This document shows positions 1-64,000 of a DNA stretch of 64,000 nucleotides, one piece after another (the stretch's first letter is position 1; each line of letters opens with the position of its first letter). The translations under genes were made by a program, and so were the position numbers. Origin of the DNA: Isurus oxyrinchus (lineage: Eukaryota); NCBI GenBank assembly GCA_026770705.1, contig JANJGN010000009.1, positions 163,494,001-163,558,000 on the forward strand, given 5' to 3'. The notes under the pieces are model-generated. The model saw nothing but the letters and a program-made list of their open reading frames with translations, was not told where the DNA came from and did not search any database.

Positions 1-889
1 TTTGGATTTCCAGCATCCGCAGTTTTCTTTGTTTTTATCTCATTAAAATGTTGGTGAAATTGTCACTTTTCTCTGGCTAATCCCTTGACCAAAGAGGGAA
101 TTTTAATTCCCCTCCCCCATCCTGCATCGTGTTGAAGCATGATGGGATTTGCTGGATCCAGAACCTTCTCCAGCACGGCTTGTGATTCAGGAGACACACG
201 AAAGCTTCACCCCCACCCCCAGGCAAATGTTTTATACAATTTCTCCCTCCCCATGATTGGCCAATCCTGCCCCAAGCAGCAAAGTCGCCCTGACTCCCTC
301 CTCGCTGCTGTGCTCCGAGGCAACATTCCCACCAATTTCCAAACTTTTACCATAACGTTCCTACTTGGAAACCAGCCAAACATTCAATCAGTGTGCAAGA
401 ATTCTGGTGAGATTTTGCTGTTAAATTCGGCACAAACTCAACATTCCTGGTATTTCCAGCTTTCTCACCACCCCACACACAGTCCCCCCTCTCGTCTCCA
501 CGTACCAGGGTTGAAGTGTTCTATCGCAGCATGCAGAGAACCAGAGCCAATCACATTTACATTCTTATCCAAAGCTACAAAACATGTAACCGATATCTGA
601 CAACATTTTGCCCTCATTTTACCCTTTGCTTTTCTAAGATTCTCTCCAACCAATTCACATTCAACTCACAAACAATGAAACAGCATTGGAGGCTCACTAC
701 CAGCTACGAAGAGATATTGTTCACCATGATATTCATGTTAACATACTCTCAGTATCATAGCTGCTGTTCTGATCTGGAGACCTGATATGTTCTGATATAA
801 TGGCTGAAAGGGTAACTCAGGCCTCTAAGAGGATGGAGAGATATGGGGATGGATTTTTAAAAAGTATGGGGTCAGGATTAGAGATGGGT

Positions 890-1378
890 GGGTGTGAAAT
901 TTGACACCGCTGGTCTCCATGCCAATTTACTGTTACAATCCCAAGCCCGAAACATTTAGAAAGCAGGCGGCTTGCAGTCAAGTGGTGGGCAGCTAACTTA
1001 GGAAATAACATTTACCAAAGGGGCCAATTAAAGACCCATTCCTGCACCCACTGGGATTTCATTCAGCAATGCAAGCAGACCACATTACCCCTTCAGGATC
1101 ATGGCCCGGCAGCTGCCGGGTTTTGAAACATAAAATAAACTTACCTGGACATTCCCCTTGCTGTCTCCATGCTCAGGTCAGCAACTCCCACCTCACCTGG
1201 TGAGGCCCTCTAGCATCAGGAGCCCGCCCTCTGTCCCTGATTGGATGGTGAGCCAGTTCCAGTCTTTTGATTGGCTGGAACATTGAAAATTGCAGAGGGC
1301 ATGCCTAAAGAATGGTGAATGGTGTCAGGACCTGAAACTATCTCCCATGTCCAGTTCCCAAACCCAAATTTAACATCC
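890..1378. mobile_element. MITE-like DNA transposon remnant (copy B ~40751..41239)
   Basis: Imperfect TIRs GGGTGTGAAATTTG / CAAATTTAACATCC. Confidence 0.5.
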
Positions 1379-1507
1379 ACCCCATAGAGTGGTAGATGTG
1401 TTGGTGAGATTCCAACATGGCAGAGCCTGGCTGAGATGAAGTGCAAAGTTTGAAGACTATTTGATTATTAAATGTTTAGTATCTGAATGTTTCTTTCTTT
1501 CCAACAG

Positions 1508-1837
1508 AACCTGTGTCTGTTCCTGTGCTTAGATTTTCATCACCAGCAAATGTCTCATGTTCTGGGGGTTCAGTGTCCGTCTCCTGTGAGTCTGTCCAGG
1601 GATCCCTTCCCATTCAGTACACATGGTATGAAAAGACCCTGTCTGAAGATTCAAAGATCTCTGACACCAATAAACTGGATCTACATTGTCAATCCTTCAA
1701 ACAGCAACATCATCAATATTACTGCACAGCCTCGAATAATCAGGGAGTAAAATCCAGTGACACTGTCACTGTTAACTCAACACTCATGAATGTAACAACG
1801 AAAAGCTACAGTTATGTGATACAAATTGGAAACATTG
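1508..1837 (+). CDS. Paralog A exon: C2-type Ig domain
   Basis: ccaacag|AA CCT GTG...ATT G|gtaagt; 330 nt, phase 1-1; EPVSVPVL...VSCESVQGSLPIQYTWY...YYCTASN. Confidence 0.92.
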
Positions 1838-4800
1838 GTAAGTGTTACTTTCTACAAACAACGTGGCGAATGAATGTTTTAAATTCATGTCTATCCAAAC
1901 TGGTCACTGTTTCAGTTCCTTCAGTTTATCTGAGAAATTGCAACTGGCCAAATTCACTCTCTCTGGTTCCTCAAACATTCTGAACAAGGTCACTAAGTTG
2001 CATTTTTCATGAAAAATGGACAGGATCAGAAAATATCCCCAAAACATGCAAAAATATTGCAGAATCTCCAACAAACCCATCGAATCAAAATAGCATTTGA
2101 TTGACAGAGCTTTCATAAAGCAATTTGTCTATATCCAGCAGATGGAATTGTGAAATGCAACCTCCAACTGTTGTGTCCTAGTTTGGGAAGGATATCACTG
2201 ATAGAATAGAGAAGAATTGAATTAAAATGAACCCTTGGATGAGAGGTTTTAGTCATGAGGAAAGTCTCATCACAACTGAGGTGAATGACCAGCTGGAGGA
2301 CGTGGAAATTGTTAGAAATTTGGATAAGGTAACTCTAACTATTTCCACTAGTCAGTGAGTCAGCAACAAGAGAGCATTAACTTTAAAATTATCACTAAAA
2401 GGACAAAGGGAGAAATTTGGAGAATTTTATTGATGTAAACTGTTTTTAGGACATGGAATGCCCAACTGAAATAAGTTTACAAACAAATTTAATAATAGAT
2501 TTTAAAAGGGAAACAAATGTATGAGGGTGTGGGAAAAGGACAATGAAATGGAATTAAATGAGGAGATCATTCAGAGAACCAGCATTGGAGTGATGGGCTG
2601 AATTCCCTCCCCTGTGTTGTAAAAATTCCATCATTCCAGACAAAATCTCAACTTATCCTGTCTAAAAAATTAACTATTCCCTCCCCATAAAACAATGACC
2701 CTGGTTCTGAAACAAGGAGGACTTTAGCCTATTTGAATGTAACGGTTCAATTTTCTGCAGAGTGGGTGCAGCATGTTCACCGAGAAACACCAACATGGGC
2801 ACAAAACAAAGAGAATCACATTTTCACCTGAGCAGCAGGAGACAGGAATTTACATATGCAAATATATTGACTCTGGTCATGTGGTCTCTTGCCTCAGTTG
2901 TCAGGGAAGAAGGGTGGAATTTTACACCCCCATTGCGCCAGGGACTGGGCTGTAAAATGCAGCCAGCCATTCTAAACTCCATGCACTCCAGCAGACCATA
3001 AAATCCCACTGTCACAAGGCTCAGACCAAAGGCTGTCAGCAGCAGGTAGAAATTACACCTGTAAACTGTGTTTGTACTGGAGTTGTCAGCAGGGACTCAG
3101 TTGCACTCTGACCTTTGATGCCAGTCTTTTGTAGTTACAAGTTCCCCTTAAGAGTTAAAATTCGGGCTGATACCATGATCCAGCACTGAGGTAGTGCTAT
3201 ACTGGTGGTGGTGCTGCTGTGTAGATGAGGTGTTAAACTGAGGATCCACATCCCCGTTAGGTAGATGTAAACATTTCCAGGGTATTATTCACAGAATAGG
3301 GAAGTTCTCCTGGTGTCCTTGAAGCCTTTATTCCTCAACCAATACACACAAATAGGGAGCAGGAGCAGGCTATTTGGTCTTTTGAGCCTGTTAATGTCAC
3401 TACAAAACAGATCATCTAGTGAATGTTTTACTGATGTTTGTGGGGCTTTGCTGTGTACGAATTAACTTCCACGTTTCTTGATATTAAAACTGTGGCTTTA
3501 CTTCAAAAAAGTACTTCATAGGCTCTGAAGCACTTTGGGATATCCCAAGGTTGTGAAAGGTGATGAATCAACACACATTGTTTCTTACTTTTTGAAACAA
3601 ATGATTTATTAAAATACATCTGAACCAATTATCTGAGTGCAAACGGCAGGGGGGAGGGGGAGGGAGGAGCCAGTCCCAGCAGCAAGGTGGGTCATTATAA
3701 TTAAATGGACAGAAAATCACTGGCAGGTTTGAGACATTCATGGTCTGTTGGTGAAGATTCTCATCTTTACTGCAAGCTCAGAAAACTGCCCCCAAAGGGC
3801 AGAAAGTGACCATTGCCAGTATTAGGATGTGACTGTTTAATGTGTTCACATGAAATTCATGTAATGAAAGTGTATCTCTGGATTGTAGTCCACCAACCTG
3901 AGCCCTTAACTGGCCCACTAGTAACTCTGTCCCACCAACTCTCAGATATAGTAAAGAAAGTGGAATTACCAGTAAAGATAGATCACCACCAAGTATCTGC
4001 GACCTCTCCACTTGTGACCAGAGAGGGGTAAATTACACAGAAATCAATTCTACCAGCCAGGCTTTTCCTCAATTAATGAGGTTCCATTTGACAATGATGC
4101 TCTCTCAGTTGACTACAAGTGAAAATGAGCTGAATCTGAATGTTATTCTTTTGCTTCAACAGGACCTGAGTATTTTTGTGATGTTTCTACAACAGTATCA
4201 CCAACTACACATTTGACAAGTACAGATATAATTTCCACTACCAATCGATCCACACCTTCAGATCCCGAAAATGCTGAAAGGTACAATGTTCTCATGGACT
4301 GGCACTGCTTCCATATGTGAGAGATACGATTGGCCAAAGGAGTGAAAGTTGTTCATTAATTTGGAAAGTAGCTCATCAGAATGGAAATGGTGGCTGGGTT
4401 TATATCATGCTGTTGTGTTAGCTTCTTAATGAGGGTGCATTTTTCTGTTGGAAAATACAAGCAAGGAGTGAGCTTTTCCATTGTGTTGCCGCTCAGATGG
4501 TGTTTTTTGCCTTATTCACCTTGATTACTTCACCGCTAAGGTAATCTCACAGTGTGTGAGGAGTTGTACTTGTCAAACTTACCTTGCTGCTGTCTACACT
4601 GACAGAGTACTTGTATTTGGGCTGATGAAAAGGAAGAATTAGCGTGATATATCTGCACATCCTTTGGTTTCACTAATGAGAGACATCTTGCAGCTCTCGG
4701 CCCGTTTCCATATTATAAACGTAAGTTGTTGACAATAAGTAGCAGAAATTGTAGTCCGATGTAAACACTCAGGAATCGGGTCTTTGAAGTTACAATGGTG

Positions 4801-7800
4801 ATAAAGAGAAAACGCCAACTAAATGTCAAACAGAAAGAGGGACAGTTGGAAATGGACAGCAGGTATGTCCGCAGCTGTGGAGAAAATAAACACGTTCATG
4901 GTTTGGGTGCAGACACTTCTTCAGAATTCTAGTCCACACACGAAGCGAAGCAGGTCCACTCACCCCACAGATCCCAACTGAGCTGCTGAATGTTTCCAGA
5001 ATCTTCTGTTTTCCATTCATATTTCTAGCACATGCAGTGCTCTAACTTTTATCCAGATTATTGTCAATGATTTAAGAATTATAGAAAGTATCTGATTTTT
5101 ATTTTAAGACAAATCTCTATGTCTGCTCTGTTGTATAAAGTTGACAACAAAGATCATCTGAATATGAAATCCATATATGTATGAAACAGTTATTACTTCC
5201 ACTTTTTTCAGGGAACATCAGGTATTCTTGCATTTGGATTTTAATAATTAAAACTGACCCAGTATTAAACAGGGCTCAGTGGTAGCACACTCACCTTACA
5301 TGTCAAAGGCTGTAGGTTCACTTCCGCTCCAGAGACCTCAGCACATTATCTTGGCTGACACTCCAGTGCACTACTGAGGGAGTGCTGTTCTGTTGGAGGT
5401 GCCACTTCTCAGATGTGATACACCCAAGGCCCATCTGCTCTCTCAGGTGGGTGTAACAGATCCCATAGTGACATTCATAGAAGAGCAGGGCAGTTCTCCC
5501 TCGAGACCTGGGCAACATCACTAAAAAAAACAAATTATTTGTTCATCCAACTAATTGCTATTTGTGGGAGCATGCTGTGTGCAAATTGAGTGCCACATTT
5601 GCCAAATTACCACAGTTACACTGCATTAAAAATATTCATTGCTTGTAAAGTGCTTTGGGATGTCCTGAGGTCATGAAAGCCACTTTATAAATATCTACCT
5701 TTAAATATTTCTTTAAACAAATGGCCAATAATCAATTGTGAACCAACACTGTCCCTTGTCTATTCTCTGTTTCACAGTCTGATTTACATTGTGCTCGGAG
5801 TGCTGGGGGGCATTCTTGTGGTGTTTGCTGTTTCTCTACTTCTGTACCTGAGGCAAATCAACAAGGGTGAGTTTTTATTTCTCTTTAATCATTTTATTAT
5901 ATGGCAATAATTTGCTGCAGAAGGAAAGAATATACAGTTTGTTGGATCAATCAACAATCACCCATGACCCTAGTATTCTCATTCTAGTCTACACATATTG
6001 AACATGGGGCTGAATTTTTCTCTATTCGAGCGGGCGCACACCAGATCCAAACGAGAGTAAAATAGTGCGCGATGAGGTCAGACGAGCGTCTGGACATTAT
6101 CGTACACTCTGGCGATATTTCTCTCTGCAGGCACGTGCGAGAGGCGGCAGCACGCCCGCTGACAATGAAGCAACCTATTAAGGCCCTTAATCAATTAATA
6201 GAATTGAATTTTTTGCTGCCGGTCCAACTGTTCGGTTGGTTTGTGGTCAAATCGGCCAATCAGCCTTTGCACTTTTGTTGAAACCTCATCAATGGGCCGG
6301 ATGGGGTTTTGACCAGTGATTAAAGCAAAAACTTTGAGAACTCGTATTTAAATGGCCATGGTCATGTGACAGAGTCACATGAGGGGACATGTTTTCATTA
6401 GTTTTCAATTCTTTATTTTGATTGTTCAAAATCTTCAGCTCCCTGAGGCAGCTCTGAGACTCAGGGAGCTTTCACTGTGAGCACGCGCACACATGCACAA
6501 ACTTGCACACTTGCCCTCCTCCTGCCCTCACGCCAGCAGTGCTGAGCATTGCAGCGCGTATTATGTACTGACTGGCCATTAATTGTCCAGCCCATGTGAA
6601 ATCGATGTTGGGGCCTGATTCGGGGCAGTGGTCGGCTTCACAACCACTCCTGAGCCCACCTGCCATGCCCGCCCGACAAGGGCAAAATTCTGCCCATGGA
6701 ATAATTAAGTTGAGTATTGCTGATAAAAATTTCATTTGAACAGATGAACAAGGAGCAGGAGTAGGCCATTCAGCCCCTCGAGCCTGCTCCGTTATTCAAT
6801 AAGATCATGACTGATCTGATGGTAACCTGAAATCTGCATCCCAGCTACCCCCCACATAACCTATCAACCCCTTGTTTACCAAGAATCTATTCACCTTCCC
6901 CTTAAAAATATTCAAAGACTCTGCTTCCCCCACCTTTTTAGGAAGAGAGTTCCAAAGACTCATGACCCTTGGCGTGAAAAAATTTTGCCTCATCTCCATT
7001 TTAAATGGGGGCGACCCCTTATTTTTAAATAATTACCCCTAGCTCTAGATTCTTCCACAAGAGGAAACATTCTCTCCACATCCAGCCCATCAAGACCCCT
7101 CAGGATTTTATTCTGTTGAAGCAATCATCACTCTCTTCTCATGCAGTATAAATTGTTGCTCCTTTTATTGTTGGTATTGTTGCAAACTGTCCTGATGAGA
7201 ACAAGGCAAAAAGCTTTGACAGCGCGTCTCTTTGAATGAGAAAAATTGGGCCTCTGATTTCTCCCTGTGATGAATTGCTTGACCTTACATCAATGACACA
7301 ACATAACAGGTACTTGTATTCAGGATAGAATTGATCAGTTTTTGAAATGCTCAATCCTAAACACACGGGAGTTAATTTTCTCTTTCACATCACGGGTGTT
7401 AATCTGTCAGAGTGCTACGTAGAAATTAATGGAATGAAATTTGGGTGTGTTCTCTAATAGACAATCTGTTCTGTCAGACAGAAAACGTCATATGCTGGTA
7501 GTGTAGTTGCTGGTTTCTGGTGTGTGTGGCCTATCTTAACGAGAGAAACTAGTGTTACTCTGTTACTTGCTTTAAACTGCTTTATTAACACTGTATTTAA
7601 GATAGGTTACAGAGTAGGTATGCCTCCCCTGAGTAGAGTGTTCCATCCTCTCTCCCAGGTAAATAGCACATGACTGCCAATTTCATTGATACATCATGGT
7701 GTACATCACTCATCAGCATAGCTATTCCATTAACCCATTACACTACAAACACTTTTGTCATGCTATGTATAATAACCAGGCTGATTGTTCAATCCATGTT

Positions 7801-8954
7801 GGAAATCATTGGTGCAATGCAGATGAACACATTTCCATGAATGTGGATCAATGTCAGGTTTAGCACACTTGCAACTCATGTTTAGTGTAGAGATTTTAAA
7901 CATTTTAACCATTCCTTGTTACAGTTCTTTCAACAGTTACATTGTAATTTTTCAGGTACAAACTGCATTCCAAGTCATCGGAGAGACAAGACTCTCCATT
8001 ATAATCAGGTAAGGATATAAACATTACTTCTCTGAATACTGTTTGGAAATTTGCAAGCTGGTGGATATAGAATTTACTAACTAAGAACTTACAGCCATTC
8101 GGCCCATCTGCACGAGGCTGGTTCTTATGCTCCACACGAACCTCCTCTCACCCCTCTTCATCCCACCCTATCAGCATATCCTTCTGTCCTTTACTCTCTC
8201 ATGTGCTTATCTAGCTTTCCTTTAAATGCAGCAATCCTATTGGACTCAACTCCTCCCCAGGGAAGGAATAAGGAATTCAGAAGAAACTTCTTTACCCAGA
8301 GAGTGTCAGAATCTGAAATTCGTTACTTTAAGTCAAAGTTCAGGCAAATACCATAAATAAAGCTGGATAAAGCTGGATAAGCAGTTGAGGGAGAAAATAA
8401 TAGAAAGATATTTTGAAGAGGTTGGATGAAGAGGGGTGGGAGGAGGCTTGTGAGGAGAATGATACTGGTATAGACCCATTGGGCTGAATTGTTTGTTTCT
8501 GTGCTGTAAATAATTTTTAATATCTTGTAATCCTTTATAAACTGATTTATAATAATGGATACATAGCTTTCTCCTCATAACAGCACAAGTCACCATTCAG
8601 GCTAATCAAAAATAAATGCAATCATTTTTTTAATATATTTAGGTATTGGCAGCAGAGGAAGACGGCACTGTGTATGCAAATGTAAACCACACTCAAAGGA
8701 GCTCGGCAGGAACACACAGAGAGGGAACTGCCGAGTTGAATAATGAGGAAATCACATATGCAGCAGTGCAATTACAAAAGAAATCGTCTACACAGAGAGG
8801 TGAAGGGACAAGTCACTCAGTTAACAACCCGGACAGTGTCATCTACAGTGGAGTCATGATTCACAACCAGCCCACAAAGAAAAACCCTAAAACTCTATTA
8901 CATGATACTCCCCAGGAATCTGAAATGGCAATTTATGCTACCGTTACTCATTAG
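1508..8954 (+). CDS. CD300/pIgR-like (MDIR-like) inhibitory Ig receptor, paralog A, 3' five exons (signal and V exons lie upstream of the window)
   Basis: Exons 1508..1837, 4163..4280, 5778..5866, 7956..8008, 8643..8954 have AG/GT boundaries and compatible phases (1,2,1,0). They give C2 domain, stalk, TM and ITIM tail with no stops. Confidence 0.88.
2190..2620 (+). mobile_element. Degraded CR1 LINE 3' end (copy B ~42050..42480)
   Basis: Decayed ORF2 C-terminus and CR1-type tail gatgggctgaattccctcccctgtgttgtaa. Confidence 0.6.
3170..3565 (+). mobile_element. Deu-domain SINE, SacSINE1/AmnSINE1-like, partial (copy B ~43030..43430)
   Basis: Core actgaggtagtgct...gatgaggtgttaaactgagg...gtagatgtaa and tail gaagcactttgggatatcc. 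Confidence 0.65.
4163..4280 (+). CDS. Paralog A exon: Ser/Thr-rich stalk
   Basis: ttcaacag|GA CCT GAG...GAA AG|gtacaa; GPEYFCDVSTTVSPTTHLTSTDIISTTNRSTPSDPENAE; phase 1-2. Confidence 0.85.
4826..5050. mobile_element. Inverted pair of old Penelope pLTR ends (copy B ~44671..44895)
   Basis: 4826..4930 resembles the pLTR end in one orientation and 4960..5050 resembles it in the other. Confidence 0.55.
5271..5700 (+). mobile_element. Full-length Deu-domain SINE (copy B ~45116..45545)
   Basis: tRNA-like head ggctcagtggtagc...ggttca, Deu core actgagggagtgctg...ctctcaggtgg...gatccca, L2-like tail gtaaagtgctttgggatgtcctgagg. Confidence 0.75.
5778..5866 (+). CDS. Paralog A exon: transmembrane segment
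   Basis: ttcacag|T CTG ATT...AAG G|gtgagt; SLIYIVLGVLGGILVVFAVSLLLYLRQINK; no charged TM residue; phase 2-1. Confidence 0.9.
6007..6695. mobile_element. PIF/Harbinger-type MITE (copy B 45852..46539)
   Basis: TIRs GGGCTGAATTTT / AAAATTCTGCCC flanked by a 3-bp duplication ATG. Confidence 0.7.
6745..7110 (-). mobile_element. CR1 LINE 3' end (copy B ~46590..46950)
   Basis: Minus-strand ORF EMRQNFFTPRVMSLWNSLP matches the CR1 ORF2 C-terminus. Confidence 0.85.
7502..7747 (-). mobile_element. Possible solo LTR
   Basis: TGTAGT...ACTACA termini and a minus-strand AATAAA; no TSD found. Confidence 0.35.
7956..8008 (+). CDS. Paralog A exon: cytoplasmic exon 1
   Basis: tttttcag|GT ACA AAC...AAT CAG|gtaagg; GTNCIPSHRRDKTLHYNQ. 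Phase 1-0, which bridges the TM exon to the last exon. Confidence 0.82.
8085..8510. mobile_element. Head-to-head pair of CR1 3' ends in the last intron (copy B ~47925..48350)
   Basis: 8085..8255 is a minus-strand CR1 tail; 8260..8510 is a plus-strand tail (RRNFFTQRV...ttgggctgaattgtttgtttctgtgctgtaaa). Confidence 0.7.
8643..8954 (+). CDS. Paralog A terminal exon: ITSM/ITIM-bearing tail
   Basis: tttag|GTA TTG GCA...CAT TAG; motifs TVYANV, ITYAAV, VIYSGV, AIYATV. Confidence 0.92.
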   Translation, partial: VLAAEEDGTVYANVNHTQRSSAGTHREGTAELNNEEITYAAVQLQKKSSTQRGEGTSHSVNNPDSVIYSGVMIHNQPTKKNPKTLLHDTPQESEMAIYATVTH

Positions 8955-8974
8955 GGAAACCATTCGGGTGGTGC

Positions 8975-9225
8975 ATGTACTGCCCAGTGCACTTAACTTT
9001 GCATCTCAGTTGCATTGAATTTCTTCTGCCATGAGCTGTCCACATAGTTACTTTAGTCCAATTCTTCCTTTAACTTCGGAATTGTTTCCTCCATTCCCAC
9101 CGCTCCTCCCAGTTTGGAATCATCAGCAAATGTAATCAATTCACCTTGAGTTTCAGAGTCCAGGACATTAATGTAAATTAGAGTGGTCCCAATACCAGGC
9201 CTTATAGCACCACACTCACCAGCCA
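8975..9225 (-). mobile_element. CR1 reverse-transcriptase fragment just after the stop codon (copy B ~48815..49065)
   Basis: IYINVLD...FADDSKLGG RT motif. Confidence 0.75.
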
Positions 9226-9252
9226 GACCCCCCACCCCCCCAACACCCCCAG

Positions 9253-9700
9253 CATTGGTAGCTCTGTTGCTGCTGATTCACAAGTTCCAGGTTTGAGTTC
9301 CATGCCAGGGCTTGAGTGGAAAATTCAAATGTTGACACTCTGTTGTAGTACTGAGGGAGTGCTGAACTGTTGGAGGTGCTGTTTTTTGGGTGATATGTTA
9401 AACCGAGGTCCCATCTGCCTACATGAGTGAATGTAATAGATCCCATGGCATTATTTTGAAGAAGAATAAGGGAGTTAACCCCGGTGTCCAGACCATTATT
9501 TCTCCCTCAATCCACATCACAGAAACAAATAGCCTGATCATTATCACATTGCTGTTAGTGGGGGTTTGCTGTGCACAAATCGGCTGCTGCATTTTCTACA
9601 TCACAACAGTGACTACACTTCAAAAGTGCTCCAGGGGCTGTAAAGCTCTTTGAGACATCCAGTGATTATAAAAAACATGATAAAAATCCACAGCTTTCTT
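9253..9700 (+). mobile_element. Deu-domain SINE (copy B ~49090..49540)
   Basis: Same head, core and tail as 5271..5700. Confidence 0.7.
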
Positions 9701-9749
9701 TCTTTTCTTTAACACAACCGGCCTAATGGGCCAAATTTGTCTCAGCGTC

Positions 9750-11010
9750 CAACTCTAGTCTGCAAGTCAGATCGTCATGGGTTACCTCCGGGACTTGATC
9801 ATACAATCCAGGCAGATACTTCAGTGCAGTACTGAGAGAGTGCTGCACTGTTGGGACTGCCTTCTTTTAGGTGTGATAGTAAACTGAAGCCAAAACAGAA
9901 AGATGGGGGTGTTGAATGGCAAGCAACAGGAAGTTCTGGGTCATGCTTGCGTAGAGACCCCCTTTTTTTTCCCCCAATAAATTATATAGATTTTTCTTTT
10001 CCCACCTATTTCCATTATTTTTAAATATTTTAAAATCTTTTATGCTCCCTCCACCCCGACTAGAGCTGTACCTTGAGTGCCCTACCTTCCATTCTTAATT
10101 AGCACATTCGTTTAGATAATATCATCCCCCCCCCCCCCCCCCCCCCCCCCCCACACACACCTTAAACCAGCTTATATTTCAACTCTTTCTTGGACTCGAA
10201 ATCAAGTTCTGTCGAAGGGTCATGAGGACTCGAAACGTCAACTCTTTTCTTCTCCGCCGATGCTGCCAGACCTGCTGAGTTTTTCCAGGTAATTCTGTTT
10301 TTGTTTTAGAGACCAAAGTGGTCCTGCAAAGCGATCACCCCACCCTCACAAGGACCATCTCTCACTTGTTCATGTTGTTCTTTCCAGAGAGCTTACCCTT
10401 GTCCTGCCATTATCACATTCTGCTTTCTGATCTTAATGTCACCATTAGCACCTCCTTTAGCCAGTATCACTATCAAGAAGACCCCTTTGTCCTTTTGTCT
10501 GTGACATCTCTGGCAATCTCTCCTTTGCCTCCACCTATCACTGATCTTCTATCCACCTTCACCTGCTCCACCCCCACTTAAACAGCATAAATTTCATTAG
10601 ATTTTTACTACTCTCTAGCTCTGAGGAAGAGTCATTAGGATTCAAAACATTAACTCTTTTTTTTCCCTCCACAGATGCTGTTAGACCTGCTGAGTTTTTC
10701 CAGCATTTCCTGTTTTTGTTTCAGATTTCCAGCATCTGCAGTATTTTGCGTTTATCTTAGTATTAAACTGAAGACCCTCCTGTACCTTAGGTGGATGTAA
10801 AAGATCCCATGGCACTATTCAAACAGTTCTCCCAGTGTCCTGGTCAATATTTATTCTGCACCCAGTATCAAGTAAAGAGATTACCTGCTTATTCATCCAG
10901 TTTTGGGCCCTTGCTGTATGATGATTTGTTGCCACATCTCTCTGTTTCAAAAATACTTCATTGGCTGTGAAAGGCATTGTATAAATTGTAAGTTCAACTC
11001 TTCTTTCTTT
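9750..11010 (+). mobile_element. Deu-domain SINE split by nested Penelope fragments at 9890..10760 (copy B ~49590..50920)
   Basis: The SINE core resumes after a TA(T/G)TAAACTGAAG duplication; the inner young pLTR 9961..10310 is flanked by TAGAGACC. Confidence 0.7.
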
Positions 11011-11312
11011 TCTAATGAGCATTAGTTTCATTTTGTCGTTCAAACAATCTTTTTATCTCAGGGATTACCCTAAATACACAGAGTTTTGGGGATGCCCGGG
11101 TTGAGGCCTCTGACCCTCTACGAGGAACAGGCTGGAGGGAACAGTACCATTCCTGTGTAAAGGGCAAGGTTGGCATCCCCCAACAAGCCAGTGAGGGTCT
11201 AATAAAATAAATGGTATCATAGCTGCAAGGCCACCTCTGTGGAGGGGTACAACTTCAAATGCAATTTGGCAAATGCATTTTGAAAATCAGAACACTTTCC
11301 AGACTAGCACTT

Positions 11313-12085
11313 GTGCTACACAAGTGTCAGGCAATGACCATCTCCAACAAGAGAGAATCTAACCATCGCCCCTTGATGTTCAATGGTATTACCATCACTG
11401 GATCCCCCACTATCAGTGTGGAGGCTTACCATTGACCAGAAACTGAACTGGACTAGCCATAGAAATACTGTGGCTACAAGGGCAGGTCAAAGTCGGGGAA
11501 TCCTGCGGCAAGTAACTCACCTCCTGACTCTCCAAAGCTTGTCCACCGTTTACAAGGCACAAGTCAGCAGTGTGATGGAATACTCTCCACTTACCTGGAT
11601 GAGTGCAGCTCCCATTACACTGAAGAAGCTGGACCCCGTCCAGGACAAAGCAGTCCGCTTGATTGGCAGCACATCCACAAACATTCACTCCCTCCACCAC
11701 CGACGCACAGTAGCAGCAGTGTGTACCATCTACAAGATGCACTGCAGGAATTCTCCAAGGCTCCTTAGAAAGCACCTTCCAAACCCACAGCCACTACCGT
11801 CTAGAAGGACAAGGGCAGCAGATAGATTGCAACATCACCACCTGGAAGTTCCCCTCTAAGTAACTCACCATCCTGACTTGGAAATATTTCACCGTTCCTT
11901 AACTGTCACTGGGTCAAAGTCCTGGAAGTCCCTTCCTAACAGCCCTGTGGGTGTAACCACGCCACATGGACAGCAGCAGTTCAAGAAGGCAGCTCAGCAC
12001 CACCTTCTCAAGGGCAATTATTGATGGGCAATAAATGTTGGCCCAGCCAGTGAAGCCCACATCCCATGAATGAATTTTTTAAAAA
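11313..12085 (+). mobile_element. Non-LTR retrotransposon 3' part, CR1/L2-group family with ATGA-repeat tail (copy B ~51226..51998)
   Basis: ORF 11383..11859 TIDQKLNW...YKAQVSSVMEYSPLTW...SLHHRR; ends cccacatcccatgaatgaat. Confidence 0.85.
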
Positions 12086-12494
12086 ATCCAGTGGGGAGAT
12101 GTTATTCCTCAAAGAGATCATGAAGGTTTTCGGCAATATTTTCCCATATCAAACCTATGTTAGTATTTATTTCTCAAGTTTATTCCTTTCAATAATTTCT
12201 ATTACTTGTCATGAATGGAAGTGAAACTAAAGCTCGTGGGGCACCAATGAAGCAGCTTCTGAAAACATCCCAGGCCTTGTCTGCAGGAGTCACACAGGGG
12301 AACTGCTGTAAACCCAATACCAATAAAGAAATGACAGAAATATTGGATATCTCTGCCTCAGTTTTTACAAAGTTTTTCACTTGAGGTTGAAGTTAAAAAT
12401 CATATTAAAGCAGTTGTGATAGAAGGGGAGAAAATAATTGACAAAGTAGCAAAACAGAAGGCAGGATGACCCCAGTAGCAGACAGGACGCCCAC

Positions 12495-12847
12495 TAGGTT
12501 GCCAACCCTCCAGAATTGGCCTGGAGTCTCTAGGAATTGAAGATTAATCTCCAGAACATTGCTGTGCGCAACCCTAGAGAAAAATCATTGGGGCTTTAGA
12601 AAAGATTGTTTTTCTTTTCATTTTCTTTGAATATTTCTCTTTATCAAATATGAAAGTATTGAAAATGGAGGGAAACCATTGTTTGGCTAACAGTCAAGCA
12701 TGATCCAATTGGGTACAGAGTCATTTTGCTTTCCTTTTGCCATAGGAAGGCAGTGCATTGTAAAGATAGATGTGTTGGCCAACTAATGGCCTGACCATGA
12801 GGGTGCGATGAAACCTCCCAGAATGCATTTAATCACTGGCAACCCTA
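12495..12847. mobile_element. hAT-type non-autonomous element inserted in an older MITE (copy B 52408..52760)
   Basis: TIRs TAGGTTGCCA / TGGCAACCCTA; degenerate 8-bp TSD ACGCCCAC / GCACCCAC. Confidence 0.65.
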
Positions 12848-13554
12848 GCACCCACTGAGAGCCAAGCCCAGCAGGCGTCTGGAGATGACCTGAGGCATCC
12901 GTGTGACCTCCTGTTTTAACTCGCAACTGGAGGTGCAGTCATCAGTGGGCAACACCTGGGGTCACTAGCTTTTATAAAAGTGGATACCTCTCCAGAGGGC
13001 GCCTCAAAATGGGGGCACCCTTACATTCCCCTTTCTGCAGCAGCAGTGCCCACCTCTGCCAGTGAAATTGCACCCCTGCCAAGGCTGCAGGCCCTCTAGC
13101 CTGCCCGCCTTCCTCAATCGGATGATAGGCCCGGGTGTTGATCCTTAATTGGCTGCCTCCAGGAAGATCTCTCAGGCAGACACATGGGTTGAGACCCAAA
13201 TATGGTCCCACGTTTTGATTATTTTGAAGGACACAAGATTCTGCCCAAGGTGTGCAGCCCTCTGAGGGCAATTACTTCTGATGTAAAATACTGCCACTCA
13301 CATCTTGTAAAGGAAATTCTTCATTTATTCTCTTACCTATGAGCAGGGAACATGAATTTTAGTCAGGGTGTGTTGTCCTGAATTTTGCAGTTACTTTGGA
13401 GTTCTGAGATTGGTACATCTAGAAAAACTTGAAGTGAACTCATTAGCTTCATGATAAGCTCACCGTATGGACTGGTTCTCTGACTGCTCAGAGGCCTGAT
13501 TTGGTGGTTCTTCAAGGGTTTACTAATGTCTGACTAAAGTATATATTATTGATC

Positions 13555-13755
13555 CAGCTCTACCCCCCACCCCCTTAAACCAGCTTATATTTCACCTCTT
13601 TTCTACTTTTACTTAATTCTGTTGAAGATACATACGGACTCGAAACGTTAACTGTGTTCCTCTCTGCAGATGCTGCCAGACCTGCTGAGTTTTTCCAGGT
13701 ATTTTTATTTTTGTTTTGGATTTCCAGCATCCGCAGTTTTTTGATTTTATATATT
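13555..13755 (+). mobile_element. Penelope pLTR fragment (copy B ~53460..53660)
   Basis: Matches the terminal repeat of the 31-36 kb Penelope element. Confidence 0.8.
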
Positions 13756-14089
13756 ATTCCATGCCAAGTAAAAGAAACTATTTAAAAAGAATTTGTGTTT
13801 GGTTCTCTTGCATTGATATCAATGTGGTTTACATTTGTAGAAGGAAAACAGAAATTACAAAATAACTTTGTAGAACAGAAAATTTAAATTTTCTGTCTAA
13901 TTTCTTGCTTCTTGGAGGTTTTCTTTACATCTGTTGAAATACCTACAGTCATTTCTGTTAAACAGCTGTGAAAATCACCTTAATGTGAACATTAGATTTA
14001 GATCTTTCATTCTCTATTTTTGTTTCAGTGACAATAAGCGAAAATCTTTGTTCCTCATTAATACTGGGAATACATATTATTCAACATTT

Positions 14090-14826
14090 TTATTCATTCA
14101 TGGGATGTGGGCATCGCTGGCTGGGCCAGCATTTATTGTCCATCCGTAATTGCCCTTGAGAAGGTGGTGGTGAGCTGTCTTCTTGAACCACGGCAGTAGT
14201 GTGGGTACACCCACAGGAGAGAGGTTCCAGGATTTTGACCCAGCGACAGTGAAGGAATAGCGATATATTCCAAGTCAGGATGGTGAGTGACTTGGAGGGA
14301 AGCTTCCAGGTGTTGCTGTTCCTATGTATCTGCTGCCCTTGTCATTCAATATGGTGATGGTCAAGGGTTTGGAAGGTGCTGTCTAAGGAACCTTGGGGAG
14401 TTCCTGCAGTACATCTTGTAGATGGTACTCTGCATTGCCGATGGAGGGAATGGATGTTTTTGGATGAGGTGCTAATCAAGCGGAGCTGCTTTGTCCTGGA
14501 TGGTATTGAGCTTCTTGAGTGTTGTTGGAGCTGCCCTCATCCAGGTAAGTGGAGTGTATTCCATCACACTCCTGACCTGTAACTTGTAGATGGTGGACAG
14601 GCTTTGGGGGAGTCAGGTGAGTTACTCGCTGCAGGATTCCCTGTCTTTGATCTGCTCTTATAGCCACAGTACTTATATGGTAAGTCCAGATCAGTTTCTA
14701 GTAACCCCCCCAGACTGGTAGTGGGGGATTCAGCGATGGTAATGCAATTAAATGTCAAGGGCTGTTATTAGGGATGGGCAATAAACGATGGCCTAAACAG
14801 TGACACCCACATCCCATGAATGAATT
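14090..14826 (-). mobile_element. ATGA-tailed LINE 3' part with a second, inverted 3' tail (copy B ~53997..54732)
   Basis: Reverse complement of the 11313..12085 family, followed by a plus-strand 3' tail at 14756..14826. Confidence 0.8.
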
Positions 14827-14919
14827 AAAGAGAAATAATGTCCAGTATGACTTTGACTGAAGTGGAATATTTCCTGATGTTGCAGCTGAAGCAGCTTTAG
14901 TTATTAAGATAAACTAAAA

Positions 14920-15636
14920 GGGCAGGATTTTCCTGTGGGCTTCAGCATCCCAATGTCGGGATCAAATGGAGCTCCCAAGCTGGCACTCATCCCGAGTGAG
15001 ATGGAGGTGCAATCTTCCCAGAGGCAGCCTGCTGATTTGCTGCCTCTGTGTTTGCTGTTCTATTAAGGGTGGTCGGCGTCGCCTGGTGCTCCAGGCTCAG
15101 TCAAAGGGCTGCCAGTTCTAGAGCCTCAGTAACTCTACTGGGAGAGGGAGGTGCTACTGAGGCATTTCGGGCCCGTGAGGGTATCTCAATGTGGAGGCAC
15201 CCTCGCAGGTGAAAATTTAAAGGATGATTTCAGAGGGACTAAGCTGGTGGGCTCCTTGGAGAGGAGGGGAGACCCTTCTGGTGGAAGTGTCTGGGCCGCG
15301 GGTGCAGTCTTTCCTTGGGCCTCCAGCTCGGATGAATCCCCATCTTGTCAGCCGGGAGGCTGCCTCATCGAGTTGGGGTCACCTGCGCATGGTGAGGGTC
15401 CGCTCCGTTACCGACAAAATGCTGGTAGTGCCACAAAATCACCCGTAATTGGGGCCTTAACTATGTAATTGCCTCCCTGCCTCGGCTCTGTGGGCAGCTG
15501 TCCCTTGTCTCAGTCTGTCCCTGGGGAAACTTCCTGGCAGCAGGAATGCATCGCGTGTTGCCCTGATGTGCCATTCCCTATTTTCCTGGCTCCTCGGCCT
15601 CCAAGACCATCATAACAAGGCTGGAAAATTCAGTCC
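14920..15636. mobile_element. PIF/Harbinger-type MITE (copy B 54826..55542)
   Basis: TIRs GGGCAGGATTTTCC / GGAAAATTCAGTCC; AAA on both sides. Confidence 0.7.
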
Positions 15637-16429
15637 AAAGGGTTGGGCCAACTTAGTTTAGGGAAGTGTAGGGTAAGAGGTAATGTGATAGAGCTGTATA
15701 GAATAATGAAAGGCTGGATTCTGTGCTTATTGATAGAATTATTTCTGTTTGATAGATTGGAGCATCAAACATGTGTTTAAATTATTCTGCAGTAAGGACA
15801 GGCTAGATGTTGGACGATAATTCTTTTCCTAGAGAGTAGTGTGTCTAAGGTGTGGTGGATGCTGACTCTCTGAATGCTATTAAGAAGGAGCTGGATTCTT
15901 AGCTGGGGTAGATTTTGCATCACAGAGAAACTAAGTAGGGTTAACAGTTAACACACACAGTCAGTTTGAACACTGAGGTTCTGCAAAGGGGTTTCAACGA
16001 GCTGAATTCTAGGTTAAGGAGTAAAAAATCCAACACGATCGGAATTCGGAATTTCTCCCATTTTCACAAACTGGACCAGTCAGGAATGGCAAGATTAGAA
16101 TTGTCAATGTCTGTCTGGAAAGATGATGTAGCAAGCAGGGTTTCAAATTCTTGGGACAGTAGAACCACTTTCAAAGCTAGGGATGGCTGTGAAATGTAAT
16201 GGCTTTCATGTAAACCAGAGAAACGCCCACATCCTTGTGAAAAGTGTGAAAGGGCAATGGGGGAAGATTTAAGCTGGTTAGGGTGATGTGTAAAAAGGAA
16301 AATTCACAATATTAGTCAAAAACATGAGAGAAAAAGAACAGCAGTCTAAATGAGCAGATGTGAAAGATAACTCAGATAAAGTGTCAGTAGTGGTTTATAT
16401 ATTGTATTCACACTTCTAAGTCTAAAATT

Positions 16430-16810
16430 CAAACCACATATAATCTAGCGAATCACACATTCTTCAGTGAAGTACTGAGGGAGTGCTAAATGATCAGGGG
16501 TACAGTCATTCAGATGGGAAGTTGAACCGAGGCCCTGTCTGCCCTCTCAGGTGGATGTAGAGGATCCCATGACACTATTTGAAGAAGAGGAGGGGAATTC
16601 TCTTGGTATCCTGGCCAATATTGCCACCATTATCACTAATAACAAATAATCTGCTCATCAACAAATTGTTGAGAGTGTGTGTGCAAATTGGCTGCTGCAT
16701 TTGTACATTGCAATAGAGACTGTGTTGCAAAAGTAAATCATCAATTGTTTTGTGCTTTTGGACATCCTTAGGTCATGAAAGGTGCCAAATAAATGCAAGT
16801 TCTTTTTCAT
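16430..16810 (+). mobile_element. Deu-domain SINE (copy B ~56336..56716)
   Basis: Deu core aaccgaggccctgtctgccctctcaggtggatgta...gatcccatgacactatttgaagaagag. Confidence 0.75.
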
Positions 16811-16819
16811 TCATATTTA

Positions 16820-17632
16820 ATCTTGTAGTTGGTACATGCTGCTACCACCGTGCAAGGTAGTGGTGGGTGGTGGGGTGGGGGAGAATATTTAAGGTGGTGG
16901 ATGGGGTGCCTATCAAGGGGATTGCTTTGTCTTGGATGGTGTTGAGCTTCTTGAGTGTGAGCTGCACTCATTCAGGCAAGCGGAGGGTATTCCACCACAC
17001 TCCTGACTTGTGCCTTGCAGATGACGGACACATTTTGAGGAGAAAGGAGGTGAGTTACTCACCATCGAAATCCCAGCCTTTGATCAGCTCATGTAGCCAC
17101 AGTTTTTATATGGCTGGTCCAGTCAAGCTTCTGGTCAATATTAACCTTCAGATATTGATGGTTGGGGATTCAATGGTGGAATTGATGTTGATTATCAGGA
17201 GGAAATTGCTTGATTCTCTTGTTGGGGATGGACATTGCCTGGTACTTATGTAGTCGGAATGTTATTTTCCACTATCAGCCAAACCTAAATATTGTCCAGG
17301 TCTTGCTGCATGTAGGCAAAGACTGCTTCAGCATCTGTGGAGTCGCGATTGGTACTGAAAATTGTACAATAGTCAGTGAACATCCCCACTTCTGACCTTA
17401 TGCTGGAGTGAAAGTCATTGATGAAGCAGCTGAAGATGGTTGGGCCTAGGACTTTACCCTGAGGATCTCCTGCAGTGATATCCTGGAACTGAGATGATTG
17501 GCCTCCAACAACCACAACCATCTTCCTTTGTGCTGGGTATGAATCCAGCCCGCAGAGAGTTTTCCCCCTGATTCCCATTGACTCCAGTTTTACTCGGGGT
17601 CCTTGATGCCACACCCGGTCGAAAGCTGCCAG
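16820..17632 (-). mobile_element. ATGA-family LINE RT fragment (copy B ~56726..57538)
   Basis: AAFDRVWHQG...PQGKVLGPTIFSCFIND...MFTDYC (decayed FADD). Confidence 0.85.
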
Positions 17633-18560
17633 CAACAACTTGATTTTATGTAGCATCTTTAACGTGGTTAAGAGGGTCCATGGCACATCACAGGAGCATT
17701 GTCAAATAACATTTGACACTGGGACACATAAGGAGATATCAGGACACATGACCAAAGGCTTCGCCAATGAGGCAGGTTTTAAGGAGCATTTTAAAGGAGG
17801 AGAGAGAGGTAGACGGGCAGAGAAGTTCAGGGAGGGAATTCAAGAGCTTAGGGTCTCTGCAGTTAAAAGTTCAGCAACCAATTCTGCAGTGATTACAATT
17901 GGAGATGTGCAAGAGGACAGACTTAAAGGAGCTGGAGGGCTGGAGGAGAATGCAGAGATAGGGGGAGATGGAGTCATGTAGGATTTTAAAGCAAAGATGA
18001 GAATGTTAAAATTGATGTGTTGTTTAAATGGGAGCCAATATAAATCAGCGAGCACAGGGGTAAATGGGACTTTGTGCACATTAAGATAAGGTCAGCCGCG
18101 ATTCGGATGACCTCAAGTTTACGGAGATTGAACATGGGAGGGTGACCAGGAGGGCATTAGAACAGTCGTGTAGAGATTGAAAAAGGCATAGATGAGGGTT
18201 TTAGCAGCAGATGAGCTGAGACAGGGGCAGAGTGGGGTGATGTTACGGAGGTGGAAAAAGGTGATCTTAGTGATAGCATGGATATATAGTCAGAAGCTCA
18301 TCTTGGGTTGAAGTATGACACCAAGTTTGTGAACTGCCTGGTTTAGCCTGAGACAGATGCTAGGGAGTGAGATGGAGTCAGTGTCTAGGGAATGGAATAT
18401 GTGGCAGGGACAAACAGCAATAGCTTTGGCTGTCTCGATATTTAGCTGGAGGAAATTTCTGTTCAGGTTGTACTGGGACATGCAGCCTGACAGTTTAGAG
18501 ACAGTGGAGGGATTGAGAGAGCTGGTGGTGAGGTAGAGATATGGGTCAGGTGGAACAATA
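17632..18560 (-). mobile_element. L2 LINE 3' fragment (copy B ~57538..58466)
   Basis: TPVLADLYWLPFKQHINFNIL and NFLQLNIETAKAI motifs; L2-like tail cagcaacaacttgattttatgtagc. Confidence 0.75.
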
Positions 18561-19319
18561 CCACTGGCATTTCTCATACAAGATTTGGAAAATAACTAAT
18601 AGGAGATAAAATATGCATGTCTGTTTGCACTCCTTGTTAATAGATAGCCATTTAAAAAAATCCTGAGTTATATTCAGCCTCACATCTGTCTCACTCCTAT
18701 TAAGCCCCTGATCATAAGCATGCTGATTATTGCACTGCCACTGCAAGCTTTTAAGCATAAATGAAGTGGTTGAAGGACTTCCTGGCACCGAGGAGCAGAG
18801 AATAGTACATGAGCTTTGACTTCTACAGAGATACACCAGTGAAATGGTATCAAAACTCCAAGGAACTAGCTCTCCCTTTCCAGTATAAATTGCATGGCAC
18901 AGAGCACACCTCTGAGACACGTTTAAATATAAACAGACAGACATACATTGTGGTGTCGTCATGCTCATTAGTCATTCAATACAACCAGAGGAACAGAAAA
19001 AAATCTTACAACTGCGATTTTGAAACAGGTTTTCTCTTGACTCAACCCTTTCAGCTTCTATTTTTAAACCTCTTACCACTTCTGAATGGGAAGTTGGTGG
19101 TTCAACCACGTGGTCCAATTTACTACATCACCGGAATGCTGAACTATTCACGTTCCTTTCCCCAAAGCCACCTGTAATCCTTTTATAGGCATTAAAGTCA
19201 GCGCAGTAATTTAATAACAGATCTTTTAAAAGACAGTTGTTCATCAAATATCTCTTTATTTTTAGCAACATAATGCAAAACTAATCATGGGGCTGGTATT
19301 ACATTTTAAACAAAACAAA

Positions 19320-19682
19320 TAACTTTCACCACCCCAGGAGGTCCCAAAGTACTTTACAGCCAGTGAAGTAATGGAGGAAACTTAGCAGCCAGTTTGCACA
19401 TAGCAAGCTCCCATCAAAAGCTATGAAATAAATGACCAGATCGTCTGCATTTTTAGATATTGGTTTCGGGAGAACTCCTTTGAAAAGTGTGGTGGGATTT
19501 CTTTTCCTCTCCACCTTAGAAGGCAGGCAGCAGGGCTTCATCTCATCAAAAGATGGCACCTACGGACAGTGCAGCATGCCCTCAATACTGCCAGCCTGGA
19601 CTGCGCACTCAAGTTACTGGATTGTGACTTGAATTCACAAACGTTCTGACTCAGAGGTGAGAGTGTTACATACTGAGCCAAG
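19320..19682 (-). mobile_element. Deu-domain SINE (copy B ~59228..59590)
   Basis: Reverse complement of the SINE head, core and tail. Confidence 0.65.
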
Positions 19683-19935
19683 ACTGAGATGCGGAGAAAC
19701 TTCTTTAGCCAGAGAGTGGTGAATCTATGGAATTCATTGCCACAGAAGGCTGTGGAGGCCAGGTCATTGAGTGTATTTAAGATGGAGGTAGATAGGTTCT
19801 TGATTGGTAAGGGGGATCAAAGGTTACATGGAGAAGGCGGGAGAATGGGGCTGAGAAACTTATCAGCCATGATTGAATGGTGGAGCAGGCTCGATGGGTC
19901 GAATGGCCTAATTTCTGCTCCTTTGTCTTATTGTC
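19683..19935 (+). mobile_element. CR1 LINE 3' end (copy B ~59591..59842)
   Basis: MRRNFFSQRVVNLWNSLPQKAVEA; tail gatgggtcgaatggcctaatttctgctcct. Confidence 0.85.
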
Positions 19936-19944
19936 TTCCGGACT

Positions 19945-20523
19945 GACATATTGACGAAATCATTCTCAATAACTGTCCTGTACATGTCATTCCTATGACC
20001 TGTCAACGGCCTATTAAGGTCATTAAAAAACTGATTGAGGTTATTAATGAACCTGCCCGTCCATGAAACCTCGGGTGGGATGATGTTTCATGAGGGATTT
20101 AAAAATCTAAGAATATTTCAAAATAAAAGTTATGAACATGTCCCAACTCTTGTGTTGGTGTCACATGGGGGGACATTGTAGTGAAATTTATTTCTCAGCT
20201 TTGTTTAAAGTTTAACATCTGAGCCGATCTCCCTGAGGCAGCACTTTTCCTCAGGGAGATCTGTGCACTCCTTCGCACACTCCTGGCTGAGGGAATTCCC
20301 CCCTTCACCAAAACCCCACCCCCCCCCACCCACCCACCCCCCCCCCCCCCCCCCCCCCACATAGGGAGCGCATTGCACTTCCTGGCGGACATCACGCTGG
20401 GCGGGCCTTAATTGGCCTATCCACGTAAAATGGCAGCGAGCCCCGACCAGGGGTGCCAATCAGGAACCTGCCCACCTGTGCCCACTCCCACACATCCACC
20501 TGGCGGGAGGAAAATGTTGCCCC
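19945..20523. mobile_element. 5'-truncated MITE related to 6007..6695 (copy B ~59852..60421)
   Basis: Shared internal motifs (cctattaagg, ctccctgaggcagc) and right TIR aaaatgttgccc. Confidence 0.55.
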
Positions 20524-20581
20524 TAGGAATTTTTAGGTTGCATCAAACAGAAAGCATGTAAATATTCAACCCGAAAAAAAC

Positions 20582-20905
20582 TTATTTTATTCATTCTTGG
20601 GTTGTGGGGGCCATTGGCAAGACCCTGTTGTCCATCCCTTACTGTCCTTGAGAAGATGGTGGTGAGTTGCCTTCTTGAGCCGCTGCTGTCCTTGTTAGGG
20701 TGTTAGGTGTTGGGGAGAGAGGTCGGATTACTGACCCAGTGAAAATGAAGGAACAGCATTATGGTTTCTGGTCAGGATACTGAGTAACTTGGAGAGAAAC
20801 TTGCACATGGTGGTGTTCCCACACATCTGTTATCTTTATTCTACTAGATGGTAGAATTCAAGTGTTTGGAAGGTGCTGTCGAAGGAGCCTTGGTGAATTG
20901 CTATT
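20582..20905 (-). mobile_element. ATGA-family LINE 3' end (copy B ~60480..60803)
   Basis: Similar to 14090..14400. Confidence 0.7.
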
Positions 20906-21173
20906 ACCTCAGACTACTTTTAAAGCATTTAAATTAGACAAAGGCTAGCTCCATTTACAATGTAATAAACTCGCATTCAGCTAATACTCAGGCCTATAAC
21001 AAAAACCTATTTTCAGTTTTAATGATTTGGACACTCTCTAAGTTCTCACTTTATTTGTTTGAAGATACAGGTCTGGCAATACGGCAGAGGAGGAGTTGGC
21101 AAGGGCAGCGGAAGCAGAGGTGGTGGTGGAGTTGGCAATAGCAGTGGAGTTGACTGAGGAAGAGGCAAGAGTG

Positions 21174-21416
21174 GAGGAGGTTGAGGTGGAGGTGATGACT
21201 GAGGAGGCTGAGGTGGAGTCATTGGCTGAGGAGGCTGAGGTGGAGTCAGTGACTGAGGAGGTTGAGGTGGAGGCAGTGACTGAGAAGGTTGAGGTGGAGT
21301 CATTGGCTGAGGAGGCTGAGGTGGAGGTGGTGACTGAGGAGGTTGAGGTGGAGGCAGTGACTGAGGAGGCTGAGGTGGAGGCAGTGACTGAGGAGGCTGA
21401 GGTGGAGGTGGTTGCC
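21174..21416. repeat. 27-bp minisatellite, 9 units
   Basis: Consensus GAGGAGGCTGAGGTGGAGGCAGTGACT. Confidence 0.92.
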
Positions 21417-22514
21417 GAGGCGATGGAGGTAGTGAATGTGGGGGTGGAGGAGGAGACATCAGCAGCGGCAGCAGCAGAGACAGTGACTGAGGCTGAGGAG
21501 GGGGAGGCAGCGGCTGTGACAGTGACAGAGGGAGAAGCAGCGAAGGCGGCAGCAGCAAAGGCTGAGGCCACAGTGAGGGAGGCTGTGGAGAGGGAGCTGG
21601 AGGTGGGGCAGAGGCAGCGAGGAGACGGTACGAGACCAGGAGCAGCAACAAAACCTGCCTTGTGGTTTGTGAGGCTCAGGGCAATGGCGACTGAGAGTTG
21701 ATATCTTCCATGTGCCATGTGTGTGTCTCCGAGTCAGCGCACCGGACCACACTGCTTCTGCCCGATTAGGGCGCTTCAGTGGAGTCCGACACCAGTCCAG
21801 TGCCACCCAGCTCCCATTCCCGAGGACAGGTGATGGAACCTGCCCAGTGCCAGGATGAGCTGCTTGGTAAGATCGGGAGGTGGGAAGTAGAGAAGGCAGC
21901 CGACCAGGAAAAGCTGGAGGATATCTCCAGGATTACTGACTGTCTCCAAGAAGAAACTCTTGTAGCCTTCAGGCAGGGTATATATATGTTTATATAGCTG
22001 CAATTTAAAGTTACCTGCCACATCCCTTTTAACACTTTCTAATGCAGCATCGCTCTGATCAGAATCAGATTTATTGGGGTTGTGCAAATGTCTCCCCAGC
22101 CTCTGATATAACAATAAAAAGCTGCTTTTTCCTTTCCAGTTGCAGTAAGAGGAATGTCCCAGTCTCTCAATGTGACAGGGCAGCCCAGGACTATGTCTCT
22201 CAGTGCAACACCCAGGAACACACACAGTGCAGCCCCCACATTGATTGTTCCAGTTGGTGGAGGGGCGGAAAGTGTGCATGTGGGAAGATATTGATTCTCA
22301 CAACATTTCCATGGCTTTAACTCAGATTATTCTGAGTGTTTTGCCTGGAGTCAATTACAAGCAGCGTAGACAATGTCTGTGTTTTAATTGTGTCTGGCTG
22401 TCCTCGTTTTTCACAAGAAAATATGTGCAGATTTTGTTCAACTTTTATTCTGAGTGTTTTTTCTGAGTTTATGGAGATGTAACCTCATATCAATTTAATT
22501 CAGAGCACCTTCAT

Positions 22515-22590
22515 ACACTCGCACACACCCACACACACACACAAATATCCTCAATCACCCACACACCCACACACATACACACACACACAA
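22515..22590. repeat. Imperfect (CA)n microsatellite
   Basis: Interrupted cacacaca runs. Confidence 0.8.
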
Positions 22591-23339
22591 ACATGGGAAT
22601 GCGTGATTTCAGTTCATTATTGACATTCTTGATCCTCATTTGGCCCTGCAATATATAAGTGCACCAGCAATAAACACCAACAGATAAATGGGAAAAGTAA
22701 CCAGTTTGGACGAGTACTACTTACATCACCAGTATTTCTGGCTGTTCCTACTGGGCGACCGGTAATACCGGTGATATTGACAGTTTTACTGGTCCTACCT
22801 AGTTCAGAACTGGTCTTCATTTACCAGTTTGGAATTAGGATCTACTGGTGCCGGTATTACAGGGACTTCCTTCTGGGAATGACAATAAATGAATGTGCTT
22901 CTCAACTCACTGCATTGTCAACCTGAGGTCCATTGCTTTAGACATGTAAGAGTGAAGACTTTACCCATGTGGAACAGATTGCCTTTAGAGGCCTGAGTTT
23001 CTTTCCGGTTTCAATGGTTGAAAACTTTTTGTTGTGTACAGAATGGTGAGGGTGGATGTTCAATCCCAAATGAACATAATTCAGTTTCAGCGCAATTCAT
23101 TAACTCCACAAATAATTTAACAATTGATGACCAACGTAAATAGAATTAAACTGAAAAAAATGTTTTCAAAGCTGTTGCACCTTGTCATGTAGATGGTGGC
23201 TTGAAACCACAAGAAAAATGTGCTGCTATTGTTAGGATTGAGGTGTGACAGAAAGCTGTGAATGTACAACAGGTGTTAGTCACAAAATGAAGGGTTGTGT
23301 TTGCAAATGCGAGAAGAAGAAGAACTGCATTGTTACAGG

Positions 23340-26300
23340 GCAAACACGTTGGCAGTAAGTGTTTGAAGGTTAAGCAGCTTCAGCTCAGAACAGACACTGA
23401 GACACATCAGGGAGAAGGAAAGTTACCTGGATTCTTTGTGCCAGGAGGCAATCACAGCTCTTAGGACAGGGTGAGTGTGACTGCGAGTGCGGCAGGTAAA
23501 GGGACCCAGAGGGCAGGAGCGCAGGAGCCTCAGCCTTTACAATTGTTCTACAGGTCTGAAGTTTTCTCAGCTTGTTTGGACAAGAGCAGCGGGTGAGCAG
23601 GGGGGATGAGCGAACTGACCATGGCACCATGGCACAGGAAGCCATCCAAGTGGGGGGAGCAAACAGGAATGTAGCGGTAGTGAGGGATAGTATAGTCAGA
23701 GGGATTGACACCGTTCTCTGCAGCAAACAGCGTGAGTCCACACGACCATGTTGCCTGCCCGGTGCCAGGGTGTGGGATGTCGGCTCAGGGCTAGGGAGGA
23801 ACTTGCATTGGGAGGGGGAGCACCCAGTCATCGTGGTCCATGTAAGCACCAACGACATAGGCAGCACAGAGAAGGAGATTCTGCACAATCAATATGAGGA
23901 ATGAGGCATCAGATTAAGAAGCAGAACCTCAAAGGTCATAACCTTTGGATTATTACCTGAGCCATGTGCAAATTGCCACAGGACCAATCAGACTCAGGAG
24001 GTGAATGTGGCTCAAAGGCTGGTGTGGAAGAAGTGGGTTCTGGTTTGTAGGGCACAACAACCAGTACTGGGGAAAGTGGGATCTGTACCATTGGGATGGT
24101 CTACACCTGAACCGTGCTGGGACCAGTGTTCTTGCAAGCCACATAACTAGGGAAGTAGAGAGGGTTTTAAACTAAATAGTGGACAACAGATCATATTTGG
24201 GATAATGTTGTAATTCAAGGAGCAGAAACAAGTCAAAAGATAAAGGTATTATTAGGAAAAATGAAAAACAGACACTGACAAGGGGGGATAGAGAGAACAA
24301 ATCTAACAGTAAATCAACAGATGAAACTGAAGGGTATAAAAAGCATAAAAGGATAAAACTAAAAGCTCTGTATCTGAATGCATGTAGCATTCAAAACAAA
24401 ACAGATGAACTGAGAGCGCACATAGAAATAAATAATTACAATTTGATAGCCATTACGGAGACATGGCTGCAGGAGGACATGGATTGGGATGTGAATATTG
24501 AAGGGTACAGGGTACTTAGGAAAGACAGGAAGCGAGGAAAAGGTGTAGCGGTGGCTCTGTTAGTGAATGATGGTATTAGTACAAGAGAGGAAGAAATAAT
24601 TGGAGCTTGTCAGAAAGTCATGGTGATAATCATGGGAGACTTTAATTTACATATAGACTGGAAAAGTCAGATGGGCAAAGATAGCCTAACAGAGGAGTAC
24701 ATTGAATGTTTTCAAGATAGTTTCTGAGCGCGGGATGTTCTGGATTCAGCCAGACAGCAGGCTATACTAGACCTATTACTGTGCAATGAGATGGGAGGAA
24801 TTAACGATCTCATCATGAAGATGCCCCTAGGAAACAATGACCATAATAGGATGAATTTTACATTCAGTTTGTAGGAGAGAGGAGTGGGTCTGAGTCTAAG
24901 GCGGGGATTTTTGGGCCCTGCTGCTGGTGGGACTCGCTGTGGGGGAGGCAGTTCCCCAGCCAGAAGCCCCACTGACTTGCGACAGGACAGGAAGGGCCGG
25001 CGAGCGGGTGTGGAAAATCCCACTGTAAGTTTTTAAACTTTAATAAGGGCAATTATAAGGACATGAAAGCTGGGATGGCTAAAGTGAATTGGCAAAATAG
25101 GTTAAGGTACAGGTCAATCGAAATGCAATGGCTCATATTTAAGGGGATATTTCAGAATGCACATTCCAACGAGTAAGAAAAAGTCTAAGTGACGGACACA
25201 CCATCCGTGGTTAACTTGAATGTTTAAACATAATATCAAACTCAAAGGAAAAGTATATAATTCTGCAAAGACAGGTGGCAGGTCAGAAGATTGGACAGAA
25301 TAAAAGGAACAGCAAAGAATGACTAAAAGACTAATAAGAAGGGAAAATTTAGTTTATGAGAGAAAGGTAGCCAGGAATCTAACAACAGATAGGAAGAGTT
25401 TTTATAAGTACGTAAAAAAGAAAAGAGTGAACAAAGTGTGTGCTGGTCCTATAGAAGGTGAGCCTGGAGAATTGATAATGGAAAACAAGGAGATGGTAGA
25501 TGAATTGAACAGGCATTTTGCACCAGTCATATTGAAAATGTTAGAAGCTATTATTAAAGAAATTATAGCAGGACACTTGGATAAGCTCATGGTCATCAGG
25601 CAGAATCAACATGGTTTTGTGAAAGGGAAATCTGTTCAACCAGTTTTTTGGAGTTCTTTGAGGAAGTAACATGTGCTGTGGATAAAGGGGATCTGGTGGA
25701 TGTACTGTACTGAGGTTTCTAGAAGGCATTTCATAAGTTATTGTGGAAAATAAAAGCTCATGGTATAGGGGGTCACATACTGGTATGGATAGAAAATTGT
25801 CTGGCTAACAAGAAACAGAGAGTAGGCATGAATGAGTCTTTTTTAGTTTGGCAAGATATAAGAGTGTTGTGGCACAGGGATCATTGCTGGGACCTCAACA
25901 GTTTGCACTTAATATCAACGACTTGGATGAAGGGTTTGAAGGGATGGTTTCTGAATTTGCTGATGACACAAAAATAGGTAGAAAGTAAGTTGTGAGGGGG
26001 ACATAAGGAGGCTACAAAAAGATATAGATAGGTTTAGACAGTGGGCACTGATCTGGAAAATGGAGTATAATGTGGGAAAATGTAAAATTGTCCATTTTGG
26101 CAGGAAGAATAAAAGAGAAGCATGTTATCTTAATGGTGAGAGATTGCAGAGCTCTGAGGTGCAGAGGGATCTGGCTGTCCTAGTGCATGAATCAGAAAAG
26201 GTTAGTATGGAGATACCGCAAGTAATTAGGAAAGCTGATAGAATGATTTCATTTATTGTGAGGGAGATTGAATTCAAAAGTAGGGAAGTTATTCTTCATC

Positions 26301-26700
26301 TGCATAGGGCACTAGTGAGACTACATTTGGAGGACTCTGTACAGTATTGGTCACATTATTAAAGGAAGGATGTAAATGCATTGGAAGCAGTTCAGAGAAG
26401 GTTTACCAGGCTAATACCAGGAATGGGTGGATTGTCTAATGAGGAAACGTTGGACAGACTAGGCTTCTATCTGCTGGAGTTTAGAAGAGTAAGAGGCGAA
26501 TTGATTGAAACATATAAGTTCCTGAGGGGAATTGACAGGGTGAGTGCAGAGAGGATGTTTCCTCTTGTGGGAAAATGTGGGGTCACCAATTTAGAACAGA
26601 GATTAGGTGATTTTTTTTAACTCAGAGGCTCGTGAGTCTTTGGAAATCTCTTCCTGAAAAGGTGGTGAAGGGGAGTCTTCGAATATTTTTAAGGCAGAGG
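23340..26700 (+). mobile_element. Degenerate CR1 LINE with internal deletions (esterase ORF1, APE-RT ORF2)
   Basis: ORF1 SGNH/GDSL-like DSIVRG...CLPGAR...VHVSTNDIG; endonuclease IAITETWL, IMGDFN; RT QHGFVKGKS, FADDTK; C-terminal YNVGKCKIVHFG, LEAVQRRFTRLIPG. Many stops and frameshifts. Confidence 0.92.
24900..25025. mobile_element. Short Harbinger-type MITE inserted in the CR1
   Basis: GGCGGGGATTTT...GGAAAATCCCACTG flanked by TAA on both sides; interrupts the CR1 endonuclease region. Confidence 0.65.
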
Positions 26701-26847
26701 TGGAGTGGCACAAATCAGCAGTAACTTGTGGCATTTCACGATTCATTGGCTTTTCTCTTCATCGCCAAAAGTTGCTGACTGATTTTCACATTAAAAGAGG
26801 TGTTCGTAGTTCATACCCCATTATATTTTCAGTAAGTTCTAGCCCAT

Positions 26848-27405
26848 TGTTATAGAATTGATTTTCCAGGCAACTTTTCTGGGTGGAAACATTGAACTTT
26901 ATTTACAAGACAGCAGCAGCAGCTACATGTGTGTATCTAACTCTATAACTAAAGGACAACTCCCCCATGGAGGTTCCCCATGCTGCAAACTGGTTGGATC
27001 ACACAGATCATGTTCTCTTCCCAGAAAGGATTATTCTTAATGTTACAGTCCTACATTGATCAAAACTATAATTATTACATTCCTCACCCTTTACCTTTTC
27101 TGTACATTTGTATTTACAAGGATGTTGATCTCATGACATTAAAATACTTCCACAGGTCATGAAATTATAAGCTTGGTCTTTCAAGTGGTTTCCTGATCCA
27201 TGTGGAACGTTTTAGTTTCACGACCTCAGATTCTCTGACAGGAACCACAGTCTCTGCAATAACATCAGGTACCTCATTAGGCACAGGCAGATCAGTGTCG
27301 TCCACTCCGACAGAGACATCGGGCATGACTATCCTTGGCTGTACAATTTTAACAGGAACCACAGATTCAACAATGGCTACAATTGGAACATCATTTTGTG
27401 GGGTA
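26848..27405 (-). mobile_element. Gypsy-type LTR retrotransposon 3' remnant (LTR ~26848..27079, PPT, integrase tail)
   Basis: TG...CA-bounded segment with a minus-strand AATAAA and an adjacent purine tract (AAGGGTGAGGAA on the minus strand); KRSTWIRKPLER resembles the RRSxRxRKPPxR pol tail. Confidence 0.6.
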
Positions 27406-27699
27406 TCTCCATTCTTTTTAAATCAATCAGATGCTAATGGGTGATCTACAAAGATAAGCAAATAAAACCAAAATGTTAAGAAATCTCTGTATTCAATTTG
27501 ACAACTAAATTTCAGAAATGAAAAAAATACTTCTGTTCCTGTGGGGTTTGTGGAAATTGGGAGGGGGTTCCTGTTCTAACTCACCTCACAATTCAGTATA
27601 AATACTAGCTCAGCTCATCATTATCCATATGTTCTAACTTTTTAACATTCTGGTTTTCAGGATTTTATATCCTCAATGAAAATTAGATTTGTTCTTTTG

Positions 27700-27900
27700 T
27701 TAAATATAACTGACAGAAGTTCACGTTCTTAGGGCCAGATTTCATCAGATGCCTTAATATGGCTTCATGACCTGGCTTCCTGCTATCTTCTTCCTCATTT
27801 AAATTCCTTGCATCATTTATATTAGACACTTATTTCAATGTGAGAAACAAGAGCTGAGTGTCTGGAAACAAGTTCTGTCCTGATCTTTGTGAACAAAACG
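27700..27900 (+). promoter_or_regulatory. Putative proximal promoter of paralog B with PU.1/ETS-like and GATA motifs
   Basis: Directly upstream of the ATG. CTTCCTCATTT at 27790..27800 (minus strand AAATGAGGAAG), CTATCT at 27783..27788, further TTCC cores nearby. Motif matches only; no TSS evidence. Confidence 0.35.
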
Positions 27901-27937
27901 ATGTGGATTTTGATTCTCCTCATTAGTTCTCTGCCCG
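27901..27937 (+). CDS. Paralog B exon 1: signal peptide
   Basis: aaacgATG (A at -3) MWILILLISSLP G|gtgagt; phase 1, in frame with the V exon. Confidence 0.85.
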
Positions 27938-30900
27938 GTGAGTGACAGCCAGACCTGGATATTCCAATAATCTGAGTTGGTTTAACTCTCGTGCGCTGGT
28001 TATACAGCAGATGTTTAAATATTTGGAGACATGCAAAGGCACAAAAGAGGTCTTGGGCACAGTGGGTTGTGTCTCTGTATCTGAGCCAGAAGCTCTGTGT
28101 TTGAGTCCCACTTCAGTTCTTGTTGAGAATGGAAGGCGCGTTCTAACCAGGCCCAACAGGTTGATTATCAACCTGAAAATCTTCCAACAGACCGAAGGCT
28201 GGTGGGAAGAGGGTTTGAGATCCCAGTGCAACATGTTTGTTGTGGAGTGGTGCCGCTCATTCTGTTGCCTCCGGAGGTTGTGACCTGTTTCAGGGAAAAC
28301 AAGCTTTGGAAAGCAAAAGTAAACATGTGCTTTGTCTGCCGCATCCGTCTCTAGATGTGGGAAGTCTCCTAAGTCTAAAGGCACAAATTAGTCAGCAAAA
28401 CCAAATGAATAATAATTGTGAAATATATTATTACCCTGTGAATTTACTATCACACCATGGGAATAGTTAACAAATAAACTGAACTGCATTATTAATTATG
28501 AATGATAAGTAAAGGAGAATTCAATTTTCAGAAATCTATGCAAGCAACATTTTGAAAATGAAAACCTGTTTTAATTGGTAATTTTCAATATAATCTGATG
28601 TCCAGTATACACTGAAAACTGCAGCGGTAATAATCCCACAAATAAAACATGTCCCAAGTTGGCGAATATTTCTGTTTTTTAAAGTACAGTTGATGAAATA
28701 TTGTGTTATGAGGCTCTCTCAGTGACACTGTTCCTCACTGGTAGATGGTTGGTCTACATCACTCTTCTCATAAGTAGCCTTTTCTTGTTCATTCTTTAAC
28801 TTTAAGAAACTAGATTTTGCTCATCACTCAGTATTGCCACCTCTCCATCATTTTCAATGAATGTATTTTATAACACACAATGTTAAACTCCCAGCCCCAT
28901 CTGCTCTAAGCCACTACTTTAACTTCCGCAAAATATTTTGTGCCTCTAGCTTATCAATTTTATGCAGAATACTTGATGTACTTATGGACAGGAAACTGAA
29001 TCATGTTTCTGTCGGTTTGGCAATCTTCTTCTTTTCAATCCTTCCTCTTTCTGATCTGATCTCTTTCCCATTTGCTTTTCAACTGTAACTTTTCCTGTAT
29101 CTTTTTCCTTTTCTTCACTTCTCTCTAGCCATTTAATTATTTTCAATCTCTCTTTTGTTATTTTAGTGCAAACTCTTTCTCCACAGCATGAGTTTCTCTC
29201 CCAGCAAGGCCATTGGTCTCATGAACGTTCAAGTCAAGGCATCCAAATCCCTACCTCAGGAATCCATCCATCCTTCAAGGCCACCTATCACACAACCTCT
29301 CAAACCTTCAAGGCCTTCAAATCCTACCTATGGACATCCCTAACTCATTCAAGATCTGAACACCCCCTCCTGCAAGGACCCAAGCATCCCCCGCACCCCA
29401 CCCACCTCAGATCAGAGCAGGGAACTGTCGGCTCCTGTGACCCCCTCCACACTGCTCCCCAACCAACTGCAAATCAGGCCTGTCAATCAGACTGGTTTCT
29501 GGAACCTCTTGATGATGTCATACGCAGTCTGGGGTTAAACCCTACAGTATGGGGCAGAACCTCAATTTCCAGGTTCCCCACACTCTACCAACCCCTGCCA
29601 ATAAGTCAAGAAAATGCCCCAAATATCTCCCAAATAAATCATTGTCTGAGACGCGCTTTGGAACACAGTGAGGCTCTGATAAGTGTCTATATGAATGATT
29701 ACTCTCATCACAAACTTGATGGAATTTAACTCATTAAAATGCATCTGTTTGAATTAAGCAGTTATTTCCAGTTCAGTTTCTCAAATGTTGTCTCCTCAGT
29801 TTCAGGTGCATTGTGGGCAAAAAAAGAAGTAACAGGAGTTGTGGGAAGAGCGATCACAATAGAATGTCACTATGATGCACGTTACAAGTCACATATAAAA
29901 TATTGGTGTTGCGGCTGGAGTCGCCAGTGTAATATTTTAGTATTGAAAAATCAGCAAAATGGAAGAATATCGATCACAGATAACAAGGCAACAGGAATAT
30001 TTATTGTTACTATGGTGGATCTTCACTCAAGAGATACAGGATGGTACAGCTGTGGTATTGACAAACCTGGCCTCCTCGATTCAATGTTTGCTGTGTGGCT
30101 ACAAATATCTTACGGTACATTTCTTACTGATTTTCTTTATTATTCTCAACTGAAATGTCTGCTCAATGTTTTATCTGAGAGGAAACATGACAGCTCCGAT
30201 ATCCCGAGGCTCCACAGCAATGCAGAGACTTAAAGGTAAAGGGCAGAGGTCGGGAAATCCAACTCATGTTACCCAAACCCAATTCATGGCCTGTCAAACA
30301 TGTCAGAGTTGAACTTTACAAGTGAACTAAACGGAAATTGAGAAGTTGTTTTGATGGTAAAAGAAGCCTCTTTATTAATTGTTGAGACATTGGGCTGGAT
30401 ATTCAGCCTCAAAGCGGGTAGGGGCAATTCGGAAAATTCCCCGCTCGGCCTTGGAAGAAAGTGCCCACAAAGGTGGGATTTCCATTGCTGGGAGCTGTGC
30501 CCAGGCTGCAGTCTGGCCAGCCACACCAGGAAGAAATGCAGAGGCAGCCACAGGGACTGCCGGCTGCGGAGACGGGCTGTTTCAAAGGCCCCTCCTTAAT
30601 GCCCTTGGACTTTGTAACAGCTAAACTCAAAACACAAAGGCCCTTCACCCCTCACCCCCCACAGCCCACAAAGAGGGTGGGTATAAGGGGAAAATTTGTC
30701 ATGAGAGTTCTTGGAGGTGGGTGGAAGTGTACAGCTTGAAGTCAGGAGCATGATGGATTATAAGGCGTGGGTAAAGGGACATAGGGGGCATTAACGGCCA
30801 AACGTGATGGATGAGGATGTGACTTGACATAGGGGGCATGAGATGGACCTTTTGAACTTAGCTCTTAAAAGGTCCCCTCATGCAAACCAGTGTTTACAGC

Positions 30901-33900
30901 TCCTCTGAGGGGCTTTGGACTACGACTCATTCAAAACCTGGCCCGAGTCCATGAAAATTGCAGAGGAGTAGGACGTGTCTGTCTCCACAATGGAGGCAGC
31001 CAGGTTGGAGTGTAAAAAACAAAAATACAAACAAAAAACTGAGGATGCTGGAAATCCAAAACAAAAAGTAAGAAATACCTGGAAAATCTCAGCAGGTCTG
31101 GCAGCATCGGCGGAGAAGAGCACAGTTGATGTTTCGAGTCCTGATGACCCTTCAACAGAACTAAGTGAAAAGAAGAGAGGGGTGAAATATAAGCTTGTCT
31201 AAGGGGTGGGGGTGGGGGTGCGGGTGGATAGAGAAGTGGGGAGGTGGTTGTTGGGACAAGCAAGCAGTGATAGGAGGAGATAACCAAAAGATGTCACAGA
31301 CAAAAGAACAAAGAGGTGTTGAAGGTGGTGATATTATCTAAAAGAATGTGCTAATTAAGAACGTATAGCAAGACAAGCAAGGTACAGATAGGTCATGTGG
31401 GGGTGGGGTGAAATAAGACTAAAAGGGCATAAAATGTATAGATAAATGATCAGTGGAATACATTAAAAATATTGCAAATAGGTGGGAAAAGAAAAATCTA
31501 TATAAATTATTGGAAAAAAGAAAAAGGATGGGGAAGAAATGGAAAGGGGGTGGGAATGGAGGAGGGAGTTCAAGATCTAAAATTGTTGATCTCAATATTC
31601 AGTCCAGAAGGCTGTAAAGTGCCTAGTCGGAAGATGAGGTGTTGTTCCTCCAGTTTGCGTTGAGCTTCACTGGAACATTGCAGCAGGCCAAGGAACAGAC
31701 ATGTGGGCAAGAGAGCAGGGTGGAGTGTTGAAATGGCAAGCGACAGGGAGGTTTGGGTCATTCTTGCGGACAGACCGCAGGTGTTCTGCAAAACAATCAC
31801 CCAGTCTGCGTTTGGTCTTTCCAATGTAGAGGAAACTGCATTGGGAGCAACGAATGCAGTAGACTAAGTTGGGGGAAATGCAAGCGAAATGCTGCTTCAC
31901 TTGAAAGGAATGTTTGGGCCCTTGGACGGTGAGGAGAGAGGAATTGAAGGGGCAGGTGTTGCATCTTTTGCGTGGGCATGGGGAGTTGCCATAGGTGGGG
32001 GTTGAGGAGTAGAGGGTGATGGAGGAGTGGACCAGAGTGTCCCAGAGGGAACGATCCCTATGGAATGCCACCGGGGTGGTGAAGGGAAGATGTGTTTGGT
32101 GGTGGCTTCATGCTGGAGTTGGCGGAAATGGTGGAGGATGATCCTTTGAATGCGGAGGCTGGTGGGGTGATAAGTGAGGACAAGGGGGACCTTATCATGT
32201 TTCTGGGAGGGAGGAGAAGGCGTGAGGGTGGATGCGCGGTAGATGGGCCGGACACGGTTGAGAGCCCTGTCAACGACCGTGGGTGGAAAACCTCAGTTAA
32301 GGAAGAAGGAGGACATGTCAGAGGAACCGTTTTTGAAGGTAGCATCATTGGAACAGATGCGACGAAGGCGAAGGAACTGAGAGAATGGGATGGAGTCCTT
32401 ACAGGAAGCGGGGTGTGAGGAGCTGTAGTCGAGGTAGCTGTGGGAGTCGGTGGGTTTGTAATGGATATTGGTGGACAGTCTATCACCAGAGATTGAGACA
32501 CAGAGGTCAAGGAAGGGAAGGGAAGTGTCAGAGATGGACCATTTGAAAATGATGGAGGGGTGGAGATTGGAAGCAAAATTAATAAATTTTTCCAGGTCCA
32601 AACGAGAGCATGAAGCAGCACCGAAGTAATCATCAATGTACCAGAGAAAGAGTTGTGGGAGTGGGCCGGAATAGGACTGGAACAAGGAATGTTCCACATA
32701 CCCCATAAAGGGACAGGGGCTCATGTGGGTACCCTTAGTCACACCTTTTATTTGGAGGAAGTGAGAGGAGTTAAAGGAGAAATTGTTCAGTGTGAGAACA
32801 AGTTCAGCCAGACGGAGGAGAGTAGTGGTGGATGGGGATTGTTCGGGCCTCTGTTCGAGGAAAAAGCTAAGGGCCCTCAGACCATCCTGGTGGGGGATGG
32901 AGGTGTAGAGGGATTGGATGTCCATGGTGAAGAGGAAACAGTTGGGGGCAGGGAACTGGAAATTGTTGATGTGACGTAAGGTGTCAGAGGAATCACGGAT
33001 GTAGGTGGGAAGGGACTGGACAAGGGCAGAGAAAAAGGATTCAAGATAACGAGAAATGAGTTCCGTGGGGCAGGAACAGGCTGACACGATCAGTCTGCCG
33101 GGACAGTTCTGTTTGTGGATTTTGGGTAGGAGGTAGAAGCGGGCCGTCCGAGGTTGGGCGACTATCAGGTTGGAAGCTGTGGGAGGAAGATCCCCAGAGG
33201 GGATGAGGTCAGTGACAGTCCTGGAAACAATGGCTTGATGTTCAGTGATGGGGTCATGGTCCATGGAGAGGTCGGAGGAAGTGTCTGCGAATTGACGCTC
33301 AGCCTCTGTGAGGTAGAGGCCAGTGCGCCAGACAACAACAGCACCACCCTTGACAGCGGGTTTGATGACAATGTTGGGGTTGGATCTGAGGGAACGGAGT
33401 GCAGTAAGTCACAAAACAACTGTTTGCTGAAATGCTAAACAAAGATAAATATTGAGATAAAAGCAAAGAACTGCGGATGCTGGAAATGCAAACCAAAGAC
33501 AGAAATAGAAATATCTGGAAAAACTCAGCAGGTCTGGCAGCATCGGTGGAGAAGAGCACAGTTGATGTTTCGAGTCCTCATGACCCTTCAACAGAACTAA
33601 GTAACAATAGGAAAGGGGTGAAATATAAGCTGGTTTAAGAGGAAGGTGGGTGCGTTGTTGGGACAAGAAGCCAGTAATAGGTGGAGATAACCAAAAGATG
33701 TCACAGACAAAAGAACAAAGAGGTGTTGAAGGTGGTGATATTTTCTAAAGGAATGTGCTAATTAAGGGTAGAAAGCAGGACAAACAAGGTACAGATAGAC
33801 CTAGTGGGGGTGGGGTGGGGTGAAGGAATACTAAAAATTCTAAAAATTAGAGATTAACAGTGGATGGAAATACATTTAAAAATAATGGAAATAGGCGGGA

Positions 33901-36900
33901 AAAGAAAACTCTATATAAACTATTGGAAAAAAACAAAAAGTGGAGGAAGAAACGGAAAGGGGATGGAGATGGCGGTTGGGGCCAGGGAACTGGAAATTGT
34001 TGATGTGACGTAAGGTGTCAGAGGAATCACGGATGTAGGTGGGAAGGGACTGGACAAGGGGAGAGCGAAGGGAGTCAAGATAATGAGAATTGAGTTCCGT
34101 GGGGCAGGAAGAGGCTGACACGATCAGTCTGCCGGGACAGTCCTGTTTGTGGATTTTGGGTAGGAGGTAGAAGCGGGCCGTCCGAGGTTGGGAGACTATC
34201 AGGTTGGAAGCTGTGGGAGGAAGATCTCCAGAGGAGATGAGGTCAGTGACAGATCTGGAAGCAATGGCTTGATGTTCAGTGGTGGGGTCATGGTCCAGGG
34301 AGAGGTAGGAGGAAGTGTCTGCGAGTTGACGCTCAGCCTCCACAAGGTAGAGGTCAGTGCGCCAGACAACAACTGCACCACCCTTGTCAGCGGGTTTGAT
34401 GGCAATGTTGGGGTTAGGCCTGAGAGAATGGAGTGCAGTATGTTCAGAGAGAGACAGGTTAGAATGGGTGAGAGGAGCAGAGAAATTGAGACGACTAATG
34501 TCACGCCGACAGTTCTCAATGAAAAGATCAAGAGAAGGTAAGAATCCAGAGGGAGGGGTCCAGGTGGAGGGAGAATATTGGAGGTGGGTAAAAGGATCCG
34601 TTGAATGGGGAGAGGACTCCTGCCCAAAGAAGTGAGCCCGGAGACGAAGACGGTGGAAGAAGAGTTCAGCATCATGCCGAGCCCGAAATTCATTGAGGTG
34701 AGGACGTAAGGGTATGAAACTAAGTCCTTTGCTGAGCACTGAACGTTCAGCATCAGAGAGGGGAAGGTCAGGGTGTATAGTGAATACCCGACCGGGGCTG
34801 GGATTGGAAGATGGGGTGGGGACAGAGGGACAGGCAGGGTTGGAGGGTCCTGGATGTGTGTTGGTATCACTGAGTTGTTGCAGCTTGCGTTCCTTAGCAC
34901 TTGAGAGAAAGAGAAAAGGTTTCTTGTTGAGGCGACGGATGAGACGAAGAATAGAATGAAACTGGGGGCACGGGCAGCTTTGGAAAGGGGTACGGCGATG
35001 CTGCTGGAGGGAGAGGTCGAATGTGTTCATATGGCAGCGCATGGCACTGAGTGTGGATCTCAGAATGCAACGGGAACAGTATTCCGAGGAATGTTGTATG
35101 TCCCAGAGATACCTGTAATCCTGGGTTGGTTCGAATCCGATGGAATTTCAGTTGAGATCCACATGGGGTAAGTCGGAGACGGAGACAGTCACTGAGAAAG
35201 GAAATATGGCTGTGAAAGCGGGTTTTAGTAAACACCTTGTCAAACACCAGGAGAGAAATGGAAAGCAATGAAGGTAAATAAGGCAAAAGAGAGATATGAA
35301 AATCCTGACGGAGAGTAGTACAAAACTTCTTTAAGGTAGGGATGTCTTGAAGAGAAGTGGCAGTCAATTAAACACGGATAAAAGCAAAAAACTGCGGATG
35401 CTGGAAATTCAAAACAAAAACAGAAACATAAATAGCTGGAAAAACTCAGCAGGTCTGGCAGCATCAGCGGAAAGAGCACAGTTGATGTTTCGAGTCCTCA
35501 TGACCCATCAACAGAACTAAGTAAAAATAGGAGAGGGGTGAAATATAAGCTGGTCTAAGGGGTGGGGGTGGGTGGTGGTGGAGGGAGAAGTTGTTGGGAC
35601 AAGCAAGCAGTGATAGGAGGAGATAACCAAAAGATGTCACAGACAAATGAACAAAGAGGTGTTGAAGGTGGTGATATTATCCAAAAGATTGTGCTAATTA
35701 AGGATGGGTAGCAGGACAAGCAAGGTATATGGTGGCATCATGCTGCAGTTGGAGGCGGAAATGGCGGAGAATGATCCTTTAGTGCGGAGGCTGGTGGAGT
35801 GATAAGTGAGGACAAGGGAGACCTCTTCATGTTTCTGGGAGACTTGCTGCCTTCTTCCAGTGAAGCTCAATGCAAACCGGAGGAACAGCACGTCATCTTC
35901 CGACTAGGCACTTTAGAGCCATTGGGACTGAATATTAAGTTCAACAATTTTAGATCATAAACTCCCTCCTCCATCCCCACCCCCTTTCTGTTTCTTCTCC
36001 CTCCTTTTTCCTTTTTCCAATACTTTATATAGATTTTTCTTTTCCCACCTATTTCCATTATTTTTAATGTATTGCACCGATCATTTATCTATACCTTTTA
36101 AGCCCTTTAAGTCTTATTTCACCCCACCCCCACTAGAGCTATCTGTACCTTGATTGTCCTGCTATCCATTCTTAATTAGCACATTCTTTTAGATGATGTC
36201 ACCACATTCAACACCTCTTTGTTCTTTTGTCTGTGACATCTTTGGGTTATCGCCTCCTATCACTGCTTGCTTGTCCCAACAACTACCGCCGACTTCTCTC
36301 TCCACCGCCCCCCCGCCCCCCGACCCATTAGACCAGCTTATATTTCACCCCTTTCCTATTTTTACTTCGTTCTGTTGAAGGGTCATAAGGACTCTAAATG
36401 TCAACTGTGCTCTTCTCTGCCGATGCTGCCAGACCTGCTGAGTTTTTCCAGGTTGGGGAGTTCTGGGTGTGGCTTTTGAATGATCCAGCCTGTATCCTTT
36501 AAAGCTGCTCCCAAAATCACACAACCCAGGAACGCAGTTGGGAATCCCAGAATTAGGACACACCCGCCATTTTTAAAGGGCTCCTGAATCAACCCAAGTT
36601 GGTGAAATCCAGGCCGTCACTTTGGTCTGAAGGCTGCACAAAGCACAGGGTAGAGGTCCTGGACTGAGACACCTGCCTTTATCTTGTACAGAAAGTGTTC
36701 ACATGTGAGTGACATGAACATTGCTCATCAAAACAAGGAGCGATAGGCAGGGAGACATTCTTTGGAGTTTATTGACAATAATGAACAGTATGTACAAGTG
36801 ATTAACACCCGTGCCCAGGACGTGCAACTGGCCTAAATAGCCAAGTGGTTATGGTACTGGGTTTGTAACCCCAAGATCAGGAATTCAAATCTCACAATGG

Positions 36901-39900
36901 CAAAATATGAAACAATGTAACTTGATCTGAATAGGAACAGATGGAAATGTGTTTGTACTCAAAAGAGTTACATTTCCTCAACTCTCGAGGCCTTCCGTGC
37001 TCAGTGGGGACTGGGGTGCTTTATTGACCCCTTTTAGCACTTTTTGGTTTAAAGTTGTAAGTTTCCTTTAAACTTCGTTCTTGGTTTTACAGCTGACCTA
37101 AATTAGGGGCTGTCCCTTATTTATCCTAATTTTGTAAATTTAGTTTAATTGTTTTGACTCTATAAGAGTTACATCTCCTCAACCCCCGTAATATGAGCCG
37201 CCTCGGGGACATGTTCTCTGTGCCATTTGGCACAGCAAAGAGGAGCTTTTTGTACGGACTGCTGCTGCACATCTTCCATTTTCTCGCCCTTCTCCGCCGC
37301 CTGGATATGCCCTGGCATGCCTTGTTGCCTTCCGGCAGCGGAGGCCCCCGATGGGAGGCCCTCTGAGGAGGTGTCCTCCCCCTTTCTATCGGGGACCTGG
37401 GTTCGAGGGTGTTGCATGCAGCAGTCCCCTATAATAGGAGAATTCATAGGTTCACGGACTCCCAAGACACATGCCCTTTTCGTGGTCTTGTGGAGTCCGT
37501 GGACCATGCATACATAGGGTGTGGTAGGTTGCACTCCCTTTTCAGTTACTTGATGAACCTTTTGTTAATGTTTTGTTTGCACTTCAGCCCCACGCTCCTG
37601 ATCTATGGACACCCGGTGCGGAAGGGGGTCGGAAAGGAGGAGGACCTCCTCGTGAACCTGCTCCTGGGCCTGGCCAAGTTGGCCATTAACAGGTCCAGGC
37701 AGCAGGCGATCGAAGGGGGAGTCCCGCCCAATTATTTATCCCTCTTCCGCGGCTACGGTCGCAGCCGGATGTCCCTGGAAAGGGAGCATGCGGTGTCTGC
37801 CGGCACTCTCGAACCCTTCCGTGCTCGGTGGGCACCGCGGGGACTGGGGTGTTTTGTTGACCTCTTTTATCACATTTTGGTTTAAAGTTGTAAGTTTCCT
37901 TCAAACTTTGTTCTTGGTTTTACAGCTGACCTGAATTAGGGGCTGTGCCTGATTTATCCCAATTTTGTTAATTTAGTTTAATTGCTTTGACTCTATAAGA
38001 GTTACATCTCCTCAACTCTCGAGACCTTCTGTGCTCGATGGGTGACCACGGGGGTTGGGGTGCTTTATCCAGCCTCTTAATCACATTTTGGTTTGATGTT
38101 GTAAGTTTCCTTTAAATCCTGTCTTTGGTTTTGCAGTGACCCTAACTTAGGGGCTGCGTTTTATTTTGTTCCTCATTTTGTTAATTTAGTTTATTTGTTT
38201 GGCTTTAAAAGAGCTACATCTTCTCAACTTTCCTAATCCTCCCGTTACATCTTGGTGCTCCGCAGACATCCAGAGTGGAAGTAAAGACAGTCTGCTGACT
38301 GCTATGCTCTGTCTGTGATAACTTTGGCGGGCGTCCTCTGGAGGCCTGAGGCCTGGAGGGCCCCGGCTTCCTTTCGAGGTCCTGCTGTGTGGCATTACCA
38401 CCCTCCTTGGCCTGTGGACCTGGAGCTGTCAAGGTCACAGTAAGAGGGGAGTTACCAGGATGAATGGCCCCGGAGGGTACACATGTTGATCCTTCTCGCT
38501 ATTGGCTGAATTAGCGAGCAGCAGGGGTAGCTGGAGTGAGATTGAGCTGCCCGCACCCCTCTCTCATACACACTGTCAGGGGCCAACTATACATCAGCAA
38601 TGGAGTTCAGCCCCACAGCAGTGTAGGAACGGTGCCCTGGACCAACATCTCCAAGGCACCTACGATCCTACCAGTGTTGACCTTGGTGCATTGACATGCC
38701 AGCGCTATCACCTCAGAGTGCAGGTGGATGGATTCCTCCATATTAACTGAAAATTTTATTTAAAAAGAGAGAAGGTCACCATCTAATCCTTTATTAACTG
38801 TGTTTAATTGTATGCAGTGGTAGCATTAAACAGATGTCTTCAGGTCTGGGCCTTGTACACACTGTCTCCTGGGAGTTCTGACCAGCTACCCTGCTGTCTT
38901 CAGGGAGATCTGGCCAACCATCCTGCTGTGTTCTGGGAGATCTAAGCAGCTACCCCCTCACATAGGCTTCAGTATTCCCTTAAATGTGTTTCTTCTCTTT
39001 CATCTCTCTTTGTTGCAACCAGTCTGAAAAGAAATGCTTTTCTTCAAAGGATTGATTAAATCAATCTTTACCTCTTAGACTTGTAAAAACAAACTTACTC
39101 TATGTTTATGTCACGTCCTTACACCTTTTTACAACCTGCATATATCTCCCTTTGAACTAAAACAACACAATTCAAACTATTTCTGTTATTGCTTCATGTA
39201 CAAGTCTGTTGTAGTTCTTTTTTGTTTATTAACATATCAAAACCACTTCAAATTGTTGACTTTTGACCCTATCCACTGATGAGGCAGTCCATGTCATGGA
39301 ACCATAACCTTAAATCTGGAGATAGGCTCGTCAGGGATGTCAGGAATCACTTCTTCACGCAAAGTATAGCGGAAATCAGGAACACTCTCCTCAAAAAAGC
39401 TCTTGAACTTAAATGAAAATTTCAAAACTGATTGACAGATTTTATCTGGTAGCAATATTCGGGTTATGGGACCCCGGTAGGTAAATGGACAGAAGATACT
39501 GGTCAGTTGGGATTTAATTGAATTGTGGAACAGGCTGAAGGGGCTGCATGTCCGAATCCCTTTTCCATGTTCTGGAGCCCCAGTTAATTTTTCAGTGGTC
39601 TGGGCCTTGTGAGTAACAATGTGCTGTGAAACAAGCTCACAAACAGTTAGCATTTCAAAGAGACACTTTCCAATCACCAGGCAAACTGTGACCTGTGTTG
39701 TTTCAGAGTACAGTTTGTGACAGTGAAAGCAGTGAAGGCCTGCCAAACCTCATTAAAATCAAGTTCTGTCGAAGGGTCATGAGGACTCGAAACGTCAACT
39801 CTTTTCTTCTCCATCGATGCTGCCAGACCTGCTGAGTTTTTCCAGGTAATTCTGTTTTTGTTTTGGATTTCCAGCATCCGCAGTTTTCTTTGTTTTTATC

Positions 39901-42900
39901 TCATTAAAATGTTGGTGAAATTGTCACTTTTCTCTGGCTAATCCCTTGACCAAAGAGGGAATTTTAATTCCCCTCCCCCATCCTGCATCGTGTTGAGGCA
40001 TGATGGGATTTGCTGGATCCAGAACCTTCTCCAGCACGGCTTGTGATCCAGGAGACACACGAAAGCTTCACCCCCACCCCCAGGCAAATGTTTTATACAA
40101 TTTCTCCCTCCCCATGATTGGCCAATCCTGCCCCAAGCAGCAAAGTCACCCTGACTCCCTCCTCGCTGTTGTGCTCCGAGGCAACATTCCCACCAATTTC
40201 CAAACTTTTACCATAACGTTCCTACTTGGAAACCAGCCAAACATTCAATCAGTGTGCAAGAATTCTGGTGAGATTTTGCTGTTAAATTCGGCACAAACTC
40301 AACATTCCTGGTATTTCCAGCTTTCTCACCACCCCACGCACAGTCCCCCCTCTCGTCTCCACGTACCAGGGTTGAAGTGTTCTATCGCAGCATGCAGAGA
40401 ACCAGAGCCAATCACATTTACATTCTTATCCAAAGCTACAAAACATGTAACCGATATCTGACAACATTTTGCCCTCATTTTACCCTTTGCTTTTCTAAGA
40501 TTCTCTCCAACCAATTCACATTCAACTCACAAACAATGAAACAGCATTGGAGGCTCACTACCAGCTACGAAGAGATATTGTTCACCATGATATTCATGTT
40601 AACATACTCTCAGTATCATAGCTGCTGTTCTGATCTGGAGACCTGATATGTTCTGATATAATGGCTGAAAGGGTAACTCAGGCCTCTAAGAGGATGGAGA
40701 GATATGGGGATGGATTTTTAAAAAGTATGGTGTCAGGATTAGAGATGGGTGGGTGTGAAATTTGACACCGCTGGTCTCCATGCCAATTTACTGTTACAAT
40801 CCCAAGCCCGAAACATTTAGAAAGCAGGCGGCTTGCAGTCAAGTGGTGGGCAGCTAACTTAGGAAATAACATTTACCAAAGGGGCCAATTAAAGACCCAT
40901 TCCTGCGCCCACTGGGATTTCATTCAGCAATGCAAGCAGACCACATTACCCCTTCAGGATCATGGCCCGGCAGCTGCCGGGTTTTGAAACATAAAATAAA
41001 CTTACCTGGACTTTCCCCTTGCTGTCTCCATGCTCAGGTCAGCAACTCCCACCTCACCTGGTGAGGCCCTCTAGCATCAGGAGCCCGCCCACTGTCCCTG
41101 ATTGGATGGTGAGCCAGTTCCAGTCTTTTGATTGGCAAGAACATTGAAAATTGCAGTGGGCATGCCTAAAGAATGGTGAATGGTGTCAGGACCTGAAACT
41201 ATCTCCCATGTCCAGTTCCCAAACCCAAATTTAACATCCACCCCATAGAGTGGTAGATGTGTTGGTGAGATTCCAACATGGCAGAGCCTGGCTGAGATGA
41301 AGTGCAAAGTTTGAAGAGTATTTGATTATTAAATGTTCAGTATCTGAATGTTTCTTTCTTTCCAACAGAACCCGTGTCTGTTCCTGTGCTTAGATTTTCA
41401 TCACCAGCAAATGTCTCATGTTCTGGGGGTTCAGTGTCCGTCTCCTGTGAGTCTGTCCAGGGATCCCTTCCCATTCAGTACACATGGTATGAAAAGAACC
41501 TGTCTGAAGATTCAAAGATCTCTGACACCAATAAACTGGATCTACATTGTCAATCCTTCAAACAGCAACATCATCAATATTACTGCACAGCCTCAAATAA
41601 TCAGGGAGTAAAATCCAGTGACACTGTCACTGTTAACTCAACACTCATGAATGTAACAACGAAAAGCTACAGTTATGTGATACAAATTGGAAACATTGGT
41701 AAGTGTTACTTTCTACAAACAACGTGGCGAATGAATGTTTAAAATTCATGTCTATCCAAACTGGTCACTGTTTCAGTTCCTTCAGTTTATCTGAGAAATT
41801 GCAGCTGGCCAAATTCACTCTCTCTGGTTCCTCAAACATTCTGAACAAGGTCACTAAGTTGCATTTTTCATGAAAAATGGACAGGATCAGAAAATATCCC
41901 CAAAACATGCAAAAATATTGCAGAATCTCCAATAAACCCATCGAATCAAAATAGCATTTGATTGACAGAGCTTTCATAAAGCAATTTGTCTATTTCCAGC
42001 AGATGGAATTGTGAAATGCAACCTCCAACTGTTGTGTCCTAGTTTGGGAAGGATATCACTGATAGAATAGAGAAGAATTGAATTAAAATGAACCCTTGGA
42101 CGAGAGGTTTTAGTCATGAGGAAAGTATCATCACAACTGAGGTGAATGACCAGCTGGAGGACGTGGAAATTGTTAGAAATTTGGATAAGATAACTCTAAC
42201 TATTTCCACTAGTCAGTGAGTCAGCAACAAGAGAGCATTAACTTTAAAATTATCACTAAAAGGACAAAGGGAGAAATTTGGAGAATTTTATTGATGCAAA
42301 CTGTTTTTAGGACATGGAATGCCCAACTGAAAGAAGTTTACAAACAAATTTAATAATAGATTTTAAAAGGGAAACAAATGTATGAGGGTGTGGGAAAAGG
42401 ACAATGAAATGGAATTAAATGAGGAGATCATTCAGAGAACCAGCATTGGAGCGATGGGCTGAATTCCCTCCCCTGTGTTGTAAAAATTCCATCATTCCAG
42501 ACAAAATCTCAACTTATCCTGTCTAAAAAATTAACTATTCCCTCCCCATAAAACAATGACCCTGGTTCTGACATAAGGAGGACTTTAGCCTATTTGAATG
42601 TAGCGGTTCAATTTTCTGCAGAGTGGGTGCAGCATGTTCACCGAGAAACACCAACATGGGCACAAAACAAAGAGAATCACATTTTCACCTGAGCAGCAGG
42701 AGACAGGAATTTACATATGCAAATATATTGACTCTGGTCATGTGGTCTCTTGCCTCAGTTGTCAGGGAAGAAGGGTGGAATTTTACACCCCCATTGCGCC
42801 AGGGACTGGGCTGTAAAATGCAGCCAGCCATTCTAAACTCCATGCACTCCAGCAGGACCATAAAATCCCACTGTCACAAGGCTCTGAGCAAAGGCTGTCA

Positions 42901-45900
42901 GCAGCAGGTAGAAATTACACCTGTAAACTGTGTTTGTACTGGAGTTGTCAGCAGGGACTCAGTTGCACTCTGACCTTTGATGCCAGTCTTTTGTAGTTAC
43001 AAGTTCCCCTTAAGAGTTAAAATTCGGGCTGATACCATGATCCAGCACTGAGGTAGTGCTATACTGGTGGTGGTGCTGCTGTGTAGATGAGGTGTTAAAC
43101 TGAGGATCCACATCCCCGTTAGGTAGATGTAAACATTTCCAGGGTATTATTCACAGAATAGGGAAGTTCTCCTGGTGTCCTTGAAGCCTTTATTCCTCAA
43201 CCAATACACACAAATAGGGAGCAGGAGCAGGGTATTTGGTCTTTTGAGCCTGTTAATGTCACTACAAAACAGATCATCTAGTGAATGTTTTACTGATGTT
43301 TGTGGGGCTTTGCTGTGTACGAATTAACTTTCACGTTTCTTGATATTAAAACTGTGGCTTTACTTCAAAAAAGTACTTCATAGGCTCTGAAGCACTTTGG
43401 GATATCCCAAGGTTGTGAAAGGTGATGAATCAACACACATTGTTTCTTACTTTTTGAAACAAATGATTTATTAAAATACATCTGAACCAATTATCTGAGT
43501 GCAAACGGCAGGGGGGAGGGGGAGGGAGGAGCCAGTCCCAGCAGCAAGGTGGGTCATTATAATTAAATGGACAGAAAATCACTGGCAGGTTTGAGACATT
43601 CATGGTCTGTTGGTGAAGATTCTCATCTTTACTGCAAGCTCAGAAAACTGCCCCCAAAGGGCAGAAAGTGACCATTGCCAGTATTAGGATGTGACTGTTT
43701 AATGTGTTCACATGAAATTCATGTAATGAAAGTGTATCTCTGGATTGTAGTCCACCAACCTGAGCCCTTAAATGGCCCACCAACTCTCAGATATAGTAAA
43801 GAAAGTGGAATTACCAGTAAAGATAGATCACCACCAAGTATCTGCGACCTCTCCACTTGTGACCAGAGAGGGGTAAATTACACAGAAATCAATTCTACCA
43901 GCCAGGCTTTTCCTCAATTAATGAGGTTCCATTTGACAATGATGCTCTCTCAGTTGACTACAAGTGAAAATGAGCTGAATCTGAATGTTATTCTTTTGCT
44001 TCAACAGGACCTGAGTATTTTTGTGATGTTTCTACAACAGTATCACCAACTACACATTTGACAAGTACAGATATAATTTCCACTACCATTCGAACCACAC
44101 CTTCAGATCCCGAAAATGCTGAAAGGTACAATGTTCTCATGGATTGGCATTGCTTCCATATGTGAGAGATACGATTGGCCAAAGGAGTGAAAGTTGTTCA
44201 TTAATTTGGAAAGTAGCTCATCAGAATGGAAATGGTGGCTGGGTTTATATCATGCTGTTGTGTTAGCTTCTTAATGAGGGTGCATTTTTCTGTTGGAAAA
44301 TACAAGCAAGGAGTGAGCTTTTCCATTGTGTTGCTGCTCAGATGGTGTTTTATGCCTTATTCACCTTGATTACTTCACCGCTAAGGTAATCTCACAGTGT
44401 GTGAGGAGTTGTACTTGTCAAACTTACCTTGCTGCTGCCTACACTGACAGAGTAGCTGTATTTGGGCTGATGAAAAGGAAGAATTAGCGTGATATATCTG
44501 CACATCCTTTGGTTTCACTAATGAGAGACATCTTGCAGCTCTCGGCCCGTTTCCATATTATAAACCTAAGCTGTTGACAATAAGTAGCAGAAATTGTAGT
44601 CCGATGTAAACACTCAGGAATCGGGTCTTTGAAGTTACAATGGTGATAAAGAGAAAACGCCAACTAAATGTCAAACAGAAAGAGGGACAGTTGGAAATGG
44701 ACAGCAGGTATGTCCGCAGCTGTGGAGAAAATAAACACGTTCATGGTTTGGGTGTAGACACTTCTTCAGAATTCTAGTCCACACACGAAGTGAAACAGGT
44801 CCACTCACCCCACAGATCCCAACTGAGCTGCTGAATGTTTCCAGAATATTCTGTTTTCCATTCATATTTCTAGCACATGCAGTGCACTTACTTTTATCCA
44901 GATTATTGTCAATGATTTAAGAAGTATAGAAAGTATCTGATTTTTATTTTAAGACAAATCTCTATGTCTGCTCTGTTGTATAAAGTTGACAACAAAGATC
45001 ATCTGAATATGAAATCCATATATGTATGAAACAGTTATTACTTCCACTTTTTTCAGGGAACATCAGGTATTCTTGCATTTGGATTTTAATAATTAAAACT
45101 GACTCAGTATTAAACAAGGCTCAGTGGTAACACACTCACCTTACATGTCAAAGGCTGTGGGTTCACTTCCACTCCAGAGACCTCAGCACATTATCTTGGC
45201 TGACACTCCAGTGCACTACTGAGGGAGTGCTGTGCTGTTGGAGGTGCCACCTCTCAGATGTGATACACCCAAGGCCCATCTGCTCTCTCAGGTGGGTGTA
45301 ACAGATCCCATAGTGACATTCATAGAAGAGCAGGGCAGTTCTCCCTCGAGACCTGGGCAACATCACTAAAAAAAACAAATTATTTGTTCATCCAACTAAT
45401 TGCTATTTGTGGGAGCATGCTGTGTGCAAATTGAGTGCCACATTTGCCAAATTACCACAGTTACACTGCATTAAAAATATTCATTGCTTGTAAAGTGCTT
45501 TGGGATGTCCTGAGGTCATGAAAGCCACTTTATAAATATCTACCTTTAAATATTTCTTTAAACAAATGGCCAATAATCAATTGTGAACCAACACTGTCCC
45601 TTGTCTATTCTCTGTTTCACAGTCTGATTTACATTGTGCTCGGAGTGCTGGGGGGCATTCTTGTGGTGTTTGCTGTTTCTCTACTTCTGTACCTGAGGCA
45701 AATCAACAAGGGTGAGTTTTTATTTCTCTTTAATCATTTTATTATATGGCAATAATTTGCTGCAGAAGGAAAGAATATACAGTTTGTTGGATCAATCAAC
45801 AATCACCCATGACCCTAGTATTCTCATTCTGGTCTACACATATTGAACATGGGGCTGAATTTTTCTCTATTCGAGCGGGCGCACACCAGATCCAAACGAG

Positions 45901-48794
45901 AGTAAAATAGTGCGCGATGAGGTCAGACGAGCTTCTGGACATTATCGTACACTCTGGCGATATTTCTCTCTGCAGGCACGTGCGAGAGGCGGCAGCACGC
46001 CCGCTGACAATGAAGCAACATATTAAGGCCCTTAATCAATTAATAGAATTGAATTTTTTGCTGCCGGTCCAACTGTTCAGTTGGTTTGTGGTCAAATCGG
46101 CCAATCAGCCTTTGCACTTTTGGCGAAACCTCATCAATGGGCGGGATGGGGTTTTGACCAGTGATTAAAGCAAAAACTTTGAGAACTCGTATTTAAATGG
46201 CCATGGTCATTTGCAAAGTCACATGAGGGGACATGTTTTCATTAGTTTTCAATTCTTTATTTCAATTGTTCAAAATCTTCAGCTCCCTGAGGCAGCTCTG
46301 AGACTCAGGGAGCTTTCACTGTCAGCACGCGCACACATGCACAAACTTGCACGCTTGCCCTCCTCCCACCCTCACGCCAGCAGTGCTGAGCGTTGCAGCG
46401 CGTATTATGCACTGACTGTCCATTAATCTTCCAGCCCGTATGAAATCGATGTTGGGGCCTGATTCGGGGCAGTGGTCGGCTTCACAACCACTCCTGAGCC
46501 CACCTGCCATGCCCATCCGACAAGGGCAAAATTCTGCCCATGGAATAATTAAGTTGAGTATTGCTGATAAAAAATACATTTGAACAGATGAACAAGGAGC
46601 AGGAGTAGGCCATTCAGCCCCTCGAGCCTGCGCCGTTATTCAATAAGGTCATGACTGATCTGATGGTAACCTGAAATCTGCATCCCAGCTACCCCCCACA
46701 TAACCTATCACCCCCTTGTTTACCAAGAATCTATTCACCTTCCCCTTAAAAATATTCAAAGACTCTGCTTCCCCCACCTTTTCAGGAAGAGACTTCCAAA
46801 GACTCATGACCCTTGGCGTGAAAAAATTTTGCCTCATCTCCATTTTAAATGAGGGCGACCCCTTATTTTTAAATAATGACCCCTAGCTCTAGATTCTTCC
46901 ACAAGAGGAAACATTCTCTCCACATCCAGCCCATCAAGACCCCTCAGGATTTTATTCTGTTGAAGCAATCAGCACTCTCTTCTCATGCAGTATAAATTGT
47001 TGCTCCCTTTATTGTTGGTATTGTTGCAAACTGTCCTGATGAGAACAAGGCAAAAAGCTTTGACAGTGCGTCTCTTTGAATGAGAAAAATTGGGCCTCTG
47101 ATTTCTCCCTGTGATGAATTGCTTGACCTTACATCAATGACACAACATAACAGGTACTTGTATTCAGGATAGAATTGATCAGTTTTTGAAATGCTCAATC
47201 CTAAACACACGGGAGTTAATTTTCTCTTTCACATCACGGGTGTTAATCTGTCAGAGTGCTAAATAGAAATTAATGGAATGAAATTTGGGTGCGTTCTCTA
47301 ATAGACAATCTGTTCTGTCAGACAGAAAACGTCATATGCTGGTAGTGTAGTTGCTGGTTTCTGGTGTGTGTGGCCTATCTTAACGAGAGAAACTAGTGTT
47401 ACTCTGTGACTTGCTTTAAACTGCTTTATTAACACTGTATTTAAGAGAGGTTACAGAGTAGGTATGCCTCCCCTGAGTAGAGTGTTCCATCCTCTCTCCC
47501 AGGTAAATAGCACATGACTGCCAATTTCATTGATACATCATGGTGTACATCACTCATCAGCATAGCTATTCTATTAACCCATTACACTACAAACCCTTTT
47601 GTCATGCTATGTATAATAACCAGGCTGATTGTTCAATCCATGTTGGAAATCATTGGTGCAATGCAGATGAACACATTTCCATGAATGTGGATCAATGTCA
47701 GGTTTAGCACACTTGCAACTCATGTTTAGTTTAGAGATTTTAAACATATTAACCATTCCTTGTTACAGTTCTTTCAACAGTTACATTGTAATTTTTCAGG
47801 TACAAACTGCATTCCAAGTCAGCGGAGAGACAAGACTCTCCATTATAATCAGGTAAGGATATAAACATTACTTCTCTGAATACTGTTTGGAAATTTGCAA
47901 GCTGGTGGATATAGAATTTACTAAGAACTTACAGCCATTCGGCCCATCTGCACGAGGCTGGTTTTTATGCTCCACATGAACCTCCTCTCACCCCTCTTCA
48001 TCCCACCCTATCAGCATATCCTTCTGTCCTTTACTCTCTCATGTGCTTATCTAGCTTTCCTTTAAATGCAGCAATCCTATTGGACTCAACTCCTCCCCAG
48101 GGAAGGAATAAGGAATTCAGAAGAAACTTCTTTACCCAGAGAGTGTCAGAATCTGAAATTCGTTACTTTAAGTCAAAGTTCAGGCAAAAACCATAAATAA
48201 AGCTGGATAAAGCTGGATAAGCAGTTGAGGGAGAAGGTAATAGAAAGATATTTTGAAGAGGTTGGATGAAGAGGGGTGGGAGGAGGCTTGTGAGGAGAAT
48301 GATACTGGTATAGACCCATTGGGCTGAATTGTTTGTTCCTGTGCTGTAAATAATTTTTAATATCTTGTAATCCTTTATAAACTGATTTATAATAATGGAT
48401 ATATAGCTTTCTCCTCATAACAGCACAAGTCACCATTCAGGCTAATCAAAAATAAATGCAATCATTTTTTTAATATATTTAGGAATTGGCAGCAGAGGAA
48501 GAGGGCACTGTGTATGCAAATGTAAACCACACTCAAAGGAGCTCGGCAGGAACACACAGAGAGGGAACTGCCGAGTTGAATAATGAGGAAATCACATATG
48601 CAGCAGTGCAATTACAAAAGAAATCGTCTACACAGAGAGGTGAAGGGACAAGTCACTCAGTTAACAACCCGGACAGTGTCATCTACAGTGGAGTCATGAT
48701 TCACAACCAGCCCACAAAGAAAAACCCTAAAACTCCATTACATGATACTCCCCAGGAATCTGAAATGGCAATTTATGCTACCGTTACTCATTAG
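27901..48794 (+). CDS. CD300/pIgR-like (MDIR-like) V-C2 inhibitory Ig receptor, paralog B, complete, 417 aa
   Basis: Exons 27901..27937, 29800..30114, 41369..41698, 44008..44125, 45623..45711, 47800..47852, 48483..48794 total 1254 nt in one open frame with canonical splice sites. The protein starts MWILILLISSLPVSGALWAKKEVTGVVG and ends AIYATVTH*. Confidence 0.88.
29800..30114 (+). CDS. Paralog B exon 2: CD300/pIgR-type V Ig domain
   Basis: tcctcag|TT TCA GGT...TAC G|gtacat; ITIECHY, KYWC...C, GRISITD, F-x-V-T-M-x-x-L...DTGWYSCGI signatures. An in-frame alternative acceptor lies 6 nt downstream. Confidence 0.92.
31009..36452 (-). mobile_element. Composite Penelope-like element (RT + GIY-YIG) with tandem and inverted pLTRs
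   Basis: ORFs 33876..35042 (LSKGLSF, KPADKGG), 32293..33264 (FYLLPKIHK, MDIQSLYTSIP, YIDD), 31667..32071 (NLVYCIRC..C...YIGKTKRRL). pLTRs at ~31015-31560, 33455-33960, 35380-35730 (minus) and 35845-36452 (plus). Frameshifted. Confidence 0.93.
36831..36902 (+). pseudogene. tRNA-like sequence (tRNA pseudogene or SINE head)
   Basis: A-box TAGCCAAGTGG, B-box-like GAATTCAAATC, anticodon-like arm TGGG-TTTGTAA-CCC; poor acceptor stem. Confidence 0.45.
36983..38228 (+). mobile_element. Three tandem 5'-truncated L1/Tx1-clade 3' ends
   Basis: ORF 37409..37885 CPFRGLVESVDHAYIGC...LLLGLAKLAINRSR...TLEPFRARW is the Tx1 ORF2 C-terminus. Units are separated by AAGAGTTACATCTCCTCAAC-like repeats. Confidence 0.85.
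39300..39570 (+). mobile_element. Degraded CR1 3' end
   Basis: ggaccataaccttaaa...gtcaggaatcacttcttcacgcaaag...tggaacaggctgaagggg. Confidence 0.6.
39755..39900 (+). mobile_element. Young Penelope pLTR end (its paralog ends at window positions 1..40)
   Basis: Near-identical to 10200..10310. Confidence 0.8.
39761..39800 (+). ncRNA. Minimal type I hammerhead-ribozyme-like motif in a Penelope pLTR (A6U core variant); identical copy at 10204..10243
   Basis: AGTT-CTGTCGA-A-GGGTC-ATGAG-GACTC-GAA-ACGT-C-AACT: stem I, core, stem II, palindromic helix III and GUC cleavage site. Confidence 0.55.
41369..41698 (+). CDS. Paralog B exon 3: C2-type Ig domain
   Basis: Same boundaries as 1508..1837; 3 nt differences. 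Confidence 0.92.
44008..44125 (+). CDS. Paralog B exon 4: stalk
   Basis: cag|GA CCT...GAA AG|gtacaa; ...ISTTIRTTPSDPENAE. Confidence 0.85.
45623..45711 (+). CDS. Paralog B exon 5: transmembrane
   Basis: Identical to 5778..5866. Confidence 0.9.
47800..47852 (+). CDS. Paralog B exon 6: cytoplasmic exon 1
   Basis: cag|GT ACA...AAT CAG|gtaagg; GTNCIPSQRRDKTLHYNQ. Confidence 0.82.
48483..48794 (+). CDS. Paralog B exon 7: ITSM/ITIM tail
   Basis: tttag|GAA TTG GCA...CAT TAG; same four Tyr motifs as paralog A. Confidence 0.92.
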   Translation, partial: ELAAEEEGTVYANVNHTQRSSAGTHREGTAELNNEEITYAAVQLQKKSSTQRGEGTSHSVNNPDSVIYSGVMIHNQPTKKNPKTPLHDTPQESEMAIYATVTH

Positions 48795-51700
48795 CGAAAC
48801 CATTCGGGTGGCACATGTACTGCCCAGTGCACTTAACGTTGCATCTCAGTTGCATTGAATTTCTTCTGCCATGAGCTGTCCACATATTTACTTTAGTCCA
48901 ATTCTTCCTTTAACTTGGGAATTGTTTCCTCCATTCCCACCGCTCCTCCCAGTTTGGAATCATCAGCAAATGTAATCAATTCACCTTGAGTTTCAGAGTC
49001 CAGGACATTAATGTAAATTAGAGTGGTCCCAATACCAGGTCTTATAGCACCACACTCACCAGCCAGACCCCCCACCCCCCACACCCCTAGCATTGGTAGC
49101 TCTGTTGCTGCTGATTCACAAGTTCCAGGTTTGAGTTCCATGCCGGGGCTTGAGTGGAAAATTCAAATGTTGACACTCTGTTGTAGTACTGAGGGAGTGC
49201 TGAACTGTTGGAGGTGCTGTTTTTTGGGTGAGATGTTAAACCGAGGTCCCATCTGCCTATTTGAGTGAATGTAATAGATCCCATGGCATTATTTTGAAGA
49301 AGAATAAGGGAGTTAACCCCGGTGTCCGGACCATTATTTCTCCCTCAATCCACATCACAGAAACAAATAGCCTGATCATTATCACATTGCTGTTAGTGGG
49401 GGGTGCTGTGCACAAATCGGCTGCTGCATTTTCTACATCACAACAGTGACTACACTTCAAAAGTGCTCCAGGGGCTGTAAAGCTCTTTGAGACATCCAGT
49501 GATTATAAAAAACATGAGAAAAATCCACAGCTTTCTTTCTTTTCTTTAACACAACCGGCCTAATGGGCCAAATTTGTCTCAGCGTCCAACTCTAGTCTGC
49601 AAGTCAGATCGTCATGGGTTACCTCCGGGACTTGATCATACAATCCAGGCAGATACTTCAGTGCAGTACTGAGAGAGTGCTGCACTGTTGGGACTGCCTT
49701 CTTTTAGGTGTGATATTAAACTGAAGCCAAAACAGAAAGATGGGGGTGTTGAATGGCAAGCAACAGGAAGTTCTGGGTCATGCTTGCGTAGAGACCCCCT
49801 TTTTTTTTCCCCAATAAATTATACAGATTGTTCTTTTCCCACCCATTTCCATTATTTTTAAATATTTTAAAATCTTTTATGCTCCCCCCACCCCCACTAG
49901 AGCTGTACCTTGAGTGCCCTACCTTCCATTCTTAATTAGCACATTCGTTTAGATAATATCACCAACTTTAACTTTAACACCTATGTGTTCTTTTGTACCA
50001 TTGTCGCTGACATCTTTTGATGATCTGCTTCTATCACTGCTTGTTTGTCCACACAACCACCTCTCTCTCTCTCTATCTCTCTGCCCCCCCCCACACACAC
50101 CTTAAACCAGCTTATATTTCAATTCTTTCTTGGACTCGAAATCAAGTTCTGTCGAAGGGTCATGAGGACTTGAAACGTCAACTCTTTTCTTCTCCGCCGA
50201 TGCTGCCAGACCTGCTGAGTTTTTCCAGGTAATTCTGTTTTTGTTTTAGAGACCAAAGTGGTCCTGCAAAGCGATCACCCCACCCTCACAAGGACCATCT
50301 CTCACTTGTTCATGTTGTTCTTTCCAGAGAGCTTACCCTTGTCCTGTCATTATCACATTCTGCTTTCTGATCTTAATGTCACCATTAGCACCTCCTTTAG
50401 CCAGTATCACTATCAAGAAGACCCCTTTGTCCTTTTGTCTATGACATCTCTGGCAATCTCTCCTTTGCCTCCACCTATCACTGATCTTCTATCCACCTTC
50501 ACCTGCTCCACCTCCACTTAAACAGCATAAATTTCATTACATTTTTACTACTCTCTCGGTTCAAGAAGAGTCATTAGGATTCCCTCCACAGATGCTGTTA
50601 GACCTGCTGAGTTTTTCCAGCATTTTCTGTTTTTGTTTCAGATTTCCAGCATCTGCAGTATTTTGCATTTATCTTAGTATTAAACTGAAGACCCTCCTAT
50701 ACCTTAGGTGGATGTAAAAGATCCCATGGCACTATTCAAACAGTTCTCCCAGTGTCCTGGTCAATATTCTGCACCCAGTATCGAGTAAAGAGATTACCTG
50801 CTTATTCATCCAGTTTTGGGCCCTTGCTGTATGATGATTTGTTGCCACATCTCTCTGTTTCAAAAATACTTCATTGGCTGTGAAAGGCATTGTATAAATT
50901 GTAAGTTCAACTCTTCTTTCTTTTATAATGAGCATTAGTTTCATTTTGTCGTTCAAACAATCTTTTTATCTCAGGGATTACCCTAAATACACAGAGTTTT
51001 GGGGATGCCCGGGTTGAGGCCTCTGACCCTGTACAAGGAACAGGCTGAAGGGAACAGTACCATTCCTGTGTAAAGGGCAAGGTTGGTATCCCCCAACAAG
51101 CCAGTGAGGGGCTAATAAAATAAATGGTATTAAAATTGTAAGTCCACCTCTGTGGAGGGGTACAACTTCAAATGCAATTTGGCAAATACATTTTGAAAAT
51201 CAGAACACTTTCCAGACTAGCACTTGTGCTACACAAGTGTCAGGCAATGACCATCTCCAACAAGAGAGAATCTAACCATCGCCCCTTGATGTTCAATGGT
51301 ATTACCATCACTGGATCCCCCACTATCAGTGTGGAGGCTTACCATTGACCAGAAACTGAACTGGACTAGCCATAGAAATACTGTGGCTACAAGGGCAGGT
51401 CAAGGTCAGGGAATCCAGCGGCAAGTAACTCACCTCCTGACTCTCCAAAGCTTGTCCACCGTTTACAAGGCACAAGTCAGCAGTGTGATGGAATACTCTC
51501 CACTTACCTGGATGAGTGCAGCTCCCATAACACTGAAGAAGCTGGACACCGTCCAGGACAAAGCAGTCCGCTTGATTGGCAGCACATCCACAAACATTCA
51601 ATCCCTCCACCACCGACGCACAGTAGCAGCAGTGTGTACCATCTACAAGATGCACTGCAGGAATTCACCAAGGCTCCTTAGAAAGCACCTTCCAAACCCA

Positions 51701-54700
51701 CAGCCACTACCGTCTAGAAGGACAAGGGCAGCAGATAGATTGCAACATCACCACCTGGAAGTTCCCCTCTAAGTAACTCACCGTCCTGACTTGGAAATAT
51801 TTCACCGTTCCTTAACTGTCACTGGGTCAAAGTCCTGGAAGTCCCTTCCTAACAGCCCTGTGGGTGTAACCACGCCACATGGACAGCAGCAGTTCAAGAA
51901 GGCAGCTCAGCACCACCTTCTCAAGGGCAATTATTGATGGGCAATAAATGGTGGCCCAGCCAGTGAAGTCCACGTCCCATGAATGAATTTTTAAAAAAAT
52001 CCAGTGGGGAGATGTTATTCCTCAAAGAGATCATGAAGGTTTTCGGCAATATTTTCCCATATCAAACCTATGTTAGTATTTATTTCTCAACTTTACTCCT
52101 TTCAATACTTTCTATTACTTGTCATGAATGGAAGTGAAACTAAAGCTCGTGGGGCACCAATGAAGCAGCTTCTGAAAACATCCCAGGCCTTGTCTGCAGG
52201 AGTCACACAGGGGAACTGCTGTAAACCCAATACCAATAAAGAAATGACAGAAATATTGGATATCTCTGTCTCAGTTTTTACCAAGTTTTTCACTTGAGGG
52301 TGAAGTTAAAAATCATATTAAAGCAGTTGTGATAGAAGGGGAGAAAATAATTGACAAAGTAGCAAAACAGAAGGCAGGATAACCCCAGTAGCAGACAGGA
52401 CGCCCACTAGGTTGCCAACCCTCCAGAATTAGCCTGGAGTCTCTAGGAATTGAAGATTAATCTCCAGAACATTGCTGTACTCAACCCTAGAGAAAAATCA
52501 TTGGGGCTTTAGAAAAGATTGTTTTTTTTTTCATTTTCTTTGAACATTTCTCTTTATCAAATATGAAAGTATTGAAAATGGAGGGAAACCATTGTTTGGC
52601 TAACAGTCAAGCATGATCCAATTGGGTACTGAGTCATTTTGCTTTCCTTTTGCCATAGGAAGGCAGTGCATTGTAAAGATAGATGTGCTGGCCAACTAAT
52701 GGCCTGACCATGAGGGTGCGATGAAACCTCCCAGAATGCATTTAATCACTAGCAACCCTAGCACCCACTGAGAGCCAAGCCCAGCAGGCGTCTGGAAATG
52801 ACCTGGGGCATCCGTGTGACCTCCTGTTTTAACTCGCAACTGGAGGTGCAGTCGGCAACACCTGGGGTCACTAGCTTTTATAACAGTGGATAACTCTCCA
52901 GAGGGCGCCTCAAAATGGGGGCACCCTTACGTTCCCCTCTCTGCAGCAGCAGTGCCCACCTCTGCCAGTGGAATTGCACCCCTGCCAAGGCTGCAGGCCC
53001 TCTAGCCTGCCCGCCTTCCTCAATCGGATGATAGGCCCGGGTGTGGATTCTTAATTGGCTGCCTCCAGGAAGGTCTCTCAGGCAGACACATGGGTCGAGA
53101 GCCAAATATGGTCCCACGTTTTGATTATTTTTAAAGGGCACAAGATTCTGCCCAAGGTGTGCAGCCCTCTGAGGGCAATTACTTCTGATGTAAAATACTG
53201 CCACTCACATCTTGTAAAGGAAATTCTTCATTTATTCTCTTACCTATGAGCAGGAAACATGAATTTTAGTCAGGGTTTGTTGTCCTGAATTTTGCAGTTA
53301 CTTTGGAGTTCTGAGATTGGTACATCTAGAAAAACTTGAAGTGAACTCATTAGCTTCATGATAAGCTCACCGTATGGACTGGTTCTCTGACTGCTCAGAG
53401 GCCTGATTTGATGGTTCTTCAAGGGTTTACCAATGTCTGACTAAAGTATATATTATTGATCCAGCTCTACCCCCCACCCCCTTAAACCAGCTTATATTTC
53501 ACCTCTTTTCTATTTTTACTTAATTCTGTTGAAGATACATACGGACTCAAAACGTTAACTGTGTTCCTCTCTGCAGATGCTGCCAGACCTGCTGAGTTTT
53601 TCCAGGTATTTTTATTTTTGTTTTGGATTTCCAGCATCCGCAGTTTTTTGATTTTATATATTATTCCATCCAAAGTAAAAGAAGCTATTTAATAAGAATT
53701 TCTGTTCGGTGCTCTTGCATTGATATCAATGTGGTTTACATTTGTAGAAGGAAAACAGAAATTACAAAATAACTTTGTAGAACAGAAAATTTAAATTTTC
53801 TGTCTAATTTCTTGCTTCTTGGAGATTTTCTTTACATCTGTTGAAATACCTACAGTCATTTCTGTTAAACAGCTGTGAAAATCACCTTAATGTGAACATT
53901 AGATTTAGATCTTTCATTCTCTATTTTTGTTTCAGTGAGAATAAGTGAAAATCTTTGTTCCTCATTAATACTGGGAATACATATTATTCAACATTTTTAT
54001 TCAATCATGGGATGTGGGCATCACTGGCTGGGCCAGCATTTATTGTCCATCCGTAATTGCCCTTGAGAAGGTGGTGGTGAGCTGTCTTCTTGAACCACGG
54101 CAGTAGTGTGGGTACACCCACAGGAGAGAGGTTCCAGGATTTTGACCCAGCGACAGTGAAGGAATAGCGATATATTCCAAGTCAGGATGGTGAGTGGCTT
54201 GGAGGGAAGCTTCCAGGTGTTGCTGTTCCTATGTATCTGCTGCCCTTGTCATTCAATATGGTGATGGTCGAGGGTTTGGAAGGTGCTGTCTAAGGAACCT
54301 TGGGGAGTTCCTGCAGTGCATCTTGTAGATGGTACTCTGCATTGCCGATGGAGGAAATGGATGTTTTTGGATGAGGTGCTAATCAAGCGGAGCTGCTTTG
54401 TCCTGGATGGTATTGAACTTCTTGAGTGTTGTTGGAGCTGCCCTCATCCAGGTAAGTGGAGTGTATTCCATCACACTCCTGACTTGTGCCTTGTAGATGG
54501 TGGACAGGCTTTGGGGGAGTCAGGTGAGTCACGCGCTGCAGGATTCCCTGTCTTTGATCTGCTCTTATAGCCACAGTACTTATATGGTAAGTCCAGATCA
54601 GTTTCTAGTAACCCCCCAGACTGGTAGTGGGGGATTCAGCGATGGTAATGCAATTAAATGTCAAGGGCTGTTATTAGGGATGGGCAATAAATGATGGCCT

Positions 54701-57700
54701 AAACAGTGACACCCACATCCCATGAATGAATTAAAGAGAAATAATGTCCAGTATGACTTTGACTGAAGTGGAATATTTCCTGATGTTGTAGCTGAAGCAG
54801 CTTTAGTTATTAAGATAAACTAAAAGGGCAGGATTTTCCTGTGGGTTTCAGCATCCCAATGTCGGGATCAAATGGAGCTCCCAAGCTGGCACTCATCCCG
54901 AGTGAGATGGAGGTGCAATCTTCCCAGAGGCAGCCTGCTGATTTGCTGCCTCTGTGTTTGCTGTTCTATTAAGGGTGGTCGGTGTCTCCTGGTGCTCCAG
55001 GCTCAGTCAAAGGGCTGCCAGTTCTAGAGCCTCAGTAACTCTACTGGGAGAGGGAGGTGCTACTGAGGCATTTCTGGCCCGTGAGGGTATCTCAATGTGG
55101 AGGCACCCTCGCAGGTGAAAATTTAAAGGATGATTTCAGAGGGACTAAGCTGGTGGGCTCCTTGGAGAGGAGGGGAGACCCTTCTGGTGGAAGTGTCTGG
55201 GCCGCAGGTGCAGTCTTTCCTTGGGCCTCCAGCTCGGATGAATCCCCATCTTGCCAGCCGGGAGGCTGCCTCATCGAGTTGGGGTCACCTGCGCATGGTG
55301 AGGGTCCGCTCCGTTACCGACAAAATGCTGGTAGTGCCACAAAATCACCCATAATTGGGGCCTTAACTATGTAATTGCCTCCCTGCCTCGGCTCTGTGGG
55401 CAGCTGTCCCTTGTCTCAGTCTGTCCCTGGGGAAACTTCCTGGCAGCAGGAATGCATCGCGTGTTGCCCTGATGTGCCATTCCCTATTTTCCTGGCTCCT
55501 CGGCCTCCAAGACTATCATAACAAGGCTGGAAAATTCAGTCCAAAGGGTTGGGCCAACTTAGTTCAGGGAAGTGTAGAGTAAGAGGTAATGTGATAGAGC
55601 TGTATAGAATAATGAAAGGCTGGATTCTGTGCTTATTGATAGAATTATTTCTGTTTGATCGATTGGAGCATCAAACATGTGTTTAAATTATTCTGCAGTA
55701 AGGACAGGCAAGATGTTGGACGATAATTCTTTTCCTAGAGAGTAGTGTGTCTATGGTGTGGTGGATGCTGACTCTCTGAATGCTATTAAGAAGGAGCTGG
55801 ATTCTTAGCTGGGGTAGATTTTGCATCACAAAGAAACTAAGTAGGGTTAACAGTTAACACACACAGTCAGTTTGAATACTGAGGTTCTGCAAAGGGGTTT
55901 CAACGAGCTGAATTCTAGGTTAAGGAGTAAAAAATCCAACACGATCGGAATTCGGAATTTCTCCCATTTTCACAAACTGGACCAGTCAGGAATGGAAAGA
56001 TTAGAATTGTCAATGTCTGTCTGGAAAGATGATGTAGCAAGCAGGGTTTCAAATTCTTGGGACAGAAGAACCACTTTCAAAGCTAGGGATGGCTGTGAAA
56101 TGTAATGGCTTTCATGTAAACCAGAGAAACGCCCACATCCTTGTGAAAAGTGTGAAAGGGCAATGGGGTAAGATTTAAGCTGGTTAGGGTGATGTGTGAA
56201 AAGGAAAATTCACAATATTAGTCAAAAACATGAGAGAAAAAGAACAGCAGTCTAAATGAGCAGATGTGAAAGATAACTCAGATAAAGTGTCAATTGTGGT
56301 TTATATATTGTATTCACACTTCTGAGTCTAAAATTCAAACCACATATAATCTAGTGAATCACACATTCTTCAGTGAAGTACTGAGGGAGTGCTAAACGAT
56401 CAGGGGTACAGTCATTCAGATGAGAAGTTGAACCGAGGCCCTGTCTGCCCTCTCAGGTGGATGTAGAGGATCCCATGACACTATTTGAAGAAGAGGAGGG
56501 GAATTCTCTTGGTATCCTGGCCAATATTGCCACCATTATCACTAATAACAAATAATCTGCTCATCAACAAATTGTTGAGAGTGTGTGTGCAAATTGGCTG
56601 CTGCATTTGTACATTGCAATAGAGACTATGTTGCAAAAGTAAATCATCAATTGTTTTGTGCTTTTGGACATCCTTAGGTCATGAAAGGTGCCAAATAAAT
56701 GCAAGTTCTTTTTCATTCATATTTAATCTTGTAGTTGGTACATGCTGCTACCACCGTGCAAGGTAGTGGTGGGTGGTGGGGTGGGGGAGAATATTTAAGG
56801 TGGTGGATGGGGTGCCTATCAAGGGGATTGCTTTGTCTTGGATGGTGTTGAGCTTCTTGAGTGTGAGCTGCACTCATTCAGGCAAGCGGAGGGTATTCCA
56901 CCACACTCCTGACTTGTGCCTTGCAGATGACGGACACATTTTGAGGAGAAAGGAGGTGAGTTACTCACCGTCGAAATCCCAGCCTTTGATCAGCTCATGT
57001 AGCCACAGTTTTTATATGGCTGGTCCAGTCAAGCTTCTGGTCAATATTAACCTTCAGATATTGATGGTTGGGGATTCAATGGTGGAATTGATGTTGTTTA
57101 TCAGGAGGAAATTGCTTGATTCTCTTGTTGGGGATGGACATTGCCTGGTACTTATGTAGTCGGAATGTTATTTTCCACTATCAGCCAAACCTAAATATTG
57201 TCCAGGTCTTGCTGCATGTAGGCAAAGACTGCTTCAGCATCTGTGGAGTCGCGATTGGTACTGAAAATTGTACAATAGTCAGTGAACATCCCCACTTCTG
57301 ACCTTATGCTGGAGTGAAAGTCATTGATGAAGCAGCTGAAGATGGTTGGGCCTAGGACTTTACCCTGAGGATCTCCTGCAGTGATATCCTGGAACTGAGA
57401 TGATTGGCCTCCAACAACCACAACCATCTTCCTTTGTGCTGGGTATGAATCCAGCCCGCAGAGAGTTTTCCCCCTGATTCCCATTGACTCCAGTTTTACT
57501 CGGGGTCCTTGATGCCACACCCGGTCGAAAGCTGCCAGCAACAACTTGATTTTATGTAGCATCTTTAACGTGGTTAAGAGGGTCCATGGCACATCACAGG
57601 AGCATTGTCGAATAACATTTGACACTGGGACACATAAGGAGATATCAGGACACATGACCAAAGGCTTCGCCAATGAGGTAGGTTTTAAGGAGCATTTTAA

Positions 57701-60700
57701 AGGAGGAGAGAGAGGTAGACGGGCAGAGAAGTTCAGGGAGGGAATTCAAGAGCTTAGGGTCTCTGCAGTTAAAAGTTCAGCAACCAATTCTGCAGTGATT
57801 ACAATTGGAGATGTGCAAGAGGACAGACTTAAAGGAGCTGGAGGGCTGGAGGAGAATGCAGAGATAGGGGGAGATGGAGTCATGTAGGATTTTAAAGCAA
57901 AGATGAGAATGTTAAAATTGATGTGTTGTTTAAATGGGAGCCAATATAAATCAGCGAGCACAGGGGTAAATGGGACTTTGTGCACATTACGAAAAGGTCA
58001 GCCGCGATTCGGATGACCTCAAGTTTACGGAGATTGAACATGGGAGGGTGAGCAGGAGGGCATTAGAATAGTCGTGTAGAGATTGAAAAAGGCATAGATG
58101 AGGGTTTTAGCAGCAGATGAGCTGAGACAGGGGCAGAGTGGGGTGATGTTACGGAGGTGGAAAAAGGTGATCTTAGTGATAGCATGGGTATATAGTCAGA
58201 AGCTCATCTTGGGTTGAAGTATGACACTAAGTTTGTGAACTGCCTGGTTTAGCCTGAGACAGATGCTAGGGAGTGAGATGGAGTCAGTGTCTAGGGAATG
58301 GAATATGTGGCAGGGACAAACAGCAATAGCTTTGGCTGTCTCGATATTTAGCTGGAGGAAATTTCTGTTCAGGTCGTACTGGGACATGCAGCCTGACAGT
58401 TTAGAGACAGTGGAGGGATTGAGAGAGCTGGTGGTGAGGTAGAGATATGGGTCAGGTGGAACAATACCACTGGCATTTCTCATACAAGATTTGGAAAATA
58501 ACTAATAGGAGATAAAATATGCATGTCTGTTTGCACTCCTTGTTAATAGATAGCCATTTAAAAAAATCCTGGGTTATATTCAGCCTCACATCTGTCTCAC
58601 TCCTATTAAGCCCCTGATCATAAGCATGCTGATTATTGCACTGCCACTGCAAGCTTTTAAGCATAAATGAAGTGGTTGAAGGACTTCCTGGCACCGAGGA
58701 GCAGAGAACAGTACATGAGCTTTGACTTCTACAGAGATACACCAGTGAAACGGTATCAAAACTCCAAGGACCTAACTCTCCCTTTCCAGTATAAATTGCA
58801 TAGCACAGAGCACGCCTCTGAGACATGTTTAAATATAAACAGACAGCCATACATTGTGGTGTCGTCATGTGCTCATTAGTCATTCAATACAACCAGAGGA
58901 ACAGAAAAAAATCTTACAACTGCGATTTTGAAACAGGTTTTCTCTTGACTCAACCCTTTCAGCTTCTATTTTTAAACCTCTTACCACTTCTGAATGGGAA
59001 GTTGGTGGTTCAACCACGTGGTCCAATTTACTACATCACCGTAATGCTGAACTATTCACGTTCCTTTCCCCAAAGCCACCTGTAATCCTTTTATAGGCAT
59101 TAAAGTCAGCGCAGTAATTTAATAACAGATATTTTAAAAGACAGTTGTTCATCAAATATCTCTTTTTTTTTAGCAACATAATGCAAAACTAATCATCGGG
59201 CTGGTATTACATTTTAAACAAAACAAATAGCTTTCACCACCCCAGGAGGTCCCAAAGTGCTTTACAGCCAGTGAAGTAATGGAGGAAACTTAGCAGCCAA
59301 TTTGCACATAGCAAGCTCCCATCAAAAGCTATGAAATAAATGACCAGATCGTCTGCATTTTTAGATATTGGTTTCGGGAGAACTCCTTTGAAAAGTGTGG
59401 TGGGATTTCTTTTCCTCTCCACCTTAGAAGGCAGGCAGCAGGGCTTCATCTCATCAAAAGATGGCACCTATGGACAGTGCAGCATGCCCTCAATACTGCC
59501 AGCCTGGACTGCGCACTCAAGTTACTGGATTGTGACTTGAATTCACAAACGTTTTGACTCAGAGGTGAGAGTGTTACATACTGAGCCAAGACTGAGATGC
59601 GGAGAAACTTCTTTAGCCAGAGAGTGGTGAATCTATGGAATTCATTGCCACAGAAGGCTGTGGAGGCCAGGTCATTGAGCGTATTTAAGATGGAGGTAGA
59701 TAGGTTCTTGATTGGTAAGGGGATCAAAGGTTACAGGGAGAAGGCGGGAGAATGGGGCTGAGAAACTTATCAGCCATGATTGAATGGCGGAGTAGGCTCG
59801 ATGGGTCGAATGGCCTAATTTCTGCTCCTTTGTCTTATTGTCTTCCGGACCGACATATTGACGAAATCATTCTCAATAACTGTCCTGTACATGTCATTCC
59901 TATGACCTGTCAACGGCCTATTAAGGTCATTAAAAAACTGATTGAGGTTATTAATGAAACTGCCCGTCCATGAAACCTCGGGCGGGATGATGTTTCATGA
60001 GGGATTTAAAAATCTAAGAATATTTCAAAATAAAAGTTATGGACATGTCCCAACTCTTGTGTTGGTGTCACATGGGGGGACATTGTAGTGAAATTTATTT
60101 CTCAGCTTTATTTAAAGTTTAACATCTGAGACGATCTCCCTGAGGCAGCACTTTTCCTCAGGGAGATCTGTGCACTCCTTCGCGCACTCCTGGCTGAGGG
60201 AATTCCCCCCTTCACCAAAACCCCGCCCCCCACCACCCACCCACCCCCCCGTCCCTCACATAGGGAGCGCATTGCACTTCCTGGCGGACATCACGCTTGG
60301 CAGGCCTTAATTGGCCCATCCACGTAAAATGGCAGTGAGCCCCGACCAGGGGTGCCAATCAGGAACCTGCCCACTGTGCCCACTCCCACACATCCACCTG
60401 GCGGGAGGAAAATGTTGCCCCTAGGAATTTTTAGGTTGCATCAAACAGAAAGCATGTAAATATTCAACCCGAAAAAAACTTATTTTATTCATTCTTGGGT
60501 TGTGGGGGCCATTGGCAAGACCCTGTTGTCCATCCCTTACTGTCCTTGAGAAGATGGTGGTGAGTTGCCTTCTTGAGCCGCTGCTGTCCTTGTTAGGGTG
60601 TTAGGTGTTGGGGAGAGAGGTCGGATTACTGACCCAGTGAAAATGAAGGAACAGCATTATGGTTTCTGGTCAGGATACTGAGTAACTTGGAGAGAAACTT

Positions 60701-60994
60701 GCACATGGTGGTGTTCCCACACATCTGTTATCTTTATTCTACTAGATGGTAGAATTCAAGTGTTTGGAAGGTGCTGTCGAAGGAGCCTTGGTGAATTGCT
60801 ATTACCTCAGACTACTTTTAAAGCATTTAAATTAGACAAAGGCTAGCTCCATTTACAATGTAATAAACTCGCATTCAGCTAATACTCAGGCCTATAACAA
60901 AAACCTATTTTCAGTTTTAATGATTTGGACACTCTCTAAGTTCTCACTTTATTTGTTTGAAGATACAACTATCAAGTGGCACTCACTTAGCAAT

Positions 60995-61729
60995 AACCAG
61001 GTGATTGACGCTTAGTTTGGGTTCCGCCAGGATCATTCAGCTCTGACCTCAAATATGGACAAAAGAGCTGAACTCCAGAGGTAAAGCGAGTGTGACTGCC
61101 CTTGCCATCAAGGCAGCATTTGACCAATCATGGCATCATGAAGCCCCAGCAAAACTGAAGTCATTGGGGATCAGGGGGAAAACTCTCCAATGGTTGGAGT
61201 CATACCGAGCACAAAGGAAGATGTTTGTGGTTGTTGGAGGTCAATCATCTCAGTTCCAGAGCATCACTGCTGGAGTTTCTCAGGATAGTGTCCTAGGCCC
61301 AACCACCTTTAGCTGCTTCACAATGACCTACCTTCTGCAATAAGGTCAGATGTGGGGATGTTCGCTGATGATTGCACATTCAGCACCATTCACGACATCT
61401 CAGGTACTGAAGCAGTCCATGTCCAAATGCAGTAGGACCTGGACAATATCCAGGCTTGGGCTGACAAGTGAAAAGTAACATTCGCACCACACAAGTGCCA
61501 GGCAATGGCCATCCCCAACAAGAGAGAACCTTACCATTGCCCCTTGACATTTAATAGCATTACCATCGCTGAATCCCCCACTATCAGTCTGGGGGGGTTA
61601 CTAGAAACTGAACTGGACTAGCCATATAAATACTGTGGCTGTAAGAGCAGGTCAAAGACAGGGAATCCTGCAGCAAGTAACTCACCTGACTCCCCCAAAG
61701 CCTGTCCACCATCTACAAGGCACAAGTCA
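60995..61729 (+). mobile_element. ATGA-family LINE RT fragment present only in copy B
   Basis: TALAIKAAFDQSWH...AGVSQDSVLGPTTFSCF, MFADDCT; ends abruptly at the minisatellite. Confidence 0.85.
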
Positions 61730-62199
61730 AGGAGGCTGAGGTGGAGGTGGTGACTGAGAAGGTTGAGGTGGAGGCAGTGGCTGAGGAGGTTGAGGTGGAG
61801 GCAGTGACTGAGGAGGTTGAGGTGGGGGAAGTGACTGAGGAGGCTGAGGTGGAGGCGGTGACTGAGGAGGCTGAGGTGGAGGCAGTGGCTGAGGAGGTTG
61901 AGGTGGAGGCAGTGACTGAGGAGGTTGAGGTGGAGGTGGTGACTGAGGAGGCTGAGGTGGAGGTGGTGACTGAGGAGGCTGAGGAGGAGGTGGTGACTGA
62001 GGAGGCTGAGGTGGAGGCCGTGGCTGAGCAGCTTCAGGTGGAGGCCGTGGCTGAGGAGGTTGAGGTGGGGGCAGTGACTGAGGAGGCTGAGGTGGAGGCA
62101 GTGACTGAGGAGGCTGAGGAGGAGGTGGTGACTGAGGAGGCTGAGGTGGAAGCAGTGACTGAGGAGACTGAGGTGGAGGTGGTGACTGAGGAGGCTGAG
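61730..62199. repeat. 27-bp minisatellite, ~17 units (copy B only)
   Basis: Same consensus unit as 21174..21416. Confidence 0.92.
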
Positions 62200-62834
62200 T
62201 TGGAGAGTAAGAGAGAATGGGAGAGGTGATGAGAGAGAGTGGGAGAGAGAGAGACAAAGAGAGACCAAGATGGAAAGGTGGGAGAGTGATAGAGGGCAGG
62301 AAACTGGAGACAGAGAGAGAGACAGTGGGAAAGGGGGAGAAAGAGAGTGGGAACACGGTGGGCAGAGAGAGAGAGAAAGTGGGAAAGGGTCAGGGTGGGA
62401 AGGCCAGGCAGGGGGATCAGGTCAGGGACACAGGCCCATGCAAGCACATTCCTGGCAGGCCTGAGGGGGAGGGGATGTATCCAGGCTGGTTTGAGGATTG
62501 GGTGGTCCTGACTCCCTCCAGGGGAAGGGGCTGTAGAAGAGAATTGAAAGTGAGAGGGGGGTGAGCCGCAGACTGCTCCGTTGGTCTCACCAGCACTTTC
62601 ACCCCACTCCTCCAGTGAGGGGACTCACACGTTTTCTGGCAGAGGCAGCAACAGCCTCAGAGAAGGCGGCAACTGAGGAGGACACGGCAATGGCTGAAGT
62701 GGAGGCACAGAAATGGGGGTGGAGGCTGCAGGTCTGGCAATACGGCAGAGGAGGAGTTGGCAAGGGCAGCGGAAGCAGAGGTGGTGGTGGAGTTGGCAAT
62801 AGCAGTGGAGTTGACTGAGGAAGAGGCAAGAGTG

Positions 62835-63185
62835 GAGGAGGTTGAGGTGGAGGTGATGACTGAGGAGGCTGAGGTGGAGTCATTGGCTGAGGAGGCTGAG
62901 GTGGAGTCAGTGACTGAGGAGGTTGAGGTGGAGGCAGTGACTGAGAAGGTTGAGATGGAGTCATTGGCTGAGGAGGCTGAGGTGGAGGTGGTGACTGAGG
63001 AGGTTGAGGTGGAGGCAGTGACTGAGGACGTTGAGGTGGAGGCAGTAACTGAGGAGGTTGAGGTGGAGGCAGTGACTGAGTAGGTTGAGGTGGAGGCAGT
63101 GACTGAGGAGGCTGAGGTGGAGGCAGTGACTGAGGAGGCTGAGGTGGAGGCAGTGACTGAGGAGGCTGAGGTGGAGGTGGTTGCC
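62835..63185. repeat. 27-bp minisatellite, 13 units
   Basis: Paralog of 21174..21416 with 4 extra units (the offset changes by exactly 108 bp). Confidence 0.92.
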
Positions 63186-64000
63186 GAGGCGATGGAGGTA
63201 GTGAATGTGGGGGTGGAGGAGGAGACATCAGCAGCGGCAGCAGCAGAGACAGTGACTGAGGCTGAGGAGGGGGAGGCAGCGGCTGTGACAGTGACAGAGG
63301 GAGAAGCAGCGAAGGCGGCAGCAGCAAAGGCTGAGGCCACAGTGAGGGAGGCTGTGGAGAGGGAGCTGGAGGTGGGGCAGAGGCAGCGAGGAGACGGTAC
63401 GAGACCAGGAGCAGCAACAAAACCTGCCTTGTGGTTTGTGAGGCTCAGGGCAATGGCGACTGAGAGTTGATATCTTCCATGTGCCATGTGTGTGTCTCCG
63501 AGTCAGCGCACCGGACCACACTGCTTCTGCCCGATTAGGGCGCTTCAGTGGAGTCCGACACCAGTCCAGTGCCACCCAGCTCCCATTCCCGAGGACAGGT
63601 GATGGAACCTGCCCAGTGCCAGGATGAGCTGCTTGGTAAGATCGGGAGGTGGGAAGTAGAGAAGGCAGCCGACCAGGAAAAGCTGGAGGATATCTCCAGG
63701 ATTACTGACTGTCTCCAAGAAGAAACTCTTGTAGCCTTCAGGCAGGGTATATATATGTTTATATAGCTGCAATTTAAAGTTACCTGCCACATCCCTTTTA
63801 ACACTTTCTAATGCAGCATCGCTCTGATCAGAATCAGATTTATTGGGGTTGTGCAAATGTCTCCCCAGCCTCTGATATAACAATAAAAAGCTGCTTTTTC
63901 CTTTCCAGTTGCAGTAAGAGGACTGTCCCAGCCTCTCACTGTGACAGGGCAGCCCAGGACTATGTCTCTCAGTGCAACACCCAGGAACACACACAGTGCA

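What the first reader, a model, noticed from the sequence alone, without database searches (positions are those of the whole stretch)
27901..48794. Shark inhibitory immune receptor joining a CD300/pIgR-type V domain to an FCRL-type C2 domain
Seen: seven phase-compatible exons give an intact 417-aa type I membrane protein that the ORF track shows only in pieces. Established: KYWC plus a second C-C' cysteine marks the CD300/pIgR/FcmuR/TREM V family. PVSxPVL...CExxxGSxPIxYxW...CxAxN is the FCRL/PECAM-type C2 pattern. Mammalian CD300s have a single V and pIgR has only V domains; the closest described group is the skate modular domain immune-type receptors (MDIRs). Inference: this is a member of an expanding, functionally uncharacterised elasmobranch receptor family. 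It may be the inhibitory arm of a paired-receptor system sensing phospholipids or immunoglobulin.
Basis: partly seen in the sequence, partly recalled or inferred. Interest (0 to 1): 0.8.

Follow-up and report, generated by a model that had tools for sequence, protein, structure and literature searches.

The report
Shark MDIR2-type inhibitory immune receptor gene
This is a real, spliced and transcribed shark gene for a two-domain cell-surface receptor with an inhibitory tail, but it belongs to the MDIR receptor family described in skate in 2006, so it is a new member of a known family, not a new design.

Summary
Seven GT-AG, phase-compatible exons (27901-48794, + strand) add up to 1251 coding bases, or 417 codons. 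The layout is leader, CD300/pIgR-type V domain, FCRL-type C2 domain, Ser/Thr-rich stalk, uncharged membrane span and a four-tyrosine ITIM/ITSM tail.

Transcript contigs from one public sample cover only exons 1 and 2. They show the leader-to-V joint. Junctions 3 to 7 rest on splice signals, phase and homology only.

The headline novelty does not hold. Skate MDIR2 (416 aa) has the same layout; its V is 61% and its C2 55% identical to these exons. RefSeq models with this layout exist in sharks, rays, skates and a chimaera. V-C2 is the repeating unit of the family, and some relatives have an arginine in the membrane span and a short tail.

The window also holds the intact exons 3-7 of a second copy, inside a 39.9-kb tandem repeat about 98% identical. 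Ligand and inhibitory signalling remain untested. The scan had already noted neighbouring copies of this gene on adjacent DNA. Verdict: new member of a known kind, modest interest.

The parts
27848..27937 (+). Exon 1. The 5'UTR starts at or before 27848. The ATG is at 27901 and the leader reads MWILILLISSLP plus 1 nt (phase 1). The donor is GTGAGT.
   Evidence: Sequence read. The X1 contig starts at 27848, and the joint 27937->29800 is seen in X1, X2 and X5.
29800..30114 (+). Exon 2 (315 nt, phase 1-1): the end of the leader (VSG) plus a CD300/pIgR-type V-set domain with five cysteines (ITIEC, WCC, RQC, YSC).
   Evidence: Pfam V-set E 1e-8. PDB search: CD300f E 1.4e-16, pIgR. The acceptor at 29800 and the donor at 30114 are used in RNA contigs.
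41369..41698 (+). Exon 3 (330 nt, phase 1-1): an FCRL-type C2 Ig domain with four N-glycosylation sequons, plus the membrane-proximal segment ...SYVIQIGNIG.
   Evidence: Pfam Ig_3 E 2e-7 and Ig_2 E 4e-7. FCRL5 domains E 3e-8. The X1 loose end at 30114 equals 41369-41398 exactly.
44008..44125 (+). Exon 4 (118 nt, phase 1-2): a Ser/Thr/Pro-rich stalk with one cysteine (PEYFCDVSTTVSPTT...).
   Evidence: Splice and phase scan and sequence. It is 71-73% identical to the stalks of P0216 and P0244.
45623..45711 (+). Exon 5 (89 nt, phase 2-1): the membrane span LIYIVLGVLGGILVVFAVSLLLYL, with no charged residue, followed by RQINK.
   Evidence: Hydropathy scan and sequence. It is 90-93% identical to the TM of P0155, P0244 and P0191.
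47800..47852 (+). Exon 6 (53 nt, phase 1-0): a juxtamembrane cytoplasmic segment, (G)TNCIPSQRRDKTLHYNQ.
   Evidence: It is the only candidate with the right phases and strong sites. Sequence. It parallels GTNSILSYRRDKTLHDNQ in P0244.
48483..48794 (+). Exon 7 (phase 0): a 103-aa tail with TVYANV (ITSM-like, also YxN), ITYAAV and VIYSGV (ITIMs) and AIYATV, then stop TAG.
   Evidence: Sequence. It is 91% identical to the basking-shark model P0244, and the motifs are conserved in P0071, P0177, P0191 and MDIR2/3.
1508..8954 (+). Exons 3-7 of the upstream paralog (copy A): 1508-1837, 4163-4280, 5778-5866, 7956-8008 and 8643-8954. All are open and have the same splice sites as copy B.
   Evidence: Exon-by-exon comparison: 9 differences in 899 coding nt, of which 7 change an amino acid.
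39862..64000 (.). The second unit of a ~39.9-kb tandem repeat. It matches window 1-22231 at about 97-98% identity. Both ends of the match are window edges, so the array probably continues.
   Evidence: Self-BLAST of the window.

Best explanation
The locus is an intact, transcribed member of the cartilaginous-fish modular domain immune-type receptor (MDIR) family, of the MDIR2 type.

It is a type I membrane glycoprotein. A membrane-distal CD300/pIgR-like V domain presumably binds the ligand. An FCRL-like C2 domain and an O-glycosylated stalk act as spacer. The membrane span is uncharged. The cytoplasmic tail has four conserved tyrosine motifs: two canonical ITIMs, one ITSM/YxN and one ITIM-like.

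The likely mechanism, which is inferred and not shown, runs as follows. Ligand engagement near an activating receptor leads to tyrosine phosphorylation of the tail by Src-family kinases. SHP-1, SHP-2 or SHIP is then recruited and leukocyte activation is dampened.

The gene is one unit of a recent tandem array with a period of about 39.9 kb.
For: **Shown**
- Seven open, phase-compatible GT-AG exons.
- Spliced RNA contigs join exon 1 to exon 2, and exon 2 to the exact start of the C2 exon at 41369. Introns have zero depth.
- Domain types come from Pfam and PDB sequence searches.
- Skate MDIR2 (P0215, named as such in UniRef) aligns V to V at 61% (E 3e-36) and C2 to C2 at 55% (E 4e-25). It has the same order, size, uncharged TM and an ITIM.
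- Full-length RefSeq models with the same layout align exon by exon. They come from Heptranchias (P0071, 418 aa), Heterodontus (P0177, 417 aa), Scyliorhinus (P0191), Chiloscyllium (P0202), Pristis (P0203), Leucoraja (P0209) and Callorhinchus (P0229).
- A second intact copy of exons 3-7 lies in the window.

**Inferred**
- Inhibitory signalling is inferred from motif conservation (ITYAAV-type ITIM in all full-length relatives) and from the uncharged TM.
Against: - There is no functional data for any MDIR, and the ligand is unknown.
- RNA evidence is contigs from one sample of one study. Only 30 of the 226 letters beyond 30114 were shown.
- Junctions 3-4 to 6-7 were not tested with reads.
- The contigs differ from the window at 29822-29827 (AKKEV versus AKERV) and at a few other bases. 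They therefore come from another allele or individual, or from a near-identical copy.
- The first tyrosine motif has T at -2, not I/V/L, and the last has A at -2.
- The V domain has an odd fifth cysteine. A stalk-proximal cysteine conserved in relatives (CSYV) is Y here, which could affect folding or pairing.
Confidence: 0.82

Rival explanations
1. It is an immunoglobulin (Fc) receptor. The pIgR/FCMR/FCAMR-like V domain would bind polymeric IgM, or IgW/IgNAR, and the ITIM tail would make it an inhibitory Fc receptor of sharks. This concerns the ligand and is compatible with MDIR membership.
For: The V exon matches all five pIgR domains (summed E 1e-39; D5 E 3e-11; D1 E 3e-6) and weakly matches FCMR. 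The C2 matches FCRL5 and FCRL4, which bind Ig in mammals (the binding is from my own knowledge). One relative is auto-named 'high affinity immunoglobulin alpha and immunoglobulin mu Fc receptor-like' (P0221).
Against: The best single-domain match is CD300f (64 bits), not pIgR D1 (36 bits) or FCMR (22 bits). RefSeq names are automatic. No binding data exist, and no Ig-binding residues were tested.
Confidence: 0.15
2. It is a lipid sensor like mammalian CD300a and CD300f. The V domain would bind phosphatidylserine, phosphatidylethanolamine or ceramide on dead or activated cells and deliver an inhibitory signal. This also concerns the ligand only.
For: The closest solved single domains are CD300f/CLM-1 (E 1.4e-16), CMRF35-H (E 7.5e-13) and CLM-6 (E 1e-12). 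The tail has ITIMs plus a YxN motif, which resembles CD300f. That resemblance is from my own knowledge and was not tested here.
Against: No lipid-binding residues were examined. Identity to CD300 domains is modest. According to earlier scan notes, which I did not verify, the V exon is the most variable part of the array. That fits a variable protein or pathogen ligand better than an invariant lipid.
Confidence: 0.2
3. The copy is a decaying or non-functional recent duplicate, or the 98%-identical repeat is an assembly artefact (haplotypes laid in tandem), so there would be only one real gene.
For: The two units are 97-98% identical over 22 kb. Seven of nine exon differences change the protein, as expected under relaxed constraint. 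The V domain has an unpaired fifth cysteine and lacks a conserved stalk cysteine.
Against: All seven exons are open with intact splice sites, and the gene is transcribed and correctly spliced. The RNA overhang carries the copy-B base at the one diagnostic site in its first 30 letters. The units differ by indels and by about 2%, more than expected of haplotypes. Earlier scan notes report different V exons in the neighbouring units, which I did not verify.
Confidence: 0.06

Closest known systems
MDIR2, modular domain immune-type receptor 2 of the clearnose skate (P0215, UniRef A0S0E..., 416 aa; Cannon et al. 2006, Immunogenetics 58:362, cited in PMC3031540)
   Same: It has the same order and size: leader, CD300/pIgR-like V, FcR-homolog-like C2, stalk with the ...CSxV...YxC... 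segment, uncharged TM, and a tail with an I-x-Y-A-A-V ITIM. The V is 61% identical (E 3e-36) and the C2 55% (E 4e-25). The leader is nearly the same (MWIPILVVCSLPVSGA versus MWILILLISSLPVSGA).
   Different: The tail is only about 25% identical (E 0.005). MDIR2 has one canonical ITIM against two plus an ITSM-like motif here. The species is a different order (skate versus shark). The shark V carries an extra cysteine and lacks one stalk cysteine.
RefSeq models in other cartilaginous fish with the same layout, named 'uncharacterized protein', 'pIgR-like', 'FCRL5/6' or 'CMRF35-like molecule'. Examples: P0071 Heptranchias, P0177 Heterodontus, P0191 Scyliorhinus, P0216 Carcharodon, P0244 Cetorhinus.
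   Same: They align exon by exon. P0216 gives V 74%, C2 78% and stalk 71%. P0244 gives stalk 73%, TM 91% and tail 91%. The four tyrosine motifs are conserved.
   Different: None retrieved is this gene; the best V identity is 74%. Several are partial or chimeric automatic models. None has been studied.
Mammalian CD300 family (CD300a, CD300f/CLM-1)
   Same: The V domain is the best solved-structure match (E 1.4e-16) and has the extra C-C' disulfide. It shares a stalk, a single TM and an ITIM-bearing tail.
   Different: CD300 ectodomains have one Ig domain only. This protein has a second domain of C2 type, so it fails that defining feature.
Polymeric Ig receptor (pIgR)
   Same: The V exon matches each of the five pIgR V domains.
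   Different: The pIgR ectodomain is made of V domains only, and its tail carries transcytosis signals, not ITIMs (own knowledge). Here there is one V plus one C2.
FCRL family (FCRL5, FCRL4)
   Same: The C2 exon shares the PVSxPVL...CE..GS.PI.Y.W...YYC.A.N pattern. It matches six FCRL5 domains at E 3e-8 to 2e-3. The tail is ITIM-type.
   Different: FCRL ectodomains are strings of C2-type domains without a CD300-type V domain at the tip (own knowledge).

Membership tests
MDIR (modular domain immune-type receptors of cartilaginous fish) | Significant domain-by-domain sequence similarity to proteins named MDIR | tested here: met
   tblastn of P0215 (MDIR2), P0168 (MDIR3) and P0185 (MDIR5) against the window gives V at 55-61% (E 1e-29 to 3e-36) and C2 at 55-76% (E 1e-21 to 1e-28).
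MDIR (modular domain immune-type receptors of cartilaginous fish) | Ectodomain built from CD300/pIgR/TREM-like and FcR-homolog-like Ig modules in variable number | tested here: met
   There is one V-set module followed by one FCRL-like C2 module. Among 251 retrieved relatives, V-C2 (50), V-C2-V-C2 (29) and longer strings are common.
MDIR (modular domain immune-type receptors of cartilaginous fish) | MDIR2/3 subtype: uncharged TM and at least one cytoplasmic ITIM | tested here: met
   The TM LIYIVLGVLGGILVVFAVSLLLYL has no charge. ITYAAV and VIYSGV fit (S/I/V/L)xYxx(I/V/L). MDIR2 has IMYAAV and MDIR3 has ITYAVV, VVYADV and SIYASV.
MDIR (modular domain immune-type receptors of cartilaginous fish) | Large multigene family, clustered | tested here: met
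   A second copy of exons 3-7 lies 39.9 kb upstream in the window. Many paralogs per species appear. The full array lies outside the window and was not examined.
CD300 (CMRF35-like) family | V-type Ig domain with canonical and extra C-C' disulfide | tested here: met
   CD300f/CLM-1 at E 1.4e-16 over residues 6-100. The KYWC and RQC cysteines align to the pIgR D1 KYWC...MC pair.
CD300 (CMRF35-like) family | Ectodomain consists of a single Ig domain | tested here: not met
   A C2 exon (41369-41698) is spliced directly after the V exon in RNA.
pIgR | Ectodomain of two to five pIgR-type V domains and no C2 domain | tested here: not met
   There is only one V exon in the gene and in the whole window. 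The second domain is Ig_2/Ig_3, FCRL-like.
FCRL | Ectodomain made only of FCRL-type C2 domains | tested here: not met
   The N-terminal domain is V-set, CD300/pIgR-like. Only the second domain is FCRL-like.
ITIM-bearing inhibitory receptors (functional class) | Phosphorylated ITIM recruits SHP-1, SHP-2 or SHIP and inhibits activation | not testable with these tools
   Only the motifs and their conservation were seen.

The most novel reading that the evidence does not exclude
The ~40-kb units of this array are kept almost identical (leader, introns, C2, TM, tail) while the single V exon of each unit is strongly diverged. On this reading the locus is a cassette system: concerted evolution fixes an inhibitory signalling chassis, and diversifying selection or exon exchange generates a germline panel of different V tips. 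Activating partners with an arginine in the TM lie elsewhere. This would be a shark counterpart of KIR, LILR or NITR-type pathogen-driven paired receptors.

It rests on earlier first-stage notes about the neighbouring units, which I could not check from this window. Here I only see that the 3' halves of two units are about 99% identical in exons, and that most exon differences are non-synonymous.
Probability: 0.35. Interest if true: 0.5.

Novelty: new member of a known kind. Interest (0 to 1): 0.3.

Why it matters
The report gives a transcript-supported gene model, with exact exon coordinates, for a shark MDIR2-type receptor. It shows that current automatic names for this family ('pIgR-like', 'FCRL5', 'CMRF35-like', 'uncharacterized') hide one coherent family whose repeating unit is a CD300/pIgR-like V plus an FCRL-like C2.

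That is useful for annotation, and for anyone asking how the CD300/pIgR and FCRL lineages relate in early jawed vertebrates. It does not overturn anything. The architecture was published for skate in 2006, and no MDIR has a known ligand or a tested signal. The open biological questions, ligand and paired activating partner, remain open.

Tried and rejected
- **Exon 2 acceptor.** I first placed it at 29806 (TTTCAG|G), which gave 415 aa.
- **P0177.** I suspected that P0177 (Heterodontus, also 417 aa) was this very gene. It is only 57-81% identical exon by exon, so it is a relative.
- **Same-species protein.** I looked for an annotated protein of the window's own species with three word searches and the representative search. 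The best V identity is 74% and the best tail identity 91%, so no exact match was retrieved. This is no proof of absence, because the length limits of the word search exclude single-exon queries from finding full-length kin.
- **Other exons in the window.** tblastn of 262 family proteins found no further V, C2 or charged-TM exon in the window beyond gene B and the 3' half of copy A.
- **MDIR paper.** The MDIR paper (PMC3701310) and a related review (PMC2823954) are not held. What I say of its content beyond PMC3031540 and the UniRef names is from memory.
- **Paper searches.** One paper search was wasted on the word 'skate'.
- **Steps not taken.** I did not fold the domains, because sequence matches to solved structures were already decisive.
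Full report
**1. What is in the sequence**

On the + strand between 27901 and 48794 there are seven exons with GT..AG introns and matching phases.
- Exon 1 (CDS 27901-27937) encodes MWILILLISSLP plus one base and ends at GTGAGT.
- Exon 2 is the V exon. I first placed its acceptor at 29806, but transcript contigs use the AG six bases upstream, so it is 29800-30114, 315 nt.
- Exon 3 (41369-41698) is the C2 exon, with acceptor ...ccaacag and donor ATTG|GTAAGT.
- Exon 4 (44008-44125) is a Ser/Thr/Pro-rich stalk.
- Exon 5 (45623-45711) is the membrane span LIYIVLGVLGGILVVFAVSLLLYL, with no charged residue.
- Exon 6 (47800-47852) was the only candidate with the right phases and strong sites.
- Exon 7 (48483-48794) is the 103-residue tail ending in TAG.

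Every test below is exon by exon.

**2. Is it more than chance, and is it expressed?**

Pfam gives V-set (E 1e-8) for exon 2 and Ig_3/Ig_2 (E 2e-7 and 4e-7) for exon 3.

A search of public runs with the V exon found one sample (runs X1, X2, X5 and X6 of one study, organism coded) that holds it. I laid those runs on 27500-30800.
- Contigs lie only on 27848-27937 and 29800-30114, with zero depth over both introns. Given the small size of the runs (58-98 million letters), this makes them RNA.
- Three runs show the joint 27937->29800 (GT..AG).
- One 631-nt contig of X1 runs through exon 1 and exon 2 and continues for 226 letters beyond 30114.
- The 30 letters shown, AACCCGTGTCTGTTCCTGTGCTTAGATTTT, match 41369-41398 exactly. 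They match the upstream copy at 1508 with one mismatch, and nothing else in the window.

Caveats:
- The evidence is contigs from one sample of one study.
- The remaining four junctions were not tested with reads, because only one read-laying run was available.
- The contigs differ from the window at 29822-29827 (AKKEV versus AKERV) and at three single bases, so they come from another allele or individual, or from a near-identical copy.

**3. What the domains are**

Against solved structures, the V exon is closest to CD300f/CLM-1 (E 1.4e-16). Next come CMRF35-H and CLM-6, each domain of pIgR (D5 E 3e-11), NKp44, TLT-1, TREM2 and FCMR. Its KYWC...RQC cysteines align with the second disulfide of pIgR D1.

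The C2 exon matches six of the FCRL5 domains (best E 3e-8), then FCRL4 and CD22 d6-d7. PECAM did not appear.

The tail has TVYANV (ITSM-like, and YxN), ITYAAV and VIYSGV (canonical ITIMs) and AIYATV.

**4. What it is**

The representative search with the V exon found 2178 relatives, but none above 66% identity. Several of about 410-420 aa align to the V, C2, TM and tail exons in that order. They are RefSeq models from sharks, rays and skates with automatic names such as 'uncharacterized', 'pIgR-like', 'FCRL5' and 'CMRF35-like'.

A word search with one of them, the natural protein P0071 from Heptranchias, brought in three proteins that UniRef names modular domain immune-type receptors 2, 3 and 5 of the clearnose skate.

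MDIR2 (P0215, 416 aa) has the same layout as this gene:
- Its leader is almost the same.
- Its V is 61% identical (E 3e-36) and its C2 is 55% identical (E 4e-25).
- It shares the stalk segment, has an uncharged TM, and has an IMYAAV ITIM at the position of ITYAAV.

MDIR3 and MDIR5 are strings of the same two modules.

A census of the 251 proteins in hand is a biased sample, but it shows V-C2 in 50, V-C2-V-C2 in 29 and longer strings in others. V-C2 is therefore the family's building block, not an unusual fusion.

Some V-C2 relatives, and MDIR5, end in ...VIRWVLFTLLVICSVSVTMFTRKH: an arginine in the membrane span and a tail of a few residues, the usual mark of activating partners.

[quoted passage not shown] The original paper (Cannon et al. 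2006) is not held. From memory, it also lists FcR homologs among the similarities.

The nearest relatives of this gene are a great-white model (P0216: V 74%, C2 78%, stalk 71%) and a basking-shark model (P0244: stalk 73%, TM 91%, tail 91%). They are continuous across exons 1-4 and 4-7 respectively, which supports the untested junctions. No retrieved protein is this gene itself.

**5. Surroundings**

The window matches itself: 1-22231 equals 39862-64000 at 97-98% identity. This is a tandem repeat with a period of about 39.9 kb whose ends are the window's edges.

The upstream unit contributes intact exons 3-7 of a second gene at 1508-8954, with the same splice sites. It differs at 9 of 899 coding bases, and 7 of those change the protein. 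Overall divergence of the repeat is 1.6-2.0%.

There is only one V exon in the window, and no exon for a charged membrane span.

Earlier first-stage notes place 315-letter V exons about 9.7 kb before and 7.5 kb beyond the window and call them hyperdiverged against near-identical flanks. I could not check this from here and use it only for the 'novel case'.

Intron 2 (11.2 kb) holds antisense retroelement fragments.

**6. How it most likely works**

Shown: it is an expressed, correctly spliced type I membrane protein of the MDIR2 type.

Inferred from motifs and their conservation: the V tip binds a ligand, the tail is phosphorylated on its ITIM/ITSM tyrosines, and it recruits SHP-1, SHP-2 or SHIP to dampen activation.

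The ligand is unknown. A CD300-like lipid ligand and a pIgR/FCMR-like immunoglobulin ligand are both open guesses.

**7. Verdict**

The gene is a new member of a family known since 2006. Its V-plus-C2 design is that family's standard unit, and its function is untested. Interest is modest (0.3). The array's possible V-exon-focused diversification is the part worth a follow-up.

Noticed in passing
window 29800-30114 and 41640-41698 / 44008-44030: The V domain has a fifth cysteine (KYWCCGW, where relatives have KYWCHGW). The cysteine conserved in relatives before SYVIQ (KNCSYVIQ) is tyrosine here (KSYSYVIQ), in both copies A and B. The extracellular cysteine count stays even at 10, but the pairing may differ. 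One possibility is that the free stalk cysteine in EYFC forms a dimer.
   Followed up: partly
window 29822-29827: All three RNA contigs read AAAAGAAAGAG where the window has AAAAAAAGAAG (AKERV instead of AKKEV). X1 and X2 also differ from each other at 29882 and 30000. This points to alleles or near-identical copies being expressed.
   Followed up: no
window 42088-42219 (copy at 2227-2349): An ORF in intron 3 (MNPWTRGFSHEESIITTEVNDQLEDVEIVRNLDKITLTISTSQ) is 78-80% identical to the first 41 residues of the basking-shark model P0244, which splices it to the stalk exon. It may be an alternative first exon giving an isoform without an ectodomain, or an annotation artefact with neutral conservation.
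   Followed up: no
window 44125-44165: The great-white model P0216 ends by reading through the exon-4 donor (…PENPERHSRNQILRA*). Here read-through would add RYNVLMDWHCFHM and a stop. This hints at a possible secreted V-C2 isoform.
   Followed up: no
window 31667-35042, - strand: Intron 2 holds antisense retroelement fragments. One ORF has YIDD and a weak RVT_1 match (32293-33264, E 2e-5, below the Pfam cut-off). There is a partly duplicated second copy (33876-35042; 32941-33406 matches 33975-34440 at 93%). An upstream ORF (31667-32071) looks to me, by eye, like a GIY-YIG nuclease as in Penelope-like elements; it had no Pfam hit.
   Followed up: partly
window 21174-21412, 61730-62205, 62835-63177: A 27-nt G-rich minisatellite (GAGGAGGCTGAGGTGGAGGCAGTGACT) lies in the intergenic part of the repeat unit. 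It has 9 copies in unit A. In unit B it forms two arrays of 18 and 13 copies, so array length differs between the two units.
   Followed up: no
window 1508-8954 versus 41369-48794: Seven of the nine coding differences between copies A and B change an amino acid (N/T in C2, I/N and T/S in the stalk, Q/H in exon 6, and E/V, E/D and P/L in the tail). None touches a tyrosine motif or the TM.
   Followed up: yes
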